Positions 1 through 64,000 of a stretch of DNA of 64,000 bases are shown piece by piece. Positions within the stretch are counted from its first letter, which is position 1. Each line of letters starts with the position of its first letter. The notes below the pieces were generated by a model. That model did no database searches, had not been told where the DNA came from, and saw only the letters and a list, made by a program, of their open reading frames with translations. The translations under genes and the position numbers were made by a program. The DNA comes from Terriglobia bacterium (lineage in GTDB: Bacteria; Acidobacteriota; Terriglobia; 2-12-FULL-54-10). The DNA is taken from positions 1,689,093-1,753,092 of the forward strand of contig OZ240237.1 in NCBI GenBank assembly GCA_965198025.1, written 5' to 3'.

Positions 1-669
1 GAGATATTGCCCTCCATCCTGTCGGCGGACATGGCGCGGCTTGGTGAGGCAATGGAAACCGTCAAGGCGGGCGGCGCGTCAGTCTTGCACGTCGACGTCA
101 TGGACGGGCACTTTGTCCCGAACATCACCATCGGACCTCCGGTGGTGAAATCCCTGCGGGCGGCCACCGATTTACTGCTCGACGTGCACCTGATGATCGA
201 GAACCCCGACCAGTACATCCCGGACTTCGTCAAGGCGGGAGCCGATTTTGTGTCGGTGCATCAGGAGGCGGTAACGCACCTCGACCGTACAATCAATCTG
301 ATCAAATCGAACGGCGCAGAAGCGGGCGTGGTGATCAACCCGGCGACTCCCGTGGAGGCGCTTTCTGTGGCCATCGAGATCGTGGATTATGTCCTGGTTA
401 TGACGGTTAATCCAGGCTTTGGCGGACAGACCTTTATCCCGTATACTTTGAGGAAGGTTCGGCAGCTCGATCAGATTCGTCGGAAACGGGCTCTGGACTT
501 CTGGATCGAGGTGGACGGCGGTCTGACGCCTGACAACGTAGGGGAGGCGGTCCGGGCCGGCGCGGATTGGATTGTGGCCGGTTCGAGCGTCTATCGTTCG
601 TCAGATCCCAGGCAGACAGTGGCCGAGATGCGTCGCTTGGCGAATGAAGCAACCCTGAGCCGAATTTGA
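1..669 (+). CDS. rpe: ribulose-phosphate 3-epimerase; the 5' end probably lies upstream of the window (track ORF begins at a TTG at 7, and the frame stays open back to nt 1)
   Basis: Translation ILPSILSADMARLGE...HVDVMDGHFVPNITIGP...VNPGFGGQTFIP...EVDGG matches the Rpe TIM-barrel signature motifs along its full length. Confidence 0.85.
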   Translation, partial: EILPSILSADMARLGEAMETVKAGGASVLHVDVMDGHFVPNITIGPPVVKSLRAATDLLLDVHLMIENPDQYIPDFVKAGADFVSVHQEAVTHLDRTINLIKSNGAEAGVVINPATPVEALSVAIEIVDYVLVMTVNPGFGGQTFIPYTLRKVRQLDQIRRKRALDFWIEVDGGLTPDNVGEAVRAGADWIVAGSSVYRSSDPRQTVAEMRRLANEATLSRI

Positions 670-702
670 CCGGTCCGGAGCAATCGGAAGCTGGTCCTGT
701 GA

Positions 703-1806
703 ATGGAGGCTGCGGTGAGAAGACAACAGTGGATCTTGCTGGTGCTTGTCGGTTTGGTCCTGCTCGGGGGCTGCGGGCTGCGCCGGAACCCGATGGAGAC
801 TCCCATCATCAGCGACTCACTGCAACCGGACCTGGATCTGTTCAACCGGGCGATGAACGACCTGGAACGGTCCCGGTACGACGTGGCGCGCTTGACGCTG
901 CAGACCCTCATCAACACCTACCCGGACAGTGAATACATCGCCCGATCCAAGCTGGCGATCGCCGATTCCTGGTATCGCCAGGGCGGCACGAACGGTTTGA
1001 TGCAGGCTGAGGCCGAATACCGTGATTTCATTACTTTCTTCCCTACCATGGCGGAAGCTGCGGAGGCCCAGATGCGCGTCGCCATGATCCACTACCGGGG
1101 AATGGAGAAGCCGGACCGCGACCCCACGCACGCCCGCCAAGCGGAACAGGAGTTCCAGCGCCTGCTGTTGAATTATCCCGATACGCCGTTTGTTCCGCTC
1201 GCGGAGCAGCGGCTCCGGGAAGTGCAGGAAGTTCTTGCCCAGGGCATGTTCGAGGTGGGACGATTCTATTTCATCCAGGGCGTTGATATCGCTGCCCGGC
1301 GGCGGCTGAAAGAGCTGGCGGAGCGATACCCGCAGTTCAGCGAAGCCGATACCACTCTCCTCCTCCTTGCCCGCTCTTTGGAGCGGAGCGGTGAGGTAAC
1401 GGCCGATGAGGCTCCTTCCTATTATGTGCAAATCGTCCGCGACTACCCCTTGAGCGAACATGTGGAAGAAGCCAAAGAGCGGCTTACCGCTATGGGAAGT
1501 CCGATTCCAGAAGCCAATCCCGCTGCGGTAGCTCGTATGACCTACGAAGACACGCACGGGCAATCCCCTGGCCTGTTTAGCAGGATGATGGGGGCGTTCA
1601 TCCGCAGACCCAATGTCTCGGCGGCTCAGGGGAAGATCGGCCTCCCAACGATGACGACACAGGGACCTGCGCAGGCCGCGGCGTTTCCGGGCGGCTCTCC
1701 TCCTACGGGCAGTTCCGGGACTGAGTCCGCTTCTTCCTCTTCTTCCAGTCCGCCTGCCACGATAGTCTTCGAATCCGTTGGCCCGGCGGAGGGGGAACAA
1801 CCCTAG
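703..1806 (+). CDS. bamD: BamD-like outer membrane assembly lipoprotein (TPR repeats) with a Ser/Pro-rich low-complexity C-terminal extension
   Basis: Signal peptide with lipobox LLGGC; TPR-like segments YDVARLTLQTLINTYPDSEYIARSKLAIADSWYRQG and AEAEYRDFITFFPT resemble BamD/YfiO; the gene follows rpe. Confidence 0.7.
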   Translation: MEAAVRRQQWILLVLVGLVLLGGCGLRRNPMETPIISDSLQPDLDLFNRAMNDLERSRYDVARLTLQTLINTYPDSEYIARSKLAIADSWYRQGGTNGLMQAEAEYRDFITFFPTMAEAAEAQMRVAMIHYRGMEKPDRDPTHARQAEQEFQRLLLNYPDTPFVPLAEQRLREVQEVLAQGMFEVGRFYFIQGVDIAARRRLKELAERYPQFSEADTTLLLLARSLERSGEVTADEAPSYYVQIVRDYPLSEHVEEAKERLTAMGSPIPEANPAAVARMTYEDTHGQSPGLFSRMMGAFIRRPNVSAAQGKIGLPTMTTQGPAQAAAFPGGSPPTGSSGTESASSSSSSPPATIVFESVGPAEGEQP

Positions 1807-2013
1807 ACGGGACCTTATTCGCAAGCCCTTTCTCCTGTGGTTGCGCCAGGACTGGTTGGTTGCGTCATCTTTGCGGGCGATTCCCTCCATGACATTGCAC
1901 TCTTTACTGAATTGGCTCACGCGCTGTCACCCCAATGGAGCCTGTATTGACATCACCGAATGGCCGGTGGTAAACAAGGAGCGACTCGCTGACTGGGGGG
2001 ATCGGAACAGGCC

Positions 2014-3357
2014 GTGGCGACAATTCTGTTAGCCGATGACAGTGGCACTGCCCAGCGAATGGGTGTACAGATTCTTTCCGCGGAAGGACATGAAGTCAAG
2101 ACGGTCAGCAATGGTCAGGCCGCCATCAAGATGCTGAGCCAGTTCTCCCCGGACCTGATCGTGGCCGACGTCTTCATGCCGGGGAAGACTGGCTACGAAG
2201 TGTGCGAGTTCGTGAAGTCCAACGCAGAATCCTCCTGGATTCCTGTGCTGCTGATCGTGGCTCCAATGGAGCCGTACGACGCGACCGAGGGGCAGCGCGT
2301 AAAGGCGGACGGCCTCGTTACCAAGCCGCTGGACAAGTCGAATCTGATCGAAACGGTCCAATCGTTGTTGGCTTCTACCGAAAAGCCCGCCGCGCAACAG
2401 CCGGAGCCTCCGCCTGAGCCCAACGAGTTGCACGAATTTTCCCGGGAAGAAGACCCTACCATCCTCGCGATCACCTCGCCCTTGACAGCGGAGATTGACA
2501 TTCCGGAAGAGATGATGAATCAGCCCATCAGTCTCGGCAGCGAGCTGCTCGAACCGGAGTCTGTCGAGACAGAACCGTCGGCGGGAGAACAACTGCTCGA
2601 ACCGGAACCTGTCGAAACGGAGCCGTCTGCGGATGAGGGGATGGCCGACGAAGCGCCCCCACCGGCCCTAGTAGAGAACGAATCCCCAGATATAGTGCAG
2701 GACCCCGTTTTCGTCTCGATATCAGAACCGGTTGAACCTGAAGAGATCGGGCGGATCTTTGCCGAAATCAAGGATTCCCCGGAGGAACAACCCTCTTTGG
2801 AGGAACCCGAGCCTCTTATCTCGGCAACTTTGGCCCATGAAACTGAGGAATCCGAAACGCCCGTCCCGGCGGTTTCGGCCCAGGAATCTGACTCCACACC
2901 GGAGGCCTCCTGGACCGGTGAGCTGGCCCAAGTACCGGAAGAAGACAAGAAGTTGTTTGTACCGCACCAGGACTGGCAAGGCCTTGTGAACATGGTCCAG
3001 GAGGCCGGCGAAGACGGGCAGTTTCCCGCCGTTTCTTCAGCCGGCGCCGGAGTGGACTCGGCCACTAAGACACCTGCCGAGGAACATCTATCCGAAGAAG
3101 CTGAACCCGCTGCCGCCCAACCGTCCGAAGAACCCAAATGGATTCCGCAGTTGGCGGCGGAAGAGCATACACCACCTGCCCAGCCAGAACCCTCTTCTTC
3201 CGCTGATACGACGGAGATGACGTTTCCACAGGTCGCACCGCTCAATTACGGCACGGTGGAACAGATTGTCCGGGAAACCATTGAAGGAGTCATGCCGCAG
3301 ATTGTGGAGCGCATCGCCAAGGCGACCGGAATCCAATTCCCGAAGGATAGGGACTAA
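2014..3357 (+). CDS. CheY-like response regulator receiver domain protein with a ~320 aa acidic Glu/Pro-rich disordered C-terminal tail
   Basis: N-terminus ILLADDSG...PDLIVADVFMPGKTGYEVCEFVKS is a REC domain with the phosphoacceptor Asp; the rest is low-complexity E/P/S-rich with no output domain seen. Confidence 0.8.
   Translation: MATILLADDSGTAQRMGVQILSAEGHEVKTVSNGQAAIKMLSQFSPDLIVADVFMPGKTGYEVCEFVKSNAESSWIPVLLIVAPMEPYDATEGQRVKADGLVTKPLDKSNLIETVQSLLASTEKPAAQQPEPPPEPNELHEFSREEDPTILAITSPLTAEIDIPEEMMNQPISLGSELLEPESVETEPSAGEQLLEPEPVETEPSADEGMADEAPPPALVENESPDIVQDPVFVSISEPVEPEEIGRIFAEIKDSPEEQPSLEEPEPLISATLAHETEESETPVPAVSAQESDSTPEASWTGELAQVPEEDKKLFVPHQDWQGLVNMVQEAGEDGQFPAVSSAGAGVDSATKTPAEEHLSEEAEPAAAQPSEEPKWIPQLAAEEHTPPAQPEPSSSADTTEMTFPQVAPLNYGTVEQIVRETIEGVMPQIVERIAKATGIQFPKDRD
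2536..2631 (+). repeat. in-frame tandem duplication of a 48-nt unit (LLEPE[S/P]VETEPSA[G/D]E x2) inside the response-regulator tail
   Basis: gagctgctcgaaccggagtctgtcgagacagaaccgtcggcgggagaa is followed by the near-identical caactgctcgaaccggaacctgtcgaaacggagccgtctgcggatgag. Confidence 0.7.
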
Positions 3358-3418
3358 TTCAGTCCCTCGGAGGTTGTGTCCGCACAAGGTCCTACGCGCT
3401 GCAGGGTGCGCGTTCCCG

Positions 3419-3727
3419 CTATTTCTTAAATAAGGAATCCCACTTTTTTCGGGCGTCGTCGCCGGATGCGCCGGCCTTGCGCACCAGATCGACATGGGTC
3501 GATGGCTCAAAGTAATCGCAATAATTGGCTCGGTCTTTGTAGCGCACCCACTCCGCTTGAGTTTCCCGGCACTCGTTGTGGGACGAGGGATCGAAAAACC
3601 GGCAATTCCGGCAGCAATGCAAGTCCGCGTTGCACTTCGAGCACGTATCGCTCTTGAGAACCTTTTGCGCCGTGATCAGCCGCACGGAGTTCCCGCATTG
3701 GAAGCAGGAAAAAACAACGTTCGGCAT
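3419..3727 (-). CDS. small cysteine-rich protein, predicted zinc-ribbon / metal-binding
   Basis: 102 aa with 10 Cys in CxxC-like pairs (CFQCG, CSKC, HCCRNC, HNEC), sitting in the gap between the response regulator and recG; no confident family assignment. Confidence 0.45.
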   Translation of the reverse strand: MPNVVFSCFQCGNSVRLITAQKVLKSDTCSKCNADLHCCRNCRFFDPSSHNECRETQAEWVRYKDRANYCDYFEPSTHVDLVRKAGASGDDARKKWDSLFKK

Positions 3728-3777
3728 GCCAAGAGTTTACCACGAAGCCGCTTGAGGCGAGCCGCCGCCCTTCCACT

Positions 3778-5949
3778 ATGATCACGCTTTCTTCCTCCGT
3801 TCAGTTTGTCAAAGGTGTGGGAGCCTCGCGAGCTGAAACCTTGCGGCAGAAGGCAATTCAGACGGTCGAAGATCTGCTGTTTTACCTCCCCTTCCGCTAT
3901 GAAGACCGCACACGTTTGCGCGGACCGTCCGAAGTGCGTGCTGGCGAAGTTGCCACGGTGATCGCCCGCGTGCGTTCGGCGGGAGCGCTTCCGGTGCGGC
4001 GAAACCGCGTAAAGATCTTTTGTGTCGACGTAGGCGAACGTGGCGCGTATTTTCGCTGCAAGTGGTTCAACTCCGCTTGGCTGGAGCGGATGATCCGGCC
4101 GGGCCAGTATATCGCGCTCCACGGCAAAGTGGAGTTCGACGCCTATGAGGGCGGCCTGCAGATGATGCAGCCGCAATTTGAGATTCTTCCGGAATTCACC
4201 GCCCCACTCGATACCGGCGGCATCAGCGCGGCCGGGCATTCGCTCGAAGTCGGGCGCATCGTTCCGATCTATGAAGCCGTCGGCAAGGGCCGCCTGACAT
4301 CGCGGTTCTTCCGAAATGCCGTCTATTCCGCGCTGGAATCCCTTTCCGGAATCGAGGACCCGCTGCCCCGGACCGTTTCCGAACCGCTCGGATTTCTCTC
4401 GCGCTATGAGGCGTTTCGCAACGCTCATTTTCCTCCCCCCGGCACGCGGCTCGCAGACCTGGATTCGTTCCGCAGTCCGGCTCAGATTCGGCTCATCTTT
4501 GAGGAATTTTTTCTGCTCGAAACAGGCCTCGCGCTCAAGAGAATGCGCGCCCATGAACAGCCCGGTATTGCCTTCCGTACCGACTCGCGCATCCGCGAAT
4601 CGCTCAAACGCATCCTTGCCTTTCGTCCGACCACGGCACAGAAGCGAGTGCTCGGCGAGATCGTAGAGGACATGCGGGCCTCTCGACCCATGCATCGGCT
4701 GCTCCAAGGTGATGTCGGCTGCGGAAAAACTCTGGTTGCGCTCCAGGCTGCCGTTGTTGCGATCGAAAACGGCTATCAGGTGGCCGTCATGGCGCCGACG
4801 GAGATCCTCGCCGCGCAGCACTTCTTCTATTTCCGACGGCTCCTCGCACGGTCCGGCTACACTTCAGCTCTATTGAGCGGAAGTGCAGGATCGCGGGAAA
4901 AGCGTGCGGTCAAGAAGCTGCTCCGGGAAGGAGCGGCCCAGATCGGCATCGGCACCCACGCCCTGATCGAGGGCGACGTCGAGTTCAAAGCGCTCGGTTT
5001 GGTGATCATTGACGAACAGCACCGCTTCGGCGTCATGCAGCGCCTGCGGCTAATGCAGAAGGCGCAAACCCCGGACACGCTCGTCATGACGGCTACTCCT
5101 ATCCCACGCACCCTGGCTCTGACCGTCTACGGCGACTTGGATGTTTCCGTGATCGACGAAATGCCTGCGGGCCGCCGGCCTATTCTGACGCGGCAGATAT
5201 CCAGTGAGGAAGCCGACCAGGCCTATGAATTCGCGCGATCGCAGGTCGCAGCAGGCGCTCAGGTGTTTGTCGTCTGCCCGGTCATCGAGGACACCTCCGT
5301 CCTGGGAGGGACTGCGTCGAGTCGCCAGACCCGCCGCGCGGCCAGTGATCTTAAATCTGCGCTGCGGATGCACGAGCATTTGGCGAAGCACGTGTTCCCG
5401 GGCATTCCGGTCGGCCTGCTGCACGGCAGGATGACGTCGGAGGAGAAGGAACGCACCATGGGCGCCTTTCAGGCTGGCGACCTGCCCATTCTGGTCGGTA
5501 CTACCGTGGTGGAGGTCGGCGTGGACGTGCCCAACGCCACCGTCATGATCATTGAACAAGCTGAGCGGTTCGGACTGGCGCAACTGCATCAACTGCGAGG
5601 CCGCGTCGGCCGAGGGGCCCGCCAGTCTCATTGTCTGCTGCTTGCCTCCCGCGATCTTTCCGATGCCGGCCGGCAGAGACTCGCCGCCCTGGAGCAAACT
5701 CTCAGCGGTTTCGAGATCGCCGAACTCGACATGCGCCTGCGCGGGCCTGGAGAGTTTTTGGGTACGCGTCAGTCGGGGCTTCCAGTGCTCCGCGTCGCCA
5801 ACTTGCTGCGCGATCGGGAAATTCTGGAGCAAGCGCGCCGCCTGGCTCTCGACTTTGTCGACCGCGGTGAGCGCAAGGAGCTGGATCGGCTGGCCAGTTA
5901 CATCAAAGGCAACTGGAACCGCCGCCAGGGTCTCATCCGGGTCGGGTAG
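3778..5949 (+). CDS. recG: ATP-dependent DNA helicase RecG
   Basis: 723 aa; N-terminal wedge/OB region, Walker A GDVGCGKT, DEQHRFG box, helicase C-terminal motifs (QLRGRVGRG) and a RecG-type C-terminus. Confidence 0.9.
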   Translation: MITLSSSVQFVKGVGASRAETLRQKAIQTVEDLLFYLPFRYEDRTRLRGPSEVRAGEVATVIARVRSAGALPVRRNRVKIFCVDVGERGAYFRCKWFNSAWLERMIRPGQYIALHGKVEFDAYEGGLQMMQPQFEILPEFTAPLDTGGISAAGHSLEVGRIVPIYEAVGKGRLTSRFFRNAVYSALESLSGIEDPLPRTVSEPLGFLSRYEAFRNAHFPPPGTRLADLDSFRSPAQIRLIFEEFFLLETGLALKRMRAHEQPGIAFRTDSRIRESLKRILAFRPTTAQKRVLGEIVEDMRASRPMHRLLQGDVGCGKTLVALQAAVVAIENGYQVAVMAPTEILAAQHFFYFRRLLARSGYTSALLSGSAGSREKRAVKKLLREGAAQIGIGTHALIEGDVEFKALGLVIIDEQHRFGVMQRLRLMQKAQTPDTLVMTATPIPRTLALTVYGDLDVSVIDEMPAGRRPILTRQISSEEADQAYEFARSQVAAGAQVFVVCPVIEDTSVLGGTASSRQTRRAASDLKSALRMHEHLAKHVFPGIPVGLLHGRMTSEEKERTMGAFQAGDLPILVGTTVVEVGVDVPNATVMIIEQAERFGLAQLHQLRGRVGRGARQSHCLLLASRDLSDAGRQRLAALEQTLSGFEIAELDMRLRGPGEFLGTRQSGLPVLRVANLLRDREILEQARRLALDFVDRGERKELDRLASYIKGNWNRRQGLIRVG

Positions 5950-5976
5950 AAAAACGCCGTTTCCGGCGTTTTTCGG
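5950..5976. terminator. bidirectional intrinsic terminator hairpin (A-tract, acgccg-tttc-cggcgt stem-loop, T-tract) immediately after the recG stop
   Basis: aaaaacgccgtttccggcgttttt begins right after the recG TAG; a perfect 6-bp GC-rich stem flanked by A and T runs. Confidence 0.6.
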
Positions 5977-6296
5977 TTCCTGCGGTAGATTCGGTTCTTG
6001 CGGTTCCTTCCGTTCCTTCGGAATACCAAATTCACTATAAAAACACTAAAAAAAGGGGCGTTTCGGGCCTTGCGGACGGTGCCTGGGTGGGGCCGGCGGC
6101 AAAGGGAACCAGCCCGGCACGCTGTGGCATAAAAATCACCCCCGGGACTTGGATAGCGGACCCGCGATTCGGGACTCGAAGAACAGACCCACGGCACAAC
6201 AAGCGTGCCGTGGCTACAGGACTCGAAGAATCAGTGCAGGCCGGAGGCCTGGCACTACTTGCGGGCTATACAGCAACGCTGAAAATGGTCTAGAAC
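5950..6296 (+). repeat. composite dispersed intergenic element, copy A: terminator hairpin + ggttcc-rich direct repeats + A/T-rich core + GC-rich tail ending gggctatacagcaacgctgaaaatgg
   Basis: About 190 nt are nearly identical to the reverse complement of 63420-63630 and the end motifs also match; a partial copy of the ggttc(c/t)ttcgg repeats occurs at 30470-30545. Confidence 0.6.
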
Positions 6297-9200
6297 GAGA
6301 GCCGCAGCGCAAACTGAATCTGGCGGGCTGTTCCAACGGTAGTGGAGAGCCGGCCGGCGCTCGAACTTCGACGGCCGGAGTTTCCCGAAAACACCACCAC
6401 GGTGTTTCCCTCATTCCGGTCAAAATTCGGGTGGTTCAGCAGATTAAAGAATTCCGCCCGGAACTGCAGCCGTTTTTGCCCATCAATCGAGAACTCCTTC
6501 TGCGCGGAAATGTCCGCGTTGAAGACGAACGGCGAGATGATGGTATTGCGCCCCACATTCCCCAGCGTTCCCGGTGGCGGAAGCGAGAAGGCGCAGGGAT
6601 CGAAGTATAGTTGCGGAGTTCCCAGCTCCTGGCCCGCCGCCACGCCCAGGCAGCCTTCCGTGACCCCTTCGGTCGGGTTCAGACTTTGCCCGGGGATCAG
6701 ATTGGGGCGAGTAGGCTCGAACAGGTATCCCGGGGTTCGGACGTTCACTTCCACCGTGGACGGCACACCAGTCCGGTAGGAGATGATTCCGCCCAGCCGC
6801 CAGCCCCCAAACACCGCCGAAAGAAACCCCGAGTTGAACCAGCGCTGCCCCGTGCCCAGCGGCGGACTCCAAAAGTAGTTCATGGCGATCCGGTGCCGGA
6901 TGTCGAAATTCGACAGGCCCCGGTCCAGCGTGCGCCTCCACCCAAACTGCGCAAGCCCGCTGCCCGGAGCGTTGGAATCATCATCCACCGACTTGCTGAA
7001 CGTATAGCGGAACTGTGCCGACATTCCCGACATCGGCCGCAGGTTGGCGGAAAGCTGCAGGGAGTTATAGAAGGATTGCGCGTCTGAGGCCAGCATCGAA
7101 ATCGCTCCGAACGCCGGATTCACAGGTCCCGCGCCCGGCCGGCAATTCGGCGAGGGCTGCTCACTCTTGCCACAGTCATCCGGGAAGAACAACGACCCGT
7201 CCGGCAGCGTGATCGGATAGGGAAACTGGTTCGTCTCATACCGGCGCAGCAGATGGTTCCCGCGCGCTCCTACGTACGACGCCTGCAAGCTCAAACCGCC
7301 AGCCAGTTCCTGTTGGACCGAGAAATTGTAGCGCATCACCGTCGGCGTCTTCAGGTCCTCGTAATCCACAATGTGAACGTGAGGTGGAAGCCCTCCGATA
7401 GTTGCCGTGGTGCCGACGATCGCATTGGGAAAAGTTTCTCGGGCGTCGAAATTCGGGTTCACCGCTACTTTGTTGAACGGGGCTGTGTTCTTCCTCCCGA
7501 CACCGATGTATCCCAACATCTGATCGTAATAGATCCCAAAGCCGCCCGCCAGCACCGTACTCTGTCCTGCGAACGGCGTCCAACGCCAGCCGATACGCGG
7601 CGCAAAATTGAAGCGCGACGGGTTGTCCCGCACAATCCGGTCTACCAGCACTTCCGTATCGCGCAACGTATCCGAAAGAGACGTCTGCTTCCCATGGATC
7701 TCATCGAGAACGCTTACGTACTCATAGCGCAGTCCCAGATTCAGATGGAACCGCTGGCTGACACGATACTGGTCTTCCAGATAGAGCGCGAACAGAGTCT
7801 GGCGGAAGTTCCGGTTATTGTCCCCGCCGGGCAAGGCCACCTCGACGCTCGTCCCCTGCGGTCCCCCCAGCAGAAAGTTCTCAAAACTGTTGAACCGCCA
7901 CTGCCCGGCTGACATGAAGAAATTTCCGACATCCCAACGGTAGCGATGCGCCTGCAACCCCATCCGCCAAAGGTGCGCTCCGCTCTGGATCACCGCGTCG
8001 GAGGCCGCCTGAAACGTGTTGGTCACCTTTCGATCCGGCAGTGCCGGGAATGTGCCCATGGGAGTTAAGGAGGGAATCTGAATCTGCCCAAACGCGACGG
8101 CGTTGGGAGTGAAGTACAACTCGGGCGGGATGTCCAGCAGCGTGAACTCCTCGTCCCTGGTGACGGGTCGGGTGTACCCCAGACGGACGACGATCAGCCG
8201 CCGCAGGTCGAAGATATGAGACCCGACAAGCGTTGCATAATGCTGGCGGCTTTCCGTCCTGCGCTGCCACAGATAATTATTGTCCGGCCGGTGCCCGGTT
8301 GCGTCGTCGAACGTATAGCGCGCAAAGAAGCTGTCCTGATCCGACAGCTTGTGATCCACGCGCGCCGTGAAGAAACTCTCGTCCGTGGGCAGAAAATCCG
8401 ATGCACGGTTCTCAGCGATCCCGCCTCCTCGGCAGGCCGAATTCGGCAGCGGATACAGCGCCAGATACGGCTGGATTTTAGGGTGCACCTCCAGCGACTG
8501 GATCACCTCGCCGTTGCAATCGGTCAGGATTCCCTGCCGGGAAAGGGCGTCCGGGAAGAAATTGACCTTCGTTTCGGTCAGCCGGTCTCGCAGCGCTTCA
8601 AAGCTCGCCATGAAAAACGTTTGATCTTTCCAGATCGGACCCGTGACCGTCGCCCCGAACTGGTTTCGCTTGAACGGAGTCGGCTCCGGCCCGGGATCGA
8701 AAAAGTTCCGTGCGTCCAGCTTGCTGTTGCGGAAGTACTCGAACAACGTTCCATGGAACTGTGGCGTTCCGGAGCGCGTGATCGAATCCAGCACCCCGCC
8801 GCTGCCGCGCCCATGTTCTGGTCCGAAGGACGTCAGCACTTGTACTTCCAGCACGGCGTCGGACCCTAATTGCACGCCTGCAGCGCTTCGGGGAACTTGA
8901 TTCCGCGCGTCCATGATGTTGGTTCCGTCGAGCAGAAAGTTATTGGAAGTAGAGCGTCCGCCCACCACCGTCAGGCTGCCGCTCCCTCCTCCCCGCGATG
9001 CCGAACCACCCGAGGGGTCTGACACGCCGGCCTGCAGCGTCGCGAGCTGGTTGTAGCTGCGCCCATTGAGCGGAAGTCCCGAAAGCTGAATTTCACTGAT
9101 CTGCTCAGCAGGGGAGGAAGTAGACGGAGGTTGGTCCGCAGTCCGTTCGATACTTGGCTCTTCGCCGGCGGCGCGGGGGCCTTCCGTCACGGTGGGAGCC

Positions 9201-9307
9201 GCCGGATCCTGTGCGTTCGATGAGCTGGATGAGTTCTGGCTCCACGTTCGGCCTGGACCGCACAGCACGAGGGCCAGCAAAACAGGCAAAGAAACTTTCC
9301 GAATCAC
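6290..9307 (-). CDS. TonB-dependent receptor-like outer membrane protein (plug + large beta-barrel, Acidobacteria type)
   Basis: Signal peptide; plug motif LSGLPLNGRSYNQLATLQAGV; 1005 aa; C-terminal barrel closure ...QIQFALRLSF; paralogous to the next gene. Confidence 0.85.
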   Translation of the reverse strand: MIRKVSLPVLLALVLCGPGRTWSQNSSSSSNAQDPAAPTVTEGPRAAGEEPSIERTADQPPSTSSPAEQISEIQLSGLPLNGRSYNQLATLQAGVSDPSGGSASRGGGSGSLTVVGGRSTSNNFLLDGTNIMDARNQVPRSAAGVQLGSDAVLEVQVLTSFGPEHGRGSGGVLDSITRSGTPQFHGTLFEYFRNSKLDARNFFDPGPEPTPFKRNQFGATVTGPIWKDQTFFMASFEALRDRLTETKVNFFPDALSRQGILTDCNGEVIQSLEVHPKIQPYLALYPLPNSACRGGGIAENRASDFLPTDESFFTARVDHKLSDQDSFFARYTFDDATGHRPDNNYLWQRRTESRQHYATLVGSHIFDLRRLIVVRLGYTRPVTRDEEFTLLDIPPELYFTPNAVAFGQIQIPSLTPMGTFPALPDRKVTNTFQAASDAVIQSGAHLWRMGLQAHRYRWDVGNFFMSAGQWRFNSFENFLLGGPQGTSVEVALPGGDNNRNFRQTLFALYLEDQYRVSQRFHLNLGLRYEYVSVLDEIHGKQTSLSDTLRDTEVLVDRIVRDNPSRFNFAPRIGWRWTPFAGQSTVLAGGFGIYYDQMLGYIGVGRKNTAPFNKVAVNPNFDARETFPNAIVGTTATIGGLPPHVHIVDYEDLKTPTVMRYNFSVQQELAGGLSLQASYVGARGNHLLRRYETNQFPYPITLPDGSLFFPDDCGKSEQPSPNCRPGAGPVNPAFGAISMLASDAQSFYNSLQLSANLRPMSGMSAQFRYTFSKSVDDDSNAPGSGLAQFGWRRTLDRGLSNFDIRHRIAMNYFWSPPLGTGQRWFNSGFLSAVFGGWRLGGIISYRTGVPSTVEVNVRTPGYLFEPTRPNLIPGQSLNPTEGVTEGCLGVAAGQELGTPQLYFDPCAFSLPPPGTLGNVGRNTIISPFVFNADISAQKEFSIDGQKRLQFRAEFFNLLNHPNFDRNEGNTVVVFSGNSGRRSSSAGRLSTTVGTARQIQFALRLSF

Positions 9308-9328
9308 CGTCTTCGCTTTCCGCCCTCG

Positions 9329-12300
9329 TCAGAAGGACAATCGCAACGCAAACTGGATTTGCCGCGACGTAGTAACCGTTTCGTTGATTCTACCCGCCGT
9401 CGGGTTCGGTCGGCCCGGATACGCTCCACTGAATACACCGCGCAAGGCCCGGCCGAAATTCGCCCGGTTGGGAACATTGAAGATCTCAGCACGGAACTGC
9501 AGCCGCCGCTTCGAATCCACCGTAAACTCGCGCTGTACCGACACGTCCACATTGAATACCCAGGGAGCCGTGAGCGTGTTGCGTCCCGCGTTCCCGATCG
9601 TGCCCGGCAGCGGCACGGAGAACGAACAGGGATCGAAATACATCTCCGGTCCGCCCAAGGGGATTCCCGCCGCAATGGTCGGCTGGCCCGTCCGCGGGTC
9701 GGCGCAGCCGGAAGAAACACCCTCGACCGGATTGTTCCTTCGTTCCGGCAACAGATTCGGTTGTGTCGCCGCAAACAGGTACCCCGGCGTTCGCACGCTC
9801 ACTCCAGCCGTAAACGGCGTCCCGGAACGCAGTGACAGGATGCCTCCAATCCGCCAGCCGCCGAACACCTTGGATGCGATCCCAGAATTCCACAAGGGCT
9901 GTCCTCCACCGAACGGCAGTGGATAGAGGTAGTTGAACGACAAACGGTGCCGCACGTCGAAATTCGACAACCCGCGCGCGAGAGTTCGGTCGAACCCGAA
10001 CTGCGTGCTCGCTTGGGAAGGATGGCTGGCATCATCCACCGACTTGCTGAAGCTGTAGCTGGCCCGCACGGACATCCCGCTCCCGGTTTGCCGCCCGCCA
10101 GAGATCTGCAAAGCGTTGAAGAACGATTGCGCGTCCATGCCACCGAACCCAAATTCGGAAAAGTGGGGATTCACCTGCGTCGTATCGGGCGGAAAGAACA
10201 GGCTGCCGTCTTCCTGGAGGATCGGAAACGGAAACTGCACGCCCTCGTAGGCCCGGATCAGGTGGTTTCCTCTTGCCCCCACGTAGGTCGCCTGCAAGCG
10301 CCAATCTTCCGGGAACGACTGTTGCACCGACGCCGTATATCGATACGTCACCGGCACGCGCGGGTTGAAATAATCCAGCGCCTTGCCATCATACGGTTGC
10401 CCGGCGACCGCCGCTGCCGAGTTCGGGAAAAACGAACTCGCATCGAAATTCGTCTTCACACCCCGGCTGTAGTACGGCGCGCTTGCGTCTCGTCCAAACA
10501 ATGCGTATCGCATGAGCGGGTCGTGATACACGCCGAATCCCAGACCGATCAAAGTGCCCGCCCGATTGCCAGGACTCCAGGTGAGACCGATCCGCGGCGC
10601 GAAGTCCTTCCCCGACGGATTCCGCGACAGTAAGCGCCCCCTAAAAGCCTCCGTGTCGTGCCACACGTCGGTTATATACGCGGTGTTGTTTTTCTGGTCG
10701 TGAATCAGCGTGGTGTATTCGTACCGAAGACCCAGGGAAAGGTGCAGGTTCGACCGCAACGCGATCGTATCCTGGAAATACAGACCCAGCAGCGTCTGCC
10801 GGTAAGCATGCGCCTTGTCCGATCCTTGCAGCGCGGCCCGGACATGGGTTCCTGTGATTCCGCCTTGCAAGAAGCTTTCCAAGCTGTTGAAGGTCCACTC
10901 CCCGGCCAGTGAGTTCTGACTGTCGGAATCCCAGCGATAGCGGTGCGCCTGGAATCCCCACTTCAACGTATGTTTGCCGTGCTGCACAAACGTATCGTTC
11001 GCGAACTGGAAGGTGTTGAGAATGCCTGTGTCCGGATGCTGCGATTCCGGACCGATGGTGCTCATACCCGAAACGCTGATCCGCCCAAACTTGAACGTCC
11101 CGGGTATCAGATACAGTTCCGGCGGAACGTCCGTACCCACCGAATCCCGGAATTGGGCGGAACGGGTGTAGCCAAACCGCAGGGCCGTCAATGCCCGCAA
11201 GTTAAAGATATGCGTCCCCACCACGGTGGCGTATTGCTGCCGACTAGTCGCGTCCGTCTGATAGAGCGTTGAGTCGCCCTTGCTCAAGCTTGTGGCATCG
11301 TCAAACGTATAGCGCGCAAACATGCTGTCCCGGTCCGATATCTCATGGTCCAGCCGCGTGGTAAAGAAGATTTCGTTGGTTGGCAGGAAGATGGTCGAGC
11401 GGTGCTCTGCGATCCCTCGCCCGAGCAGCGTGGAATTGGGCACCGGATAGAGATTCAGGTAATCCGGAATCCTCGGGTGGAGCGGGACCGTCGCGTTCCC
11501 GTTTGCGTCAGGAAATCCCAGCCGCGATTGCCCATCCGGGAAATAGTCCAGTTGGGTTTCCGACAGACGGTCCCGCAGGGCTTCCAGACTCCCCAGAAAG
11601 TACGTCGTGTCCTTGCGCACCGGCCCCGTCAGAGTGAATCCGAATTGGTTCCGCTTGAAGGGAGGGGGTTCGGCTTCCGGGTCGAAGAAATTCCGCGCGT
11701 CCAGCTTGCTGTTGCGCAAGTATTCGAACGCCGTGCCGTGGAACTCCGGCGTGCCGGAATGGGTGATCGAGTTCACCACGCCGCCGGCCCCCCGGCCATG
11801 ATCGGGTCCGAAGTAGGAGCTGAACACCTGCACTTCGTACACGGCATCCGAACCAAGCTGCACCCCGGCGGCGCTGCGGGGCACCTGGTTGCTGCTGTCC
11901 ATGATGTTCGTGCCGTCCAACAGAAAATTGTTCGAGGTCGGGCGGCCCCCTGCCACGGTCAGGCTGCCTCCACCGACGCCGCGCGAAGCCGAGGCGCTCG
12001 CGGTCTCCGTTACCCCCGCTTGCAGCGTCGCGAGCTGGTTATAGCTTCGGCCGTTCAAGGGCAGGCCCGACAACTGCGTGGAGTCAATCTGCTGGACCGA
12101 TGCTGCGGCCGCGCGGTCACCCCGTCCGACCGGGTCCTGCGAAGCAATCCGGCTTGCGAGTACCAGTTCGATCGTGGCTTCCTCCCCGGCCCCAAGCGCC
12201 CGTCGGAGTACGGAACTGCTTGCTCCCAAGACAGCCGCGATTTCATAGTTTCCCGGCGCAACCGCCGCGAATTCAAATCGCCCGTCTGCTTCCGTCGAGG

Positions 12301-12499
12301 CGCTGTGTTGCGCCCCTGTGGCAATGTTCCGCGCTGTTACCGTAGCGCCCGCAACCGGTGAACCCAGAGCGTCCATCACCCTTCCCTGCAATCTCCCGGC
12401 CCCGTCTTGTCCCTGGAGCGGCGCTGGTTGCCCCAGGGCCAAAACCATCCCGGCAAGCAGACAAGCAACTCGGAATAGAACCCAAAAATCTTTCTTCAT
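9329..12499 (-). CDS. TonB-dependent receptor-like outer membrane protein with N-terminal carboxypeptidase-regulatory-like domain
   Basis: Signal peptide; CarboxypepD_reg-like segment GRVMDALGSPVAGATVTARN...ADGRFEFAAVAPGNYEI; same plug motif and the same C-terminus QIQFALRLSF; only 21 nt from the downstream paralog. Confidence 0.85.
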   Translation of the reverse strand: MKKDFWVLFRVACLLAGMVLALGQPAPLQGQDGAGRLQGRVMDALGSPVAGATVTARNIATGAQHSASTEADGRFEFAAVAPGNYEIAAVLGASSSVLRRALGAGEEATIELVLASRIASQDPVGRGDRAAAASVQQIDSTQLSGLPLNGRSYNQLATLQAGVTETASASASRGVGGGSLTVAGGRPTSNNFLLDGTNIMDSSNQVPRSAAGVQLGSDAVYEVQVFSSYFGPDHGRGAGGVVNSITHSGTPEFHGTAFEYLRNSKLDARNFFDPEAEPPPFKRNQFGFTLTGPVRKDTTYFLGSLEALRDRLSETQLDYFPDGQSRLGFPDANGNATVPLHPRIPDYLNLYPVPNSTLLGRGIAEHRSTIFLPTNEIFFTTRLDHEISDRDSMFARYTFDDATSLSKGDSTLYQTDATSRQQYATVVGTHIFNLRALTALRFGYTRSAQFRDSVGTDVPPELYLIPGTFKFGRISVSGMSTIGPESQHPDTGILNTFQFANDTFVQHGKHTLKWGFQAHRYRWDSDSQNSLAGEWTFNSLESFLQGGITGTHVRAALQGSDKAHAYRQTLLGLYFQDTIALRSNLHLSLGLRYEYTTLIHDQKNNTAYITDVWHDTEAFRGRLLSRNPSGKDFAPRIGLTWSPGNRAGTLIGLGFGVYHDPLMRYALFGRDASAPYYSRGVKTNFDASSFFPNSAAAVAGQPYDGKALDYFNPRVPVTYRYTASVQQSFPEDWRLQATYVGARGNHLIRAYEGVQFPFPILQEDGSLFFPPDTTQVNPHFSEFGFGGMDAQSFFNALQISGGRQTGSGMSVRASYSFSKSVDDASHPSQASTQFGFDRTLARGLSNFDVRHRLSFNYLYPLPFGGGQPLWNSGIASKVFGGWRIGGILSLRSGTPFTAGVSVRTPGYLFAATQPNLLPERRNNPVEGVSSGCADPRTGQPTIAAGIPLGGPEMYFDPCSFSVPLPGTIGNAGRNTLTAPWVFNVDVSVQREFTVDSKRRLQFRAEIFNVPNRANFGRALRGVFSGAYPGRPNPTAGRINETVTTSRQIQFALRLSF

Positions 12500-12608
12500 C
12501 GCAATCGGTTCCTTATGTCCCAGTTTGACAGGAAGTTGCAGCGCGAACTGGAACGCCGCGTGGGAGCAATTGCGCTGTGAATTGGAATGCAGAAACTACA
12601 GTGAGGGT

Positions 12609-13052
12609 TCACGAAGCAAGGCCCTTTCCGCATTTCCCGCAGAACTGGTGGCCCGCAGGGTTCTCCGCCTGACAGAAAGGGCAGGTCTTCATGCTGGCGC
12701 GATGGGCCGATCCGGCTTTCACTTTCTCCTTGGTTTCCAAAGCACGCGGCTTAGCGGGCTTCGCCGTGGCGGCCTCTAAGCGCTCGATGGTGTCCATAAT
12801 TCCGGCTAAGTCCCCAAGGAAACCGGCTTTCAGCGACTGGTAATCGTCGTCGGAGAGCTTTCCTTGAAGGTATTCAAACTGCAAATCCTTCAAGTTGTCG
12901 TACAGGATCTGTCGTCTCCGTTCCAGATGCCGCAATTCAGGGTTCTCGAAAGGCAGGGGCGGAATATCCCGGTCCCGAACATACAACGTGAAACCGATTG
13001 CACCCACAGCCAACACTGCGCATACGAGCCAGATCACAGCTTCTCCTGGCAA
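12609..13052 (-). CDS. hypothetical single-pass membrane protein with a C-terminal zinc-ribbon (CPFC...CGKC)
   Basis: N-terminal TM helix, a charged/coiled middle and C-terminal CPFCQAENPAGHQFCGKCGKGL; lies immediately upstream (same strand) of the tandem receptor genes. Confidence 0.5.
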   Translation of the reverse strand: MPGEAVIWLVCAVLAVGAIGFTLYVRDRDIPPLPFENPELRHLERRRQILYDNLKDLQFEYLQGKLSDDDYQSLKAGFLGDLAGIMDTIERLEAATAKPAKPRALETKEKVKAGSAHRASMKTCPFCQAENPAGHQFCGKCGKGLAS

Positions 13053-13505
13053 TCCATCCCGCCACCTCGGCGCGCGCTGCCTTCATCCCCGATTTTGTCG
13101 GCAAGCCCCGCAGACAGGTACCAATCTTTGCAGACCACCAGTTTACACGCTTCGGTACCATTTCACACGCAAAAAGGTAGTGTTTGAGTTTCGCTGAGGG
13201 TCTCACCGGCTATACAAGCGGGCGTTTTCGGACCATTTGTGAGACATGGAAGCAACTGAGACACTACCCGCAACCTACCCATATGATTTCATGGAACTGT
13301 GGAAGCTGCCGTCGGCACGTGCGGTGCGTCCCACCTGGACCCCGGCGCCGTTCTGCCAAACCACATGCTGGCTGCGCTGTGCTCTTTCGGTAACCACTAA
13401 TCTTCTGCCAATGCGTCCCTAACCCATTGCCAGTGTCTCATTGCAACGTATTATAGAGCCTCGGATAGCTGCAAACCTTGACAACAATTTGGAGAGAGAG
13501 CCTTC

Positions 13506-13700
13506 ATGTCCTTCCTAGATGCTTCTCTGCGGGGTCCTCTCGAGCAGACCGAAAGACCAGAGCGATCCTCGGGCCCGGACTCTTCCACCGATTCAGCCCT
13601 GGCGCGGATCTGCATAGAACTTTTTACCCTGGCAGGCCTTTATGCTGCAGTGATTGGTTTAATTGCTGGGATCGGTGCGGCTCTCTTGTTTGCTGACTAG
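13506..13700 (+). CDS. possible small membrane protein (64 aa, C-terminal TM helix)
   Basis: Preceded by GGAGAGAGAG at RBS distance; C-terminal hydrophobic helix LAGLYAAVIGLIAGIGAALLF; no homology support. Confidence 0.3.
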   Translation: MSFLDASLRGPLEQTERPERSSGPDSSTDSALARICIELFTLAGLYAAVIGLIAGIGAALLFAD

Positions 13701-13802
13701 ATTCTGCCTTTCGCTTGCCTCCTCTTTCGGAGGAGTACCTCCCCCTTTCATATCCCGTACGTTTCGGCCCATAATGGACTCAGCGAGGCAACCACCTTTC
13801 CG

Positions 13803-15224
13803 ATGCGCAACCAGATTCAGCGAACGATTCGGCGGTTCCATATGATTTCCCCCGGGCAGCGTATCGCCGCGGCCTGTTCCGGGGGACCAGATTCAACGGG
13901 GTTACTCCTGATCTTGCAGCAGCTTGCCCCGGAATTGGGCTGCACCCTTGCGGTTGTACACTTCAACCATAAGTGGCGGTCTGCGGAATCCGATCAGGAT
14001 GAGCTGTTCGTCCGTAACCTCGCCGAACGGTTGGACTTGCCTTTTCATGCCGCGGCCGCCGACACGCGCACTGAGCGTACCCGGGGGAATCTTGAACAAA
14101 CCGCCCGCCAACTTCGCTACGACTACTTCTTCTCGCTGATCGAATCCGGCTGGGCCGACCGAATTGCTGTCGGCCATACTGCCGACGACCAAGCGGAAAC
14201 CGTCCTGCAGCGGTTGCTTCGAGGGGCTGGGAATCGCGGCCTGGCAGCCATTTATCCCACTCGAGAGAACTGGCTGATTCGCCCGCTGCTGGATACGAGC
14301 CGACAGGATGTCCTGGACTGGCTCCAGAGCCGCGGGCAGAGCTGGAGGGAGGATTCGAGCAATCAGGATTCCCGCTACATGCGAAATCGGATCCGACAGC
14401 AGTTGTTGCCGGTTCTGACCGAATGGAATCCTTCCATCGTAAGTGTTCTCACCCGCAGTGCAGAGATCGCGCGGGACGAGGAAGCGTTTTGGGGCGAGTA
14501 TCTGAACCCTCTTGTACAGCAATACCTCCACAAGAGTGAAGGGATCTTGCGAGTTGAGATTGGCCCCTTGCGGAACATGCCGGTGGCTGTTGCCCGACGG
14601 TTCCTTAGGCATGCCCTGGAAGAGACGGCCTTGAGCGATGCTAGCGATGGACAACGCAGAAGGCAGGGGCGCTCCACTGGGGCGTCCGACTTTGGTTCTG
14701 TTCAAAGAGTCCTTACCCTGGCATTGAGCGGACGAAGTGGAACGACTCTTTTTCTCCCGGGACGCATCCGGGTAAGGAAAGAATTCACCACCCTCTTGCT
14801 GGAAAGGTCGGATGCAGACCAAGCTGCCTTTGCAGGGTATTCATACAAGGTAACCATCCCGAAAACGGTACGGGTGCCGGAGATCCCCAGTTTGTTTGCG
14901 TTCGAATTAATCCCTTTGGCATCCGGGTCGGCGCGCTATAATGGGAAGCGGGAGAATTTGTTAGATCTCGGAATCATGCGGGAATCGCTGGTCTTGCGAA
15001 ATTGGCAGGCCGGAGATTCCTACCGTCAAGAGGGACAGCGAAAACCGCGGAAAATCAAGGAACTTTTCCAGCGCTGGCGCGTCTCTAGAAGTGAGCGGCA
15101 GTCCTGGCCGGTAGTAGTGGCTGGCGGTCAGATTGTCTGGAGCCGCCGGTGGGGAGTCGCGGAAGGATTCGCGCCCCGCCCAGGAAGTACGGAGGCGCTT
15201 TGCATTCGGGAGCAGGTTGACTAG
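13803..15224 (+). CDS. tilS: tRNA(Ile)-lysidine synthetase TilS (alternative start at 13842, MISPGQ)
   Basis: PP-loop SGGPDS, the ...VVHFNHKWR... block and C-terminal substrate-binding region; located upstream of ftsH as in many bacteria. Confidence 0.85.
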   Translation: MRNQIQRTIRRFHMISPGQRIAAACSGGPDSTGLLLILQQLAPELGCTLAVVHFNHKWRSAESDQDELFVRNLAERLDLPFHAAAADTRTERTRGNLEQTARQLRYDYFFSLIESGWADRIAVGHTADDQAETVLQRLLRGAGNRGLAAIYPTRENWLIRPLLDTSRQDVLDWLQSRGQSWREDSSNQDSRYMRNRIRQQLLPVLTEWNPSIVSVLTRSAEIARDEEAFWGEYLNPLVQQYLHKSEGILRVEIGPLRNMPVAVARRFLRHALEETALSDASDGQRRRQGRSTGASDFGSVQRVLTLALSGRSGTTLFLPGRIRVRKEFTTLLLERSDADQAAFAGYSYKVTIPKTVRVPEIPSLFAFELIPLASGSARYNGKRENLLDLGIMRESLVLRNWQAGDSYRQEGQRKPRKIKELFQRWRVSRSERQSWPVVVAGGQIVWSRRWGVAEGFAPRPGSTEALCIREQVD

Positions 15225-15318
15225 GGAACTGAGATTGAAAGTAGTCTTCCATTATGTAGCGGAACTTCCGGCCGAAGCATCGAATTAGGTGGGGAACTGA
15301 GAGGGGATTGCAACAGAA

Positions 15319-17238
15319 GTGAACTCCACTGTAAGAACCATCGTATTCTGGGTCGTGATGCTGGCAACCGCCCTGCTGCTCTGGCAGGTGGTCAAGACCG
15401 GCAGCCCGACCCGCGAGCGGGAACTCTCGTTTACCCAGTTCATGACGGACGTCGAAGCAGGCAATGTTGCCGAGGTCACGATCTACGGTAACAACGAAGT
15501 CCGAGGCCAGTTCAGGCGGGACGACACCCTTCTGAAGACCGTGGTTCCAACCGACTATCCAGACCTGATCCGAATTCTGCGCGAACAAGAAGTGATTATC
15601 ACCGTCGAGGAAAGCTCCACCAGTTCCTGGGTGAGCATTCTCCTGAACGCTTCCCCCTTCCTGCTGCTGATCGGATTCTGGATCTTCATGATGCGGCAGA
15701 TGCAGACCGGCGGCAATAAGGCGTTGTCCTTCGGCAAGAGCCGCGCCCGCTTGCTCTCCTCCCAACAGAAAAAGCTTACCTTCAAAGATGTCGCCGGGGT
15801 TGACGAAGCGAAGGAAGAACTTCAGGAGATTATCGAGTTTCTTCGTGACCCGCGGAAATTCCAAAAGCTGGGCGGCCGCATTCCCAAGGGGGTATTGCTG
15901 GTTGGCCCACCGGGAACGGGCAAGACTCTTCTGGCCCGCGCGGTTGCGGGAGAAGCCAATGTCCCCTTCTTCTCGATCAGCGGCTCTGACTTCGTCGAGA
16001 TGTTTGTCGGAGTCGGGGCGAGCCGTGTCCGCGACCTGTTTGGGCAAGGAAAGAAGAATGCCCCCTGCATCATCTTCATAGACGAAATCGACGCCGTCGG
16101 CCGCCACCGCGGGGCAGGCCTGGGAGGCGGACACGACGAGAGGGAGCAAACGCTCAATCAACTGCTGGTAGAGATGGACGGCTTTGAGTCGAATGAAGGC
16201 GTCATCCTGATGGCCGCCACCAATCGGCCGGATGTTCTCGATCCGGCGTTGCTGCGCCCCGGACGCTTTGACCGCCGGGTTGTCGTGCCGCGGCCCGACG
16301 TCAACGGACGCACCGGAATCCTGCAGGTGCATGTCCGCAAGGTCCCCACGGCGGATGACGTGGAACTTTCCGTGATTGCGCGTGGGACGCCGGGATTTTC
16401 CGGGGCCGATCTTGCCAATGTGGTAAACGAGGCCGCGCTGATTGCCGCGCGGCAAGGGCGCCGGGCCGTTATGATGGCCGATTTCGAGATGGCTAAGGAC
16501 AAGGTCCTGATGGGCGTCGAGCGCCGGTCCATGATCCTGAGCGAGGAAGAAAAGAAAACCACCGCGTATCACGAAGCCGGCCACGCACTGGTAGCCATGG
16601 TGACTCCGAACGCCGACCCGGTCCATAAGGTGACGATTATTCCGCGCGGTATGGCGCTGGGCGTCACAATGCAGCTGCCTGTGGACGATAAACACAATTA
16701 CACCAAGGCATACCTGGAGAGCCGCGTCACGGTCATGATGGGCGGGCGCGCGGCCGAGGAATTGTTCCTTACCCATCAAACCACCGGCGCCGGAAACGAC
16801 ATCGAGCAGGCCACCGAGATTGCGCGCAAGATGGTATGCGAATGGGGTATGAGCAACCTGGGTCCGATCACGTTCGGGAAGAAGGAAGAGCAGATTTTCC
16901 TCGGGCGCGAGATCGCCCAGCATCGGGACTACAGCGAGGGCACGGCCATCCGGATTGACAATGAAGTGCACCGCATCGTCGACACGGCCTACCAGCAGGC
17001 CAAGACCATCATCGAGGAACGGCGCGATGTTCTGGTTCGAATTGCAGAGGCACTGCTCGAGCGCGAGGTGCTCGACGCGCATGAAGTCCAACTGCTGATC
17101 GAAGGCAAGCCCCTGGCGAAGCCGGTTGTCCAGAAACCTCCCTCTGAAGAGCCAGTGGAAACGCAGGAAGTCCTCAAGCCGGTGGCGCGGAATCCTGAGA
17201 AACCGCTCACCGAGGGCGAAAAGCCCGCTCCTGCCTGA
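15319..17238 (+). CDS. ftsH: ATP-dependent zinc metalloprotease FtsH (GTG start)
   Basis: Two N-terminal TM segments; AAA+ Walker A GPPGTGKT; second-region-of-homology motif; zinc site HEAGHA; 639 aa. Confidence 0.95.
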
Positions 17239-17720
17239 ATCCATTTGGATGCCGAACCTTCGGTTCCAGTGAGCCTTCCCTCCCAAGGAGGGATTCGCAG
17301 TGCCACGGAGTCTCATTGAGGTCCCTTTTCCAGAGAAGTAGGTGCTTCGTTCAGGTCTTTCTTGCCACGGGATCTCGTTTTCTGACGCATGCCGACTGGG
17401 ATTGGCATGAATGGTGATCGCCGATGCTGGATCATCGTGGAGACTGACACTACGGAAGAAGCTCGAAACATTCTCCCGCCGACGTTTCGCCTCCGAAGCA
17501 AGAATCTGCGGACTAAAACGGTTTACCATGGAACAGATCGAAGATATTCTTGCTCGCCATAAGTCGTCCTGAGCGTGGCCCCAAGGCGACTTCGCATAAG
17601 GTGCGAACCAATCGAGCGAGCGCCCGCGGAGCATTGCAGCATTTGCCTCTTCCCCGACGCAACGCCTTCTCACTGCAGCTTCCCCGAAGGACCCTGTCGC
17701 TTGGAAACCGAACGCTCGTG

Positions 17721-18575
17721 ATGGGAATTCTGAACGTCACCCCGGATTCGTTTTCCGAGCAGGGGCGCTACTTGGACCACAAGGCCGCCGTCGCACGAGG
17801 TCTTGAAATTGAGCGGGAAGGAGCTGACCTGGTCGACATCGGTGGTGAGTCTACACGTCCGGGCGCCTTGCCCGTCGACCTCGAAGAGGAGTTGGACCGC
17901 ACCATCCCCGTGATCGAGGCGCTGCGGGCAAGAGGCCTTCGCATCCCTATTTCGATTGATACTTACAAGGCACAAGTGGCCGAGAGGGCGATCGAGGCCG
18001 GGGCGGAGATTGTGAACGACGTAAGCGGTTTGCGCTTTGGCACTTCGATGGGAGCAACGGTGGCGCGGTCCAGAGCTGCGATCGTCTTGATGCACATGCG
18101 CGGAACGCCACGAACAATGCAGCAACTGCGGCCGGTCCAGAATAGTGTGCCCATCGTTCGGCGAGGCCTTGCTGAGGCTCTGCGAAGGGCGCTGCGCGCG
18201 GGCATTCGAAAGCGGAAGGTCATGCTCGATCCGGGAATCGGCTTCGGCAAGACTGTGGGGCAGAACTTCGAGATCCTCAACGCCCTCCACCGCTTCGCCA
18301 CACTGGGTTACCCGATCCTGGTAGGTCCCTCCCGGAAATCCTTTATCCAGGCGACAGTCGCGGATCTACCGGCAGCGCGGGCCGGCAAACTGAAGCAGCG
18401 GGCAACCGAGGCGAAACGGCACGCTAGCCCCGTGCCGGAGGAATTGTTCTTTGGCACGGCCGCCGCAGTCACTGCCGCCGTCCTGCACGGCGCCCACATT
18501 GTGCGCCTTCACGACGTGCGGCAGATGTTACCCGTCGTGCGTGTTGCAGATCAGTTCCTGGCTGCCGGTTCGTGA
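17721..18575 (+). CDS. folP: dihydropteroate synthase (track ORF extends upstream to 17550; ATG at 17721 fits the family N-terminus)
   Basis: MGILNVTPDSFSEQG...DIGGESTRPGA... is a pterin-binding DHPS signature; directly downstream of ftsH (classic ftsH-folP synteny). Confidence 0.9.
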   Translation: MGILNVTPDSFSEQGRYLDHKAAVARGLEIEREGADLVDIGGESTRPGALPVDLEEELDRTIPVIEALRARGLRIPISIDTYKAQVAERAIEAGAEIVNDVSGLRFGTSMGATVARSRAAIVLMHMRGTPRTMQQLRPVQNSVPIVRRGLAEALRRALRAGIRKRKVMLDPGIGFGKTVGQNFEILNALHRFATLGYPILVGPSRKSFIQATVADLPAARAGKLKQRATEAKRHASPVPEELFFGTAAAVTAAVLHGAHIVRLHDVRQMLPVVRVADQFLAAGS

Positions 18576-18634
18576 GGCGCCAGATCGTAACGATGGCTCC
18601 GATTTTTGGCCCGGAACTTTCCAATCCGGAGCCG

Positions 18635-20692
18635 CTAGCCTATGGCAATCAGCGGAGCGATGATCAGAGAGACCACCGCCATTAACTTGATCAGGATGTT
18701 CATGGAAGGGCCGGACGTGTCTTTGAACGGATCGCCTACCGTGTCGCCGACGACGGCGGCTTTGTGAGCGTCGGTTCCCTTCTTCTCCCCTGCGACTCCT
18801 CCCTGCTCGATCAGCTTCTTGGCGTTGTCCCAAGCACCACCCGCATTGGCCATCATCAGGGCCAGCAGCACTCCCGTTACCGTGGCTCCGGCTAGCATTC
18901 CACCCAGCGCCTCCGGCCCCAAGGCATATCCGACAATCAATGGCGATGCTACAGCAGTTATTCCGGGAGCTATCATTTCTCCTAACGCAGCCCTCGTGGC
19001 AATGTCTACGCAGCGCGCTGCATCCGGCTTGGCGGCTGGGTCCCCTTGCAGCAGGCCGGGAATTTCACGGAACTGGCGGCGAATTTCATCCACCATCCTT
19101 CCCGCTGCATTGCCGACGCTGGTCATGGTCAGGGCTGCAATAAAGAACGGCAACGTTCCGCCAATGAACAGACCAATCACCAGATTCGGATCGGTGATCT
19201 CCAGAACAATCGGAGAAAGGTCATTCCGGTCCCGCACAAAATTCACTGCCTGGGTGTAAGCAGAAAACAGCGCGAGCGATGTCAGCGCAGCCGACCCAAT
19301 GGCGAACCCTTTGCCGATTGCAGCGGTGGTGTTCCCCAGTGAATCCAGCTTGTCGGTAATCTTGCGAACATCCGGACCCAGGCGGCTCATCTCGGAGATG
19401 CCTCCCGCATTGTCAGCAATGGGACCATATGCGTCCACGCTCATCGTAATTCCGACCGTCGCTAGCATGCTCACTGCAGCGATTCCGATTCCGTACAGGC
19501 CGCCGACCTGGTTTGCCACGTAAATCGCGGCGCAAATCGTCAGGGCCGGCAGCGCACAGCTCTCCATGCCCACCGCGATTCCCCGAATGATGTTCGTTGC
19601 AGAACCCGTCTTCGAGGCTTCCGCAATCGAATGAATCGGACGGTTGGACGTATAAAATTCCGTCAGCAGCCCGATGGCAATGCCTCCGATGACACCGGCT
19701 ACCACCGCCCAAAACACATTGGCATTGACCGCAGATTGCGATATCAAATAGTAGGCTGCAGCCAGGAACAGAGCGGCCGCCAGAATGGTCGCGTTGCGTA
19801 ATGCCCCGGCAGGACCAAATGCCTTGAGTACCCGCATGGCAGCGATTCCTACCAAAGAAGCGAACAGACCCAGGACAGCGAGCGTCAGCGGGAGTGCCAT
19901 TAACACGGCCACCGGGACAGCCGCTGTAGCTGCGTCGCTCAAGGTCTGCAATCCCGCAGGGGTCAGCGTGGCGGCGATCGCGATGGTCGCTACGATGGAT
20001 CCGACGTAAGACTCAAAAATATCTGCTCCCATTCCGGCTACGTCCCCGACGTTATCACCCACGTTATCGGCAATTACTCCGGGATTGCGAGGATCGTCTT
20101 CTGGGATGCCTGCTTCCACTTTCCCTACGAGATCGCTACCGACGTCCGCCGCCTTTGTAAAAATTCCTCCGCCAACTCTGGCAAAAAAAGCAATGGAACT
20201 GGCGCCCATGGCGAAGCCGTTCAAGTGCATCGCCGTTTCCGGATTGCCGAAAAAACCGTAAACAATGCCGAGCCCCAATAGCCCCAGGCTGGCCACGGCC
20301 AATCCCATGACCGTGCCTCCGTCAAAAGAGACCAGCAATGCAGAGCCCTCACCACCCGACCGGGCTGCTTCTGCCGTGCGGACGTTCGCCTTGGTGGCTG
20401 CCTTCATACCCAAGAAGCCCGCCAGGGCCGAGCAGATGGCTCCGCTGATAAAACAAACCGCAGTCAACACGTGTAGCCGCCAAGCGAGCAGAACCGCCAC
20501 CACCAGAACAAACCCGGCCAGTATGCTGTATTCACGTTTCAAAAAGGCCATGGCACCGGAGTGAATGCGTTCTGCGATTTCCCGCATCAGCTCGTTGCCG
20601 TCACCTCGCCGAACGATTGCCATGTAGATGGCAAGGGCAACGGCCAGTCCAAAAACTCCCGCGTAGGGAGCTATGGAAGTTAGATCGTCCAT
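18635..20692 (-). CDS. hppA: membrane-bound proton-translocating pyrophosphatase (H+-PPase)
   Basis: 685 aa polytopic membrane protein with [10 protein letters not shown] (H+-PPase signature) and [15 protein letters not shown] motifs. Confidence 0.95.
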
Positions 20693-21003
20693 TGGAATGA
20701 GAAGCCCTCCGTTACAGATGTCGTCAAAGCAAAGAAATGTTCGTGTGTCCCTGCCGGCCGCAGGCTACCACGTCCTCCTCCACATGATCCCTTAGTGTGA
20801 AGCATTAACGGACGGAAAGAGAACATTTCGCAAGCAGTATCGGCGGGCGTTGCTACACTCGCCAAGATTTCGCTCGGTCTTTCCTTTCCTTGTGGTCAGG
20901 ATCGTGCCCGGATGATTATCTGTCGCGCGAAACCAACCCTGCGTCATGGCAAGTACCGCTTTCCTCGCTCTCTCGCCATGCGCAGAGAATCGCCGCGTCA
21001 CCG

Positions 21004-22296
21004 TCATGCCAGCAAATCGTCTTCCCAATTCTCCAGATACTGCTTCACGGCGGCCATAAACTGGTCCGCCACCGCGCCGTCGATGACCCGGTGATCATAG
21101 CTCAACGAAAGATGCGCTATCGACCGGATGGCGATGGCGTCGCTAATGACCACAGGGGTCTTCGCGATGGTGCCTACCCCCAGAATGCCGACTTGCGGCT
21201 GATTGATGATGGGCATGGCAAACAGGCTTCCATAGAGCCCGAAATTCGTGATCGTAAACGTGCCGCCCTGCACTTCGTCCACCGCCAGCTTCTTTCCCCG
21301 GGCGCGGTAAGCTAGATCATTCACCGCGCGTGATAGTCCCAAAAAGCTCTTTTCACCCGCATGGTGAATGACCGGCACGATCAAGCCCCACTCCAGCGCG
21401 ACGGCGATTCCCAAGTGGATGTCTTTCTTGTAAACGATGTTGTCTCCGGAGATGGAACTGTTCAACACAGGAAACCGCCGCAACCCGTCGATCGCCGCCC
21501 GCGCAAAGAAGGGAGTATACGTCAGCCGGGTGTCTTGCTTCTTCTCGAAGCGTTCCTTCTCGCGGCGGTAAATGTCTACGACGCGCGACATATCCACCTG
21601 GAACACGGTCGTCACGTGTGCGGAAGTTCTTCGGCTCAAGACCATATGTTCCGCAATTCTCTTGCGGATAGGGCTCATCGGAACGATTTCTTCTCGTTTT
21701 CCTGCGGCCGATCGGGGAGCTTCCCGCTGGACCGCCTGCTTCGGCGTTGGTGCGAGAGATGCGGTTGTCCGCGGTCGTTCGATGTAGGCCAGCAAGTCTT
21801 CCTTGGTGATCCTTCCTCCCGATCCCGTACCATTTACCTGCGACAAATTCACCCCGTGTTCTTTGGCCAACCGCCGGACCAGAGGGGAGGTTCGAATATG
21901 GGTTTCTTCCTCACCCCGCTCCGTCCCCACGGGCACCCGCGCCTGCGAGCTTGCTCGGGCAGGGGGCGGCGCTTTTTCAACGGGACCAGCGCTCTGCGCC
22001 GGAGCAGGAATCGATGGAGATGCTTGGGCCGGCAGAGATGAGGCAGGCCCGGCAGCAGAGTCCGCTTCAATTTGCGCTACTACGGCTCGCACCGAAACCG
22101 TCTCTCCCTCCTGAACCAGGATGTTGGCAAGAACCCCGGCGACGGGTGACGGAATCTCGGCATCCACCTTCTCCGTGGAGATTTCAAACAACGGCTCGTC
22201 CTTTCCAATCGAGTCGCCGACTTTCTTCAGCCATCGGGTCACAGTCCCTTCGGCAATACTTTCCCCCATCTGAGGCATCAGCACTTCGGTCGGCAT
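21004..22296 (-). CDS. dihydrolipoamide acyltransferase (E2) of a 2-oxoacid dehydrogenase complex
   Basis: Lipoyl domain MPQMGESIAEGTVTRWLKK with lipoyl-Lys context; peripheral subunit-binding domain; catalytic DHRVIDGA motif. Confidence 0.9.
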   Translation of the reverse strand: MPTEVLMPQMGESIAEGTVTRWLKKVGDSIGKDEPLFEISTEKVDAEIPSPVAGVLANILVQEGETVSVRAVVAQIEADSAAGPASSLPAQASPSIPAPAQSAGPVEKAPPPARASSQARVPVGTERGEEETHIRTSPLVRRLAKEHGVNLSQVNGTGSGGRITKEDLLAYIERPRTTASLAPTPKQAVQREAPRSAAGKREEIVPMSPIRKRIAEHMVLSRRTSAHVTTVFQVDMSRVVDIYRREKERFEKKQDTRLTYTPFFARAAIDGLRRFPVLNSSISGDNIVYKKDIHLGIAVALEWGLIVPVIHHAGEKSFLGLSRAVNDLAYRARGKKLAVDEVQGGTFTITNFGLYGSLFAMPIINQPQVGILGVGTIAKTPVVISDAIAIRSIAHLSLSYDHRVIDGAVADQFMAAVKQYLENWEDDLLA

Positions 22297-23063
22297 GGCT
22301 CACTCCTTTTCCGGCTGCCGGTTCGCTCGGCAATCATTTGAAGACCCAGCACATCGCCGAGATGTTGTGCCAGCGACTCCTCTACGCGAAACCGATCCAC
22401 CGGCCGACCCAACAATTCGCTCGCAGAGGTTACCGGCGCATCAGCAATTCCACAGGGAACAATATGCTGGAAAAAACTGAGGTCCGTCTCTAAGTTCAGT
22501 GCAAAGCCGTGCGAGGTAACCCAGCGGCTCAAGTGTACTCCGAGCGCGGCCAGTTTAGCCTTGCCTACCCAGACACCAGGCATACCTGTGCGCCGTTCCG
22601 CCGTGATCCCGAACTCACCCACCGTTCGGATCAAAGCTTCCTCCAGTGTCCGAACGTACCAGACTACGTCTTTGCGGATCAAGCCAAGGTCGAGGATCAG
22701 GTAACCCATCAACTGCCCCGGCCCGTGAAACGTAACGTCACCACCCCTGTCGGTTTCGACCAGTTCGATGCCAAGGCGGCTAAGCATTTCTAGTGGACTC
22801 AGCAGATGCTCTGCACGGGCGTTCCGACCCAGCGTGATCACTGGCGGATGCTCCAGAAACAGCACGGTATCCTGGATTGACCGGCGCTTCCGCTGTTTGA
22901 CGAGCCTTCGTTGCAGATCCCATGCCTGCTGAAAGGGGATTTTGCCCAAGCTGAAGACCGAACAGCTATTGTCTTTCCCCACCGGCCCGGACGCTTTCCT
23001 CCTGCTCGCAGTGACCTGCATCATTAAGCTGTTGGTTCCCTGCACTGAAACGCGTTCAAGCAT
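22278..23063 (-). CDS. lipB: lipoyl(octanoyl) transferase LipB
   Basis: LipB family blocks FLEHPPVITLGRN..., ...RGGDVTFHGPGQL... and ...VPCGI...; overlaps the lpd stop by ~8 nt and the E2 start by ~19 nt. Confidence 0.85.
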   Translation of the reverse strand: MLERVSVQGTNSLMMQVTASRRKASGPVGKDNSCSVFSLGKIPFQQAWDLQRRLVKQRKRRSIQDTVLFLEHPPVITLGRNARAEHLLSPLEMLSRLGIELVETDRGGDVTFHGPGQLMGYLILDLGLIRKDVVWYVRTLEEALIRTVGEFGITAERRTGMPGVWVGKAKLAALGVHLSRWVTSHGFALNLETDLSFFQHIVPCGIADAPVTSASELLGRPVDRFRVEESLAQHLGDVLGLQMIAERTGSRKRSEPCRPKC

Positions 23064-24453
23064 TGATCGTTACTGAATAGACCGAGTTGGCGGCGTCAAA
23101 GACTGCCTCGGCGAGTGTGGGATGCGCATGCACCGTGTACATGATGTCCTCAGCCGTTCCCTCCAGCCGCATCGCGATCACAATTTCCGCAATCAGCTCG
23201 GTGACGGACGGGCCGATCATGTGAGCGCCGAGAATCTCGCCGTATTTTTCTTCACAAACAAGTTTAATGAACCCCCCTTCTGCACTCAATATACTAGCTT
23301 TGCTGCTTGCCTTGAACGGAAACTTCCCGATCTTGACCGCAAAACCGGCCTCGCGTGCCTTGGCTTCTGTCAGTCCCACGGAAGCCACTTGAGGCTCGCA
23401 GTAAACGCAGTCGGGAACTTGACGGTAATTGATAGGTGGAACTGGCTTTCCACAGATTCGTCCCACCGCCACAATCCCTTCCATGGAGGCGGCGTGGGCC
23501 AGTTGGGGCGTGCCTGCCACGATATCTCCGATGGCGTACAGGTTGGGTTCCACCGTTTGCATGTACTTGTCAGTCTTGACAAATCCACGGTCGGTTTCGG
23601 CCTTGGTGTTCTCCAAGCCGACACCCTCCGTGTTCGGCTTGCGGCCCACGGCCACAAGGGTTCGCTGAGCCCTGAATATCTGGGACTTATCGTTCTGGAG
23701 GACCTCAACCTCGACACCAGATCCCTTCTTCTGAACGTGTTGGACCTTGGCCCCTGTCAGGATCTGGATGCCCTGCTTTTTCAAGGACCTTTCAAGTTCC
23801 TTGGAGATTTCCTCGTCCGCCAGCGGCAGGATCCGGGGAAGCATCTCGATCAGGACTACCTCGGAGCCGAAACGGCGGTATACAGAGGCAAACTCCACCC
23901 CCACCGCCCCCGCGCCAATGATCACAATGGACTTGGGGATGCTCTTGATCTCCAGGATCTCCCGGTTGGTGAGAATACGTTCCGGGTCGGCTTCCAGCCC
24001 TGGAATCATGCGCGCTTCGGACCCGGTAGCCAGCAGGATATGTTTGGCGCGGATTTCCCGTTCGCCCTCCGGTCCTTTGACGTGGACCCGCCCATTACCC
24101 TGGAGTCGCCCAAAGCCGCGGATGGTCTCGATTTTGTGCTTGCGAAACAGGAACTCGACGCCCTGGTTATGTTTGCGAACCACTTGCTGTTCGCGGGCCA
24201 CAACCGCGTCCCACTGAACCTTGATGTCCGGGCTCTCGATTCCAAAGGTTTTGCCATGCCGAAAATAATCGTGTAAATCGGCTGCAAACAGCAGTGCTTT
24301 GGTAGGAATACATCCGACGTTCAGACAGGTGCCTCCCAGTCGGCCGTCCTTCTCCACCACGGCCGTCTTGAGGCCCCACTGGGCGGCGCGAATCGCCGCA
24401 ACATAGCCTCCTGGGCCGCTGCCCACAATGACAAGATCGAGTTCGTCAGCCAT
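23056..24453 (-). CDS. lpdA: dihydrolipoyl dehydrogenase (E3)
   Basis: FAD site VIVGSGPGGYVAA; redox disulfide GGTCLNVGCIPTK; NAD site GAGAVGVE; C-terminal HAHPTLAE. Confidence 0.95.
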   Translation of the reverse strand: MADELDLVIVGSGPGGYVAAIRAAQWGLKTAVVEKDGRLGGTCLNVGCIPTKALLFAADLHDYFRHGKTFGIESPDIKVQWDAVVAREQQVVRKHNQGVEFLFRKHKIETIRGFGRLQGNGRVHVKGPEGEREIRAKHILLATGSEARMIPGLEADPERILTNREILEIKSIPKSIVIIGAGAVGVEFASVYRRFGSEVVLIEMLPRILPLADEEISKELERSLKKQGIQILTGAKVQHVQKKGSGVEVEVLQNDKSQIFRAQRTLVAVGRKPNTEGVGLENTKAETDRGFVKTDKYMQTVEPNLYAIGDIVAGTPQLAHAASMEGIVAVGRICGKPVPPINYRQVPDCVYCEPQVASVGLTEAKAREAGFAVKIGKFPFKASSKASILSAEGGFIKLVCEEKYGEILGAHMIGPSVTELIAEIVIAMRLEGTAEDIMYTVHAHPTLAEAVFDAANSVYSVTINA

Positions 24454-24752
24454 AAAAAGGCCTCCCGAAAGAAGAACCTCTTTCAGGAGGTTCGGGGAAG
24501 TCCGGCCGCCGCATGACAGCGCCCGGAATCTAGCGAAGCAGTGATTCTAGCAGCATTCAGGGTCCGCAAACAAACCGGATGAACACGGCTCCTTTAGGCC
24601 GGTACTTATCCGCAAAGCCCTGGGCTTAGGAACTGTCGGGAGCGCTGGAACCTGCAGAAAAATCCCTAGACGCGAAGGTCAGCCCTCCAGCACGGTTCCG
24701 CACGGCTTCCTGACCCAGCCCAGAGCGGTATCGTTGGTGATCCCTCTTCGGG

Positions 24753-25733
24753 TCACTTCACACGTCCCAAGTACCCCTGCGCGAGCATCTGGACCCGAAA
24801 CGTCGCACCACGGCCGACGATGTATAGCATCCTCTTATCCTGACCGGAAAACGCGAGGTTCTGAGGCCGCCGGGAAACCGGAATGGTCCCGAGGTGTTCG
24901 CCCTGCGGGCTGAATACATCCAATCCGGCATTCGAAGTGGTATAGACGCGGCCCTCGTTATCAACGGCCAGGCCGTCGGCTCCGCTGCGGATCTCTCCGC
25001 CTTCCCGCTGGACTCCGGCATACTGGGCGAAGTTGCGGCGGTTTTGGAGCATTCCATCGGGCTGGACATCGAAGGCGATCATATACTCCCCACGCGAGTC
25101 GTTGACGTACAGGGTACGCTCGTCCGGGCTGAGTTGGATGCCGTTGGGCCGTGTGATGCCGGTGGCTACCTGGATTGACTCTCCACCCGCAGGAATGTAA
25201 TACACGGCTGCCGGCAAAGGTGGAGGAGGCGACCCCGGTTCGGCATTCGGTCCGGGATCGGTGAAGTAGACGCCACCCTTCTGATCCACCACGAGATCGT
25301 TGGGCCGGCCATAGGGTTTCCCCTGATAGTTGTTCGAGAGAACTTCTTCTTGACCGGCAGGATAGATAACCGAGACTGCCGTCTCGCCCGGTACCGTCTG
25401 CACCGCAATCAGGCGGCGCTCGGTGTCAAAGGCAAGGCCGTTAGCCCCGTTCGTATTGAAGAGCCATCTGGAACCGTTCCCGTCCTGGTCCACCCGCATG
25501 AGGCGGTTGCGCTGGGTTTCGGTAAAGACAATGCTACCATCCGGCAGGGCAATAGGGCCTTCCGTGCCCCGATACCCGTCATCGAGAAACTGAATCTTTG
25601 CGCCCTCCGCAATCACGCCCGGGATAGCTGTGGCATATGTGTCGTAATCGGGATTTCCTTCTGCTACCTGAGCCGAAGCTGTTACCGAAAACAAAAAGCT
25701 CCCGATCAGAACCAACATCGCTTTCAATTTCAT
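24753..25733 (-). CDS. SMP-30/gluconolactonase/LRE-like six-bladed beta-propeller (predicted lactonase/hydrolase), secreted
   Basis: Signal peptide MKLKAMLVLIGSFLFSVTASA; GGAGG RBS 7 nt upstream of ATG 25733; SMP-30 family blocks (TEGPIALPDGSIVFTE, PNDLVVDQKGGVYFTD, RPNGIQLSPDERTLYVNDS). Confidence 0.8.
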   Translation of the reverse strand: MKLKAMLVLIGSFLFSVTASAQVAEGNPDYDTYATAIPGVIAEGAKIQFLDDGYRGTEGPIALPDGSIVFTETQRNRLMRVDQDGNGSRWLFNTNGANGLAFDTERRLIAVQTVPGETAVSVIYPAGQEEVLSNNYQGKPYGRPNDLVVDQKGGVYFTDPGPNAEPGSPPPPLPAAVYYIPAGGESIQVATGITRPNGIQLSPDERTLYVNDSRGEYMIAFDVQPDGMLQNRRNFAQYAGVQREGGEIRSGADGLAVDNEGRVYTTSNAGLDVFSPQGEHLGTIPVSRRPQNLAFSGQDKRMLYIVGRGATFRVQMLAQGYLGRVK

Positions 25734-25819
25734 GGCCACCTCCTTCGATAGGAAATAGATCAAATCTCGACCAAGAGAATTCCAACAGCACGAAGATCGT
25801 GCCGTGCCCAACTGTGAGA

Positions 25820-26809
25820 TTACTTCACCCGGCCCATGTATCCCTGCGCCAGCATCTGGAGCTTGTAAGTTGCGTTGCGCCCAACCAGATAAAGAGTCCT
25901 CTTATCCGGCCCCGCGAAAGCAAGATTCTGAGGATGCTGCGGAGTATGGATGGTGCCGAGGTGCTGTCCTTGTGAGTCGAAGACATCCACGCCGGCATTT
26001 GAGGTTGTGTACACGCGCCCTTCGCTGTCCACAGCCAGTCCGTCAGCCCCGGCGGCGAAGCCCCCCTCGGGCCTCGTTCCAACGCCCACATACTCGGCAA
26101 AATTGCGGCGGTTGCGTAGCGTCCCGTCCGGCTGTACGTCGTAGGCAACCAGGTATTCCCCGCGTATATCGTTGACGTACAAGGTTTGCTCATCCGGGCT
26201 GAGCTGAATGCCGTTGGGACGGGTAATGTTATCCTGCGCACCATCGGCAACCAGCATGGCTTCCCCGCCCGGAGGAATATAGTAAACCCGCCGGGGACCC
26301 GGATCGGTGAAGTAGACCCCGCCTTTCTTGTCTATGACGAGGTCGTTGGGGCGGTCGAACGGTTCCCCCTGATACTCGCTCGCCAGGACCATCTCGCTCC
26401 CCTCGGGGTAGATGACGGCGATGCCGGTCTTGCCCTCGAGCGTCTGGGTGGCGATCAGGCGTCCCTCTGAGTCAAACCCGATGCCGTTCGATCCGCCGGA
26501 AGGCTCAAGGAAGATAGACGTGGTGTCGTCCAGAGCAATTCTGGTGATGCGGTTGCCGCGAATCTGCGAGAAGATCAGACTGCCATCCGGCAAGGGAGCC
26601 GGCCCTTCCGTTCCCTCAAACCCATCTTCGATGAATTCGATCGGTGTCCCGTCTGCAACGACGCCCGGAATGTCTGGAGCAATGCCATCGGCTGCGGGCG
26701 ACTCTGCGATTTGATCCTGGCTCATTTGTCCCTGGCTGCAAGCCATGAGGGACACAATTAACACGCCTGTCGGGAAGATACTCGCCTTCGATTTCAGATT
26801 TACCCTCAT
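25820..26809 (-). CDS. SMP-30/gluconolactonase/LRE-like beta-propeller lipoprotein, paralog of the preceding gene
   Basis: Lipoprotein signal ...LIVSLMAC; the same family blocks (TEGPAPLPDGSLIFSQ, PNDLVIDKKGGVYFTD, RPNGIQLSPDEQTLYVND) and the same C-terminus as the neighbour. Confidence 0.8.
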   Translation of the reverse strand: MRVNLKSKASIFPTGVLIVSLMACSQGQMSQDQIAESPAADGIAPDIPGVVADGTPIEFIEDGFEGTEGPAPLPDGSLIFSQIRGNRITRIALDDTTSIFLEPSGGSNGIGFDSEGRLIATQTLEGKTGIAVIYPEGSEMVLASEYQGEPFDRPNDLVIDKKGGVYFTDPGPRRVYYIPPGGEAMLVADGAQDNITRPNGIQLSPDEQTLYVNDIRGEYLVAYDVQPDGTLRNRRNFAEYVGVGTRPEGGFAAGADGLAVDSEGRVYTTSNAGVDVFDSQGQHLGTIHTPQHPQNLAFAGPDKRTLYLVGRNATYKLQMLAQGYMGRVK

Positions 26810-27019
26810 ATGTGTTTCCTTTTGCATTTAGAATGAGGGGTGTATTCCGACCCCCCCCTTGAGTTTTCTAATCGCCCGCCGTGAACCCTGGCTGCCTGCC
26901 AGTATACGGGTCTTTTCCTGATTTTGAAATGGGAAGCTGGGGATGGCAACCCGGATTTCTGCAGGGGCAATATGAGGCAACATTCTACCTGCGGGAGGCT
27001 TCGAGGCGTCGGAGCTATA

Positions 27020-28531
27020 ATGGCGACTATGAAACCGGCGTCATCGCAGGAGGATTTGAAAGACCGGATCGAGTATTTTCTGTTGGGGCTTCGGCGACCT
27101 ATTCTGACTGAGCCCGGACGGGCAGTGCTGGATCTTTCTTCCTGCCGTTATTCGCTTTCCACCCAGTACAACAAGCTGCTCTGGCATGTCTGGAACCATC
27201 AGACCAATCTGGTGCGCCAGATCACGGAAATTCGGAAGGAAACGCCGGGGCGCATGGAGCTTCGATTCCAGAAATTCGGTAAAGGGCCTCCGGGGACCCT
27301 GGTTCTTTCCGAGACTCGTGCCGCTCCGGAACAGATGGCCCGTCGGAGCCAGCGTACCCGCTACGCGCAGACGTTGCGGCACATACTCGGGCAACTGTTT
27401 CCCCAATGGAAAGTAGAAGAGTTGAGCGTAGAACCCGACCATAAGCATTCTATCTCCGGGCGCTACGCGCGAGCGCTGCTGCGGCGTGGCCAGCAGACCT
27501 GGGCCGTGGTCGGGTCCGGAGAACACGAGGATGTATCGGCGGCAGACGCCATCCTGACGCACGGGTTGATCTGGCTCGATTGGCTGCGCCGCAGCCAGCA
27601 GAATCGAGTCATTACCGGTCTCAAGGTATTCGTTCCTGCAGGCCGGGCCGATACGACTCTTCACCGCATCGCGTGGCTCGATTTCGAGGCGGCTCAATGG
27701 GAAGTTTATGAGACCGGTGAGGAAACATGCCGCTGCGACCCGGCTGACGCGGGAAACCTAAAGACCAGCCTGGGTCCAGCCGAGCCGGTGCACCGGCCGT
27801 CCGTTTCTTCCATTTCTTCGGAATGGAATCAGAGAATGGGGGCCGTGTGGCTGGACATGCAGAGGCAATCGGCAGGGGATGGATTCGCTCACTGGACGGT
27901 ACACGGGATCCCGGTAGCACGGGAGACTGCGAGTGGCTTGGTGTTTGGCATCGGCCAGTCCGAGACCCCGTTGACGGAAGAAACCTTTGCCGAATTCGAA
28001 CAACTGGTTCATAAGCTCTTTCACTGGCGCCGCTCAGACTCCCCCGATCGCCATCATCCCTTTTATCGACTGTGGCCGGAACGATGGATGCAAAGCCAGA
28101 TCGTCCAGCAAATTGACAAACTCGGTTACGACCTGCTTCCCGGAGCGGTGTATCAGCAGGTGCCAGCCGTATCGGGCGCCGAGCGTGGGGTGCTGGATTT
28201 GCTGGCGATTGACTCCCGAGGCCGCCTCGCCGTGGTGGAACTGAAAGCTTCCGAAAGCATCCACCTTCCGCTCCAAGCGCTCGATTATTGGATGCGTGTG
28301 CACTGGCATCTGGAGCGGGGCGAATTCGAACGCGGGCGATACTTCCCAGAACGGCAACTGAACCCGTCACCGCCGTTGCTGCTGCTGGTGAGTCCCGCGC
28401 TGCAGATTCATCCGGCTTGCGAGACTGTGCTGCGATATTTCTCGCCAAAGATCGAGGTTGTCCAGATCGGGTTAAATGAAGATTGGCGGGGACAATGGCA
28501 GGTTGTCTATCGCTCCCGCAGCAAACTGTGA
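27020..28531 (+). CDS. hypothetical ~500 aa protein with a C-terminal PD-(D/E)xK (NucS/Hjc-like) nuclease motif
   Basis: C-terminal block GVLDLLAIDSRGRLAVVELKASESIHLPLQALDYW has the catalytic pattern D...D...E-x-K followed by a Q..Y element; an upstream segment looks like a degenerate copy; GGAG RBS before ATG 27020. Confidence 0.5.
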   Translation: MATMKPASSQEDLKDRIEYFLLGLRRPILTEPGRAVLDLSSCRYSLSTQYNKLLWHVWNHQTNLVRQITEIRKETPGRMELRFQKFGKGPPGTLVLSETRAAPEQMARRSQRTRYAQTLRHILGQLFPQWKVEELSVEPDHKHSISGRYARALLRRGQQTWAVVGSGEHEDVSAADAILTHGLIWLDWLRRSQQNRVITGLKVFVPAGRADTTLHRIAWLDFEAAQWEVYETGEETCRCDPADAGNLKTSLGPAEPVHRPSVSSISSEWNQRMGAVWLDMQRQSAGDGFAHWTVHGIPVARETASGLVFGIGQSETPLTEETFAEFEQLVHKLFHWRRSDSPDRHHPFYRLWPERWMQSQIVQQIDKLGYDLLPGAVYQQVPAVSGAERGVLDLLAIDSRGRLAVVELKASESIHLPLQALDYWMRVHWHLERGEFERGRYFPERQLNPSPPLLLLVSPALQIHPACETVLRYFSPKIEVVQIGLNEDWRGQWQVVYRSRSKL

Positions 28532-28550
28532 AAAGTCTTACTGGGGGTGC

Positions 28551-29117
28551 TCAGCCCTGCGGCGGGCTCAAGTCCACGGTGACGCGGAAGACCGGGATGA
28601 CGAGGTAGGGGTCAGTGGGGAGGCGGCTTTCGAGCACCACGGCCGTGCTGGGAGCCGTGGCCTCGACGTTCTTCTCGGCCGTAACGAGCAGGCCGAAAAC
28701 GCGAAGCGGGATCCGCAGGTTCCATTTTGCCGCGTCCCCGGACAAGGGGACAGCACCGAGATTCCTGATCCGCTTTTCCTCGTCGATCGCCCAAAGAACA
28801 TACTGCATTCCTGGCCAGCCCATAGCCTGCGCGGAGGGCAGATTCACAATCTCGATCTCCATCGTCGCGCCCTCGTTCTCATACTTGATTTTGCTCAAGC
28901 CTTTGGAAGTCAGCGTACGTTCTCCCCCGCCCAGAGTCACAGAAACGTCCCGGTCGGGCGGATAAGCAATGACGAGGAGCTCCCATTGATTGTTCGGGAG
29001 CAACCCTGCAGCCAGCACGGCTGAAACCGTCAGCAGCAGCCAGAGACACAGTGATGCCGCCTTCCTGGTCATTTGATTGATCGAGCCGCATACGGGTTTG
29101 GACAGATTCAAATTCAC
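28551..29117 (-). CDS. hypothetical secreted protein
   Basis: 188 aa with N-terminal signal/TM LCLWLLLTVSAVLAAG; same strand as and immediately downstream of the 29136-29927 gene. Confidence 0.5.
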   Translation of the reverse strand: MNLNLSKPVCGSINQMTRKAASLCLWLLLTVSAVLAAGLLPNNQWELLVIAYPPDRDVSVTLGGGERTLTSKGLSKIKYENEGATMEIEIVNLPSAQAMGWPGMQYVLWAIDEEKRIRNLGAVPLSGDAAKWNLRIPLRVFGLLVTAEKNVEATAPSTAVVLESRLPTDPYLVIPVFRVTVDLSPPQG

Positions 29118-29135
29118 GGCAGAAACGGGAGGAAC

Positions 29136-29927
29136 CTAGTGGGTCATCGCGTAGATAAAATAATTGATGCCAAATCGGAGCGCTTCGGTCGAGGGTTCCA
29201 GCGGATACATGGGCAAGTCAATCCACTCCCAGAAGTCCCCGATGTCGGTGTTGTGGTTGATAATCATCAAAAGCCGGCCTTCGTCATCATAATAGCCGTA
29301 AAACTTAGGCGGACCTTCGTTCGGGTACGGTGAAGTAACATCCAGCGTCTGCATCTCGTAGAACGTATGATAAATCGGATGATCGATGGTCATCTCAACC
29401 AGGCTTCGGTCGGGAAACACTTTCCGCATCTGGCTGGCGAGCCAGTCGAGCTCCCACTGCCGGTCGAAATCGTCCACCATGGCGAAGCCACCGCGATTGA
29501 AGTACTCGCGGAGGTTGGCAATTTCCTTTTCGTTCATGTCCATCTCGGCCGGTTCGCTGATGTAGACAAACGGATACTTGAATAATTCCTCGCTATCGAG
29601 ATCCACAATTACGTAGGACTGCTTGCTGACATTCATCCCCGTGGCCTCGTCGGCCACCTGCAGAATGTGCTCCTCCGCTGCAGGATAATCATGAGCCCAG
29701 CCCGGCATTCCGCCGAATCCGAAAAACCCTCCTCGATTGCCCCCGCTGAAGCGCACCCGGGCGAAAATGAACTCCGTTCCCTCCGGCGGCTGGCGGTTCG
29801 TCCGGACATCTTGCAGCATTCGCCGCATTTCGTAATTCAACCGCTGTTGCTGCGCAATCCCGCTCACGACGAAAAGGCCGGACAGGATCAGAACGCCCGC
29901 CACAGCTAGAATCAGCCTTTTCGGCAT
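29136..29927 (-). CDS. secreted protein, DUF4159-like
   Basis: Signal peptide MPKRLILAVAGVLILSGLFVVSGIAQ; GGAG RBS upstream of ATG 29927 (the track ORF begins 15 nt further up at a GTG); conserved hypothetical family typical of Acidobacteria/Bacteroidetes. Confidence 0.5.
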   Translation of the reverse strand: MPKRLILAVAGVLILSGLFVVSGIAQQQRLNYEMRRMLQDVRTNRQPPEGTEFIFARVRFSGGNRGGFFGFGGMPGWAHDYPAAEEHILQVADEATGMNVSKQSYVIVDLDSEELFKYPFVYISEPAEMDMNEKEIANLREYFNRGGFAMVDDFDRQWELDWLASQMRKVFPDRSLVEMTIDHPIYHTFYEMQTLDVTSPYPNEGPPKFYGYYDDEGRLLMIINHNTDIGDFWEWIDLPMYPLEPSTEALRFGINYFIYAMTH

Positions 29928-30091
29928 ACCTGAGTTCTCCACCCAGTTCCAGGGTACCTAAGAACACCGTAAGTTAGCTTCCCGGAAGTTGTCAATCCCC
30001 AAAACCGCCAAGAAGCAGGCTTTGGCAGGCAGCAAAAGGTAACGCCCGGGCCCTCCACATGGACCTGCGATTCTTCCAGTGCACCGTCTGG

Positions 30092-30445
30092 TTATGCCAG
30101 TGGGGAGAGGTAGCGAACTTCAAATGTGACGCAGCCTTCCGGCGACTTCCAGGGACCGTGCTTCATGCCAGGCGGGCGGCAGGCGTACATCCCGGCAGTG
30201 AAGTTCCGCCCCAAGGTTATATCGTAGATTGCTCCCTCCAGGATGTACACCTCTTCCCAGAATTCATGCGTCAGGACGCCGTTGGGTGAGGTGTCCGTCC
30301 CGGGACTAAAGCGCAGAATTCGAGTGGCTATGCCGGACTCGGGATCGCCTGCCAGAATGCGCTCGTGCAATCCGGGCACTCCTCCCGGGACCGGAGTCCA
30401 GGCGACGTCGGCCACGGGGAAGAACTCGAATTCAGGCTTACTCAC
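30092..30445 (-). CDS. cupin domain protein
   Basis: 117 aa with a cupin-like double-stranded beta-helix motif region HEFWEEVYILEGAIYD...GMYACRPPGMKHGPW. Confidence 0.65.
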   Translation of the reverse strand: MSKPEFEFFPVADVAWTPVPGGVPGLHERILAGDPESGIATRILRFSPGTDTSPNGVLTHEFWEEVYILEGAIYDITLGRNFTAGMYACRPPGMKHGPWKSPEGCVTFEVRYLSPLA

Positions 30446-30544
30446 ATGACACCTCCTCGGAAAATTCGGACCCTTGGGGACTCTCGGTAATTTCGGTATT
30501 TGCGGTTCTTTCGGTTCCTTCGTTTGCGCAAAATCACCGCAAAA

Positions 30545-32008
30545 TCACCCAGTTTTGGTGGAAAAAGGGGCCCCGTAGCGGCTCATAAACTCCTCCGCGC
30601 TGCGCAGGGCTTCCTCATAGCCATAATTCCGAAACGCGTAGCCCTTAGCGACAAACGGAGCACCCGCGTAGAACATCTCATACTGGAGATGGCGGCCCGC
30701 GAACTCGGAGCCGACAATGTCCCATGCCAATTTGAAGAGCTTGACCCTTTCTTCCGAAGACGTATTGGGAGAGCGCAGATAGCGGTCCATGTCCGATTTG
30801 GTCAGGTCGCTGGTGAGATCGCGCCAGGACGCAGGAAGCTGGATGACACCTCCGCCGGCCAGTTCACGCAGCAGGAGGGTGGCTCGCGGATAGAGCTCGG
30901 CCTGGAGTCCCATCGCCCCATAGAGGAAGCGTGGGTTGGGTTTTGCTACGCCGTGGGCATCGAGTGAAAACGTGGACTCCGAAGCCAGGACCATTCCTTC
31001 GACCATACCGGCGAGCGAAGCGAGGTCGCCGAGCTTTTCCTGTACAGCGGGAATTTTTTCGATGCCGGTCACTTGCGTGATACGCCGGGCAACACCCAGC
31101 AGGAACTTCATTTTGACGGTCAGGCGAATCTGCGCCTGGGCGTTTCCGAGAACATGCGCTGCGGTCTCGAAGAATTGCCGGCGGACTTGCTGTACGTCGC
31201 GAAAAACAAATACGTTTTCCCAGGGGATCCACACATGATCGAAGACGATCAGGGCGTCGGTTTCATCAAAACGAGTCGAGAGCGGATAGTCGAAGCTGCT
31301 CGGCTGGTCGGAGGCGTAGGGCCGGCGGCAATAGACCTTGAGACCCGGCGTGCTCAACGGAACGACAAAGGAGACGGCGTATTGCTCGTCCTGGGGCGTG
31401 AGCGGCTTGATGCAACTGACGAAAAGCCAATCGGAAACAGCCGTGGCCGTGCCGAGCATCTGCGAACCGCACACGACCATGCCGCTTTCCTGTTCCTCCA
31501 GGACGCCGACCTGGAGCAGTTCTTCTCCCCAGCCGTGCGCCGTGACGCTGCGGTCGATCTGCGGTGGGATAATGACGTAGGTGACGAACAGGTCTTCTTC
31601 CACCACCTTGCGATAGAAGCGCGACACGTTTTGAGCGAATGGCCGGCCGGCTTGGTCGAAGATTTCCGGGGCACTGGCGAAACCTGCCAGAAAGCTTCCG
31701 ACGTGGTCCGGGCTGCGGCCTACGAAACCTTTTGAGACTTCCGCCCAGGTAGTAATGGCTCGGCGGCGTTCCTGCAGGTCGTCGAGCGACCGAGGGATCA
31801 TGAAGACCTTGTTCGCCGGCTTGCCGGTTTCCGGAGAGGTGCAGATCATTCCCTTCTCCGGATTGGCAGCCACGTCGTACAAGGTTGCGACTGTATCCGC
31901 AATGCCCTGGAAGGCCGGATGGCGGGAAACATCCAGCACGCGGGCGCCGTCGAGAATAACGGTCCTGTCATCTGCCAGCGATTGCAAGTACTCGGAACCG
32001 GTCCTCAT
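30545..32008 (-). CDS. 4-hydroxyphenylacetate 3-monooxygenase oxygenase-component (HpaB) / 4-hydroxybutyryl-CoA dehydratase family protein
   Basis: 488 aa from ATG 32008 (MRTGSEYLQSL...); the HpaB-family N-terminus and acyl-CoA-dehydrogenase-like fold blocks; the ATG overlaps the TGA of the upstream gene (ATGA). Confidence 0.8.
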   Translation of the reverse strand: MRTGSEYLQSLADDRTVILDGARVLDVSRHPAFQGIADTVATLYDVAANPEKGMICTSPETGKPANKVFMIPRSLDDLQERRRAITTWAEVSKGFVGRSPDHVGSFLAGFASAPEIFDQAGRPFAQNVSRFYRKVVEEDLFVTYVIIPPQIDRSVTAHGWGEELLQVGVLEEQESGMVVCGSQMLGTATAVSDWLFVSCIKPLTPQDEQYAVSFVVPLSTPGLKVYCRRPYASDQPSSFDYPLSTRFDETDALIVFDHVWIPWENVFVFRDVQQVRRQFFETAAHVLGNAQAQIRLTVKMKFLLGVARRITQVTGIEKIPAVQEKLGDLASLAGMVEGMVLASESTFSLDAHGVAKPNPRFLYGAMGLQAELYPRATLLLRELAGGGVIQLPASWRDLTSDLTKSDMDRYLRSPNTSSEERVKLFKLAWDIVGSEFAGRHLQYEMFYAGAPFVAKGYAFRNYGYEEALRSAEEFMSRYGAPFSTKTG

Positions 32009-32712
32009 AGACGCACCTCCACGCCAGAAAGCTGCTGCGGTTCGGCTGGACGGCGCATGCGGCACTCATACGAGAGCTTGCCGAAGCCGGGGACTTCCAG
32101 CTCACAGGCAAAGTAATCCGTGAAAGCAAATTTCCCGGACTGCAACGGAAGGGTTCCCATCAACAGGACTGTTCCCGCAAGGCCGGACGACAAATGCAAG
32201 CTTGTCAGGAGGTTCTGTGGGGCTAGCAACTGGCCGAGCTTACCGCATTGATAGAGCTCGCGGTCCGGTCCGGGCGCGGCCCAACTGCGCATCGTAATCT
32301 CGTCCCATACAGCGGCTATGTCATTGTACCGCCATACGTTCTTGCTCAGCGGCTTGGGCAGCTCCTTGGAACGAGCAATCGAGCGGCGCTCCTGTTCGCG
32401 ATCCGTAAAGTCCACGATCACTGACACCAGCGCGTCGTCCAGGCTGTCGCCGCGGAACAGAAGTGCCGGCTCGACTTCGCCCGAGATGGGGGCAACCGGA
32501 AACTGCAGATCCGTCTCTGTGGTGACCCACTCGGAAGCGAGGGGAAACAATGCCGGGACGCAGTCGGGAGGAGCAATGCCCTGCCGCTCCAGTTCCGCGA
32601 TGTGGGCGCGCATCTGCTCCCTATCGCGTCCGGTGTATCCGGCCACCAGAATCCGCCGGACGGAGAACTCGACCGGTGAATCATCCAGTTCGAGGATCAG
32701 CTGTTTTGCCAC
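32005..32712 (-). CDS. hypothetical protein, translationally coupled to the HpaB-like gene
   Basis: 235 aa with no recognisable catalytic motif; its stop overlaps the downstream start; possibly a conserved DUF that pairs with HpaB-like enzymes. Confidence 0.5.
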   Translation of the reverse strand: MAKQLILELDDSPVEFSVRRILVAGYTGRDREQMRAHIAELERQGIAPPDCVPALFPLASEWVTTETDLQFPVAPISGEVEPALLFRGDSLDDALVSVIVDFTDREQERRSIARSKELPKPLSKNVWRYNDIAAVWDEITMRSWAAPGPDRELYQCGKLGQLLAPQNLLTSLHLSSGLAGTVLLMGTLPLQSGKFAFTDYFACELEVPGFGKLSYECRMRRPAEPQQLSGVEVRL

Positions 32713-32789
32713 TGGGAAAGGCTACACCGAATCGGTAAAACTCCGCAACGCAGACGCAACGGCATTCTACTACGGCGGCTCAGGGGAGG

Positions 32790-33015
32790 CAGGAATGCCT
32801 GCCCCTACTTTAGGACAGGCGAAGAGCAGATCCCTCGTCACTGCGTTCCTCGGGATGACACGGCAAAGGAGAGTGGATAGGGAGATGGAACACAGGCCCT
32901 GGCGGGCTGTGCTCGAAGGGGACAGGCCAGAGGCCTGTCGCTACTTAGGACAGGCAAGAATGTTGGTCGCTGCCTGGTCGACAGGCCGGAGGCCTGTCGC
33001 TACTTGGCAGGCAGG
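32790..33015 (+). repeat. cluster of REP/MITE-like palindromic repeats (ggcaggaatgcctgcc hairpins; gacaggcc-nga-ggcctgtc-gctactt hairpins; a ~60-nt unit shared with 35737-35795)
   Basis: ggcaggaatgcctgcccctactt occurs at both ends of the region; gacaggccagaggcctgtcgctactt and gacaggccggaggcctgtcgctactt occur inside; gatgacacggcaaaggagagtggat.gggagatgga.cacaggccctggcgggctgtgctc is duplicated at 35737. Confidence 0.6.
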
Positions 33016-33034
33016 AATGCCTGCCCCCACTTGA

Positions 33035-34513
33035 CTACTCCCAGCCGTACTCCGGCCAGCGGCGGTCGACAAGTTCTTCATCTTCCGGAGCGGGTTGGAC
33101 GGTGGGGGGGAAACGCCCGCCCCATTCGGGCTTGGGATCGTACATCCAAGTGCGGGTGGCGTCGATCAAAACGCGGTTCCAGATGCCGGAGCCGAGCTTG
33201 CCCACGTCGCGTTCCTCCAGGGGCGAGGAAGGGTCGGCCGGGGAGCCGAACGAGCCGGGGAACACGACAAGATCGTCCTTGCCGGCGTTGACTCGGTACG
33301 CAATAGCCCAGTCGAGGGCTTCATAGTTGCTGATGTCAATGTCATCGTCGGTGACGATGACGTGCTTGTACCGCCAGCTGGCAGCGCCTGAGCCCCACAG
33401 AGCGGCGGCCACCTGCTTGGCATGTCCCTGGTAGCGTTTATTGATGGCAACACAAATATTGGTGCCGTTGGTCACCGGATGAACATGCACATTGGCGATG
33501 CCGGGAATGCCCTGCTGTTCGAGGATGTTCCACGCGATGGCCGCCCGCTGGATGGACGACATCATGCTATTTTCGGTGTAAGACCCGGGGAGGGTACCCT
33601 CCTGGGTGCCGCGCAGAATGGGATTGTTACGGTACGTGATGCACTCGACCCGGATGACCGGACGCGGCGTAGGAACGTCACCGGTGTGGCCGGTGTATTC
33701 GCCGAACGGACCTTCCGGCTCAAAGGTTTTGGGGTCCGGATCAATTACACCCTCGATGACAATTTCGGCGGCGGCGGGGACCAACAGATCACTGGTTTCG
33801 CAGCGCACTACGGAAAGCGGCTCGCCGCGGTAGCCGCCCATCACGTCGTATTCGCAGACGCCCGCCGGAACCGGGCTGCCGCTCAGGAAATCCATGATGG
33901 GATCGTAGCCGATTACGGCGGCAACGGGCATCGGCTGCTTTCTCTGGCGGTACTTGGTGAAGGTCTGGCCGCCGTGCTGGCTGGCGACAATCAGAACCGG
34001 GATGGTGCTGCGGCGTCCGATCATGCCGCGGTAGGTGCCGATGTTCTGGACGCCGGTGTCGGGGTCGCGCGTGACGATACCCGCGAAGGTAAGCAGGTAG
34101 CGGCCGCCGTCGCGGAAGTGCCATTTGGGCGCCGGGAACTGAGCAAGGTCCACCGCCTCCCCGCGCACGATGTTTTCCTTGACCGGACCCGTTTTCACTT
34201 CGGCTGGCGGGATCGCCTCGCGATTCTTTCCGCGGACGTACTGCACCAGATCGCGCGTAGGCACGTCCGGCGGCAGGCCCAGAACCATGGCCAGCCGGGA
34301 CCGCTTGTGCAGCAGGGCCGCAGCGAGCCTCCGGCAGGCAGTGTTGCGATGGTCCTGGATGTTCTCAAAGAGCAGCGCCGGGCCTTTGGAGGTGAACGAG
34401 CGCCGGGCAATCGCGCCAATTTCGCGGTCCCAGTTCACGACTGCGTTGATGCGCTTCAATTCCCCGGCCGCTTCAAAGCGGTCGAGCCAAGTTCTCAGAT
34501 CAGCGAATCCCAT
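33035..34513 (-). CDS. UbiD-family (prenylated-FMN dependent) aromatic acid decarboxylase
   Basis: 492 aa; UbiD N-terminal block MGFADLRTWLDRFEAAGELKRI...; conserved family regions along its length; no ubiX adjacent. Confidence 0.9.
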   Translation of the reverse strand: MGFADLRTWLDRFEAAGELKRINAVVNWDREIGAIARRSFTSKGPALLFENIQDHRNTACRRLAAALLHKRSRLAMVLGLPPDVPTRDLVQYVRGKNREAIPPAEVKTGPVKENIVRGEAVDLAQFPAPKWHFRDGGRYLLTFAGIVTRDPDTGVQNIGTYRGMIGRRSTIPVLIVASQHGGQTFTKYRQRKQPMPVAAVIGYDPIMDFLSGSPVPAGVCEYDVMGGYRGEPLSVVRCETSDLLVPAAAEIVIEGVIDPDPKTFEPEGPFGEYTGHTGDVPTPRPVIRVECITYRNNPILRGTQEGTLPGSYTENSMMSSIQRAAIAWNILEQQGIPGIANVHVHPVTNGTNICVAINKRYQGHAKQVAAALWGSGAASWRYKHVIVTDDDIDISNYEALDWAIAYRVNAGKDDLVVFPGSFGSPADPSSPLEERDVGKLGSGIWNRVLIDATRTWMYDPKPEWGGRFPPTVQPAPEDEELVDRRWPEYGWE

Positions 34514-34699
34514 CAGGTACTCCCGTGCCGTGCGAAACTCCGATTATAGACAAGAACGGACACGGAGACACGGTGATACTGAAATTCGGTAGTGTCTTAA
34601 TTTGGAGGGGAGGGCGATGGCTACTGAAAATCCGCCATGTTGACAATCTAATTGGAAGAACCGGATACTAACGGTACGGTGGGAAAGAGGGGGGGCGAG

Positions 34700-34978
34700 A
34701 TGTCACTGGCTGATCCCAGGGAAATCGCTAGAATTGCTGAGGAAATTTACAGGCAGAAATATAAAGAGCATTTCGAGAAAGCTCACTCTGGCAAGTTCGT
34801 TGTAATTGACATCCGAAGCAAAGAAGCTCATATAGGAGATTTCGCCGAGGAAGCGTTCGAGATAGCCAGAAAGAAAGCCCCCCATGGCGTATTCCACCTA
34901 ATTCGCATTGGCGCTCCAGGCGCATTCAGGGTGGGCTATGCCGGACAACAAGAAGACATCTGGGATTGGACACTTTGA
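34700..34978 (+). CDS. small hypothetical protein (~92 aa) of the kind found paired with retropepsin-like proteases (DUF5678-like; tentative)
   Basis: Strong RBS GAGGGGGGG before ATG 34700; protein MSLADPREIARIAEEIYRQKYKEHFEKAHSGKFVVIDIRSKEAHIGDF...; its 3' end overlaps the next ORF. Confidence 0.45.
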   Translation: MSLADPREIARIAEEIYRQKYKEHFEKAHSGKFVVIDIRSKEAHIGDFAEEAFEIARKKAPHGVFHLIRIGAPGAFRVGYAGQQEDIWDWTL

Positions 34979-35360
34979 CCAGCAGGGTAATGCTTGTTTG
35001 AAACTCCATATATGCGGGGTAAGGCATGATCCGCCAGGTCCAGAGTACGAAGCGATAATCGACACGGGATTCACTGGATTTATTCAACTCCCGTTGGCAG
35101 AAGCGTTGTCGCTTTCTCTTCCTTTGGAGGGAACCAACTCGGTGACATTGGCTGATGGAAAAAGCTTGGTCATGCTCACCGCGCTGGCTTGGGTGACTCT
35201 GATGGAAAGAACAGAAGCCGGAGTGGTTTTGTTGTCGATGTCCTCCAATGACATTCTTGTTGGAATGGATTTCTTGAGGCGATTTGAGAGATCATTGGTG
35301 GTTTCCAGACAATTAGGGGTTGTCCTGGTAGAAGAAAACGCGTGGCAGAAAAAGCCTTAA
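34938..35360 (+). CDS. retropepsin-like (clan AA) aspartic protease domain protein; start uncertain (34908 or 34938)
   Basis: Active-site motif IIDTGFTGFIQLP and a downstream LVGMDFLRRF flap/dimer region typical of bacterial retropepsin-like proteins. Confidence 0.65.
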   Translation: MPDNKKTSGIGHFDQQGNACLKLHICGVRHDPPGPEYEAIIDTGFTGFIQLPLAEALSLSLPLEGTNSVTLADGKSLVMLTALAWVTLMERTEAGVVLLSMSSNDILVGMDFLRRFERSLVVSRQLGVVLVEENAWQKKP

Positions 35361-35611
35361 TGCCCTGGAACCAGCCGGGACACCTCCCACACCTGCCTTA
35401 GCTGTCAAACGATTTTCCCATGAGGGCCTCTAGCGCCCTTCCAATCCCCTCGACGATACTCTTGTCCTCATCCTTCCAAGGATACCCGCCACGGGAAGAA
35501 ATCGATAGAGTGCTTAGCGGGATTCGCAGATGCCGGAACCTGCAGAACCCATCATGGAATCGCTCGACGATTTGGGCCTGCGGCCCTAAAGCCAAATCAG
35601 GACACTACCGG

Positions 35612-35830
35612 TTGGTGTCTTAATTTCAAAAGAGAAGAGCAGATCCCTCGTCGCCCCTCACCAACGGCTCGGCGAAACGACATCAATATGTCCGAAACGA
35701 CATCAATATGTCGTTTCGTGTCCTCGGGATGACACGGCAAAGGAGAGTGGATCGGGAGATGGAGCACAGGCCCTGGCGGGCTGTGCTCTATGGAGACAGG
35801 TCGGAGGCCTGTCGCTACTTTGCGGCTGCG
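35612..35830 (+). repeat. MITE/structured-element copy related to 32805-32950, plus a local direct repeat and perfect palindrome (gaaacgacatcaatatgtc x2)
   Basis: Shares gagcagatccctcgtc, gatgacacggcaaaggagagtggatcgggagatggagcacaggccctggcgggctgtgctc and gacaggtcggaggcctgtcgctactt with the 32.8 kb cluster. Confidence 0.55.
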
Positions 35831-35972
35831 CTACACCAAACCCTGAAAATGGTCTAGAATTCAGGCTGAGGAATTATCGAAGGCAACTGACAATACGAGA
35901 TACGCTATCGAAGGGACTTGCCATGTCGGGCCTCTGTAGCTACTATAGGGCTACATATTGGGAGGCGTCCAG

Positions 35973-36230
35973 ATGAGTTCCGATACGGTCGTTCGCGCTC
36001 GGATCGATAGCGACACTAAAGCACGGGCTACGGAAGCGCTTCAAGCCATGGGCCTGTCGGTATCCGATGCCATCCGTCTGCTGTTGCTGCGAGTGGCGAA
36101 TGAGAAACGGCTGCCATTCGCCGTCCGGGTGCCGAATGTCGCTACGGTCAAGGCAATGGAGGAACTGGGCGAGGGCAAGGGCAAACGCTTCGGCAACTCC
36201 GAGGAACTGTTCCGGGATCTCGGCGTCTGA
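35973..36230 (+). CDS. dinJ: type II antitoxin, DinJ/RelB family
   Basis: MSSDTVVRARIDSDTKARATEALQAMGLSVSDAIRLLLLRVANEKRLPF matches the RHH DinJ antitoxin fold; 2 nt upstream of the yafQ-like gene. Confidence 0.8.
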   Translation: MSSDTVVRARIDSDTKARATEALQAMGLSVSDAIRLLLLRVANEKRLPFAVRVPNVATVKAMEELGEGKGKRFGNSEELFRDLGV

Positions 36231-36232
36231 CA

Positions 36233-36499
36233 ATGCTGACCCCGGTTCGATCCACGCAGTTCAAACGCGACGTAAGAAGAGCCCAGAAGCGCGGCAAAGA
36301 TCTGATCAAGCTGCGGGTGTTGCTGGCGTCGTTGATCCAGCAGGAGCCGTTATCCGCCCGCTATCTCGATCATCCACTCAGGGGATTTGGGAAGGGCTAT
36401 CGGGAGGCCCATCTCGAGCCGAACTGGCTTTTGATTTACCGCACCGAAGGAGATGAATTGCATCTGGTCCGTACCGGCTGCCCATTCCGATCTCTTTAA
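36233..36499 (+). CDS. yafQ: type II toxin YafQ (RelE/ParE superfamily mRNA interferase)
   Basis: FKRDVRRAQKRGKDLIKLRVLLASLIQQEPLSARYLDHPLRGFGKGYREAHLEPNWLLIYR...LVRTGCPFRS is closely similar to YafQ proteins. Confidence 0.85.
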   Translation: MLTPVRSTQFKRDVRRAQKRGKDLIKLRVLLASLIQQEPLSARYLDHPLRGFGKGYREAHLEPNWLLIYRTEGDELHLVRTGCPFRSL

Positions 36500-36801
36500 G
36501 GAGTAAATCAGGAAGAGAGCTCTATTTATTTCGGCCTTATCTTTGAGAGCTTGCGACAGGCGCTACGACAGGAAGAGCACAGGCCAGTACGACAGGCCGG
36601 AGGTCTGTCGCTACCTGGGACCAGCGGGATGCTGGCGCTACGCTCTTCGGGATGACATGCTTTTGGTGGTGTCCTAATTTTTGCAAAATCAAGACACCGC
36701 CAAAATGGAAGATGCGGTGAAACAACCCTGTCGTTATAATAGAATAGTTACCAGACCGCCTTGGCGCTGCATTACGAAGCGACTTCCGGGAGGGCGAACC
36801 G

Positions 36802-38262
36802 ATGACACGAAGACAAGTTGGGATGGATTCCAAGGAAATTTTTTCCGCAGCCTTGGCCGGGATCATTGTGCTGAGCGCCGCCGTATTGTGGATGCGCTCC
36901 GTCCCGCTGCGCGAGTTACAAGCCAGCGCGGAGCGGGCAGGCCGGCAGCCGACGGGCACTGCGCAACTGGTCGCCGTGCAGACGATCCCGGGATGGGCGG
37001 AGGGCGAGATGTGCGAGTGGGTTCCGGCGAGCGCGGGATCGAACTTGCTGTCGTTGCTGCCGGAACCGCAGTCACAGGACGTGCCCACACGGAGCGGACC
37101 GGCACCGACACCAACCCCCGAGGAATTCGCAGAAGTCAACGCGCGTTCCCCGTTGCGCATGGTCAAGGACCACTATCCCTCCTACAGTTCGGTGGCGGTC
37201 GATTTGAAGAACAACGAAGTGATCATGACCGACGAGAGCACCTTCTCGATCCTGACCTATGACCGCATGACGAACACGCCGGCGAGCGCTGCGTTCAGCG
37301 AGCCGAAGCGGCGCATCGGCGGGCACCAGACCTGGATCGAGTATCAATGCGGCGTCTACGTGGATCAGGCCTCGGGGGACATCTATGCGGTAAACAACGA
37401 CACCGTGGACCGTCTGGTAGTCTTCTCTCGGGAGGCGCGGGGGGACGTGCCACCCGATCGCATCCTGCATACGCCGCACACGACCTACGGGATTGCGGTG
37501 GACGAGCCGCACCAGGAACTCTTTATGACGGTGCAGGAGGCGGCCGCGGTCAGCGTGTTTCGGAAGTTCGCCGCGGAGCACGAAGAACCGATCCGCCTGC
37601 TGCAGGGAGAGCGAACGCTGCTGGCGGACCCGCACGGGATTGCGGTGGACTCAACACGCGACCTGCTGTTCGTATCCAATTTCGGTTCCGTCTCCAGGAA
37701 AGACCCGACCCAGATCCGAGAAGACGCCACCGGATACTACGAGGGGACGGACAAGGCCAACTGGCCGCTGTCGCGGAACGCCGCCATCCCGGGGAGCGGC
37801 AAGTTCCTGCCTGCTTCGATTACCGTCTACCCGCGCGACGCCGAGGGTGACGTGGCCCCGATGCGCAAGATCGAAGGCTCCCGAACACAGTTGAACTGGC
37901 CGACGGCGCTGGTGGTGGATCCGGAGCGGGGAGACCTGTTCGTGGCCAACGATACCGGAGACTCCATCCTTGTGTTTGACGTCATGGCAAGCGGCAATGT
38001 GGCTCCCAAGCGCGTCATCAAAGGCCCACAGAGCATGATCAAGAGTCCCACGGGCGTCTTCTACGACTGGGAGCACGATGAGCTCTGGGTGGCGAATTTC
38101 GGGAATCACACGGCCACCGTCTATCCTGCCACGGCGTCGGGCGACGTGGCGCCTCTGCGCGTGGTTCGCAGCGCTCCGCGTAACACAGGCACGCCCAATA
38201 TCGGCAATGCCTATGCTCCGGCGTATGACTCGCGGCGTGATCAGATCATGGTGCCCAACTGA
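36802..38262 (+). CDS. membrane-anchored YVTN-like beta-propeller repeat protein, N-terminal part; ends at an in-frame TGA in the middle of a blade (probably one gene with 38263-39069)
   Basis: GGGAGGG RBS; N-terminal TM helix; repeated ~48-aa blades of the form GDVAP.R.I.G..T.L..P.G...D....EL.VAN......VF; the ORF stops at TGA 38260-38262 right after a ...MVPN turn. Confidence 0.7.
   Translation: MTRRQVGMDSKEIFSAALAGIIVLSAAVLWMRSVPLRELQASAERAGRQPTGTAQLVAVQTIPGWAEGEMCEWVPASAGSNLLSLLPEPQSQDVPTRSGPAPTPTPEEFAEVNARSPLRMVKDHYPSYSSVAVDLKNNEVIMTDESTFSILTYDRMTNTPASAAFSEPKRRIGGHQTWIEYQCGVYVDQASGDIYAVNNDTVDRLVVFSREARGDVPPDRILHTPHTTYGIAVDEPHQELFMTVQEAAAVSVFRKFAAEHEEPIRLLQGERTLLADPHGIAVDSTRDLLFVSNFGSVSRKDPTQIREDATGYYEGTDKANWPLSRNAAIPGSGKFLPASITVYPRDAEGDVAPMRKIEGSRTQLNWPTALVVDPERGDLFVANDTGDSILVFDVMASGNVAPKRVIKGPQSMIKSPTGVFYDWEHDELWVANFGNHTATVYPATASGDVAPLRVVRSAPRNTGTPNIGNAYAPAYDSRRDQIMVPN
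38260..38262 (+). other. in-frame UGA inside a beta-propeller blade: candidate selenocysteine codon or programmed readthrough site
   Basis: TGA is followed directly by GTG in the same frame; the identical arrangement (aac tga gtg ... cac ccg cag att gc) is seen in the paralog at 59111-59113. Confidence 0.4.
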
Positions 38263-39069
38263 GTGTCCCACCCGCAGATTGCCATCTTCGCCAGGCTGGC
38301 GGATGGAAATGCAGACCCGGTTCGAGCCATTGCGGGCCAGAAATCACTCCTCGCCCGTTCGACGCACGGCATCGCGTACGACCACATCCGGGACCTGATT
38401 CTGGTGCCGAATTTCTACGCGCAGGCGATTCAGTTTTTCCCGGGAGACGCGAATGGCGAAGTGGCCCCGGAACGGATCATTCAGGGTCCTCTGACCCAGT
38501 TGAACAATCCGGACAAGCTGATGCTCGACGCCGTAAACAACGAAATCCTGATCCCGATGCGGGACCGCCTGCTGGTGTTTGACGGCAGCGCCGAGGGGAA
38601 CGTGGCTCCCAAGCGCATCCTGGGTCCGCACCCGGACTTGGGGGCACAGGTGGTGGCCGCCGACCCAGTGCATGATCTGCTGGTGTTGGCGGGACGCGGG
38701 GGCGGCTACGGCGGGCGGTTCCAGATTTTCGACCGTACCGCGTCGGGCAACGACGAACCCAAGTGGGTGATCGCCGGTCCGAACACCGAACTGCAACGGT
38801 TCATGGGACCGATCGAGGTGCAACCCACACGCGGTTTGATCGTCGCCGGGATTCGGACCAATGCGGAATTGGGCGGCCCGGATAACTTCGTCGGGGTGTG
38901 GGACATATTCGCGCGCGGAGACGCCCGGCCGATTTACCGCATTGGAGGCCCTAACGTGCTCCTCGAACAAGTGCGCGGTATCACCTTGAATCCCAAACAC
39001 AAGGAGCTGATCGTTTCCGACAAGCGCATCAACGGAGTGATGACCTACTACTTCCCGGAGATTTTCTAG
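38263..39069 (+). CDS. beta-propeller repeat protein, C-terminal part; same frame as 36802-38262 and continuing the interrupted blade (VSHPQIAIFA...)
   Basis: Begins at GTG immediately after the TGA with no RBS; five further blades of the same repeat type; ends ...YYFPEIF like its paralog. Confidence 0.7.
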   Translation: MSHPQIAIFARLADGNADPVRAIAGQKSLLARSTHGIAYDHIRDLILVPNFYAQAIQFFPGDANGEVAPERIIQGPLTQLNNPDKLMLDAVNNEILIPMRDRLLVFDGSAEGNVAPKRILGPHPDLGAQVVAADPVHDLLVLAGRGGGYGGRFQIFDRTASGNDEPKWVIAGPNTELQRFMGPIEVQPTRGLIVAGIRTNAELGGPDNFVGVWDIFARGDARPIYRIGGPNVLLEQVRGITLNPKHKELIVSDKRINGVMTYYFPEIF

Positions 39070-39087
39070 CGCGGTTGGCCAGAAAGA

Positions 39088-39134
39088 GCAAAACCCCCTC
39101 CCCACTTTTCGTGGGGAGGGGGTTCTTGTTTGTC
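39088..39134. terminator. bidirectional intrinsic terminator (12-bp stem ccccctccccac / gtggggaggggg) between convergent genes
   Basis: agcaaaa ccccctccccac ttttc gtggggaggggg ttcttgtttgtc lies between the propeller gene end (39069) and the receptor gene end (39152). Confidence 0.65.
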
Positions 39135-39151
39135 AACCGGACCGGCTCCGC

Positions 39152-42100
39152 CTAGAAGGTGAACTTCAGGCCGAACTGGATCTGCCGGGCGGTGGTGGTC
39201 AATTCGTCACCGGGAATGCGCCCGGCATGCGGGAGGTAGCGGGTGATTCCATCGCCGGCCGCATCCGGGTCGAATACATCTGCTTCCGGCAGACCCAGGT
39301 TTGGACGGTTGAGGAGGTTGAAGAATTCAGCCCGGAACGTCAGGTCCTTTTCTTCACCCATCTGGAACCGCTTGGTTAGCGTGAAGTCCAGGCTGATCAG
39401 CCGGGGTCCGATCATCGTGTTTCGGCCGATATTCCCGAAGAAGCCCGGTTGCGGCACAGCCAGTCCCAGCGGATTGGGCAGCGCGAACGCGTTCGGGTCG
39501 AACCACTGGTCCGGGCTTCCAATGATGGGGTTGAGGACATTGCCCGTATAGTTGGGATTGACATCAGGACGCTCCGAGCCCCCGCTATTCCCCTGCCGGG
39601 ACCAATCGAATCCCATGTCGGGGGTGAAGGGCTGTCCGGCCAGCGCCGTGAAGACCCCGCTGACAGTCCAGCCGCCCAGAATCGCATTGGCGGCGCCGCT
39701 CTCAAACTGGAACGGCAGCGGAAGCGTGCCCGTCGACGTGAACACGTGCGTGGAGTCGAAGGCCGCCCGCCCCCAATCTCTGGTCAAATTAAACGGGTCC
39801 TGGGAGGTGCCGGGGTCCCGCGTCCCGTTGTCGCTGCTGTTCAGACCGCCCTGTTGGTTCATGACCTTGGAATAGGTGTAGTTGGCCTGGAAGAGCGCAC
39901 CGGCAACGGTCTGGCGCGAAAACCGAACTTGCAGACCGTTGTAGTTGGCGTTCGCATCGTCGGCTCTCTGCCGGACGCGGTCCCAGTTGGGGTTGCGGCG
40001 GATGCCCGTGGTCGAGGTCGAGGGGCACCGGCGGGCAAGACTCGATACCCCATCCCACCCACCATACGGCGCAGGCAGGCAGACCTCGGAGCCGCCGCTG
40101 CGCGAAGGACGGTAAACGACGCCATTCGACAGGAGTTCGGGTATGGGGGAATTGAGCTGGAAGTAGCGTTCGAGGTGGCGCTGCTGGGAGCCGACGTACG
40201 CGATCTCGACCACGCCCCGCGCCCCTAATTGCTGCTGCAACGCCAGGGTGTAGCTGTACTTGGTCGGCTGGTCCATGTGCGGCAACAGCGGTTCAGTCCG
40301 CAGCCGCACGGCGTCGCCCGTCACAACCCGTGAAGTCAGCGGGAAGGTGTTCGCCAGCACATCCTCGTTCCGAATCCGGGCCCGCGAGTAGAAGGGAGGA
40401 TACTTCGACAGGCTCTGCGTGTAGTAGGAGGGCAGAATCAGGTCATGGTAAACGCCGACGCCGCCGCGCAACACCCGCGAAGCGCTGTCGTCCAACTGCC
40501 ACGCAAACCCGAACCGCGGCTGGACGTTCTTCCTGCCCATCTCCGTGAACGCGTACAGATCCGGTCCGATGTTATCCGGATATCCAGGATATCCAGAGGT
40601 TCTTTCCACCCTCCAATCCGGATGGAGACCTAATTGATTCTCGTTATGGTTGATATCGAGCAGATTGGAGATCCGGTTGTTGGCTTCGGTGGGGTCGGTG
40701 ATCCACTCCCAGCGCAGCCCCAAGTTCAGCGTCAGCCGCGGGTTCACCTGCCAGTCATCCTGGAAGTAGACCCCGTACATCGTGTTGCGGAGGCCCTTGT
40801 AGCCGGTCTGCCCGGGCAAGGTCCCGGACCACTCGTGAGGTTGAGCCAAGAGCAGGTTCTCGGGGGTCTCGAAGGCGTAAGCCGCTCGAGTATCCGTCTG
40901 CACGTTCATGTTGTTCTGGACGCGCCGGATCGAACCGCCCCACTTGAACGTGTGCGTACCCCGGACGTAGGTCATGTCGTCGCCCCACTCCCAGAGGTTG
41001 TATTTCCACCATCGGGGCCGCGTGCCGTTGCTCCCGCCTTCATCGTAAAACAGGATGCCGTTGATTTCTCCGACGATGATCTCGCCGATTACCTGCCCCG
41101 GGACCCAGGAAAGCCCCTCCAAGCCAGAATTCGTGAGAATTGCATCCTGGACCTGCGCCGTCCGATTGAGAGCGACTCGGGCCGAATTGACAATGGTCGG
41201 CGAGACCACCGAGTTGGCTTGCAACGTAATGTACTGCCGCCGCGCCTCGTTTGTATTCAGAAAGGCTTCTTGTTCATCGGGGTTATTCCGACTGTCGTCA
41301 TCGAAGGAGTAGCGGCCAAAGATGTTGGTCGAGTTCGTGAGCTGATGGTCCACCCGGCCCATGAAGTAATCCTGCCGGCTGGCTTGATTGGGCGCCGAAA
41401 AGTAGAGGCCCACCGAACTGTCCAGCCCCCCCGGGTCATTGGGGTCAAACGGCAAGATCTGGTGCGGGTCCGGATAGAGTGCAAAGAAGGGCACCACACG
41501 GGGGTCGGGCGTAACCATGTAGGTGCCGCTGCCGTCGGCCAGGGGCAGGATTCCCTGCTTGACCGCCGGGGTCGGCACGCGGACCTCTGTGCTTTGGCTC
41601 AACGCCTCGCGCAACCCTTCATAGCCGGCGAAGAAGAACGTCCGGTCCCGGATGATCGGCCCGCCGATGGTGCCGCCGAACTGGTTCCGGCGGAACGGCG
41701 GAACGTCCCCCGTGCCGTCCCCGTCGAAGTCCAGGTCATCCCGGAACTTCCGCGCATCGAACGCGCTGTTGCGCAGGAACTCGAACGCCGTTCCATGCAC
41801 CTGGTTGGTGCCGGTCCGGGTGACCGCCGAGATCACCGCCCCGGATGCCCGCCCGTATTCGGCGCTGAAGGTCGAGGCCACGATCTTGAACTCCTTGATC
41901 GTATCCACGCCCATGTTGGTTCCCGCCGCGCCGCCCGGCGTGTTGTTCGACGCATCGTTGATGTCCGTCCCGTCCAGCAGAAAGCTGTTCGACGTCGCCA
42001 GACTGCCCGACGCGCTGAATTTGTTTCCCCCCGGGCTGCCGTTAAAGCTCTGGCCCGACGTCGTGTACTTGACAATCCCGGGTTGCAGCAGCGCCAGCTG

Positions 42101-42559
42101 GTCGTAGCTCCGGCCGTTGAGCGGCAACTCCCGGATCGTCCGGTCGTCCACCAGGCCCGTGATGTTGGCGTTCGTCAACTCGATCAGCGGAGCCTCGCCA
42201 GTCACTTCCACCGTCTGCGTGACCGCCCCCACCTGCAGCGTGAAATCAACGACTGCGGCCCGGCCCACCGTCAGGACGATTCCTGAGCGGACCGCCGTTT
42301 GGAACCCATCGAGTTGGGCTCGCACTTCATAGTTGCCTAAGCTGAGCGCCGGAGCCGAATACCGCCCCGCTGCATTGGCTGTTACCGTACGGGTGATCCC
42401 CGTATCCTGATTGGTGAGTACCACATTGGCTCCCGGAAGCACCGCGCCCGATTCATCGCGCACCGTCCCCGAGATGGTTGCCGTGTTCACCTGCGCCCAC
42501 ACCAGTGAGCTGCAAAAGGCGAACGCCAACGCCAGCATTGCAATTCTTCGCGTCGCCAT
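39152..42559 (-). CDS. TonB-dependent receptor-like outer membrane protein with CarboxypepD_reg domain (1135 aa from ATG 42559)
   Basis: GGAGG RBS before MATRRIAMLALAFAFCSSLVWAQ signal peptide; CarboxypepD_reg segment SGTVRDESGAVLPGANVVLTNQDTGI; plug motif LPLNGRSYDQLALLQPG; C-terminus QIQFGLKFTF. Confidence 0.85.
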   Translation of the reverse strand: MATRRIAMLALAFAFCSSLVWAQVNTATISGTVRDESGAVLPGANVVLTNQDTGITRTVTANAAGRYSAPALSLGNYEVRAQLDGFQTAVRSGIVLTVGRAAVVDFTLQVGAVTQTVEVTGEAPLIELTNANITGLVDDRTIRELPLNGRSYDQLALLQPGIVKYTTSGQSFNGSPGGNKFSASGSLATSNSFLLDGTDINDASNNTPGGAAGTNMGVDTIKEFKIVASTFSAEYGRASGAVISAVTRTGTNQVHGTAFEFLRNSAFDARKFRDDLDFDGDGTGDVPPFRRNQFGGTIGGPIIRDRTFFFAGYEGLREALSQSTEVRVPTPAVKQGILPLADGSGTYMVTPDPRVVPFFALYPDPHQILPFDPNDPGGLDSSVGLYFSAPNQASRQDYFMGRVDHQLTNSTNIFGRYSFDDDSRNNPDEQEAFLNTNEARRQYITLQANSVVSPTIVNSARVALNRTAQVQDAILTNSGLEGLSWVPGQVIGEIIVGEINGILFYDEGGSNGTRPRWWKYNLWEWGDDMTYVRGTHTFKWGGSIRRVQNNMNVQTDTRAAYAFETPENLLLAQPHEWSGTLPGQTGYKGLRNTMYGVYFQDDWQVNPRLTLNLGLRWEWITDPTEANNRISNLLDINHNENQLGLHPDWRVERTSGYPGYPDNIGPDLYAFTEMGRKNVQPRFGFAWQLDDSASRVLRGGVGVYHDLILPSYYTQSLSKYPPFYSRARIRNEDVLANTFPLTSRVVTGDAVRLRTEPLLPHMDQPTKYSYTLALQQQLGARGVVEIAYVGSQQRHLERYFQLNSPIPELLSNGVVYRPSRSGGSEVCLPAPYGGWDGVSSLARRCPSTSTTGIRRNPNWDRVRQRADDANANYNGLQVRFSRQTVAGALFQANYTYSKVMNQQGGLNSSDNGTRDPGTSQDPFNLTRDWGRAAFDSTHVFTSTGTLPLPFQFESGAANAILGGWTVSGVFTALAGQPFTPDMGFDWSRQGNSGGSERPDVNPNYTGNVLNPIIGSPDQWFDPNAFALPNPLGLAVPQPGFFGNIGRNTMIGPRLISLDFTLTKRFQMGEEKDLTFRAEFFNLLNRPNLGLPEADVFDPDAAGDGITRYLPHAGRIPGDELTTTARQIQFGLKFTF

Positions 42560-43089
42560 AGTCACCCTCCTCCTGTTGGATTTGGTTAGCGGCGAAACCT
42601 GCTGCGCCTGGTTATTGTTCGGACGGAAGCCTGCTTCTGCACGAACTGTCACTATCCCAACCCGACCCGTAGAACTCAGTCTCTTCCCTGTCCAGTACGG
42701 CGGCTCTTCGGTTCCCGTTACCCAATTCCCCAAATTTGTAAAGACCTGACACCGCCTCTCGATGTTCATCATACGCCACTGCAGCCGAGACCACAATCAG
42801 CTTTGCAATGTATATTTGCCAATTAGCTATACGGGTTTTGGCAGTCCAAACCCTGAGTCTGAACCGGCAATTCGTCCAAATTTCGGTGTTCGAACCGCTA
42901 TGACGTGATGAGTCTTGCCGACATGGCAGAATGAGGATGTGCGGGCGAAGTGGTAGCCAAAACGTCTGCCTCTCGCGGTACTCCAGGTGGGGATTGACGA
43001 AGCCAGGACACGCGAAGTAGGATTGCCGTAACCGGGGAATCGGCCGGTGCTGTTACGTGTTCTGCTAATCGTCCGGCGAGTCAGGCAGG

Positions 43090-43530
43090 ACGGACGCCGG
43101 CGCGGGTGAGGGAACGCGGAGCGATGCGCAAGAGTTCTTTGCAGGGAAGTCTCCAAGTCGCTACGCTAGCGTGGTGCGCGTGCTGCAAAGCATTCCACGG
43201 GATCGGGGTAGGCCGAAGCGGCTGTTCTGTGACAACGGATCGGAGTTCTCCAGTCAAGTGCTGGACCTGTGGGCCTATCAGAACGGGGTGAAGATCGATT
43301 TTTCTAGGCCCGGCAAACCGACCGACAACGGGCACATCGAATCGTTCAATGGGACGTCCCGGGAAGAATGCCTGAACACCCATTGGTTCACAACACTGGG
43401 AGAAGCCAGGCAGATCATCGAAGCTTGGCGGAGGGAGTACAATGAGAGTCGACCTCACCGGGCCCTGGGGGAGCAGATCGCAGCTAGCTGCGATCTGAAA
43501 GGCCTGCAAAACCCGCAAGACTCACCCTGA
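43090..43530 (+). pseudogene. IS3-family transposase remnant (C-terminal part of a DDE/rve integrase core only)
   Basis: Translation ...YASVVRVLQSIPRDRGRPKRLFCDNGSEFSS...FSRPGKPTDNGHIESFNGTSREECLN...ESRPHRALG matches the rve-core second half of IS3/IS407-like OrfB; no N-terminal half, OrfA or inverted repeats were seen. Confidence 0.7.
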
Positions 43531-43624
43531 CCCTGGTACAGAATTCCTGGACCCTTCAAGTGATGTAGACTCTATCACAAGGATTGGTACAAAAACTCGG
43601 TCTGGTCAAACCGATGTTTAAACC

Positions 43625-45592
43625 TCACGGAAGCGGTCCAAAGTCAGGTGGTGGTATGCGGTGTTTCGTTGATGCCTCATAGGCAGAAGCTATCTTGATG
43701 AGTGTTGGCTCACCAAAATGCGGGCCGGCGAAGGTAATGGACACGGGCAGCCTTGCAGGAATAGGTCCCACCAGTTTCCCATCTCCATCACGGTCAAACA
43801 CATGGGACGTAAATCCTGCCGGGACGTTCATCGTGGGAAAGCCGCCATCTCTACCCATTACTCCCCAAATGCTATGATGGTTCGGACTATTGTACCTTGA
43901 AGGTTCCGAAGGATTCCCAAGCACATGGGCGACATGGATACTGGACGGATAGGTCACAGCATGAAGGTCGAGCATTGTCATGCATTGCAGGAAGACGGTC
44001 TTATAGGCAAGCCTGTCCTGAAAAAGGCTGGCCAGATCCAGCGTCATGGCGGCATTAATGCGCTCCAGCTGTACTTTAAAACTCGTGAAATCGGTGCCGG
44101 GACGAATATCAGTAAAGAAATTCGCCTTGTTAATCATATCCGTGACGCTTTGGATATTCGAATCGCCCCGCTCTCGCAGATAACGGTTCAGGAAGTATTT
44201 ATTTTCTCCGATGATGAACTTCGGTCCCAGACTCCTGATATTCGGAACTCCACTTTCCGTATGCGGAACTAGCGATGGATCGAAGTACATATCCACCAAG
44301 CGTTGGATGGGGTCTTCTCCTGGTGGAAATTGATCTGGGAACTGGTTGATGAATAGCTGGTTGCGATATATTGGAACATACTTATCAACACATTCCTGGA
44401 ACAGGGCGCCATGCTCGCCTGGATCAATGATAGTCGCGCCAAGGCCGCGCAGATCGTCAATGGCTCTGTCCACAATATCGATGCTCTGGAACGAAGCCTC
44501 ATTGAAAAGATCTTTATCCATGAACTCGCGGACCACCCCGATACGCATACCCTTCAGGGGCTCCTTGTTGACATCTTCTTCAGCGACTACAAAGTTATGG
44601 TAGGGTTCTTCCGGGGTACGGCCAATGCTATAGACAGTCCTCTCATCCCTGGGGTCATACCCGGCGATGACATCAATCACACGGGCAGCGTCCTCTACTG
44701 TGCGACATATGGTTCCGGTTCGGTGATTAAACGCCTCTCCAAACATACCGTCCTGACTCACCAGTTCCTGCGTCGGTGCTATCCCGACAGCGCTGGCATT
44801 TCTGGCGGGGTGAAGGATCGATCCACCGGTCTCCTCCGCAATAGCACACGTGACCAAATTCGCTGCCACGGACGAGCCGGAGCCACCACTTGAACTACCG
44901 GGGGATCGGGTCGTATCGTGGGGATTACACAATGTCCCGCCAAAAGAGCTCCTGGATCTTTGTGAGCCGCCTTCTCCCAGATTAGCTTTAGCCAAAATAA
45001 TAGCCCCTGAATCTCTGAGTCTCGTTATGACATTGGCATCATCCGGCGGACGGTCATTTTCATAAAAGGCATCCATGCCAAGCGTAGTGCGCATATCAAA
45101 CGTGTCATACTGGTCCTTAATACTAAATACGACACCATGCAATGGGCCCACTAATTTTCCTGTCCTGGCAAACTCTTCATCCAGCGCAGCTGCAACTTCC
45201 AGCGCGTCAGGCATGTCAGGGGCGTTGTCTTCAAGGTCCGTCATGCTGCGTGCCTTACGTTCGTCAAAGCCCCATACTTCTCTGTGCTCAGGCCTGAGGT
45301 TCAAAGTCATTAGCGCATTGATTTGACCTGCATTTGGAATTATCGAGACAGGTCCAAGGATCCCTTCAGGTTGATTCACACATACCCCGTTATATGCTTT
45401 TATTCGCTCAAGGTACATGTGAACTACGTCTGTAGCAGTAATCTGTTTTGTCGTTATTGCCTTTTGGATATCCTCAATGGTCGCTTCTAACAGGTTAAAA
45501 GGCTTTTCCTGACCATGGGCAGGAGATACGACCGAGAGTAATACATATAGAAGCAAGGTCGACTGAGCAAGCCCTGAACAAGAACTCTTCAT
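43625..45592 (-). CDS. secreted amidase-signature (AS) family amidase
   Basis: Signal peptide; amidase signature GGSSGGSGSSVAANLVTCAIAEETGGSILHPA; 655 aa. Confidence 0.85.
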   Translation of the reverse strand: MKSSCSGLAQSTLLLYVLLSVVSPAHGQEKPFNLLEATIEDIQKAITTKQITATDVVHMYLERIKAYNGVCVNQPEGILGPVSIIPNAGQINALMTLNLRPEHREVWGFDERKARSMTDLEDNAPDMPDALEVAAALDEEFARTGKLVGPLHGVVFSIKDQYDTFDMRTTLGMDAFYENDRPPDDANVITRLRDSGAIILAKANLGEGGSQRSRSSFGGTLCNPHDTTRSPGSSSGGSGSSVAANLVTCAIAEETGGSILHPARNASAVGIAPTQELVSQDGMFGEAFNHRTGTICRTVEDAARVIDVIAGYDPRDERTVYSIGRTPEEPYHNFVVAEEDVNKEPLKGMRIGVVREFMDKDLFNEASFQSIDIVDRAIDDLRGLGATIIDPGEHGALFQECVDKYVPIYRNQLFINQFPDQFPPGEDPIQRLVDMYFDPSLVPHTESGVPNIRSLGPKFIIGENKYFLNRYLRERGDSNIQSVTDMINKANFFTDIRPGTDFTSFKVQLERINAAMTLDLASLFQDRLAYKTVFLQCMTMLDLHAVTYPSSIHVAHVLGNPSEPSRYNSPNHHSIWGVMGRDGGFPTMNVPAGFTSHVFDRDGDGKLVGPIPARLPVSITFAGPHFGEPTLIKIASAYEASTKHRIPPPDFGPLP

Positions 45593-45832
45593 AGAAGTAC
45601 CTCCTGGGTTCTATTACCGATCCTGAAGGCCACATTGCGGGGCAGGCGGGTATCCTCAGCCTTGTGGACGACACCCATGCTGCCTGTGTCGAGATGGCCC
45701 AAAACTTCATATTGGTTCAGCCACGTGCCTGGAGAAAGAGCCACAGCGTACCCCCGCCGGTGCAATCCTGTGGGCTGCTATGAATCGGTGCGCACCTAGC
45801 TTATCGGAAGGCCACGGTGCGGGGCAAGCGGT

Positions 45833-47527
45833 CTATGGATTCCCGGGCACTGGTGGGGCGCTTCGCTTCTCTGTACGGGTCACAGGCGTGGCGCCCAATC
45901 GGAGAAGCAATTCCGCCGTGCTCTTGTGCTCATTGGCTGAGCCGCGATAGCGCTTGTCGCGCCGGTCCACGAAGCCGGAGGGGTCTCCCTGCGCGATACT
46001 GAGCGGCGTCTGGCCATAACGATCCTTCGGGTCGAGGCGGGCACCTCGGCTTACCAGGAACTCGATGATGGCATTGGCCCCCCGATAGGCGGCGCCGTGC
46101 AGCGCGGTCTGGCCGTCTTTGTCAGCTGCGTTGACGTCGACTCCGAGTTCAACTGCCAGCTGAACGGCTTCCAGAGCATTGGCTTCTTCGGCTGGCGTGC
46201 GGTCTTCGAGCTGGCCCAGGCCGGCGGCCACGATAAGCGGCGTCACTCCATCCTGGGTCGCCAGCAGGGGATTCGCGCCAGCCCTCACGAGGGTTTGCAT
46301 GGCCGCGACATCGCCCGACGCAGCCGCCAGCAGGAACGGAGTTGCGCCAGGCTGCCGCAGATGCGGCATATTGTTGATATCGGCGCGGGCGAAGGGCGGG
46401 TAGTTGAAGGGTGGAAAACCTTTACCGATGCGGGCGTTTGGATCGGCTCCCCGCGCCAGAAGGGCCTGCAGTAAGTCGGGCATGTTGGGGAAGATCCATT
46501 CCTCGTCAGTTGGAATTCGCCCTCGGGCCATGCCGATTGCCGCACTGCCTTCACGCACCGCGTAGTGCAGCGGGGTCAGACCCCATCCATCCGTCAGGTT
46601 TGGATTCGCGCCCTGTTCAAGCAGGAAGAGCGCCAGCGTCTCGTATCCGTTGGCTGCTGCCACCAGCAGCGCATTGCCGTAGTCTGGGGTGGCGGAATCG
46701 AGATCCGCCCCCGCCTCCAGCAGCATTCTGGCTGTTTCCAGATCGCCGTGCATGCTGGCGAACATCAGCGGCGTAAACCCGCCCTTGGAAGAGACTGGGT
46801 CCCGATGAAAGTCCTCCGCATCTCGCCGGCCCATTCTGCCTGGGACATGCTCGTGAACTCCGAAAGTAGCATACAGCAGTGGCTGGAAGCCTTCGGTCAG
46901 ATGCGACGCGGCATCGACGTCTGCCCCGCGAGCGATGAGCATCCGCACGATTTCCGGACGCTTCTGCGCTGCAGCCCACATCAGCGCCGTCTGCCCGCGG
47001 CGGGTCGCTCTGTTAACATCCGCACCGTGTTCCAGCAGCGCTCGCACCGCATCCGCATTGCCCGTCCGTGCGCAGACCATGAGCGGTGTCGCCCCGCTCC
47101 ACCGAGCAGCGTTCGGATCGGCCCCCCCCTCCAGCAGCTTCTCTGCCATGGTGTGGCTCCGATTGGTGCAGGCCAGGGAAAGAGGTGTGACACCATAATC
47201 GTTCGCCAGATTTGGATCGGCGCCCGAGCGGATCAGAAGGTCCGCCATTCTCAGGTCGTCCCAGCGGGCCGCCCACGCCAGCGCCGTCGTTCCGTCCAGC
47301 TGAGCTGCATTCACATCCACATGCTGTTCCAACAGAGCCAGCGCAGTCGCCCAGTCGCGACTCTTGACTGCCTCCGCCAGCCGCAAATCGCCGGGGGGAG
47401 ACGAAAAGCTCATCGCCGAAAAGATGATCGAAAACGCGGCCGACAGAAGGAAATTCTTTGCCCCGCCGTTGGAACGCATCGTGCTGTGGTCCATCCAGAT
47501 CCCTTTCTGCACCTGCTTTTCAGGCAC
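45833..47527 (-). CDS. ankyrin repeat protein, secreted (signal peptide)
   Basis: At least 10 ankyrin repeats (G.TPL..A...G......LL..GAD.N); N-terminal signal sequence; starts 9 nt after the DUF1552 gene stop. Confidence 0.85.
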   Translation of the reverse strand: MPEKQVQKGIWMDHSTMRSNGGAKNFLLSAAFSIIFSAMSFSSPPGDLRLAEAVKSRDWATALALLEQHVDVNAAQLDGTTALAWAARWDDLRMADLLIRSGADPNLANDYGVTPLSLACTNRSHTMAEKLLEGGADPNAARWSGATPLMVCARTGNADAVRALLEHGADVNRATRRGQTALMWAAAQKRPEIVRMLIARGADVDAASHLTEGFQPLLYATFGVHEHVPGRMGRRDAEDFHRDPVSSKGGFTPLMFASMHGDLETARMLLEAGADLDSATPDYGNALLVAAANGYETLALFLLEQGANPNLTDGWGLTPLHYAVREGSAAIGMARGRIPTDEEWIFPNMPDLLQALLARGADPNARIGKGFPPFNYPPFARADINNMPHLRQPGATPFLLAAASGDVAAMQTLVRAGANPLLATQDGVTPLIVAAGLGQLEDRTPAEEANALEAVQLAVELGVDVNAADKDGQTALHGAAYRGANAIIEFLVSRGARLDPKDRYGQTPLSIAQGDPSGFVDRRDKRYRGSANEHKSTAELLLRLGATPVTRTEKRSAPPVPGNP

Positions 47528-47535
47528 TGGTTTGT

Positions 47536-48873
47536 CTAGACGACGGAGAGCAGTTCCAGTTTTCCGGTACTGTCGCCGAAGTGATCCACCGGAACCCCGA
47601 CCCGGTCGAGCAGCGTCAAAAACAAATTCGTCACCGGCGGGCTGTTCGGATACATGAGGTGCCGTCCACCCTTGAGGCCTTCGGCACCGCCCGCCACCAG
47701 CAGCGGCAGGTTGGTTGGGTTATGCCGGCTGCCATCGCTCAAGCTGCTCCCGTACAGGATGATGGAACGATCCAGCAGCGAGCCGTCGCCATCCGGGGTG
47801 GTGTGCAGCTTTTCCAGAAAATACGCAAACAGCTTCGTATGATAGAGGTCGATCTGGGCAACTTTCGCAACCATAGCCGGATTGTTGTCGTGGTGCGACA
47901 AGGCATGGTGCCCTTCCTCCATGCCGATCTCCCGATACGCTCGCTCGCTCTTTTCCCGAGCCATCAGGAACGTACTCACGCGAGTCAGATCGGCCTGGAA
48001 GGCCAACACCTGCAAATCGGCCATGAGCTGGGCGTGCTCGTCGTAGGTGGCCGGGACGCCCGCGGGCCGGTCCATCACCAGAATATCCCGGGACGAGTTC
48101 TCCTCCGCATTCCGGATGCGGTGCTCCACATCGCGGATGCCATCGAGGTACTGTGAGAGCTTTCCTCGGTCGCCGGGTCCGAGCCCGCCGAGCAACCGTC
48201 TGAGTTCCTCGGTCACCGAATCCAGGATGCTGCGGTCCTGCTGAATGCGTCGGCGACGCTCGGCAGGGTCCGTGCTCTCATCTGCCCCAAAGAGCCGTTC
48301 GAACACTTTGCGCGGATCATTTTCGACCGGCAGCGGCGTCGTGGCGTTGCGCCAGGACATCGTATTGAGGTAGGCATCCGTATCGGCGGCATCAGCCCCA
48401 GCGCCCTGTTCGCCCAAATCCAAAGTCACTTCGAGCGAGGCCAGTTGCGTATCCTTGCCCAGCTCTTTGGCGGCAATCTGGTCCAGCGAAATGCCGGCCT
48501 GGGCCGGCGGCTTCGGGTAAACACCCGTCAGAAAGGCGCCACTCGCGCTGGCGTGCGGGCCAGCGGGGCGCTCCCCTTTGGGGGGAACAGCAGCATGGTT
48601 GGCGAGTCCGCTCACCAAGAGAATCTGGTCTCGAAAAGGCGCGACGGGCTTCAGCGTCGAAGGGATTTCGAAATTGGCCCCTTCCCCTGTAGGCGTCCAG
48701 TGTTCCATAATGATGCCGTTCGGGACATAGACAACGGAAAGCCGGGATGGCCGGGCCGTCGTAGCCTGCGGGCCGGCGAATGCAGGCGTCATCGAATCCA
48801 GCAGCGGCAGCGCCAATGTCGTTCCAATTCCGCGCAGAAACGTGCGACGGGGAATTGCCTTCTTGAAAATCAT
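47536..48873 (-). CDS. DUF1552 family protein (Tat signal), partner of the DUF1592 protein
   Basis: Twin-arginine signal RRTFLRGIGTTLALPLL; family typical of Planctomycetes/Acidobacteria, always paired with DUF1592 proteins. Confidence 0.75.
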   Translation of the reverse strand: MIFKKAIPRRTFLRGIGTTLALPLLDSMTPAFAGPQATTARPSRLSVVYVPNGIIMEHWTPTGEGANFEIPSTLKPVAPFRDQILLVSGLANHAAVPPKGERPAGPHASASGAFLTGVYPKPPAQAGISLDQIAAKELGKDTQLASLEVTLDLGEQGAGADAADTDAYLNTMSWRNATTPLPVENDPRKVFERLFGADESTDPAERRRRIQQDRSILDSVTEELRRLLGGLGPGDRGKLSQYLDGIRDVEHRIRNAEENSSRDILVMDRPAGVPATYDEHAQLMADLQVLAFQADLTRVSTFLMAREKSERAYREIGMEEGHHALSHHDNNPAMVAKVAQIDLYHTKLFAYFLEKLHTTPDGDGSLLDRSIILYGSSLSDGSRHNPTNLPLLVAGGAEGLKGGRHLMYPNSPPVTNLFLTLLDRVGVPVDHFGDSTGKLELLSVV

Positions 48874-48889
48874 CTTGGGACCTCCTCCT

Positions 48890-51316
48890 CTATGGCGTCC
48901 TCCTCATCTGGAATGGCGTGCTTTCAACTATGCCTTCAATCAGGGACGACCACCGGTAGCCCTCCGGGGCGGCATCTCGCACGATCTTTCGGACAACCGG
49001 CTGGTCGTAATGTTCAAGTCCTCGGCCCAGGGCATACAGCAGAAGTTTTTCGGTAACTGTAATGACGAACTGCTCCCGTCGGCTCAAGAGGATCTCACGA
49101 AGTTCTGCCGGACCCCGGAACTCGGTGCCGTCAGGAAGTTGGCCCGACGAATCGATAGGCGTCCCCCCCACGGAAGTCCGCCATTTGCCCAGCGCATCGA
49201 AGTTTTCGAGCGCAAAACCGAGCGGGTCCATGTAGCTATGACAAGCCGCGCAGACGGGATTCGCGCGGTGCTGCTCCAACCGCTGGCGCATGGTCAGCAC
49301 CTGCCCTTCCTCGCCGTCCTCCTCCCCGAGCGACGGCACGTTGGGCGGCGGCGGGGGAGGCGGCGCCCCCATGATATTGTCGAGCAGCCACTTGCCCCGG
49401 ATCGTCGGCGCCGTCCGATTGGAGTACGACGTCACCGTAAGCACGCTTCCCTGACCGAGCAACCCTCTGCGCTCCTCATTCTGTAAATCCACGCGGCGAA
49501 AATGACTCCCGAAAACATCCGGAATCCCGTAGTGCTGGGCCAGACGCTCGTTCAGGAACGTATAGTCGGCGTCCAGCAGGTCCAACAGGCTGCGGTCCTC
49601 CCGCAGCGTGCTCTCAAAGAACAGTTCTGACTCTTCCCGCAGAGCCTGCCGCAGATTGTCATCGAAATCGGGAAAGACTTTCGGGTCCGGAGAAATATCT
49701 TGCAGGTTTCGCAGGGAGAGCCACTGCCCGGCGAAATTTTCTACCAGCATCCGGGAGCGCACGTCGTCCAGCATTCGCTTCACTTGTTGCTTCAGCACAG
49801 TGGGATCTTTGAGTTTGCCATGTTCGGCCAGCGTAAGAAGTTCGTCGTCCGGGATGCTGCTCCACAGGAAAAACGCCAGACGCGATGCTAGCTCGAGATC
49901 GCTGATGTGATAGGGCCTGTCCGGCACCGCGTCTGGTGGGTCGCGTTCGATCCGGAACAGGAACTCCGGTGAAACCAATATTCGTTGTAGTGCGCCTCGA
50001 ATGCCGACTTCGAATCCCCCGTCCCTACGTCCCGCATTGTAGAAACCAAGCAGAACCTGAAGGTCCGCTTCGGTCACCGGCCGGCGATACGCCCGGCGCG
50101 CCAGCTTGGACAGAATCTCTCGGGCGCAGGCTTCCTCGTCCCCGGCACCATTAGGAGTGCACACCAGAATCTTGGCGCGGCTAGCCGTTTCCCCCACTCC
50201 TGTCGCGTCGTAGGGTCCACGGATCGAGACCTGGTCGACGGCCGGTGGGCCGCCCTTGTAGCCGCTGGCTGTGAGTTCATCACGCAACTGGCGCGGCATG
50301 ACTTTCCCTTCGGGTTCGAAGATTTCATGCAGGAAAGCCACCTGCACCAGGCGTGTCCCTGCCTTCGACGGGAAGCGCACTTCCAAGTCCTCATCAACGG
50401 TGAGTTCGTATCGCTCCTGTTCGGGATCGCCCCGGTAGTCGGGAAGAATAAAGGAATACAAGGGGCCCGACACGCCCCTGTGCTCTCCCCCCACCGGGAA
50501 CAGCTTGATTCGCGCGCCGTCTAGACGAACATCGAGTTGATGCGGCTCTGCCAGCCCGATGATGTAATTATCCTTGTTTCGCTGCAGCCGGATCGTCAGA
50601 ATATATTCGCCGTCGAGCGGAAAATGATGCCGGACCGCGATTCCCCCTCGCGATCCGAGCGGGAGGTCTTCGCTCATGCGGCCGGTCTGCACGAGATCGC
50701 GCGACACATCGTAAGTCTCCGTGAACGGACTCACGTTCGGATCTCCCAGCGCTAGGCGGGTAATTCTGCGCGCCGCGAACATATACCGCTCCACCAACAG
50801 CGGCGATACCGAAAGCATTTCGGCGATGTTGTCGAAGCCGTGGCCCGCATCGTCGGCGGGCAGCAGTGTTACCCCGTCGATTTCCACGGCCAGCAAATCA
50901 CGGATGGCGTTGGCGTATTCCACCCGGTTCAGCCGGTGGACGGCGGGCCGGCCCGGATTCGGGTCAGCGGCTGCGGCGCGGTCGAGCTCCACTTCAATAT
51001 AGGTGGCAAGCGAGTCGTAGGACGCTGCATCAGGCCGCGGCATCCCCGCCGGCGGCATCGATGCCGTCCGCAGTTTCCTCACTACTTTTTCCCATATGGG
51101 TGCTGCCGCTCTGACGTCCTCGATGTCCACTCGGTCGAGCATCAGCCCCGCCGTTTGGAGCCTTTCGTTGTGGCAGGTAACGCAGTAGCGATTGAGAAGC
51201 GCACGCTGCGGCGAGGCGGCGGATTGAGCTGTGCTCGAAGCCAATTGCCCCGTGGCCCCCAGGGAGGCAGAGGCCAAGAAAAGGATTCCGCAGCCCGTCA
51301 GTATCGTCCGTAACAT
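48890..51316 (-). CDS. DUF1592/DUF1585/DUF1587/DUF1588/DUF1595 multi-domain protein with a cytochrome c-like CxxCH motif
   Basis: Signal peptide; heme motif CVTCHN near the N-terminus; 808 aa architecture typical of the DUF1592 family. Confidence 0.75.
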   Translation of the reverse strand: MLRTILTGCGILFLASASLGATGQLASSTAQSAASPQRALLNRYCVTCHNERLQTAGLMLDRVDIEDVRAAAPIWEKVVRKLRTASMPPAGMPRPDAASYDSLATYIEVELDRAAAADPNPGRPAVHRLNRVEYANAIRDLLAVEIDGVTLLPADDAGHGFDNIAEMLSVSPLLVERYMFAARRITRLALGDPNVSPFTETYDVSRDLVQTGRMSEDLPLGSRGGIAVRHHFPLDGEYILTIRLQRNKDNYIIGLAEPHQLDVRLDGARIKLFPVGGEHRGVSGPLYSFILPDYRGDPEQERYELTVDEDLEVRFPSKAGTRLVQVAFLHEIFEPEGKVMPRQLRDELTASGYKGGPPAVDQVSIRGPYDATGVGETASRAKILVCTPNGAGDEEACAREILSKLARRAYRRPVTEADLQVLLGFYNAGRRDGGFEVGIRGALQRILVSPEFLFRIERDPPDAVPDRPYHISDLELASRLAFFLWSSIPDDELLTLAEHGKLKDPTVLKQQVKRMLDDVRSRMLVENFAGQWLSLRNLQDISPDPKVFPDFDDNLRQALREESELFFESTLREDRSLLDLLDADYTFLNERLAQHYGIPDVFGSHFRRVDLQNEERRGLLGQGSVLTVTSYSNRTAPTIRGKWLLDNIMGAPPPPPPPNVPSLGEEDGEEGQVLTMRQRLEQHRANPVCAACHSYMDPLGFALENFDALGKWRTSVGGTPIDSSGQLPDGTEFRGPAELREILLSRREQFVITVTEKLLLYALGRGLEHYDQPVVRKIVRDAAPEGYRWSSLIEGIVESTPFQMRRTP

Positions 51317-51648
51317 CGTAGTGGCTACCTTCCCTTGCTAACCGCGAGCAAGTGCGCTGCAGACAGGAGTAAGAGCGTAGGGAAGCAGCATCCCCGTGCT
51401 TGCCAATTTACTGATGCGCCAACCGATCAGCATTTTATCATAGCCCAGCACCCGGTATTCGGAACTAGTGTGCCAAGCCACCGGATTTGATTCAGAACTC
51501 TCTGACAATCCAAACTATACTCCCTTGTGAGTTATCCAGTGCAATATTTCCCTTCGCTAAGTCCCCCTCCTGGGAAGCGTGGACAACTGGTTTGCCTGAC
51601 CAACGGCGGAGCCAGCCGGATTCGTAAGGCGTTGGGATCAGATCATCT

Positions 51649-52650
51649 CTAGTCTTTCCAGTAAAAGGAATAAGGGTCTTCTTCAGGAACCGCTTTCGCC
51701 TCAATTTTCAACACAAGGTCTCTGTCAACTTTGAGGACATGCTCGGGAGCCTCACGGTTTTCCTTCCAGATCATCATTTTGAAGTCCCCACCCGGCAGTC
51801 TAAAGCGCACCACTCCCCCTTCGTCAGTGGCGGCCCGGTGCGGACCCAGCCTGACTTGAGCATTAGGGATGGGTGCACCCGTTTCCTTTGCGACGATCTC
51901 GATTGCGACGAGGTGTTCCGGTGAATTCATGGTCACGAAGCTGAAGGAGGCCGGACTCGGCTTGCCGTGCGGGAGACTGCGTTCCGGAGCAACCATTCGG
52001 ACCGACCAGCGAAAATGTCCCACTACAGCCGGGGCCGAGACTTCGACTGTAGTCCAGTACAGCCCGTGCGTTCCCTGCCAGGGAGTTTCGCCCAGTACGG
52101 CTTGCGCAACGACGGCTCCGTCCGCGTTGAGAACCTCGATGGTCTCCCCCGAAAGCGGGCACCCGGCTGTGCATCTGGCGCCGGCCTTGAATCGGAATCT
52201 GGCGCCGATCGCCACCGGCGTCGGGTTGTGCCAGACCGCAAGGCTCGCGGAGTGCTGCTTGGTCGCAAATCCGATGGCCAGCGACGCCGCCCCGTGACGA
52301 ATGTTGCCGGTCACATGTTCCGGCAAGATGAACGTCCAGGCGAAGGAACCAATCTTCGTGGGGGCCGTGACCGTAATCTCAGCAGAGTCTCGCAAGTCGA
52401 CCGGGCCGTGGCGCGGATCATACGCCTCCGATTCCGGTGTCATGCGGACGATGCTTGGCAGTTCTCCTCGGGCCACAATCTCGCCGGCCTCGTCGGTAAC
52501 ATAGAAGGGAGAGCCGGCAAGATCACAGCCGGAAGCAGTCTCCACGGCAATCGTGAAAGTGAACGGGGCGCCGCAGTCCACCGTCTCGGGGAAAGGCTGC
52601 TTCAGATCGAGCCGGATCGGGAAAACGGGCGCTTCATCAGCCATCGTCAT
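51649..52650 (-). CDS. hypothetical protein
   Basis: 333 aa open frame with codon usage typical of the window; downstream of and same strand as the FAD oxidoreductase; no recognised motif. Confidence 0.45.
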   Translation of the reverse strand: MTMADEAPVFPIRLDLKQPFPETVDCGAPFTFTIAVETASGCDLAGSPFYVTDEAGEIVARGELPSIVRMTPESEAYDPRHGPVDLRDSAEITVTAPTKIGSFAWTFILPEHVTGNIRHGAASLAIGFATKQHSASLAVWHNPTPVAIGARFRFKAGARCTAGCPLSGETIEVLNADGAVVAQAVLGETPWQGTHGLYWTTVEVSAPAVVGHFRWSVRMVAPERSLPHGKPSPASFSFVTMNSPEHLVAIEIVAKETGAPIPNAQVRLGPHRAATDEGGVVRFRLPGGDFKMMIWKENREAPEHVLKVDRDLVLKIEAKAVPEEDPYSFYWKD

Positions 52651-52736
52651 ATCGGATTCGATTGGGAGATCTCGGCACCTGCCGGAAAGATCCGAGCCGG
52701 GCCTCTTTGCAGGTCTTTCCCGATCCAGCTAGTCGT

Positions 52737-54464
52737 TTACTGCCGTGGCGTTTTGGAGGCGGCGCGCACGCATTCCATGCCGGCCACGCGGCCGGTTGTG
52801 ATGCAGCGGCCCAGGCCATGCTGCTTGATCCCACCCGCGGATTCACCGGCACAATAGAGACCTGGGATCTCGCGTCCTGTTAAGTCGACGACTTGGCAGT
52901 TGGAGTTCACCCGGAGCCCGGTATAGGAATCATGGAGAGCAGGCGTGGACCACGCCGCATAGAAGGGCGGCGTCTGGATCTTGTACGGAAGATCCGTTCG
53001 CCCAAATTCTTCATCGGTCCCGGTATCGACGAAAGAATTGAAGCGCTCCACGGTCTCGCGCAGGACGTCACCGGGCATCGGACGCAGCTGATAGAAGTTG
53101 CGGATGAGCTGGCCAGCCAGTTCCTCCAGCGTCTCGCCGCTGAAGAAATAGCCCCCGGCGCGGTCGACATCGGGATAGCCGGTCCCGTAGCCTTTTCGCT
53201 CGACGGCATCCTGGTCGAATATCGCCCACACTGGGCCGCCGCCCAGCAGCTTACCGGGAACCCCCGTGGGTTGCAAGGCATGGGCGAAATAGCCGTCCTG
53301 ACTGTTGTCGGTTTCATCCCAGAACCGGCGGCCGTTCTCTTTGACCAGGATGCAATCCGGCCAGCTCGCTACCAGTCCTGACGCGCGATGCCGGAAGAAG
53401 GTCGCACTCTCGGGTGTCTGGGCGCCTCGGACATAATTGTCGCGCACGCCCCAGCGCCCCTTGTTAGCCCTCACGCCGGTCCCCGATTGAGTCTCATTGC
53501 CCGCGGAACCGAGGGCAGCCCCGATCTTCATGGCGGCAATGGAGGGGGCGGCATTGGCCGGGGCAGTGTTCTGGCCGTGCCATTGATACTCCTCGGTCAG
53601 CCGCGGGTCGAACATGGTCCGAAACGCCACATTATGGCCATGCCCGCCGCTGCAGATGATGACGCCCATGCGCGCGCGAAGGTTCAAGGCGCGGCGCGTC
53701 GGTTGGAACCAGCGGTCCACCTCCTCCACGCGCACGCCGGTGATGCGCCCGGCGTAGGGCTGCTCCCGGTAAATGTCAGTGAGAGTGTGCGAGAGCAGGA
53801 ATTCCACTCCTTTGTCGCGGGCGCTCAATTCCAGAGGCCGGACGATGCCCGAGCCGTTGCGGCCCTGGTCGTGCGAAACCACACTGACGCGAACAGGCCA
53901 CTCATGCGGCCTCACCTGCGTCGGGCTGACGACTCCCGTCTCATATTCAGACGGCACCTCGGTCCCGTGCCGGTCAAAATTGACGCCGTTGGCCTCCAGA
54001 AAATCGAAGGCCGCCACCATCTCGTCGCAATAGCGCCGCACCAGATAGACATCTGTGAAGCGGTGCTCGATCGGATCGGTTAGCCCGGCGAAACGCAGGT
54101 CCGGCGAATCCTGCTGGCCCGCTTCCTTTTGCAGCCGGTTTCCGCCGCCGAAGGCGATGGCTCCGCCGCTCATGATGGCGATCCCGCCGACGTCGAAGTG
54201 ATGTTCGACGACCAGCACTTCGGCGCCAGTGTCACGCGCCGCAATGCAGGCGGGTAGGCCGGACGCGCCGGCGCCGATGACAATCACATCGGCCTCGGCG
54301 TCCCAACGGATCTCCTCGGCTCGTGCTTCACGAGCGCTAAGGCCGGTCAGCGCTACCGCTCCCCCGACGCCAGCCTTGACAGCACCTCCGAGAAAGCGCC
54401 TTCTGCTTATCGAAGCGGCCGATTCGTCGCTGCGCGCAATCTTGGCTGTTTTCTTGTCGCCCAT
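52737..54464 (-). CDS. Tat-secreted FAD-dependent oxidoreductase (fumarate reductase / KstD-like FAD_binding_2 family)
   Basis: GGAGG RBS before ATG 54464; twin-arginine signal SRRRFLGGAVKAG; FAD dinucleotide-binding motif VIVIGAGASGLPACIAA...E; C-terminal FAD-contact region GLYCAGESAGG. Confidence 0.8.
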   Translation of the reverse strand: MGDKKTAKIARSDESAASISRRRFLGGAVKAGVGGAVALTGLSAREARAEEIRWDAEADVIVIGAGASGLPACIAARDTGAEVLVVEHHFDVGGIAIMSGGAIAFGGGNRLQKEAGQQDSPDLRFAGLTDPIEHRFTDVYLVRRYCDEMVAAFDFLEANGVNFDRHGTEVPSEYETGVVSPTQVRPHEWPVRVSVVSHDQGRNGSGIVRPLELSARDKGVEFLLSHTLTDIYREQPYAGRITGVRVEEVDRWFQPTRRALNLRARMGVIICSGGHGHNVAFRTMFDPRLTEEYQWHGQNTAPANAAPSIAAMKIGAALGSAGNETQSGTGVRANKGRWGVRDNYVRGAQTPESATFFRHRASGLVASWPDCILVKENGRRFWDETDNSQDGYFAHALQPTGVPGKLLGGGPVWAIFDQDAVERKGYGTGYPDVDRAGGYFFSGETLEELAGQLIRNFYQLRPMPGDVLRETVERFNSFVDTGTDEEFGRTDLPYKIQTPPFYAAWSTPALHDSYTGLRVNSNCQVVDLTGREIPGLYCAGESAGGIKQHGLGRCITTGRVAGMECVRAASKTPRQ

Positions 54465-54997
54465 CCAAATCTCCTCCCGGTTCCTCGCGGCACTAGTCTG
54501 GCCTGTGACCCAGGACATGTTTGCTGAATTGCTGGATCCGGAATTTCCAGCAAGGCCTTCCGGCTGCCCCTAATGATACACCCATCAGCCTGCGGTGGAG
54601 CACATTTTGATGCCTGGAAATTGGTATGGAAGCGCGGCGACTATATAGCCAAGAATCAGTACCACCAAGCGGTTTGGGAGGTGACTCCCAGCACCAGAAT
54701 GGTTTCTCTACCCTCTGAAGAGTGTTTCTGGAGACTCAGTCGTAGATCCTTGCCCTGCGGTGGAGGCTTTCGATAAGCTAGGTCTGAACTAAGCAGACTT
54801 CAGGTTCCACCGGCGGGGGCGTAAGACTGTGGCTCTTTCTCCAAGCACGTGGCTGAACCACCATTCCCTAAATCTCTCCCATCGATTCGGAAGGGATAGG
54901 CGGAAGTGCGATGTGCCTGCGACACGCGGCGAAGCAAGAGTAATTCAGGCAGGAATTGCTTCTAATTCACTATCCAAGACTGTGAGCGGAGAAACCT

Positions 54998-56089
54998 ATG
55001 GTGTTGCTGATTCGACCCCATGAAATGGGCGGACTGATTTCGATGAAGGAAGCAATCGAAGCTGTGGAGGAGAGTTTCCTGCAATGGGCACAGTGGCCGG
55101 GCATCAATGCCCCCCGGCGACGCGTTCATGTTCCTTCCGGGGTGCGGGTGAGTGTCCATCAAGGAGGTGTTCCGGGCTTGGGCTGCACCGGCCTGATGAC
55201 CCATTGCGAGCATGTCGCCATCCGAGAGGACGGCACGCAGCAATACCCCTTGCGCGGACGTCCAGTCCAGGTCCTCTACAGCGCCGAGACGGGAGAGCTG
55301 TTGGCTTTGTTGGTCGGAGAGCCCCAGCCGAAGGAGCTACAGCTGAACGGGGTGACCGCCTTGCGCACTGCCGCCACGAGTGCCGTTGGAACCAAGCACC
55401 TCGCACGGCCCGATTCTCGCCGGTTGGGGATACTGGGCTCCGGTGCCCAGGCTCGCTATCATTTGGCGGCCTTCGCTCAGCTTTACTCCCTGAAGTCGGT
55501 AAAGGTTTACAGTCGCGATCCGGAGAAACGTGCGGCGTTCGCCAGGGAAATGTCCTCCGCGCAACTTGCGGTGCAACCAGTCGAAAGCGCCCGCGATGCA
55601 GTTGGGGGCTCGGACATCGTTCTAGCGGCCACTAATTCGAACACGCCGGTTCTGGACGGATCGTGGCTCGAAGCCGGCGCGCACGTAACCTCGATCGTGG
55701 CGAGCAACGTGGGTCTCCAGCAAGGTGGCTTTATCCGGGAAAAGCGGCGCGAACTGGACGACGAGACCATCCGGAAAGCCGACCGTATTGTCGTCTGCTC
55801 GCGAGAGCAGGCCCGTCAGGACCAGCAAGCCGACATCTATGACCGCGTTGAGAAAGGCTTGCTTGGCTGGGATCAAGTCTTTGAATTACCGGAAATTTTG
55901 TCTGGCAAGGCGGCGGGGCGCACGGCTCCCCAGCAGATCACACTGTTCAAGAACAACGCAGGACAGGGTATCTGCGATGTTGCACTGGGGGCGCTCCTCT
56001 ATCGGCGCGCCACCGAACAGGGGATTGGGCTCGCACTCGACCTGGATGGTGCGGAGTACCGCATGGCGGCCCCCCGGGGGACGAAGTGA
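54998..56089 (+). CDS. ornithine cyclodeaminase / mu-crystallin family protein
   Basis: Rossmann motif GILGSGAQARYHLAAF; family blocks along its length; 363 aa. Confidence 0.85.
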   Translation: MVLLIRPHEMGGLISMKEAIEAVEESFLQWAQWPGINAPRRRVHVPSGVRVSVHQGGVPGLGCTGLMTHCEHVAIREDGTQQYPLRGRPVQVLYSAETGELLALLVGEPQPKELQLNGVTALRTAATSAVGTKHLARPDSRRLGILGSGAQARYHLAAFAQLYSLKSVKVYSRDPEKRAAFAREMSSAQLAVQPVESARDAVGGSDIVLAATNSNTPVLDGSWLEAGAHVTSIVASNVGLQQGGFIREKRRELDDETIRKADRIVVCSREQARQDQQADIYDRVEKGLLGWDQVFELPEILSGKAAGRTAPQQITLFKNNAGQGICDVALGALLYRRATEQGIGLALDLDGAEYRMAAPRGTK

Positions 56090-56445
56090 TCGCCATAACC
56101 AAGTCCTCTGCGAATGTTGCGAAACCCCTTGCCCTGCGGCATGGCCTGCCGATAAGCTAGAACGTGAAATGATTCATGGCAGCCTGCAGGTCGTCCGCTG
56201 GCGGGAGGCAAGTCTGTGGCTTTTTCTCCAGGTACGTGGCTGAACGATTGCGAACTCCTCGCTCCCATCGGCTCCGGGGGCAGGGGCGAAGTGATGCTGC
56301 GCGACCGGATCAAGCGTGGACCGGTTCCCATGGAGGAAGCCCTCCACATCGCCGGTTCCGACGGAGGCCCGATGATCCGCCGTTTGTGAAGAGAAACTCA
56401 GAACTGTATCCCAAGCTGTACGATCGCGGAGGGAGGAATCTTGGA

Positions 56446-57192
56446 ATGGCTAATCGCTTGATGGGTTTGATTCTTGGGGTGGCGGTGGTGCTGGTCACCT
56501 CCCCCGTTCTGTTTGCCCAGACCACAGTGGACCTGTCGGGGACCTGGGCGACCGATGAGAACATCCGCCGGTTCAATCGGGAAGAGATGCCTTCGCTGAC
56601 GCCCCAGGCAGCAGAAATATTTAGATCCAATCGCCAGGGGCTGGCGAACCAGACGTCCTCAGGACTCGATGAGATGGATCCAACCATTTATTGTCTCCCG
56701 GACGGTTTTCCGCGAGTCTATCTCTCCAACTATGCGTTCGAGATCTATCAGGTCCCTGACAGGGTGCTCGTGGTCTACGAGCGGAACCACACAGTGCGGC
56801 GGATCTATCTGGACGGTCGAACAATGCCGGACGGTTTTCCTCCTTCTTTTGCCGGGTACTCGACGGGCAGGTGGGACGGAGACACGCTCGTCGCCGAGAC
56901 CGTGGGTCTCAACGACCTGAGCTGGCTGGATCGCCTCGGCACGCCCCATACAGACCAACTGCATGTCGTGGAGCGAATTCGGCGTGTGGCCCACGACATG
57001 TTGGAGATCGATTTCCTGTTCGATGATCCAGGTGCGTTTACGAAGCCTTTCGAAGGAAAAGGAGTCTACCAATTGCGGACGGATTGGGACATCCTGGAAC
57101 ACAACAATTCCTGCGTGGACCGCCACCGCTACGAGTATTCGCAAAAGTCGCTTCTCGGAACAACGGAATGGACCAATCCCGAACAATACTAG
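56446..57192 (+). CDS. hypothetical secreted protein
   Basis: GGAGGGAGG RBS; signal peptide MANRLMGLILGVAVVLVTSPVLFAQ; 248 aa; the track ORF extends upstream but the RBS and signal support ATG 56446. Confidence 0.55.
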   Translation: MANRLMGLILGVAVVLVTSPVLFAQTTVDLSGTWATDENIRRFNREEMPSLTPQAAEIFRSNRQGLANQTSSGLDEMDPTIYCLPDGFPRVYLSNYAFEIYQVPDRVLVVYERNHTVRRIYLDGRTMPDGFPPSFAGYSTGRWDGDTLVAETVGLNDLSWLDRLGTPHTDQLHVVERIRRVAHDMLEIDFLFDDPGAFTKPFEGKGVYQLRTDWDILEHNNSCVDRHRYEYSQKSLLGTTEWTNPEQY

Positions 57193-57691
57193 TGTTCTGT
57201 CCTGGAAGTACGGTGATTCAGTTTCGGAGCGCAACGGCGCTGGATTGGGGGGAGAGACGACGAGCCAATGCTCATTCATTGCGAGGAGGAGCGACGCCCA
57301 AGACGGCGCCGTTCCGCCCGAACTCGTAGAGCCGATGGACGTTGCTCACGCTACGGAAACGCGGCCCCGGAACCCGTTGCGATTTGGGAGGCGTGGACGC
57401 TGTCGGTTCCTCAACAGCCACGTCCATCGGAATGAATGAGCGTATTTCCGGGACAGGACACTAGCTCTCATCGTTTTCCCTCGGCGCAGGCAGGCAAAGC
57501 GCTCCGCAGCAGATCCATCGCGTTCAGAATTTGGTTTGGTGAGCTAAAGCAGCCTGTGCCAGCGCCTGAATCCGAGACGCGGCCCGAACCGATATTCAAG
57601 ATTGATGTCCTTCAGGAAGCGGTTGCTCTTACGAGCAATTCTAAGAGCGTATTGGGGAGACATGAGAATAGGAGATAGGAGGAGCGAGGTG

Positions 57692-59113
57692 ATTCGACAT
57701 TCCCGATCGAAGCGTAGAAAAATCCGTGAGATTGTAATTCTTGGTTCCCTGACCGCAGTTGCCGGCTGGCTTGTCTGGAGCGGAAGCAACGGAATCGATC
57801 TGGAGCGGGAAAGGACGGCTCATCCTCGCCTGGTTTCGATTCAGCCGCTGCCGGAGCTTGGTTCGGAAATGGCTGGCGCGATGTGCGAGTACATGCCCGC
57901 CAGCGCGACTCCCTCGCTGCTTCTGGCCCTGCAGGAATCGCAGGCGGCGCGGGAGCCATACCCAGGTGCTGCTGAGCAGGAAGCCGCCTCGAAGCGGCTC
58001 CCGATCCGGACCATGCGAGACCCCTACTCCTCTTTCAGCGCGGTGGCAGTGGACCCCACCAACGACGAAGTGGTCATGACCGACGAGAATCTGTTCAGCA
58101 TTCTCAGCTACAATCGCACAGACAACACGCCGCCTGCCGCTCGCATGACCGAGCCCAAGCGCATCATCCGCGGTGAGTCCACCAACATCGAGTTTCAATG
58201 CTCGCTCTATGTGGACCCGGTCAATGGCGACGTCTACGCCGCCAACAATGATACCCTTGGCAAGCTGGTCGTTTTCTCGCGGCAGGCCCGCGGCGACGTG
58301 GCCCCCGATCGTTCTATCAACACTCCCCACACCACTTTTGGCATTGCCGCGGATGAAAAGACCCAGGAGTTGATGCTGACGATCCAGGATGATGCTGCCG
58401 TGGTCACCTACGCCAAGACAGCCCAGGACGACGATCCGCCGATCCGGCTGCTGCAAGGCGAGAAGACCCTGCTCGCCGATCCGCATGGCATTACGATTGA
58501 CAAGAACAAAGACCTGCTCTACGTGTCGAACTGGGGCACGGTCAATATTCACCGTGCACCGCCGGATGGGGCCAAGGCCGGAACCCTCGGACGGGGCAAC
58601 GGGCATCCCAATTGGCCCATCGGCCGGAATTACACCATCCCGGGCTCCGGTGTGGCGAACCCGCCCTCCATCACGGTATATCCGCGAGATTCGCGCGGAG
58701 ATGTCGCTCCGCTGCGCGCCATCCAGGGTCCCAGGACGCAGTTGAACTGGCCCACGTCTCTCTCGGTAAACCCTGCCAACGGTGAGCTTTTTGTTGCTAA
58801 TGACACCGGGCACTCCGTCCTGGTCTTCGGCCCGGATGCCGACGGCGACGTCGCGCCAATCCGAGTCCTCAAGGGCCCCAGAACCTTGATCCAGAACCCC
58901 ACAAGTGTATTCTTCGACGAGAAAAACAACGAGCTATGGGTTGCCAATTTCGGCAACCACACGGCCACGGTCTATCGGCCGGACTCCTCTGGCGACACGC
59001 CGCCGCTTCGCGTGATCCGCAGTGCTCCGTTCGAAGCTCCTACTCCTATGCTCGGCAATCCGCACGTGGTCACCTACGACAGCCGCCGTGAAGAGATCAT
59101 GGTCGCCAACTGA
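57692..59113 (+). CDS. membrane-anchored YVTN-like beta-propeller repeat protein, paralog of 36802-38262, N-terminal part; ends at an in-frame TGA (track ORF starts at 57602; AGGAGG precedes GTG 57692)
   Basis: TM helix IVILGSLTAVAGWLVW; the same blade repeats and the conserved MCE(Y/W)xPASA segment; stops at TGA 59111-59113 after ...IMVAN. Confidence 0.7.
   Translation: MRHSRSKRRKIREIVILGSLTAVAGWLVWSGSNGIDLERERTAHPRLVSIQPLPELGSEMAGAMCEYMPASATPSLLLALQESQAAREPYPGAAEQEAASKRLPIRTMRDPYSSFSAVAVDPTNDEVVMTDENLFSILSYNRTDNTPPAARMTEPKRIIRGESTNIEFQCSLYVDPVNGDVYAANNDTLGKLVVFSRQARGDVAPDRSINTPHTTFGIAADEKTQELMLTIQDDAAVVTYAKTAQDDDPPIRLLQGEKTLLADPHGITIDKNKDLLYVSNWGTVNIHRAPPDGAKAGTLGRGNGHPNWPIGRNYTIPGSGVANPPSITVYPRDSRGDVAPLRAIQGPRTQLNWPTSLSVNPANGELFVANDTGHSVLVFGPDADGDVAPIRVLKGPRTLIQNPTSVFFDEKNNELWVANFGNHTATVYRPDSSGDTPPLRVIRSAPFEAPTPMLGNPHVVTYDSRREEIMVAN
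59111..59113 (+). other. in-frame UGA inside a propeller blade (second occurrence): candidate selenocysteine / readthrough codon
   Basis: aac tga gtg gct cac ccg cag att gcg; the downstream ORF continues in frame with no RBS and encodes the rest of the blade (VAHPQIAAF...). Confidence 0.4.
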
Positions 59114-59980
59114 GTGGCTCACCCGCAGATTGCGGCCTTCCCCAGGTTGGCGGAAGAAAACGCGAGAGCCACTCGGGCCATTGCCGGACAGCACACGCTC
59201 ATAACGCGCACCATTCACGACATGGCCTACGATCCGGTCCGTGATGAAATCGTCGTTCCCCAGTTCTACATGCAGGGCATACTCACCTTCCGGGGCGCTG
59301 CCAACGGGGATGAAGCGCCCATCCGCGTTATCAGCGGTCCTCGCACAGAGATTGCAAACCCGACTCGGATTGCCCTCGATCCCATCAATAACGAAATCTA
59401 TATCCCGATGAATCACCGCCTGCTGGTCTTCGATCGCTTTGCCGAGGGTAACGTAGCTCCCATTCGAACCATAGAAGGGCCGGATACGGAAATGTCCGCG
59501 GGCGTTGTCCAGGTGGACCCGGTGAACAATTTGGTCGTTGTTGGTGGATACAGCGTGGCCGGGGGTCGCGGAGATGCGGCGCAGATCGCCAGAGGACAGG
59601 TCCTCAGCGGAGACCGCAGCGGCCGGGGCGGCCAAATCCTCATCTTCGACCGGACTGCTGCCGGCAACGCCAGACCGTTGCGCATCATCCGCGGCCCCAA
59701 CTCGAAGCTCTCCCGCGTCGGGCTGATGGCCCTCTATCCACCCCGGCAGTTGATCGTCGCCAGCGTCCCGGCGGGCCAGACAACATCACCCGAAAATTTT
59801 GTCGGCGTATGGAGCGAGCTGGACGATGGCGATGTCCCGCCCCGCTGGTTGCTCGGCGGTCCGAACTCTGTTCTTCGTCAAGCCCGTGGCATCACGCTCG
59901 ACCCTGCGAACAAGAACGTGATCGTTTCGGACAAGTACGTCAATGCCGTGATGACATTTCACTTTCCGGAGATATTTTAG
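59114..59980 (+). CDS. beta-propeller repeat protein, C-terminal part; same frame as the upstream ORF; paralog of 38263-39069
   Basis: Homologous along its length to 38263-39069, including the C-terminus ...TFHFPEIF. Confidence 0.7.
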   Translation: MAHPQIAAFPRLAEENARATRAIAGQHTLITRTIHDMAYDPVRDEIVVPQFYMQGILTFRGAANGDEAPIRVISGPRTEIANPTRIALDPINNEIYIPMNHRLLVFDRFAEGNVAPIRTIEGPDTEMSAGVVQVDPVNNLVVVGGYSVAGGRGDAAQIARGQVLSGDRSGRGGQILIFDRTAAGNARPLRIIRGPNSKLSRVGLMALYPPRQLIVASVPAGQTTSPENFVGVWSELDDGDVPPRWLLGGPNSVLRQARGITLDPANKNVIVSDKYVNAVMTFHFPEIF

Positions 59981-60050
59981 CCAGTCCGGAAGGCGTGGAT
60001 AAGCTCTGTTTGCAACGCGACGGTAGCACAAGTCGCGAGAGGAGAAGAAG

Positions 60051-61703
60051 ATGTCCTTTTGTGGCGCCCCGCTGATATCTCGATGCATAACGGCGGGCCT
60101 CATTGCCTGTCTGCTGCCGGCAGCTGTTCTAGGGCAGACCGCAGGGGATTCCTGTGATGAATATCTACCGCCGTTACGAGACACCGAAGGAGGAAAGGTC
60201 GGACCTGAGTCCTGCCGGAAACTGGAAAGGAGTTTTCGACTCGACAGCCGGAACCTGCGGAGATTCGACATCGGGCTCAGCGGGACGACAGACGGGTTCG
60301 TGACTCGTGGCGGTGACTACAGTGAATACCTGAGCAGCGCGCCGGACCTCGTTTTTCCCCAGACATCGGACCTGAGCCGGCCGTTGCATGCTGTTGCGCG
60401 CTACGAACGGGAGAAGGGCGCTTCGATGACCGTCGTTTTCCCCGCCACCGCAGCGGACTGGAACGGAAAGATGTGGGTTACGGTCCACGGACGCGGCCGT
60501 TCGTTCACGAACGGAAACCTGAAGGCATGGGACAAGAATCTGGACCCGGCGGAGCCGGCAGCGGATTTGAACCAGTACGACAAAGTAATCTTGGGAAAAG
60601 GGTATGCGCTGGTAAAGACTCACCGTACCTCTGCCGAGGGGCTGGGAGAGATTCAGGCGACTTTGGAGAACGGACTGCAAGTAGATGATGTAGCGTTCAA
60701 CGATACGCATCATTACATCAAGGATTTTGCGACTGTGGCCGAAACGGTTCTGGCAAGTCAACTCGGTGAGGCGCCCCGGCGAACGTACTTCTATGGTCAT
60801 TCGGCAGGTGGCAGGATGGGACGAGGATTCAACTACACGCCGGGCCTCAATCGGGATGCGGAAGGCAAGCCCTTTTTCGATGGAATTCTTGTGGACGATT
60901 CCGCCGCGGGTACATGGCTTCCGGTAGTGATGGAGAACGGCGTGGACATCGCGTTGCAAAGCGATGAAGATCGGGCCGCATTCGTGCCGCAGATTGATGT
61001 AACTCACCAGATGTACAACAACATCTGGCGGCCGCAACGGGCCGAGTGGGTCTCCAACAGCTTTCTGGAAAACAAGCGGCGGAACGCTCGCATCTTGCGC
61101 GACAAGGGAATGACGTCGAAACATCGCATGTACGAAGTGCGGAGCATCAGCCACTCGGGCGGCGAATCGTTGCCCGACGGACGGTCCGGGGATCTCCAGA
61201 TTCTGGACCTGTCGCTGATGATGGGTCAATTCATTGACATGCTCGACAACTGGGTGGAAAAGGGCCAAGCCCCACCGCCGACGGGCTCGGATTGGGCTGA
61301 GCTGGGTGATGCCGACAGGGACGGGCAGGTTGAAAACCCGGGCATTTCATTTCCCGAAGTCGCGTGTCCTTTGGGAGTTTATTACGCTTTCCCGATGAGC
61401 AGGGGAGAAAACGGAATCGGCGTGACATCGTTCGCTCCGTTTAGCGGCGAGGGATTGGAACCACTGGATGGGCGAGAGGTTTTCGTGGATATGAACCGCA
61501 ACGGAGTCTGGGACCGCGTGGAAACTCCCAGCCAAGCCTGGCAAAGACTTGGACTGCTGGCAGACGGCGAGGAACTGACCAGGGACCGCTATGTCGCCTG
61601 CGTGGAAGACGCCACTGCCAGTCTTCGGCGCGATGGTTTCTTCAGCGAAGAGACTGGCAGTAAGTATATGGAGCGCGCTCAAACTGTTGATTTGTCCCCT
61701 TGA
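60051..61703 (+). CDS. secreted alpha/beta-hydrolase-like protein (GHSAG serine nucleophile motif)
   Basis: GGAG RBS; signal peptide; YFYGHSAGGRMGR nucleophile-elbow motif; 550 aa. Confidence 0.55.
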   Translation: MSFCGAPLISRCITAGLIACLLPAAVLGQTAGDSCDEYLPPLRDTEGGKVGPESCRKLERSFRLDSRNLRRFDIGLSGTTDGFVTRGGDYSEYLSSAPDLVFPQTSDLSRPLHAVARYEREKGASMTVVFPATAADWNGKMWVTVHGRGRSFTNGNLKAWDKNLDPAEPAADLNQYDKVILGKGYALVKTHRTSAEGLGEIQATLENGLQVDDVAFNDTHHYIKDFATVAETVLASQLGEAPRRTYFYGHSAGGRMGRGFNYTPGLNRDAEGKPFFDGILVDDSAAGTWLPVVMENGVDIALQSDEDRAAFVPQIDVTHQMYNNIWRPQRAEWVSNSFLENKRRNARILRDKGMTSKHRMYEVRSISHSGGESLPDGRSGDLQILDLSLMMGQFIDMLDNWVEKGQAPPPTGSDWAELGDADRDGQVENPGISFPEVACPLGVYYAFPMSRGENGIGVTSFAPFSGEGLEPLDGREVFVDMNRNGVWDRVETPSQAWQRLGLLADGEELTRDRYVACVEDATASLRRDGFFSEETGSKYMERAQTVDLSP

Positions 61704-61780
61704 GAGCTCTGTGTCGGTGATGCCGTGAATCGTTGTTTGAGGATGGCCGGAGTGCACTTCTGCAAAAGGGAGATGGACTT

Positions 61781-62788
61781 ATGAAGTGGTTTGTTCGATC
61801 GACGGTTTTTTGCGCGGTTCTTGTTGTGGCTGTTCCCGCTGCAACGGAAACCCACGAGTTAAACCTCACTCCCGGTAACGTCCATTGGGGTTATTACGAC
61901 GCGAGCATCCAACCTGTTTTGCACATCGCGTCCGGGGATACCGTTCGCATCGAAACACTGCCGGCGAGTGGTATAGCCCGATTAATCCAAGCCGGGGCTT
62001 CGGAGGAAGAGATTCCGAGCAACCTCCGGGAAGTGGACAATGCGATTACGGAGCGCGGACCGGGCGCGCATCCTCTTACAGGACCCATTTACGTCGACGG
62101 GGCGGAACCTGGAGACGTGCTGGAAGTGCGGATTCTCGGCTACGACTTTCTGCATCCTTTCGGCAGGGTAAGTTTCTCCGCGCGTGGCGGCACGTTGCCG
62201 GACGAATTTCCCTACGAGGGGATCCGCCTGATCCGTTTTGATCCCGCTTCCGGGACCGCGGAATTCGCCCCGGGAATCACACTGCGGCTGGCTCCCTTCT
62301 TTGGCTCGATCGGCGTCGCTCCGGCTCGAAGACGCATTTCGAGCAGCCCTCCCGGGCCGCACACCGGAAACATCGACAATAAGGATTTAGTGGCCGGATC
62401 TACGCTCTATTTGCCCGTCCATGTGCCGGGCGCCTTGCTGTCGATGGGAGACGGTCATGCGATGCAAGGTGACGGGGAAGTGACCGGCAGCGCATTGGAA
62501 ACTTCTCTCCGCGGCACGGTCCAGATTCACCTGCGCAAGGGACAGCGGCTGCGCTGGCCCCGTGCGGAGACACCGACTCATTTCATTGCAATGGGCTTGC
62601 ATCCTGATCTGGATGAGGCGGCTCGCATGGCCACGAGGGAAATGATCAACTTCCTGGTCACAGAAAAGGGCATGTCCCGTGATGAGGCCTATCTTTTGTG
62701 CTCACTTGCAGTGGATCTTCGTGTAACCCAGGTAGTGGACGGCACGAAAGGAATCCATGCAATGCTCCCCAAGTCGGTTTTCCAGTAG
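61781..62788 (+). CDS. acetamidase/formamidase (FmdA_AmdA) family protein, secreted
   Basis: Signal peptide MKWFVRSTVFCAVLVVAVPAA; FmdA_AmdA family blocks (LTGPIYVDGAEPGDVLEV, ...HTGNID..., ...MGDGHAMQGDGEV...). Confidence 0.8.
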   Translation: MKWFVRSTVFCAVLVVAVPAATETHELNLTPGNVHWGYYDASIQPVLHIASGDTVRIETLPASGIARLIQAGASEEEIPSNLREVDNAITERGPGAHPLTGPIYVDGAEPGDVLEVRILGYDFLHPFGRVSFSARGGTLPDEFPYEGIRLIRFDPASGTAEFAPGITLRLAPFFGSIGVAPARRRISSSPPGPHTGNIDNKDLVAGSTLYLPVHVPGALLSMGDGHAMQGDGEVTGSALETSLRGTVQIHLRKGQRLRWPRAETPTHFIAMGLHPDLDEAARMATREMINFLVTEKGMSRDEAYLLCSLAVDLRVTQVVDGTKGIHAMLPKSVFQ

Positions 62789-62838
62789 TGGAAGCCGCTG
62801 GAACCGTGAAACGATTGTTCCGTCCCGTATGGAGGTGA

Positions 62839-63288
62839 ATGATGAACAGAAGTCCTGCAGTGCTCATCCTGGCTCTATTGTTCGTTAGCGGAGCCTCCGC
62901 TCAGAAGCTGGAGTTTGCGAATCCGGAAGGGATATCTACTCCGGAGCGATACTCACACGTCGTGAAGGCGGGAAACATCATTTTTGTTTCCGGGCAGGTC
63001 GGCCGCGATTCCAACGGACAGATCGTGGGAGAGGGTATGCGGGAGCAATTCGACCAGACCTTGAAGAACGTGATCACGGCAATCCAATCCCAGGGAGCCG
63101 ATGTTGGCCATATCGCCAAGATTACGACCTACGTGACCGACATGGACGAGTATCAGAGCCCGGAAGTCCGGGCCATTCGCACCCGGCACTTTGGAAATCA
63201 CAAACCTGCGAGCACATCCGTCGAAGTTGTGGGGTTGGCGAATCCGGCCTACAAAGTGGAGGTCGAAGCCATCGCCATTCTGCCTTAG
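62839..63288 (+). CDS. RidA/YjgF/L-PSP family protein with signal peptide
   Basis: VKAGNIIFVSGQVGRD...ITTYVTDMDEY...VEVEAIA is the RidA family pattern; N-terminal signal MMNRSPAVLILALLFVSGASA. Confidence 0.85.
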   Translation: MMNRSPAVLILALLFVSGASAQKLEFANPEGISTPERYSHVVKAGNIIFVSGQVGRDSNGQIVGEGMREQFDQTLKNVITAIQSQGADVGHIAKITTYVTDMDEYQSPEVRAIRTRHFGNHKPASTSVEVVGLANPAYKVEVEAIAILP

Positions 63289-63289
63289 A

Positions 63290-63632
63290 TCATTTTCAGC
63301 ATTGCTGTATAGCCCCCAAGTAACGACAGGCCTCAAGTAGGGACAGGCCTCTGGCCTGTCCCCTTCGAGCACAGCCGACAGGCCGCCAGGTCTGTACTCG
63401 CAAGCCCAGGTGTTGCGGGTCCGCAATCCAAGTCCCGGAGGTGGTTTTTAGGCCACAGCGTGCCGGACTGGTTCCCTTTGCCGCCGGCCCCACCCATGCA
63501 TCCCCCGCAAGGCCCGAAAACACCCCTTTTTTAGTGTTTTTATAGTGAATTTGGTATTCCGAAGGAACGGAAGGAACCGCAAGAACCGAATCTGCCGCAG
63601 GAACCGAAAAACGCCGGAAACGGCGTTTTTTC
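63290..63632 (-). repeat. composite dispersed intergenic element, copy B (inverted relative to 5950-6296), including the terminator hairpin aaaaacgccggaaacggcgttttt
   Basis: The reverse complement is nearly identical to 5950-6140 and shares the end motif gggctatacagcaa.gctgaaaatg; its middle contains gacaggccagaggcctgtcc-ctactt hairpins of the REP-like family. Confidence 0.6.
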
Positions 63633-63865
63633 TATACCAACCCTGAAAATGGGGTAGCCCGCGCTGAACGTCTGCTCTCAGCAAGCCTGCATCAACTTCA
63701 TCTCTTCCTCACCATCGAAACATGAGTAGTCGGCGTTCGATGCGGCCGTTCAACGAATGATCGGCTCGTAGCAGGATTCGTATGTGTTCTGGGGGAATGG
63801 ATGGTGTGCCCCGCGAAAGCCCTCTGATGAGGACCTTCGCGGGGGGTGATTGCAAATTACGCTGA

Positions 63866-64000
63866 TTAGAAGATGAACTTCAGGCCGAACTGGATCTGAC
63901 GAGCATCGGTCGCGGTTTCCCGAATTTCGCCAGCTTGCTCGTTCGGTCTTCCGTCGTCCAAGAAAAGAGCATCGGTGTCCGGCACTCCGAAGTTGGCCCG
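63866..64000 (-). CDS. 3' end (C-terminus) of another TonB-dependent receptor-like gene; partial, continues beyond the window
   Basis: The reverse strand encodes ...QIQFGLKFIF-stop; its nucleotides are nearly identical to the 3' end of the 39152 gene (gaacttcaggccgaactggatctg). Confidence 0.55.
   Translation of the reverse strand, partial: RANFGVPDTDALFLDDGRPNEQAGEIRETATDARQIQFGLKFIF

Follow-up and report, generated by a model that had tools for sequence, protein, structure and literature searches.

Two copies of a composite hairpin-repeat block in intergenic DNA of a Terriglobia bacterium

The described repeats that come closest to the locus analysed here are the REP sequences, i.e., imperfect palindromes with a conserved 5' GTAG (PMC3333891), and the hairpins recognised by Ssn nucleases. 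REPs are taken to be extragenic and present in more than 100 copies per genome. They are arranged in E. coli as BIMEs, in which REPs and inverted REPs alternate and are joined by conserved linkers, and their inverted doublets are known as REPINs (PMC3116915). Among the targets of the Ssn nucleases, the Neisseria transformation sequence (NTS), CGTCATTCCCGCGMAVGCGGGAATCYRG, contains dRS3 and is bound and cut as single-stranded DNA by the 94-aa GIY-YIG nuclease SsnA; its frame is CGTCAT-palindrome-ATC, i.e., CGTCAT-TCCCGCG-MAV-GCGGGA-ATC (PMC11893778). “Ssn-related motifs” (SRM) flank ssn genes in many phyla and have been published in the degenerate form HGTCWYN(0-2)YYVSBRHN(0-5)WNVSBRGN(0-2)RNCYNB, and in the Neisserial intergenic mosaic elements (NIMEs) short oriented dRS3/NTS hairpins are interleaved with longer, less conserved repeat units (PMC11893778). 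For a hairpin to count as an SRM, its copies should flank a small single-domain GIY-YIG (cd10448) gene in the same genome. Here we describe an intergenic mosaic that has features of both kinds of repeat, one component of which seems to be a variant, not described before, of a known kind of hairpin repeat.

Modular composition of the two copies

We analysed a stretch of 64,000 nt from a Terriglobia bacterium (hereafter the window). Its genes, among them CarboxypepD_reg TonB-type receptors and PSD/PSCyt proteins, would fit Acidobacteriota or a similar soil phylum. A repeat search of the window found a direct repeat of 100 nt (32847–32946 and 35721–35820) with 93% identity, preceded in both places by the exact 19-mer GAAGAGCAGATCCCTCGTC (32821–32839 and 35634–35652), and a 26-mer of the shared block occurred twice in the window versus zero expected over 100 shuffles. 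The duplicated, hairpin-rich element of the preliminary description is therefore real, with the shared parts in the same order and orientation as it had stated and with the boundaries corrected to those of Table 1. The difference in length between the copies is due to an insert in the first hairpin of copy 2, and what had been described as shared ends with a variable interior is better explained by a single hairpin whose apical insert varies. The direct repeat within this insert is 20 nt long (CGAAACGACATCAATATGTC twice, 35673–35712) and not 19, and the palindrome that had been called perfect has perfect 11-nt arms around a centre of 4 nt, CAAT, that is not palindromic. As copy 1 is flanked by genes for DUF2848 and a UbiD-family decarboxylase and copy 2 by an aspartyl-protease-like ORF and a RelB/YafQ pair, the duplication was not a segmental one that carried genes along, which is the explanation that the preliminary description had set against its own reading.

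A sensitive self-comparison of the window indicated a modular unit, the modules of which are also found apart from one another. On the minus strand, copy 1 consists of a GTAG hairpin (module 3), CCTTC, a second palindrome (module 2), a 27-nt linker, a TGTCAT hairpin (module 1) and a tail, TGCTCTTC. The full composite is known only from its two copies. A 20-mer of the shared block gave nothing in 185,579 representative genomes beyond one chance match (Mycolicibacterium, in a coding-upstream region), and a two-anchor pattern retrieved from the JGI metagenomes two chance matches in coding DNA and two partial relatives that keep only GATCCCTCG…CTCGGGATGACA of the shared block. A literature search with sequence strings returned unrelated primers only.

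Table 1. Positions of the composite units, their modules and related hairpins in the window.
Feature	Position	Strand	Remarks
Composite unit, copy 1	32821..32946	-	126 nt; 100 nt at 93% identity and the exact 19-mer in common with copy 2; the same in the sister genome but for a 30-nt deletion
Composite unit, copy 2	35634..35820	-	187 nt; modules of copy 1 plus a 61-nt insert within the TGTCAT hairpin
Module 1, copy 1	32829..32860	-	Hairpin T-GTCAT-CCC-GA-G(GAACGCAGTGA)C-GA-GGG-ATC; frame of an Ssn-related motif, tandem-G.A variant
Module 1, copy 2	35642..35734	-	Foot as in copy 1, GTCAT-CCC-GA … GA-GGG-ATC; long insert at the apex
Apical insert of copy 2	35673..35718		20-nt tandem repeat (x2); by folding, the second repeat plus GTTTCG makes a hairpin with an 11-bp stem and a 4-nt loop
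27-nt linker, CGGCAAAGGAGAGTGGATAGGGAGATG	32861..32887 (copy 1); 35735-35761 (copy 2)		Confined to both copies and their sister-genome orthologues
Module 2, palindrome GA(A/G)CACAGGCC-CTGGC-GGGCTGTGCTC	32888..32914 (copy 1); 35762-35788 (copy 2)		The “8-bp hairpin” of the preliminary description
Module 3, GTAG-type REP hairpin AAGTAG-CGACAGGCC-TCT-GGCCTGTC	32920..32946 (copy 1); 35794-35820 (copy 2)	-	5 copies versus 0 expected
Further GTAG hairpin of the module 3 family	32979..33003	-	59 nt away from module 3 of copy 1; not in the sister genome
GTAG hairpin of a second stem type, GTAG-GGGCAGGCATTCCTGCC	32783..32808	-	Found by repeat search
GTGG variant of the GTAG hairpin	33006-33032		
Third, rearranged cluster	36540..36660	-	TGTCATCCCGA half-motif (36647-36657), GTAG-CCAGC hairpin, GTAG-GACAGACC hairpin (36590-36614), GCTCTTC tail
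Modules 3 and 2, opposite orientation	63335..63399	+	Embedded in another repeat, of 345 nt
Two more GTAG hairpins, GTAG-CCACGGCAC… and GTAG-TGCCAGGCC…	6189..6258 (6189, 6237)	-	In the partner copy of the 345-nt repeat

Module 1 has a 5-bp foot, above which come two G.A pairs, one G-C pair and a variable apical part; the apical insert of copy 2 had no match in viral contigs. As DNA, the core hairpin has an ordinary predicted stability (-3.5 kcal/mol, z ~0) that gives no clue to the strand, and the whole unit folds somewhat better than its shuffles (z ~ -2.1 to -2.7), to an equal degree on both strands. Intermediates in the stem (G.T versus A.C) are few and conflict as to the strand. Only two features favour the TGTCAT/GTAG strand as the putative strand of action: the tails, which are oriented, and the tandem G.A pairs (C.T on the opposite strand).

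Modules 2 and 3 are built on a common core, ACAGGCC/GGCCTGT. The 8-bp-stem hairpin of the preliminary description is present in both copies, although copy 1 has a single mismatch in it (GAACACAG). In fact it is part of a palindrome that extends to as much as 11 bp and reads GAGCACAGCCC-GCCAG-GGCCTGTGTTC on the minus strand of copy 1. The sequence at 63335–63376 is 97.6% identical over 42 nt to that at 32905–32946, and in an intergenic region of a relative that is unrelated to this locus (contig L154, 1700–1880) the doublet of modules 2 and 3 is found twice in tandem. This recurrence at both places indicates that the “8-bp hairpin” belongs to a repeated doublet, of which it makes up one of the two hairpins. 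The hairpin GACAGG..CTGTCGCTAC had been correctly noticed as recurrent (five in the window, none expected). Copies of the GTAG hairpin, GTAG-CGACAGGCC…GGCCTGTCG, and variants of it are located at 32921, 32979, 35795, 36590, 63337, 6237, 6189 and 32783, always in intergenic DNA. Within one cluster of the window they all have the same orientation. In viral contigs the GTAG hairpin pattern had no matches, and after loosening it had one that was uninformative.

These GTAG hairpins resemble REPs in that modules 2 and 3 and the others are imperfect palindromes of 20–30 nt, within the ~20–40 nt of REPs, with the conserved GTAG 5' of the foot. Like REPs and BIMEs they are extragenic, multi-copy (five copies of one stem type in 64 kb against none expected) and clustered with short linkers in mosaic combinations, and the number of hairpins varies between close strains. 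However, their stem sequences are unrelated to enterobacterial or pseudomonad REPs, and within the window the clusters have the mosaic, linker-joined character of BIMEs with all GTAG hairpins running the same way, instead of the alternation of REPs and inverted REPs with conserved linkers found in E. coli. The locus also resembles NIMEs, being an intergenic mosaic of oriented hairpin repeats beside strain-variable genes, but it is found in an uncultured organism with a GC content of 59%, its sequences are different and two unrelated classes of hairpin are mixed in it.

Rearrangement of the hairpin clusters in related genomes

Through the neighbouring proteins we reached two closely related genomes and two more distant relatives. 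The flanks of the sister genome (L008) are ~99% identical to the window, whereas its hairpin cluster is rearranged. Copy 2 is present there with its insert and few substitutions; at one site, GAAGG versus TATGG, the sister copy 2 agrees with copy 1 and the copy 2 of the window differs. At copy 1 of the sister genome the TGTCAT hairpin and the linker are identical and the GTAG cluster is rearranged, with one 59-nt unit fewer, another segment present and a 30-nt deletion between GGCCTGT microhomologies by which half of the second palindrome was lost.

In L153 and L154, with a UbiD protein at least 90% identical, the spacer between UbiD and DUF2848 is only 88 nt long and has no hairpins, versus 322 nt in the window, and thus represents an empty site at the position of copy 1. 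In a further relative (L157) the same spacer is occupied by a Phd/PIN pair, and the whole segment corresponding to 34514–36801 of the window (cassette, copy 2, RelB/YafQ and the third cluster) is absent. Together, the empty site, this absence and the rearrangement in the sister genome point to lineage-specific gains in an insertion-prone region with a fast turnover.

The TGTCAT hairpin in environmental DNA and its relation to Ssn-related motifs

Module 1 belongs to a large family of hairpins in environmental DNA. Its core motif, GATCCCTCG-N5-35-CTCGGGATGACA, was found 99 times in 79 viral-contig stretches, versus ~1 expected, with insert lengths that cluster at 5–6, 14–16 and 28–30 nt. The frame TGTCAT-stem…stem-ATC occurs ~240 times in environmental viral contigs, and a new search of the fetched DNA in which only GTCAT…GA…GA…ATC was fixed gave 191–198 distinct copies. 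Together with the further module copies in the window, the presence of this module in many unrelated environmental contigs bears out the multi-copy, hairpin-rich intergenic family of the preliminary description. In plasmid and cultured-phage collections we found only weak partial matches for the G.A-type hairpin.

The stem of module 1 is maintained by compensatory changes. Of 82 copies that had not been selected by their stem, 67 were perfectly complementary at all three free pairs of the stem, compared to a mean of 16 and a maximum of 28 in 2000 permutations. The compensated stems were TCC/GGA (24 copies), CCT/AGG (16), TCT/AGA (14) and TTC/GAA (9), with CTT/AAG, GCT/AGC and GTC/GAC as further types. 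Both G.A pairs were retained in 199 of 242 copies when they were not imposed, and the pair that follows them was Watson-Crick in 175 of 188. Apical inserts of 14–35 nt are common in the family and form hairpins of their own. The tail ATC-TGC-pyrimidine, also not imposed, is found in the window copies and in 35 of the 191 family copies (18% versus ~2% expected), while the closing ATC is present in every copy by construction.

The family copies are commoner outside ORFs than inside, and their orientation with respect to the neighbouring genes is random (25, 22, 20 and 16 cases across the four configurations). Their flanks have a T at position -1 in 88% of the copies and at +1 in 68% and are otherwise random, with no T-run and no conserved promoter or terminator. 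The copies are found as singletons, as inverted doublets and as tandem arrays. Adjacent copies that face each other (TGTCAT-hairpin … hairpin-ATGACA) amount to 40 pairs, all less than 150 nt apart, and this inverted doublet, the commonest arrangement, is what likens the family to REPINs, the difference being that in the window both copies stand singly and are joined to other modules. Tandem arrays of alternating doublets, reminiscent of BIME-2 and seen only in other contigs, were found in two of them (L171 and L172), where two stem types and two linkers alternate. Orientation, flanks, doublets and arrays all indicate a dispersed DNA hairpin repeat of the REP/REPIN/BIME kind and not a terminator or a gene-linked RNA.

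The architecture of module 1 is that of the SRM and NTS motifs. GTCAT stands directly 5' of a hairpin-forming inverted repeat, AT pairs close the hairpin and a conserved C follows the palindrome; in the window version, TGTCAT-CCCGAG…CGAGGG-ATC, the identity of the loop is free and extensions are allowed, as in SRMs, and the copies are likewise oriented, dispersed and often clustered. Inverted pairs of the G.A type are frequent, with the two members oriented to each other as in the pair around ssn genes. Both window copies carry TGTCAT, in agreement with the oriented HGTCWY tail of SRMs, and the hairpin-forming inverted repeat of 20–50 nt with its following C is also found, with an ATYYY/RRRAT foot that covaries and a modest predicted stability. 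However, SRMs have a perfect stem of ~8 bp, unlike the 5-bp foot plus two conserved G.A pairs of the hairpin described here. Because of these tandem G.A pairs the published degenerate SRM matches none of the 191 G.A-type copies and neither of the window copies, whereas the NTS control is matched.

We also looked for the association with nuclease genes. The link between SRMs and ssn genes was reproduced on independent loci, where 95-aa PF01541 proteins are bracketed within tens of nucleotides: CGTCAT hairpins with an 8-bp stem and ATC bracket PF01541 genes in metagenome contigs and in ~25 of 41 viral-contig loci, and some of these hairpins, with long apical inserts and CCC-led stems, are close in style to the window hairpin. 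A second group of small GIY-YIG proteins, of the Bacteroidota type, had no flanking GTCAT hairpins. For the G.A-type hairpin, neither the window nor 842 kb of hairpin-bearing loci contained a GIY-YIG ORF, 250 kb of Ssn-containing loci had no such hairpin, and in viral contigs we found no GIY-YIG gene bracketed by a G.A-type pair at 350–442 nt spacing. The G.A-type pairs that do have a gene-sized spacing were tandem arrays and one small HTH_23 protein without a catalytic domain, the position of which is probably coincidental. Module 1 is thus only a candidate member of the SRM, and it is possible, though doubtful, that its partner is a nuclease of the Ssn family.

Neither in the window nor in its relatives did we find a gene for an enzyme acting on either class of hairpin; the DNA of this genome that we examined contained no RAYT gene, and no RAYT link was found for the G.A-type hairpin. 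Screens of all fetched DNA for Y1 transposases and GIY-YIG proteins with probe sequences, a signature regular expression and a small HMM had a single outcome, a RAYT remnant in an unrelated contig (L039). This degenerate Y1_Tnp (26.6 bits in Pfam, cutoff 23, after one stop had been bridged manually) has inverted doublets of a related hairpin, GTAG-CAGGC…GCCTG, on either side and is adjoined by a TGTCAT doublet and a GTAG hairpin.

Origin of the composite block and its significance

The explanation that we consider probable is that both copies are a composite block of three short kinds of hairpin repeat, located in intergenic clusters of the REP/BIME or NIME type. The TGTCAT and GTAG modules would be DNA-level elements that fold when the DNA is single-stranded, and the folded hairpins would be recognised in trans by structure- and sequence-specific ssDNA enzymes. 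Copies of the hairpins would accumulate beside and within one another, allowing the clusters to grow, shrink and recombine quickly, and modules 2 and 3 would travel together as a doublet. The duplication of the block as a whole was probably an event of recombination or gene conversion between hairpin clusters, since the 27-nt linker is found nowhere else. The enzyme for the GTAG hairpins is likely a RAYT-type Y1 transposase, and that for the TGTCAT hairpin may be an Ssn-like GIY-YIG ssDNA nuclease or some other enzyme. What was observed directly is the modular anatomy, the membership of families, the compensatory stems, the gene-independent orientation, the doublets and arrays, the empty site and the rapid rearrangement.

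The preliminary description had offered two identities for the element, a MITE or a small structured RNA gene. A MITE, i.e., a non-autonomous derivative of a DDE transposon with terminal inverted repeats (TIRs) that is cut and pasted as a unit and generates target-site duplications (TSDs), would be short, multi-copy and intergenic and would show presence/absence polymorphism, as do Correia elements and as does this unit with its empty orthologous site. Copy 1 is also flanked by a direct repeat, AGGACAGGC, and the inverted doublets of module 1 run from TGTCAT to ATGACA, like the TG…CA tips of transposons. However, the ends of the unit have no TIR (12 of 30 positions identical, which is the chance level) and there is no consistent TSD: copy 2 has none, and the apparent one of copy 1 belongs to a recurring hairpin-linker junction. 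The modules are found independently and in differing orders, and the only trace of a transposase nearby is an unrelated rve_3 fragment ~7.5 kb away, all of which makes a MITE decidedly improbable. An RNA gene or a cis-regulatory RNA present in several copies (a 3'-UTR stabiliser, processing site or attenuator) would agree with the several stable hairpins, with the better folding of the whole unit compared to shuffles, with the covariation of the stem and with the location of copy 1 in the co-directional gene string UbiD-DUF2848-HpaB, where the TGTCAT/GTAG strand is the sense strand. Against it, Rfam had no match over the window at the gathering threshold and none at E<=5 over 32600–36900, copy 2 is antisense to both its neighbours, the orientation of the family with respect to genes is random, its flanks have neither a conserved promoter nor a conserved terminator, and there is no energy asymmetry between the strands. 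Besides, the sister genome has deleted half of one hairpin, and one relative has the two genes side by side with no element in the spacer. We therefore regard an RNA as improbable too.

A small protein starting at the ATG at 32885 and 35759 (MEHRPWRAVL…) could be proposed because a frame is open through both copies and the 30-nt deletion of the sister genome is in frame. Yet it has no homologue among 5.8 billion proteins and no Shine-Dalgarno at a usable distance, the copies differ by two synonymous changes and two non-synonymous codons and have unrelated C-termini, and the frame consists of palindromic repeats, so that coding is extremely improbable. As for purely local recombination, in which gene conversion brought part of one cluster into another at a distance of 2.8 kb and the modules have neither mobility nor function, it would agree with the existence of only two full copies, 2.8 kb apart in a strain-variable region, with the linker being restricted to them and with the agreement between copy 2 of the sister genome and copy 1 at the GAAGG/TATGG site, a pattern like that of gene conversion. 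It leaves unexplained the dispersed families behind every module and the covariation of the stem, and as a complete explanation it is unlikely, although local recombination likely accounts for the duplication of the block, as the last step in the formation of a mosaic of REP/BIME- or NIME-type hairpin repeats.

The composite repeat is ordinary in kind, and its novelty is apparently confined to one component, the G.A-stem hairpin. A more speculative proposal, which we put forward tentatively, is that hairpins of the form TGTCAT-YYY-GA-G…C-GA-RRR-ATC are a distinct, widespread and undescribed branch of the Ssn-motif/REP repeats, abundant among uncultured bacteria of the soil type and their phages and all but missing from sequenced plasmids and cultured phages, that forms REPIN-like doublets and BIME-like arrays and might have an ssDNA-specific enzyme of its own, either a divergent Ssn clade adapted to the G.A-containing stem or a different protein. 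For annotation, the finding accounts for a class of intergenic sequence that breaks assemblies and yields spurious ORFs in metagenomes, and the locus itself indicates a strain-variable hotspot for the gain and loss of toxin-antitoxin cassettes. If no enzyme exists, what we have found is an ordinary REP-type mosaic. The description of site-specific ssDNA nucleases (Ssn) dates only from 2025, and the regular expression by which the motifs that they target were defined misses the G.A variant. If a cognate enzyme does exist, the G.A-stem hairpin would widen the known range of specificity of enzymes that have been proposed as ssDNA tools, and the hairpin-plus-enzyme system would reach well beyond the symbiont-rich lineages emphasised so far.

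A strain-variable island next to the composite repeat

A strain-variable island lies next to copy 2 of the composite hairpin-repeat unit (coordinates of this and the other features are in the table). Its cassette codes for a 92-aa ORF and an aspartyl-protease-like ORF, and in the sister genome its place is taken by unrelated DNA with ORFs of 182 and 91 aa. The more distant relative L157 lacks the entire island, RelB/YafQ included, and its space from UbiD to DUF2848 holds a Phd/PIN pair instead. Between the two close genomes UbiD was 96.5% identical, whereas the DNA to the right of position 35574 was 99.2% identical, a step that suggests a recombination boundary.

The motif GTGTCYTAATTT was found five times in the window (0.17 expected), always within one 2-kb stretch. 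In the sister genome, the variable cassette has a perfect 32-nt palindrome, AAATTAGGACACTACCGGTAGTGTCCTAATTT, at its right-hand edge. Judging from these sequences, the motif might serve as an operator, or else as a site of recombination.

Location of the features described
Feature	Position	Remarks
Strain-variable island	window 34514-36801; cassette 34552-35573	adjoins copy 2; from comparison with sister genome and L157
GTGTCYTAATTT sites	34592-34603, 35594-35626, 36669-36697	one half-site and two palindromes
Paralogous two-gene modules	window 36802-39069 and 57602-59980	NHL-repeat protein and 268/288-aa partner
345-nt intergenic element	5950-6292 (+) and 63286-63630 (-)	inverted copies, 57 kb apart
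CGGTTC/CGGAAT-type repeats	window 5975-6030, 30446-30544; L154 1880-1940, 7817-7859; L157 8713-8777	
Small intergenic repeat …CTGTGGCTCTTTCTCCAGGCACGTGGCTGAAC…	54808-54860 (+), 56210-56245 (+), 45713-45762 (-)	three copies
rve_3 (IS3-type integrase core) fragment	window 43258-43530	90 aa
Degenerate RAYT-like gene	L039 1190-1800	N-terminally truncated, in-frame stop
G.A-type hairpin pair around HTH_23 protein	L173 7708-8158	112 aa, Cys-rich; sole case

Other repeated sequences

Both copies of the 345-nt element occupy the gap downstream of a gene's stop codon, with identities of 93.5% over 216 nt and 88% over 49 nt. A bidirectional terminator-like hairpin, AAAAACGCCGTTTCCGGCGTTTTT, opens the element; its variable interior is made of GTAG hairpins (REP-type palindromes), and its right end, CTGAAAATGRTCTAG, recurs after copy 2 of the composite unit, at 35845-35859. 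Short CGGTTC/CGGAAT-type repeats were seen downstream of recG and HpaB genes in several relatives; in L154, another distant relative, they form a TCGGAAT-like tandem array. The two paralogous gene modules share 71-84% DNA identity. The rve_3 fragment, which contains a perfect 24-nt palindrome (43474-43497), is also kept in the sister genome.

Hairpins and nearby genes on short and phage-like contigs

Small Ssn-like GIY-YIG nuclease genes (proteins P0001-P0120) were very often found on contigs of less than 2 kb, which is what one would see if hairpin repeats in their flanks break short-read assemblies. The HTH_23 protein encoded between G.A-type hairpins (the type forming the first module of the composite unit) in L173 has no catalytic domain, and its position there is probably a coincidence. 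In eight related phage-like contigs (L016, L037, L040, L042, L045, L053, L073 and L087) these hairpins lie between homologous genes, in a single orientation and every 0.7-2 kb, which suggests that they play a role in these phages or are tolerated by them. On another contig, L039, the RAYT-like gene directly follows a phage terminase gene and is flanked by inverted GTAG/GTGG doublets, an arrangement from which it appears that phage-like contigs can carry REP/RAYT systems.

Follow-up and report, generated by a model that had tools for sequence, protein, structure and literature searches.

Recoding of an in-frame UGA with the aid of a SECIS hairpin is a textbook mechanism. In bacteria it is typified by the SelB/SECIS selenoprotein genes, with E. 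coli fdhF as their prototype, which combine an in-frame UGA with a downstream stem-loop in the coding region, have homologues with cysteine (Cys) in place of selenocysteine (Sec), carry one Sec per protein, and show frozen synonymous sites over the hairpin. According to the bacterial SECIS model of Zhang and Gladyshev, the stem-loop lies within the coding region, 16–37 nt from the UGA, and a G-G/U opens its small apical loop (PMC13188914). Catalogued selenoproteins include thioredoxin-like and metallo-cofactor enzymes, and several of the cell envelope, such as the FCYXU-type TonB-dependent receptor, the MtrB/PioB-like outer-membrane protein, DsbA/DsbG-like proteins, and the ExtKL cytochrome, are predicted to work outside the cytoplasm (PMC13188914). 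Selenoproteins have also been reported in Acidobacteria, whose genomes have so far been credited with no more than about three such genes each.

Six-bladed NHL propellers are found in TRIM2/TRIM71/Brat, the M. tuberculosis PknD sensor, PAL, NHLRC2, and SOQ1. To our knowledge, none of these is a selenoprotein. YncE and the PF10282 lactonases, by comparison, are single propellers of seven blades. Their names, "DNA-binding beta-propeller fold protein YncE" and "beta-propeller fold lactonase family protein", are the ones under which JGI and NCBI list the open reading frames (ORFs) of the family considered here, in entries that stop at a UGA.

Here we describe an uncatalogued family of NHL-propeller proteins, represented twice in the 64-kb stretch of DNA analysed (the window), in which this UGA is very probably read as Sec. 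The genes share with the SelB/SECIS type all of the features listed above. However, their fold is an NHL beta-propeller, their Sec motif (N-U-V-x-H-P) is neither CxxU nor UxxC, and several paralogues occur per genome, unlike in known selenoproteins. With YncE and the lactonases they have in common generic propeller blades of YVTN/NHL-like type, here arranged as two six-bladed propellers. They are only 14–22% identical to the six-bladed NHL proteins named above. What sets them apart is that two propellers follow in tandem behind a membrane anchor, that one B-C turn always holds a Cys or Sec, and that the tether, too, carries an invariant Cys. Their likeness to the cell-envelope selenoproteins lies in the predicted extracytoplasmic site of action and in a gene for a TonB-dependent-type outer-membrane protein that often adjoins them, whereas folds and motifs are unrelated and no sequence similarity was detected (PMC13188914).

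On the plus strand, copy 1 (Table 1) reads through 486 codons to a TGA, its sole internal stop, and continues in the same frame for 268 codons to a TAG at 39067–39069. Its ATG has GGGAGGG 8 nt upstream, and the 22 nt preceding the GTG that directly follows the TGA contain no GGAG, GAGG, or AGGA. An earlier note on this DNA had described two ORFs in one frame, parted by TGA and a GTG devoid of a ribosome-binding site, and with no other lesion in either half; translation and the sequence before the GTG bear out these observations. The one strong terminator follows the second ORF and separates the propeller gene from the outer-membrane-protein gene that converges on it. Between the two ORFs there is no comparable terminator, which places both on one transcript. 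In copy 2, the start of which is uncertain (TTG 57602, ATG 57605, or ATG 57662), the only in-frame stop is again a TGA, at the codon aligned with that of copy 1.

Table 1. Features of the two propeller genes and their surroundings in the window
Feature	Position	Strand	Basis
Copy 1, predicted single selenoprotein gene (755 codons: 486 aa + Sec487 + 268 aa)	36802..39069	+	Translation
Copy 1, predicted N-terminal transmembrane or signal-anchor helix, residues 13–31, IFSAALAGIIVLSAAVLWM	36838..36894	+	Sequence reading
Copy 1, codon for Cys71 (TGC), tether motif G-E-M-C-E-W-x-P-A-S-A	37012..37014	+	Conservation
Copy 1, UGA at residue 487, putatively Sec, motif V-P-N-U-V-S-H-P	38260..38262	+	Cys-aligned in homologues
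Copy 1, SECIS-type hairpin CCAUC-uu-CGCCA-GGC-UGGCG-GAUGG; 10 bp, UU bulge; loop GGC 38294–38296	38282..38306	+	
Strong bidirectional intrinsic terminator	39090..39126	.	Stem 14–16 bp + T-run, both strands
TonB-dependent-type outer-membrane protein (CarboxypepD_reg + OMP_b-brl_4), convergent neighbour	39152..42796	-	Pfam E=2e-177
Copy 2, predicted paralogous selenoprotein gene, 52.8% identity over 735 aa	57602..59980	+	tblastn, translation
Copy 2, UGA, putatively Sec, motif V-A-N-U-V-A-H-P	59111..59113	+	Translation; homologous-site comparison
Copy 2, SECIS-type hairpin CUUCCCCA-GGU-UGG-c-GGAAG; 8 bp, bulged C; loop GGU 59145–59147	59137..59156	+	

Comparison with homologues, a check that the earlier note had proposed, places a Cys precisely at the UGA column in 71 of the 71 full-length homologues spanning it, each of them a single ORF with the motif N-C-V-x-H-P. 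Among the top 120 protein clusters, 48 break off exactly there, ending in ...VPN. An exhaustive search returned 14,189 representative clusters at E<=1e-3, many of them generic NHL-repeat matches; among its 50%-identity representatives, 21 end at the UGA site and 17 further ones carry Cys in an internal motif C-[VI]-x-x-P. At the nucleotide level, homologous sites in metagenome and MAG loci (75 other loci) have TGA in 76 of 76 cases and TAA or TAG in none, with the frame running on, which makes 78 of 78 once both window copies are counted. Chance is excluded by these 76 sites together with the aligned TGA of the paralogue. Beyond the UGA, the Sec-type genes encode a homologue of the Cys forms' C-terminal half, with conserved amino acids, invariant residues among them, and with synonymous codons that vary freely from codon +15 onward. 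This is in-frame purifying selection at the protein level, and not the genuine stop with a non-homologous ORF behind it that the earlier note had named as grounds for abandoning its reading.

The family is abundant: diverged Sec-type lineages number in the dozens, and genomes carry two or three paralogues (two in the window, and three within 12 kb in locus L088). In a neighbor-joining tree of the top 120 matches the Sec forms resemble one clade; the exhaustive search puts Sec forms in other branches as well, which leaves a single origin unproven. Locus L083 contains two Cys-type genes that retain the SECIS-type hairpin described below, AGG loop codon included, so that the hairpin alone is not diagnostic of Sec. 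We read these genes as recent Sec-to-Cys conversions.

A SECIS-type hairpin does follow the UGA, as the earlier note had asked to be checked, and it is conserved with covariation. In copy 1 it spans 22–46 nt downstream of the UGA, with its loop 31 nt after it, and has a folding energy of -12.7 kcal/mol; that of copy 2 folds at -9.2 kcal/mol, and both pass the bSECIS criteria. Across the family the stem comprises 8–10 bp and the loop reads A-GG-N-U, and 50 of 51 distinct sequences conform to the published bacterial SECIS model. RNAalifold yields a consensus helix of 8 bp with the same loop, 95.6% paired as against 34–63% in slid controls, and none of 500 shuffles attains the observed pairing or covariation score. 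The pair 27–45 covaries (AU 26, GC 6, CG 4, UA 1, GU 1), and a further compensatory change, from C-G to A-U, is seen in L088. Codons within the hairpin are nearly fixed: GCC at +10 (56/56), AGG for the loop Arg at +11 (57/58), and GCG at +13 (60/60). AGG accounts for 7.1% of Arg codons in the window, and the invariant Arg codons at -8, +21, and +32, taken for comparison, have a synonymous entropy of 1.6–1.9 bits. The synonymous sites within the hairpin are thus frozen, which is selection at the RNA level.

As modelled, the 755-aa product of copy 1 consists of an N-terminal anchor, a tether, and a tandem of two six-bladed NHL-type propellers. Structural statements rest on the AF2 model of a Cys-type homologue (P0010, 49% identical) and not on the window protein itself. 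That model contains 12 four-stranded blades, six per propeller and superposable on solved NHL domains, in keeping with the blade repeats and double propeller previously proposed. The earlier claim that the TGA interrupts a blade likewise agrees with the model, where the site falls right after strand B and before strand C of blade 7. Sec487 would thus occupy the B-C turn of the blade that opens the second propeller. The N-terminal half matches the NHL repeat PF01436 (34.5 bits against a cut-off of 20), and the C-terminal half alone has no Pfam match. A profile search of the PDB gave NHL matches only, all weak, and the Foldseek matches in that database were confined to generic tandem propellers at TM scores of about 0.3. 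The model has a helix at 24–49 equivalent to the predicted anchor of copy 1, and the basic N-terminus, strongest in copy 2, suggests that the propellers probably lie outside the cytoplasm. The conserved Cys-containing segment noted earlier near the N-terminus was recovered, and its Cys71 is present in 47 of 47 Sec-type and 65 of 71 Cys-type proteins, the remaining six being gaps. As the only Cys of an otherwise variable tether, and an invariant one, Cys71 is a plausible candidate partner of Sec487, whether resolving or as a ligand; this region of the homologue model is of low confidence (pLDDT <50–60).

Searches of the window and of about 50 related loci brought up no selA, selB, or selD and no tRNA-Sec, and Rfam (at the gathering threshold) and ARAGORN, run on the window and 47 loci, detected no tRNA-Sec and no known RNA family; this counts against the Sec reading. 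Ten related loci contain an adjoining HMA-like gene with a TGA in a classical U-x-x-C motif, which, together with the selenoproteins already reported from Acidobacteria, fits a lineage that uses Sec. A scan of genome contigs gave only one locus, in a Solibacteraceae MAG. In 15 loci the protein cluster of the outer-membrane protein in Table 1 adjoins the propeller gene, often immediately. Clustering of the neighbourhoods also returned UbiD, an aldo-keto reductase, TctA/B, NMT1, and the HMA-like protein as partners, all, like the outer-membrane protein, recurrent but not universal. Since the neighbourhood is so variable, functional clues are weak and no substrate is assigned, although UbiD, HpaB, and tannase in it hint at aromatic substrates.

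Might the UGA be decoded as an ordinary amino acid? A suppressor tRNA could insert Cys, Ser, or Trp, with the hairpin stimulating read-through, and candidates include an acidobacterial tRNASec-like allo-tRNA, a selC*-type tRNACys(UCA) with a SelB-like factor, and near-cognate tRNATrp. Allo-tRNAs, possible nonsense suppressors, have been reported specifically in Acidobacteria, and in delta-proteobacteria UGA may be decoded as Cys by selC* tRNACys(UCA) with SelB* (PMC5389517). A Cys at this column is clearly functional in the homologues, and Sec machinery was not seen in the window. Nevertheless, that same survey detected no acidobacterial selC* genes (PMC5389517), and the hairpin has exact SelB-type features in its spacing and in the G-G/U at the start of its loop. 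Moreover, TGC would be available, and yet TGA has been kept along with a costly, frozen hairpin over at least 50 diverged genes, so the inserted residue should differ from Cys; the neighbouring U-x-x-C gene, too, fits genuine Sec use. We consider suppression improbable. The existence of Cys homologues and the SelB type of the loop also make plain programmed readthrough, which had been offered earlier as an alternative, much less likely than Sec insertion.

Gene callers in all public sources annotate two genes, which would yield products of 486 and 268 aa by termination and reinitiation at TGA-GTG, to be assembled into a split propeller. In favour of such coupling, a GTG stands straight after the TGA in 56 of 61 sequences, but the other five have GTA or GTC there, neither of them able to initiate, and no Shine-Dalgarno sequence precedes the GTG. 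The stop, invariably TGA, stands without a gap in place of an otherwise invariant Cys codon, the break would fall between strands B and C of one blade, the frozen hairpin would be left with no role, and the sole strong terminator comes only after the second ORF. Two coupled genes are rejected on the invariant Cys column, the codon evidence, the missing Shine-Dalgarno sequence, and the terminator position, and retain a very small probability, smaller than that of suppression. A pseudogene, a sequencing or assembly error, or reassignment of TGA as a sense codon has nothing in its favour beyond the bare in-frame stop, and its probability is close to nil. Two window paralogues and 76 sites in independent metagenomes share this TGA, and none shows a further lesion. 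Purifying selection acts on the two halves alike, and TGA terminates 18 of the 43 other long ORFs of the window (the others ending in TAG or TAA), among them that of an outer-membrane protein, which closes on ...RLSF-TGA with its canonical C-terminal Phe. On this recurrence, this selection, and these normal stops, all three were rejected.

Recoding of the UGA as Sec in both copies, as the earlier note had proposed, is thus supported with high confidence by the Cys at the aligned column, the uniform TGA at every homologous site, the covarying SECIS hairpin, the frozen synonymous sites, and the in-frame selection downstream. Each of that note's checks that was run points to Sec, and none of the outcomes that it had named as refuting turned up. 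The hairpin would act as a bacterial SECIS, recruiting SelB.GTP.Sec-tRNASec if SelB dependence holds here, Sec would be inserted at 38260, and the ribosome would proceed to the TAG. The product would be held in the inner membrane by its N-terminal helix, with a flexible tether bearing Cys71 and propellers that are probably extracytoplasmic. Sec487 lies in the invariant motif N-U/C-V-x-H/Q-P and is likely the functional residue, either catalytic or a ligand. The role that we tentatively prefer, although it falls short of being probable, is that of a redox-active selenol cycling with Cys71 via a selenenylsulfide. A broader and more doubtful proposal takes these genes as the first representatives of an extensive, hitherto overlooked family of NHL-propeller selenoenzymes that act outside the cytoplasm. 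With several paralogues per genome, it might be the chief selenoprotein family of soil Acidobacteria, and its Sec would perform a chemistry new to selenoproteins. That Sec might bind a metal centre (Cu?) as a ligand or attack, as a nucleophile, substrates imported via the adjacent TonB-dependent porin, together with the tethered Cys and, in some lineages, a dedicated secreted U-x-x-C HMA-type selenoprotein encoded next door.

As far as it is testable, the suggestion that these proteins form a new selenoprotein family stands. Neither Pfam nor NCBIfam contains a matching selenoprotein model, the only NCBIfam (release 20) match being YncE at E=0.24, and none of the 119 prokaryotic selenoprotein families catalogued in 2026 is a propeller, NHL, YncE, or lactonase entry (Table 1 of PMC13188914). 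Our literature search found no paper on an NHL beta-propeller selenoprotein family. The names in current use fare no better, as the YncE model NF052280 scores 10.2 bits against a cut-off of 400, and lactonase PF10282 (20.1 against 21.7) and SGL PF08450 (20.5 against 26.3) both stay below threshold. The family is absent from current selenoprotein lists, and its fold is unprecedented among selenoproteins. If the Sec reading is true, a systematic annotation error would be corrected in hundreds of entries that break at the UGA and go by "YncE" or "lactonase". The selenoproteome of Acidobacteria, which are dominant soil bacteria, would grow, and so would the amount of selenium that soil microbes require. 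For studying Sec retention, the genes would further provide a clean natural series of Sec and Cys forms, in which the two have interconverted repeatedly and "fossil" SECIS elements occur. Handles on enzymatic function are offered by the invariant motif N-U/C-V-x-H-P, by the Cys of the tether, and by the neighbouring HMA gene with its U-x-x-C.

Three same-frame TGA junctions on the minus strand of the window, at 28553, 30547, and 9331, were considered as further selenoproteins and rejected. All are ordinary stops, and outside the propeller genes TGA is a normal stop codon in the window.

Cysteine-containing homologues, sites that carry TGA only, and a SECIS hairpin together support the main interpretation of the earlier note, that copy 1, a double beta-propeller gene of 755 codons, is a single gene whose in-frame UGA (residue 487) is decoded as selenocysteine (Sec). 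Translation of 36802-39069 bore out the two same-frame reading frames parted only by TGA and then GTG (see table), in a window with a G+C content of 59%. The GTG had been described as lacking a ribosome-binding site, and the 22 nt 5′ of it are indeed free of any Shine-Dalgarno-like tetramer; the true start, ATG 36802, is preceded by GGGAGGG at a distance of 8 nt. A paralogue in the window, copy 2, has TGA as its sole internal stop at the aligned codon (...IMVPN*VSHPQIA in copy 1, ...IMVAN*VAHPQIA in copy 2), and the interrupted frame is therefore a real feature for which a random lesion is impossible. Copy 2 has three possible start codons (TTG 57602, ATG 57605 or ATG 57662), with GGGGAG just upstream at ATG 57662 only.

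Coordinates of the propeller genes and associated features (window positions, except where a locus is named)
Feature	Position	Strand	Remarks
ORF pair of copy 1	36802-38262 + 38263-39069	+	One frame; sole separator TGA 38260-38262, GTG directly after
Bidirectional terminator hairpin	39090-39126	both	14-16 bp; sole strong one, 3′ of second ORF
Copy 2	~57602-59980	+	52.8% identity over 735 residues (tblastn, fused product vs window)
UGA of copy 2	59111-59113	+	At codon aligned with copy 1 TGA
Tandem TonB-dependent-type outer-membrane-protein genes	6290-9307, 9329-12499	-	Same frame; gap = TGA + 21 nt
Paralogues in L088 (metagenome locus)	2041-4290, 4769-6853, 10001-12271	+, -, +	Sec-type
HMA-like genes with in-frame TGA	L019, L020, L026, L028, L029, L043, L047, L055, L059, L063 (L020: TGA 1840-1842)	- (L020)	Absent from window

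The expectation that homologues would be single frames with Cys at the UGA position was confirmed. When the fused copy 1 protein, with U replaced by C, was searched against a collection of 5.8 billion proteins, 1983 matches were returned, the best 120 of which form two size classes, 48 proteins of ~425-510 aa and 72 of 620-796 aa. Of the 48 short proteins, 47 break off where the window has its TGA, in the ...V-P-N/D strand (the other is cut earlier), and a MAFFT alignment places Cys at the UGA column in all 71 long proteins that cover it, within the motif (N/S)-C-V-x-(H/Q/N)-P. A HMMER profile search, exhaustive over 1.84 billion representatives, brought in 14,189 proteins at E<=1e-3, of which 2,676 remain at E<=1e-30; the best 150 matches include 21 distinct clusters (50% identity) whose proteins end just short of the site and 17 in which the Cys is internal. 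In a neighbor-joining (NJ) tree of the first 118 N-terminal halves, all 47 Sec-type forms (UGA at the site), both window copies included, fall in one clade, within which a single Cys-type form, P0010, is nested. Because this clade must be taken together with Sec-type members among those best 150 from sub-branches seemingly Cys-only in the first search, switching between Sec and Cys appears to have occurred more than once.

From a metagenome scan, which confirmed 244 stretches as related, 80 loci were kept; one genome locus is from a Solibacteraceae MAG. The site was located in 75 loci, twice in L031, and at all 76 sites the stop is TGA, never TAA or TAG, with the frame open beyond. Gene callers of every source split the gene at TGA, as they do each of the three paralogues that lie within 12 kb on the 1.67-Mb L088 contig. 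Yet the codon next to TGA is GTA or GTC, unable to initiate, in 5 of 61 sequences, and from codon +15 onward (counted from the UGA) the invariant residues R, G, Q, R, H, Y and D carry freely varying synonymous codons, the signature of protein-level selection in this frame 3′ of the UGA, so that the second ORF is read as part of the one protein.

A SECIS-type hairpin 3′ of the UGA, for which the earlier note had asked, was found. In an ungapped alignment of 51 distinct 72-nt segments from the UGA onward, RNAalifold pairs columns 26-33 with columns 39-46 into a predicted helix of 8 bp, closed by A-GG-N-U, with loops of the GGC, GGU or GGA type. Pair 27-45 occurs as AU (26), GC (6), CG (4), UA (1) and GU (1), and pair 31-41 shows one G-C to C-G switch. 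Paired cells in the helix amount to 95.6%, versus 34-63% after shifting the 3′ partner by 1-3 columns; 12 double-change cells were observed versus 2.6 in shuffles, and none of 500 shuffles matched the observed pairing, double-change cells or covariation score. In one L088 paralogue, pair 32-40, invariant elsewhere as C-G, is A-U as the result of two codon changes, Ala to Asp and Ala to Ser; this stem change is compensatory. The published bSECIS model (PMC13188914) is satisfied by 50 of the 51 sequences, with fold energies of -12.7 kcal/mol for copy 1, -9.2 for copy 2, and -13.0 on average.

Among 61 distinct genes, codon +10 is GCC (56/56), +11 AGG (57/58) and +13 GCG (60/60). AGG makes up 7.1% of the Arg codons in 30 window ORFs, and Arg codons -8, +21 and +32, equally invariant as residues, vary freely among synonyms (1.6-1.9 bits of entropy). 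These patterns clearly point to selection acting on the RNA at the hairpin. Six Cys-type sites served as a control: four code this Arg as CGN, none of them keeping the A-GG-N-U loop, and two, both in locus L083 (L083:7374 and L083:2125), retain the full AGG hairpin with TGC or TGT. The latter look like "fossil" SECIS elements from a recent Sec-to-Cys conversion; an alternative reading is that the hairpin is older than Sec use in that branch.

Other ways of decoding this UGA have to be weighed. Reassignment of TGA as a sense codon in this genome was rejected, since the remaining same-frame TGA junctions of the window are ordinary terminators, such as that of an outer-membrane protein with the canonical ...RLSF-TGA end; TGA also terminates 18 of 43 other long window ORFs. 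Read-through between the tandem outer-membrane-protein genes was likewise rejected, given this canonical end and the next gene's own signal peptide; the second gene of that pair is without a CarboxypepD_reg domain. Decoding by other tRNAs is a genuine rival, with precedents in allo-tRNAs that may act as suppressors, described in Acidobacteria, and in the selC* tRNACys(UCA)/SelB* system of delta-proteobacteria (PMC5389517), but it is very improbable here: the hairpin carries SelB-type features, and for plain Cys insertion the upkeep of TGA and a frozen hairpin would make little sense. Neither the 64-kb window nor the examined flanks of related loci contain selA, selB, selD or tRNA-Sec. The Sec trait is known in the phylum Acidobacteria, with 3 families and 4 selenoproteins as of 2006, and according to the literature Occallatibacter has three selenoprotein genes.

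Sec decoding by these Acidobacteria is independently supported by a small secreted HMA-like neighbor (15 loci), which in 10 loci has a UGA in a U-x-x-C motif. Its in-frame TGA falls within the metal-binding motif G-I-T-U-P-S-C in 10/10 loci, L075 having C-G-V-C there, and hairpins lie 3′ of the UGA. The gene is divergent from, and ~700 bp upstream of, the Sec-type propeller gene, and its product of ~165 aa is a candidate second, classical U-x-x-C selenoprotein and a possible functional partner of the propeller protein. Other recurrent neighbors are an outer-membrane protein (15 loci), a Tat-signal aldo-keto reductase (11), UbiD (10), TctA/B and NMT1; no neighbor, the HMA-like one included, is universal. 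In the window, copy 1 and the gene of a TonB-dependent-type outer-membrane protein converge; copy 1 lies 2.3 kb from a UbiD decarboxylase and ~4.7 kb from an HpaB hydroxylase, and the gene after copy 2 encodes a tannase/feruloyl-esterase-like hydrolase. One Cys-type gene, in locus L086, comes immediately after genes for cytochrome c, a PCuAC-like protein and SCO1/SenC.

At the protein level, the N-terminal half matches Pfam NHL above the cut-off (34.5 bits), with SGL and Lactonase below threshold; the C-terminal half has no Pfam match, and NCBIfam offers only YncE, at 10 bits versus a cut-off of 400. In place of the window protein, the Cys-type homologue P0010 (49% identical, 97% coverage) was modeled with a 45-sequence alignment, at a pLDDT of 87.1 and a pTM of 0.82; most of the propeller body exceeds 90, and confidence is low over the first 110 residues. 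DSSP assigns this model a helix at the N-terminus, followed by 12 blades of four strands each, and Foldseek retrieves generic tandem propellers only, for example LRP6. The UGA had been placed mid-blade, away from any domain boundary, and the model agrees: the site directly follows strand B of blade 7 (E477-482) and precedes strand C (E488-493). By general propeller topology, it would lie on the second propeller's "top" face.

Among the residues that never vary in either the Sec or the Cys forms are H278, H436, H522 and W429, along with the Cys/Sec residue. C71 is the one invariant Cys of an otherwise variable tether (47/47 Sec-type, 65/71 Cys-type, the remainder gaps). In copy 1 numbering, C183 and H226 are present in 100% of Sec-type versus 30% of Cys-type forms, which there usually have Ser and Tyr, and H425 in 77% versus 6%; all three co-vary with Sec use. 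The basic N-terminus and the hydrophobic helix after it suggest that the protein is anchored N-in and that its propellers lie outside the cytoplasm. In a working model, a periplasmic selenol would pair with the tether Cys71; alternatively, Sec could coordinate a metal, a role at which the HMA-like and SCO1/PCuAC neighbors hint.

The proposal of a new selenoprotein family also held up in the sources searched. A 2026 catalogue of 119 prokaryotic selenoprotein families/subfamilies has no propeller, NHL, YncE or lactonase entry (PMC13188914), the deep-Sep and BSepDB papers make no mention of a propeller selenoprotein, NCBIfam has no model for the family, and a full-text literature search, which covered part of the journals, returned no description of it. 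Entries for the family at NCBI and JGI stop at the UGA and carry the names "hypothetical," "YncE" or "lactonase family." Recoding of this kind is already known; the family appears to be a new, large member of the bacterial selenoprotein class with an unprecedented fold.

Elsewhere in the window, two adjoining SMP-30/gluconolactonase-type (SGL) single-propeller genes (24753-26827, -) are without an in-frame stop and distinct from the Sec-propeller family. A 535-aa ORF with no Pfam match (26924-28531, +) overlaps a long open frame (27624-29117, -) that is Arg/Pro/Ser-rich, as typical of antisense frames in GC-rich DNA. At 45833-51316 (-), a 564-aa protein consisting almost wholly of ankyrin repeats adjoins a Planctomycete-type DUF1552 (HXXSHH) gene and a gene with DUF1585/1587/1588/1592/1595 cytochrome domains, a trio unusual for an acidobacterial contig.

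Follow-up and report, generated by a model that had tools for sequence, protein, structure and literature searches.

In this study, we identified two genes in which an internal UGA very probably encodes selenocysteine (Sec). Both lie in a 64,000-nucleotide stretch of DNA from a Terriglobia bacterium, hereafter the window. The UGA at position 59111 is predicted to be a Sec codon within one selenoprotein gene spanning 57689-59980 (paralog B), and the same reading applies to the gene at 36802-39069 (paralog A). A previous sequence-only reading had interpreted the conserved TGA as a functional Sec codon (or regulated readthrough) and not as the lesion of a pseudogene. Our results uphold this proposal on four grounds: the pairing of Sec with Cys among homologues, selection on both sides of the codon, an RNA hairpin downstream of it, and the fact that the two halves are kept together.

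Both genes share the same organization (Table 1). As had been described for paralog B, the ORFs at 57602-59113 and 59114-59980 lie in one frame, the TGA is its sole break and a GTG comes next; the junction (...SRREEIMVAN-(UGA)-VAHPQIAAFPR) was confirmed. Paralog A repeats this layout with the ORFs 36802-38262 and 38263-39069 (...RRDQIMVPN-(UGA)-VSHPQIAIFAR), and the flanks common to the two copies read AAC TGA GTG NCN CAC CCG CAG ATT GCN. The old divergence claimed for the pair is also borne out, with a protein identity of 53% in the N half and 55% in the C half and a saturated dS of 1.8-2.2. The start of paralog B is most likely the GTG at 57689, which has a GGAGG box 5-6 nt upstream; this start yields an N part of 474 residues, as in the public gene calls (474 + 288 residues) and in close homologues of 474 residues. 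The other in-frame starts are ATG 57662 and TTG 57602. When the whole window was scanned in six frames for ORF pairs joined by a single TGA, only paralogs A and B had long ORFs on both sides of the TGA in one gene. Two further pairs were discarded: the large one at 9331 consists of two separate TonB-receptor-like genes, and the one at 35974 has a translation that is not protein-like and a downstream ORF (36067-36456) without a Pfam match.

Table 1. Features of the two predicted selenoprotein genes in the window (positions are those of the window).
Feature	Position	Strand	Basis or remark
Paralog B, one predicted selenoprotein gene, 763 codons, putative Sec at residue 475	57689..59980	+	one frame, single internal TGA
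N-terminal hydrophobic segment of paralog B, IVILGSLTAVAGWLVWSG, after an Arg/Lys-rich start	57731..57784	+	sequence reading
Conserved N-terminal Cys66 of paralog B, MCEYMPASA	57884..57886	+	tether between anchor and first propeller
UGA of paralog B, read as Sec475	59111..59113	+	Cys in homologues at the aligned position
Small upstream hairpin of paralog B, CCGCA-GAU-UGCGG	59123..59135	+	between UGA and main hairpin
bSECIS-type hairpin of paralog B, CCUUCCCCA-GGU-UGGCGGAAG	59136..59156	+	apical loop GGU at 59145-59147, 31 nt past the UGA
Paralog A, predicted gene of the same type, 755 codons, putative Sec at residue 487	36802..39069	+	sequence reading
Conserved N-terminal Cys71 of paralog A, MCEWVPASA	37012..37014	+	alignment
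UGA of paralog A, read as Sec487	38260..38262	+	alignment column identical to that of 59111-59113
bSECIS-type hairpin of paralog A, CCAUC-UU-CGCCA-GGC-UGGCG-GAUGG	38282..38306	+	apical loop GGC; seen when the 70 nt following the UGA are folded

The residue found at the TGA position in homologous proteins is almost invariably Cys. Among the best 120 protein homologues, 77 of the 78 full-length ones matched by motif have Cys at this position, and across the aligned full-length set the residue is Cys in 76 and Trp in one. These full-length Cys homologues, 720-770 residues long, align over 93-98% of the joined query. About 30 close homologues from the same 120 (60-94% identical, ~470 residues) stop exactly at ...VAN or ...VSN. 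The single exception, homologue P0101 with its Trp, may represent a TGA translated under table 4. Replacement by sense codons without a preference for Cys, which the sequence-only reading had named as an adverse outcome, was looked for, and the position is Cys in homologues without the TGA. At the level of codons, 136 distinct related genes retrieved with a relaxed motif carry TGA (99), TGC (33) or TGT (4) and no other codon. In addition, the best 80 of 308 matching loci together with the window gave 91 TGA and two TGC; these loci were located through patterns elsewhere in the protein, so the codon counts are unbiased at the TGA site. The internal stop is always TGA, and at their ends the same genes stop with TGA in 38 cases, TAG in 37 and TAA in 16.

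Comparison of the mRNA downstream of the UGA in both copies, suggested earlier as a check, revealed a conserved and covarying hairpin in each of them, spanning 22-46 nt after the UGA, with a 9-bp stem and the apical loop GGY. The criteria for bacterial SECIS elements (bSECIS) comprise an apical loop of 3-9 nt, an upper stem of 4-16 bp, a G in the first two loop positions, a distance of 16-37 nt from the UGA to the loop and an MFE of -7.5 kcal/mol or lower (PMC13188914). The hairpin lies within these limits, its GGY loop having 3 nt (or A-GGY-U), its stem 9 bp and its spacing 31 nt. Its energy is -8.0 kcal/mol in paralog B and -8.4 kcal/mol in paralog A (core), at the weak end of a family whose mean is -11.6 kcal/mol, and it reaches -7.5 kcal/mol or lower in 94 of 95 Sec-type genes, both window copies included. 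In 88 Sec-type genes, the homologous 9-bp helix is 94% paired, and the pair 27-45 covers all four Watson-Crick types (AU 38, UA 11, CG 10, GC 9).

Synonymous sites are frozen near the UGA only, not elsewhere in the same genes. Here, Arg is encoded by AGG in 94 of 95 genes, Ala by GCG in 93 of 94 and Pro by CCG in 94 of 95, as against 7.3%, 35% and 49%, respectively, in the rest of the same genes. Cys-type genes vary that Arg codon (CGC, CGA, AGA, AGG) and use AGG in 10 of 31 cases (Fisher p = 2e-15, a value that is approximate because kin sequences are treated as independent); about half of them have lost the hairpin, which stays at -7.5 kcal/mol or lower in 17 of 32. It should be considered that the conservation of the RNA largely overlaps the conserved peptide F-x-R-L-A-D/E-G, so that the structural case rests on one strongly covarying pair, on the fixation of synonymous sites and on the contrast with the Cys-type genes. 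Taken at the level of sequence, these three indicate that the hairpin is under RNA-level selection apart from the peptide it encodes. The small upstream hairpin is 93% paired in the 88 Sec-type genes, its GCG codon is present in 91 of 94 genes (background 35%), and in the alignment it is degenerate in paralog A, with 3 bp; it is possible that the SECIS is a variant made up of two hairpins. The GTG after the UGA is found in 88 of 95 TGA-type genes versus a background of 43% and 17 of 32 Cys-type genes, and it may have its own role in decoding. An outer helix in the fold of paralog B (columns 2-9 with 57-64) is only 61% paired across the family and was rejected as a general feature. Rfam yielded no match at gathering thresholds anywhere in the window, nor did the region around the junction give one with E relaxed to 10.

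The dN/dS test across the junction, also proposed beforehand, gave equally low ratios on either side, about 0.1. The two halves have 0.10 and 0.10 against locus L001, and for paralog A and its L029 orthologue (80% identical in the N half, 90% in the C half) the values are 0.17 and 0.09. Nor are the halves scattered among genomes: an ORF of 257-298 codons starts directly after the TGA in 91 of 91 complete loci (the best 80 of 308 matches plus the window), usually terminating in ...FPEIF.

Genes for Sec machinery were found beside members of this family. At locus L052, from a related MAG, two TGA-type family genes are situated between selC-selB and selD, with a tRNA-Sec of anticodon UCA (Rfam RF01852, 72 bits), SelB (TIGR00475, 418 bits) and SelD (NF002098, 511 bits); no selA was seen at this locus. 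Within the 64-kb window we found no tRNA-Sec, selA, selB or selD, a tRNA scan of the window returned no tRNA, and none of the best 120 SelB homologues comes from the window's own contig. SelB homologues are common in Bryobacteraceae.

Four other explanations of the TGA were weighed against these data. It could be a true stop with the GTG as a start, the resulting polypeptides of 474 and 288 residues being translationally coupled and assembling later, as the unusual conservation of a GTG directly after the TGA (88 of 95 TGA-type genes) and the public gene callers, which annotate exactly these two ORFs, would suggest. However, such a split would cost the protein a residue that 76 of 77 intact homologues have as Cys, and an ordinary stop would be expected to change to TAA or TAG over time, as the terminal stops have done, whereas here TGA is found in 99 of 99. 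It would also leave unexplained the covarying hairpin and the frozen synonymous sites, which are relaxed when the codon is TGC. Furthermore, a putative N-terminal anchor is present in the N half only, the C half lacking a signal sequence, so separate halves would be expected to land in different compartments; we regard a split gene as very improbable. It is scarcely credible that a nonsense mutation killed an ancestral Cys-type gene whose remnants have yet to decay. The TGA is indeed one transversion from TGC or TGT, but it recurs in 99 distinct genes from 32 assemblies, with saturated synonymous divergence and intact downstream frames of 257-298 codons, and the dN/dS of the downstream half, about 0.1, equals that of the upstream half; the comparative data refute this explanation in practice.

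Recoding of the UGA to a residue other than Sec seems quite unlikely to us. It could involve Cys carried by a tRNA(Sec)-like tRNA(Cys), an opal-suppressor allo-tRNA, or near-cognate readthrough (e.g. Trp), and the Trp of P0101 would fit the last of these unless, as noted, it is a TGA under table 4. For Acidobacteria, 8/4 and 9/3 tRNAs are reported as possible nonsense suppressors, and SelC*-type tRNA(Cys) for other phyla, but no SelC* tRNAs were reported from Acidobacteria in the same work (PMC5389517). Insertion of Sec and of Cys by the same hairpin is indistinguishable from sequence alone; what weighs against Cys is that a genuine tRNA-Sec, SelB and a selenophosphate-making SelD lie beside two family members at L052. 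General opal suppression would, in addition, read through ordinary TGA stops, which end 17 of the 40 long ORFs in the window. TGA closes 17 of 40 window ORFs that have 330 codons or more, as well as 38 of 91 family genes, and this stop-codon usage already refutes a genome-wide reassignment of TGA to sense (genetic codes 4 or 25), whose probability is negligible: nothing beyond the in-frame TGA itself speaks for it, the other genes of the window do without an internal TGA, and the GC content of the window is 59%.

For the Sec codon that we favour, the proposed decoding mechanism is canonical. The ribosome would not terminate at UGA 59111; the mRNA hairpin downstream would act as a bacterial SECIS and recruit SelB-GTP-Sec-tRNA(Sec), Sec would be inserted, and translation would run on for 288 codons. 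We infer that selenium is actually incorporated at the UGA. The product would comprise, in this order, an N-terminal anchor or signal, a tether of ~40 residues with a near-invariant Cys, and twelve blades, with the Sec in the first blade of propeller 2, where it occupies the loop that follows the strand ...EI(L/M)V(A/P)N.

The architecture of the protein is suggested by profile matches and by a structural model of a homologue. The Pfam NHL profile (PF01436, cut-off 20) matches the N parts of paralogs B and A with 38.4 and 34.5 bits, respectively. The AF2 model of the Cys homologue P0004 (52% identical) has a pLDDT of 88.9, and its 48 strands fall into 12 groups of four. The window proteins would accordingly form twelve four-stranded blades which, judging by aligned lengths, divide into two tandem six-bladed NHL beta-propellers. 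This model also has a helix at residues 11-29, and the N-terminal hydrophobic segment of our protein is presumably a signal anchor or an uncleaved signal peptide, a probable topology that would make the protein extracytoplasmic. The conserved N-terminal Cys segment pointed out earlier proved real in both copies, with Cys in 78 of 80 full-length homologues and the motif RLV..xPLP...xC-E-[WY]..A; its region has low confidence in the AF2 model. Many Asp, Asn, Glu and His residues are invariant in the alignment of full-length homologues. Foldseek against the PDB returned only generic tandem WD/YWTD propellers, with a TM of about 0.28. The Sec is presumably the catalytic residue, and a low-confidence guess is that the active site lies on the face of propeller 2 and works by selenol/thiol redox chemistry or with a metal, the tethered N-terminal Cys perhaps acting as the resolving residue.

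Most known selenoproteins carry a UxxC or CxxU redox motif and a thioredoxin fold, both of which are absent from the propeller protein. In common with canonical bacterial selenoproteins (FdhA, SelD, peroxiredoxin-type; PMC13188914), the family has a single in-frame UGA where homologues have Cys, a stem-loop just downstream whose small apical loop begins with a G and lies 16-37 nt past the UGA, Sec and Cys forms that sometimes occur in one genome (DATMAF01 for the propeller family), and genes mis-annotated as two ORFs. Unlike them, it has a predicted tandem NHL beta-propeller in place of a thioredoxin-like or molybdopterin fold, the local motif N-U-V-x-H-P around the Sec, and an unusual expansion in one family, with at least 18 TGA-type paralogs in one MAG among the best 80 of 308 matches. 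A recently predicted outer-membrane-barrel selenoprotein is likewise a non-thioredoxin protein of the cell envelope, but its fold is unrelated; the window's own TonB-receptor-like genes, whether beside paralog A or not, are intact ORFs without an internal TGA.

Six-bladed NHL propellers (TRIM2, TRIM71, Brat, NHLRC2, SOQ1, peptidyl-alpha-hydroxyglycine alpha-amidating lyase and the PknD sensor) are linked to our proteins by Pfam NHL matches above the cut-off, at an identity of only 11-23%; the window protein differs in having two predicted propellers in one chain behind a putative membrane anchor. To our knowledge, none of those structures has Sec or an equivalent conserved Cys. NHLRC2 and SOQ1 pair the NHL propeller with a thioredoxin-like domain, a tie to thiol chemistry that is a resemblance only. 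The 7-bladed lactonase families also give a weak match (PF10282, 25.6 bits vs 21.7, profile positions 33-153 of 344), and SGL (SMP-30/gluconolactonase/LRE-like, PF08450) scores 22.7 bits, under its cut-off of 26.3; these matches are short (about 90-120 residues) and marginal. The genuine SGL genes of the window (24753-26827) reach 125-133 bits and have no TGA. Some homologues carry public names such as 'beta-propeller fold lactonase family protein' or 'YncE'.

No conserved operon partner was found for the family genes among the loci examined. Their commonest neighbour is a TonB-dependent-receptor-like outer-membrane protein (34 loci, in every orientation and at every distance), an association that is probably background since three genes of this type occur in the 64 kb of the window alone. 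The remaining neighbours are diverse (amidohydrolase, PanB-like, DASS transporter, Zn-ADH, a small CxxCH protein), and one neighbour cluster was rejected as spurious, consisting of antisense ORFs inside the propeller genes.

This predicted selenoprotein family appears to be new. None of the 119 families and subfamilies in the 2026 catalogue of prokaryotic selenoproteins (PMC13188914) corresponds to it, NCBIfam has no specific model for it, and no description of it was found in the literature on selenoproteins with NHL, propeller or Acidobacteria/Acidobacteriota. At least 26 sub-clusters below 50% identity exist within it. Two points go beyond the sequence-only reading: the SECIS hairpin, and a family size of hundreds of genes with many in each genome. 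We lean, by a modest margin, towards an undescribed and first beta-propeller (NHL) selenoprotein family, extracytoplasmic and membrane-tethered, which in Acidobacteriota of soil and groundwater (Bryobacterales, Solibacteraceae and other Terriglobia) has diversified to dozens of Sec paralogs in each genome. Public records enter the two halves as separate hypothetical proteins, and with the genes split in two, hundreds of them in abundant soil bacteria would be mis-annotated and selenoproteomes undercounted. Besides Sec forms, the family includes Cys forms, some with a fossil hairpin and some with none, which gives a natural series for the Sec-to-Cys exchange and for SECIS decay, and its Sec/Cys pairs can serve directly as controls when the function of this uncharacterised enzyme family is sought. 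Small thioredoxin-fold redox proteins and metalloenzyme subunits make up most of the known prokaryotic selenoproteins, and anaerobes are the richest in them; a large family of envelope-located propeller enzymes would broaden where and why selenium serves. If the prediction is true, one family would be enough to place these mostly aerobic soil bacteria among the prokaryotes richest in selenoproteins, and selenium availability could control a large part of the envelope enzymology of soil and groundwater Acidobacteriota.

Two paralogous gene pairs are present in the window, and in each of them a long ORF ends in a TGA that is followed directly by the GTG that opens another ORF in frame (see table), as the sequence-only reading had described. 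The two paralogs share 53-55% protein identity and have a dS of 1.8-2.2, with synonymous sites saturated, which agrees with the ancient divergence proposed for them. No further convincing ORF pair joined by one TGA was found in a six-frame scan of the window, where the GC content is 59% and TGA is an ordinary stop, terminating 17 of the 40 ORFs that reach 330 codons or more. The start of gene B is most likely the GTG at 57689, which has a GGAGG upstream and gives 474 residues, selenocysteine (Sec) and 288 further residues, 763 in all; gene A encodes 755. The antisense ORFs inside these genes were dismissed as artefacts of GC-rich coding sequence, and their equivalents elsewhere produced a spurious cluster of "neighbours".

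Searching with the joined protein and inspecting the 120 best matches, we found two classes of homologues: about 30 close relatives (60-94% identical, approximately 470 residues), all of which end exactly at ...VAN or ...VSN, and, making up the remainder, proteins of 720-770 residues that cover 93-98% of the query. Among the 78 full-length proteins matching the junction motif, the position of the TGA is occupied by Cys in 77 and by Trp in one, and the corresponding column of an 82-row alignment contains 76 Cys and one Trp. The sole Trp, at residue 441 of the homologue P0101 (JGI sample 3300071358), may correspond not to a real TGG but to a TGA that the gene caller read under genetic code 4. 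At the nucleotide level, we used peptide patterns remote from the junction to collect 80 genomic loci in species-representative genomes; every one comes from an Acidobacteriota MAG (Terriglobia, Bryobacterales, Solibacteraceae), except for a few labelled Binatia or Verrucomicrobiia. These loci and the window have 91 TGA and two TGC as the junction codon. A relaxed motif, together with Cys-type loci drawn from metagenomes, gave 136 distinct sites with 99 TGA, 33 TGC, 4 TGT and no other codon. Neither TAA nor TAG occurs as the internal stop, and at their true ends these genes have TGA (38), TAG (37) or TAA (16).

The downstream frame remains open for 257-298 codons in all 91 complete loci, usually ending in ...FPEIF. 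Selection across the junction was measured against the nearest orthologues, where dS is unsaturated: dN/dS is 0.10 in both the N and the C half of paralog B (versus L001), and 0.17 and 0.09, respectively, in paralog A (versus L029). Purifying selection thus extends over both sides of the TGA, and the similar values indicate, at the sequence level, that both halves are translated.

Folding the 66 nt from each UGA onwards revealed a hairpin shared by nearly all genes, at +26 to +46 from the U of the UGA, of the form NNUUCGCCA-GGY-UGGCGRANN. In an alignment of 88 sequences its 9-bp helix is 94% paired, a value that drops to 29-51% when the 3' partners are slid, and the pair 27-45 occurs as AU (38), UA (11), CG (10) and GC (9). 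Published criteria for bacterial SECIS elements comprise a small apical loop, a 4-16-bp stem, a G at the start of the loop, a distance of 16-37 nt from the UGA and an MFE of -7.5 kcal/mol or lower (PMC13188914). The family hairpin, whose loop lies 31 nt from the UGA, conforms to this consensus, and its folding energy is within the limit in 94 of 95 Sec-type genes, including both window copies (-8.0 kcal/mol in paralog B and -8.4 kcal/mol in paralog A). A divergent sub-family with the motif N-U-V-A-Q-P-R (L052, L063, L080) keeps the stem with a different loop. The family also shows a small additional hairpin at +13 to +25, with 93% pairing, which is degenerate in paralog A; the longer outer helix formed by paralog B was rejected as a general feature.

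Because the hairpin overlaps a conserved peptide, we tested its synonymous sites. In Sec-type genes, codon choice is almost fixed over the 15 codons after the UGA: Arg is AGG in 94 of 95 genes (7.3% in the rest of the same genes), two Ala codons are GCG in 93 of 94 (35%) and GCC in 85 of 87 (42%), and Pro is CCG in 94 of 95 (49%). Among 32 Cys-type homologues, this Arg is encoded by CGC (11), AGG (10), CGA (4), AGA (4), CGT (1) and CGG (1); for AGG versus other Arg codons between the two types, Fisher's test gives p = 2e-15, under a presumption of independent sequences that is only approximately true. A hairpin of -7.5 kcal/mol or lower is retained in only 17 of the 32 Cys-type genes. High-GC Cys-type genes encode the same peptide with codons unable to pair (e.g., FPRLADG as ...CGC CUU... 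in L078), and higher-GC Cys forms without the hairpin include L082-L087, L093 and L095. The intact hairpin UUUUCGCCAGRUUGGCGGARGG (junction +26 to +46) persists in TGC/TGT loci (L086, L091, L092, L097-L099, L101, L106, L109, L117, L118, L122, L128, L133), where it has the appearance of a fossil SECIS element that a recent Sec-to-Cys switch left behind. The Val codon directly after the UGA is GTG in 93% of relatives (88/95), compared with 43% elsewhere in the same genes and 53% in Cys-type genes; possible causes of this excess are an influence of context on decoding of the UGA, an RNA structure and re-initiation at this codon. Taken together, the restriction of the site to TGA, TGC and TGT, the Cys of the homologues, the SECIS-type hairpin and the equal dN/dS uphold the earlier interpretation of the conserved UGA as a functional Sec codon.

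The 64-kb window contains no tRNA or sel genes, and no SelB from its own contig appeared among the best 120 SelB homologues. Many SelB homologues carry a Bryobacteraceae annotation. ARAGORN detected a single tRNA-Sec over all fetched loci, in a Terriglobia MAG (L052), confirmed by Rfam RF01852 (72 bits versus a threshold of 47), and it lies in what may be described as a selenium island (see table). The Sec trait has been on record in Acidobacteria since 2006 (PMC1794560).

Coordinates of the features described (window positions unless a fetched locus, L, is named)
Feature	Location	Strand	Remarks
Paralog B, ORF pair	57602-59113 plus 59114-59980		junction ...EEIMVAN-*-VAHPQIAAF
Paralog A, ORF pair	36802-38262 plus 38263-39069		junction ...DQIMVPN-*-VSHPQIAIF
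Val codon after UGA	59114-59116; 38263-38265
Antisense ORF	57641-58813	minus	390 residues
Antisense ORF	38344-39105	minus	253 residues
Two tandem SMP-30/gluconolactonase-like genes	24753-26827	minus	single-domain propellers; Pfam SGL 125-133 bits
Three large TonB-dependent-receptor-like outer-membrane genes	6290-12499 and 39152-42796	minus	CarboxypepD_reg + OMP_b-brl_4
Low-GC segment upstream of paralog A	34600-36800		2.2 kb; GC 0.49-0.55 versus 0.62-0.66 either side
Selenium island	L052:136-11626
tRNA-Sec	L052:136-227	minus	ARAGORN, Rfam
SelB	L052:261-2216	minus	TIGR00475, 418 bits (cut-off 242)
CarboxypepD_reg + Vgb_lyase/SGL propeller gene	L052:3525-5300
TGA-type family gene	L052:5566-8139	plus
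TGA-type family gene	L052:8170-10233	minus	variant motif N-U-V-A-Q-P-R
SelD	L052:10331-11626	minus	NF002098, 511 bits (cut-off 299)
Tandem TGA-type triplet	L074: 4727, 7249, 9909
Tandem TGA-type triplet	L060: 2747, 5044, 8148
Small exported protein, two CxxCH motifs	L109:1147-1671

Pfam recognizes NHL repeats and a marginal lactonase/SGL similarity in the protein, and NCBIfam offers no model specific to the family. The AlphaFold2 model of a 52% identical Cys homologue, P0004 (pLDDT 88.9, pTM 0.86), is all-beta from about residue 110, and because its 48 strands form 12 four-stranded groups we read the protein as two tandem six-bladed propellers. Residues 1-100, of low confidence, contain the conserved Cys and a helix (11-29) matching a hydrophobic anchor. 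Within the seventh blade, Sec/Cys lies between strand 474-479 (...EILVxN) and strand 486-490, in a loop that, by analogy with NHL topology, presumably lies on the propeller face bearing active or binding sites. The invariant positions include many polar residues, among them His271, His429 and His515; 66 of 79 homologues retain the His of U-V-x-H, and the N-terminal Cys segment, whose recurrence had been pointed out earlier, belongs to a motif (RLV..xPLP...xCxW..A) found in 78 of 80. For the chemistry, we tentatively favour a Sec-based active site, redox or metal-assisted in nature, in which the tethered Cys may be a partner.

The window is otherwise ordinary chromosome, with housekeeping genes (BamD, RecG, TilS, H+-pyrophosphatase, 2-oxoacid dehydrogenase E2 and E3) and catabolic genes (HpaB, UbiD-type decarboxylase, amidase, tannase-like hydrolase, formamidase, ornithine cyclodeaminase, RidA), and across the fetched loci none of the neighbouring genes accompanies the family consistently. 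The SMP-30/gluconolactonase-like genes encode propellers of another family and contain no internal TGA. The first two TonB-receptor-like genes share a frame, with a TGA plus 21 nt between them, but were judged to be separate genes. The low-GC segment has no ORF above 150 residues, no Rfam match and no protein-like translation. At four Cys-type loci, including L109, a gene on the same strand within 300 bp downstream of the family gene encodes a small exported protein that carries two CxxCH motifs, has no Pfam match and may be a partner in electron transfer.

When representatives clustered at 50% identity were searched with the N part, 645 relatives were retrieved at E <= 1e-30 and 3474 at E <= 1e-10; of the top 150, 26 terminate precisely at the position of Sec, and 8 extend over the full length and carry Cys. 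A single MAG (JADFGZ01) accounts for at least 18 distinct TGA-type genes within the best 80 of 308 hits, and 32 assemblies in total contain such genes. Besides the two triplets, TGA-type pairs occur in L017, L018, L021, L026, L053, L055, L072 and L075, and such tandem arrays of two or three genes, which are frequent, point to expansion by local duplication. In public records the C halves are annotated as separate hypothetical proteins of 260-300 residues, one of them 100% identical to that of paralog B (ENA assembly ERZ25072076). No NHL, propeller or lactonase entry figures among the 119 prokaryotic selenoprotein families and subfamilies of a May 2026 review (PMC13188914), nor did we find such a selenoprotein in the deep-Sep paper or the other literature searched. 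Mechanistically, this is canonical bacterial Sec insertion; the apparent novelty lies in the protein family itself, in its fold and in its expansion within Acidobacteriota.
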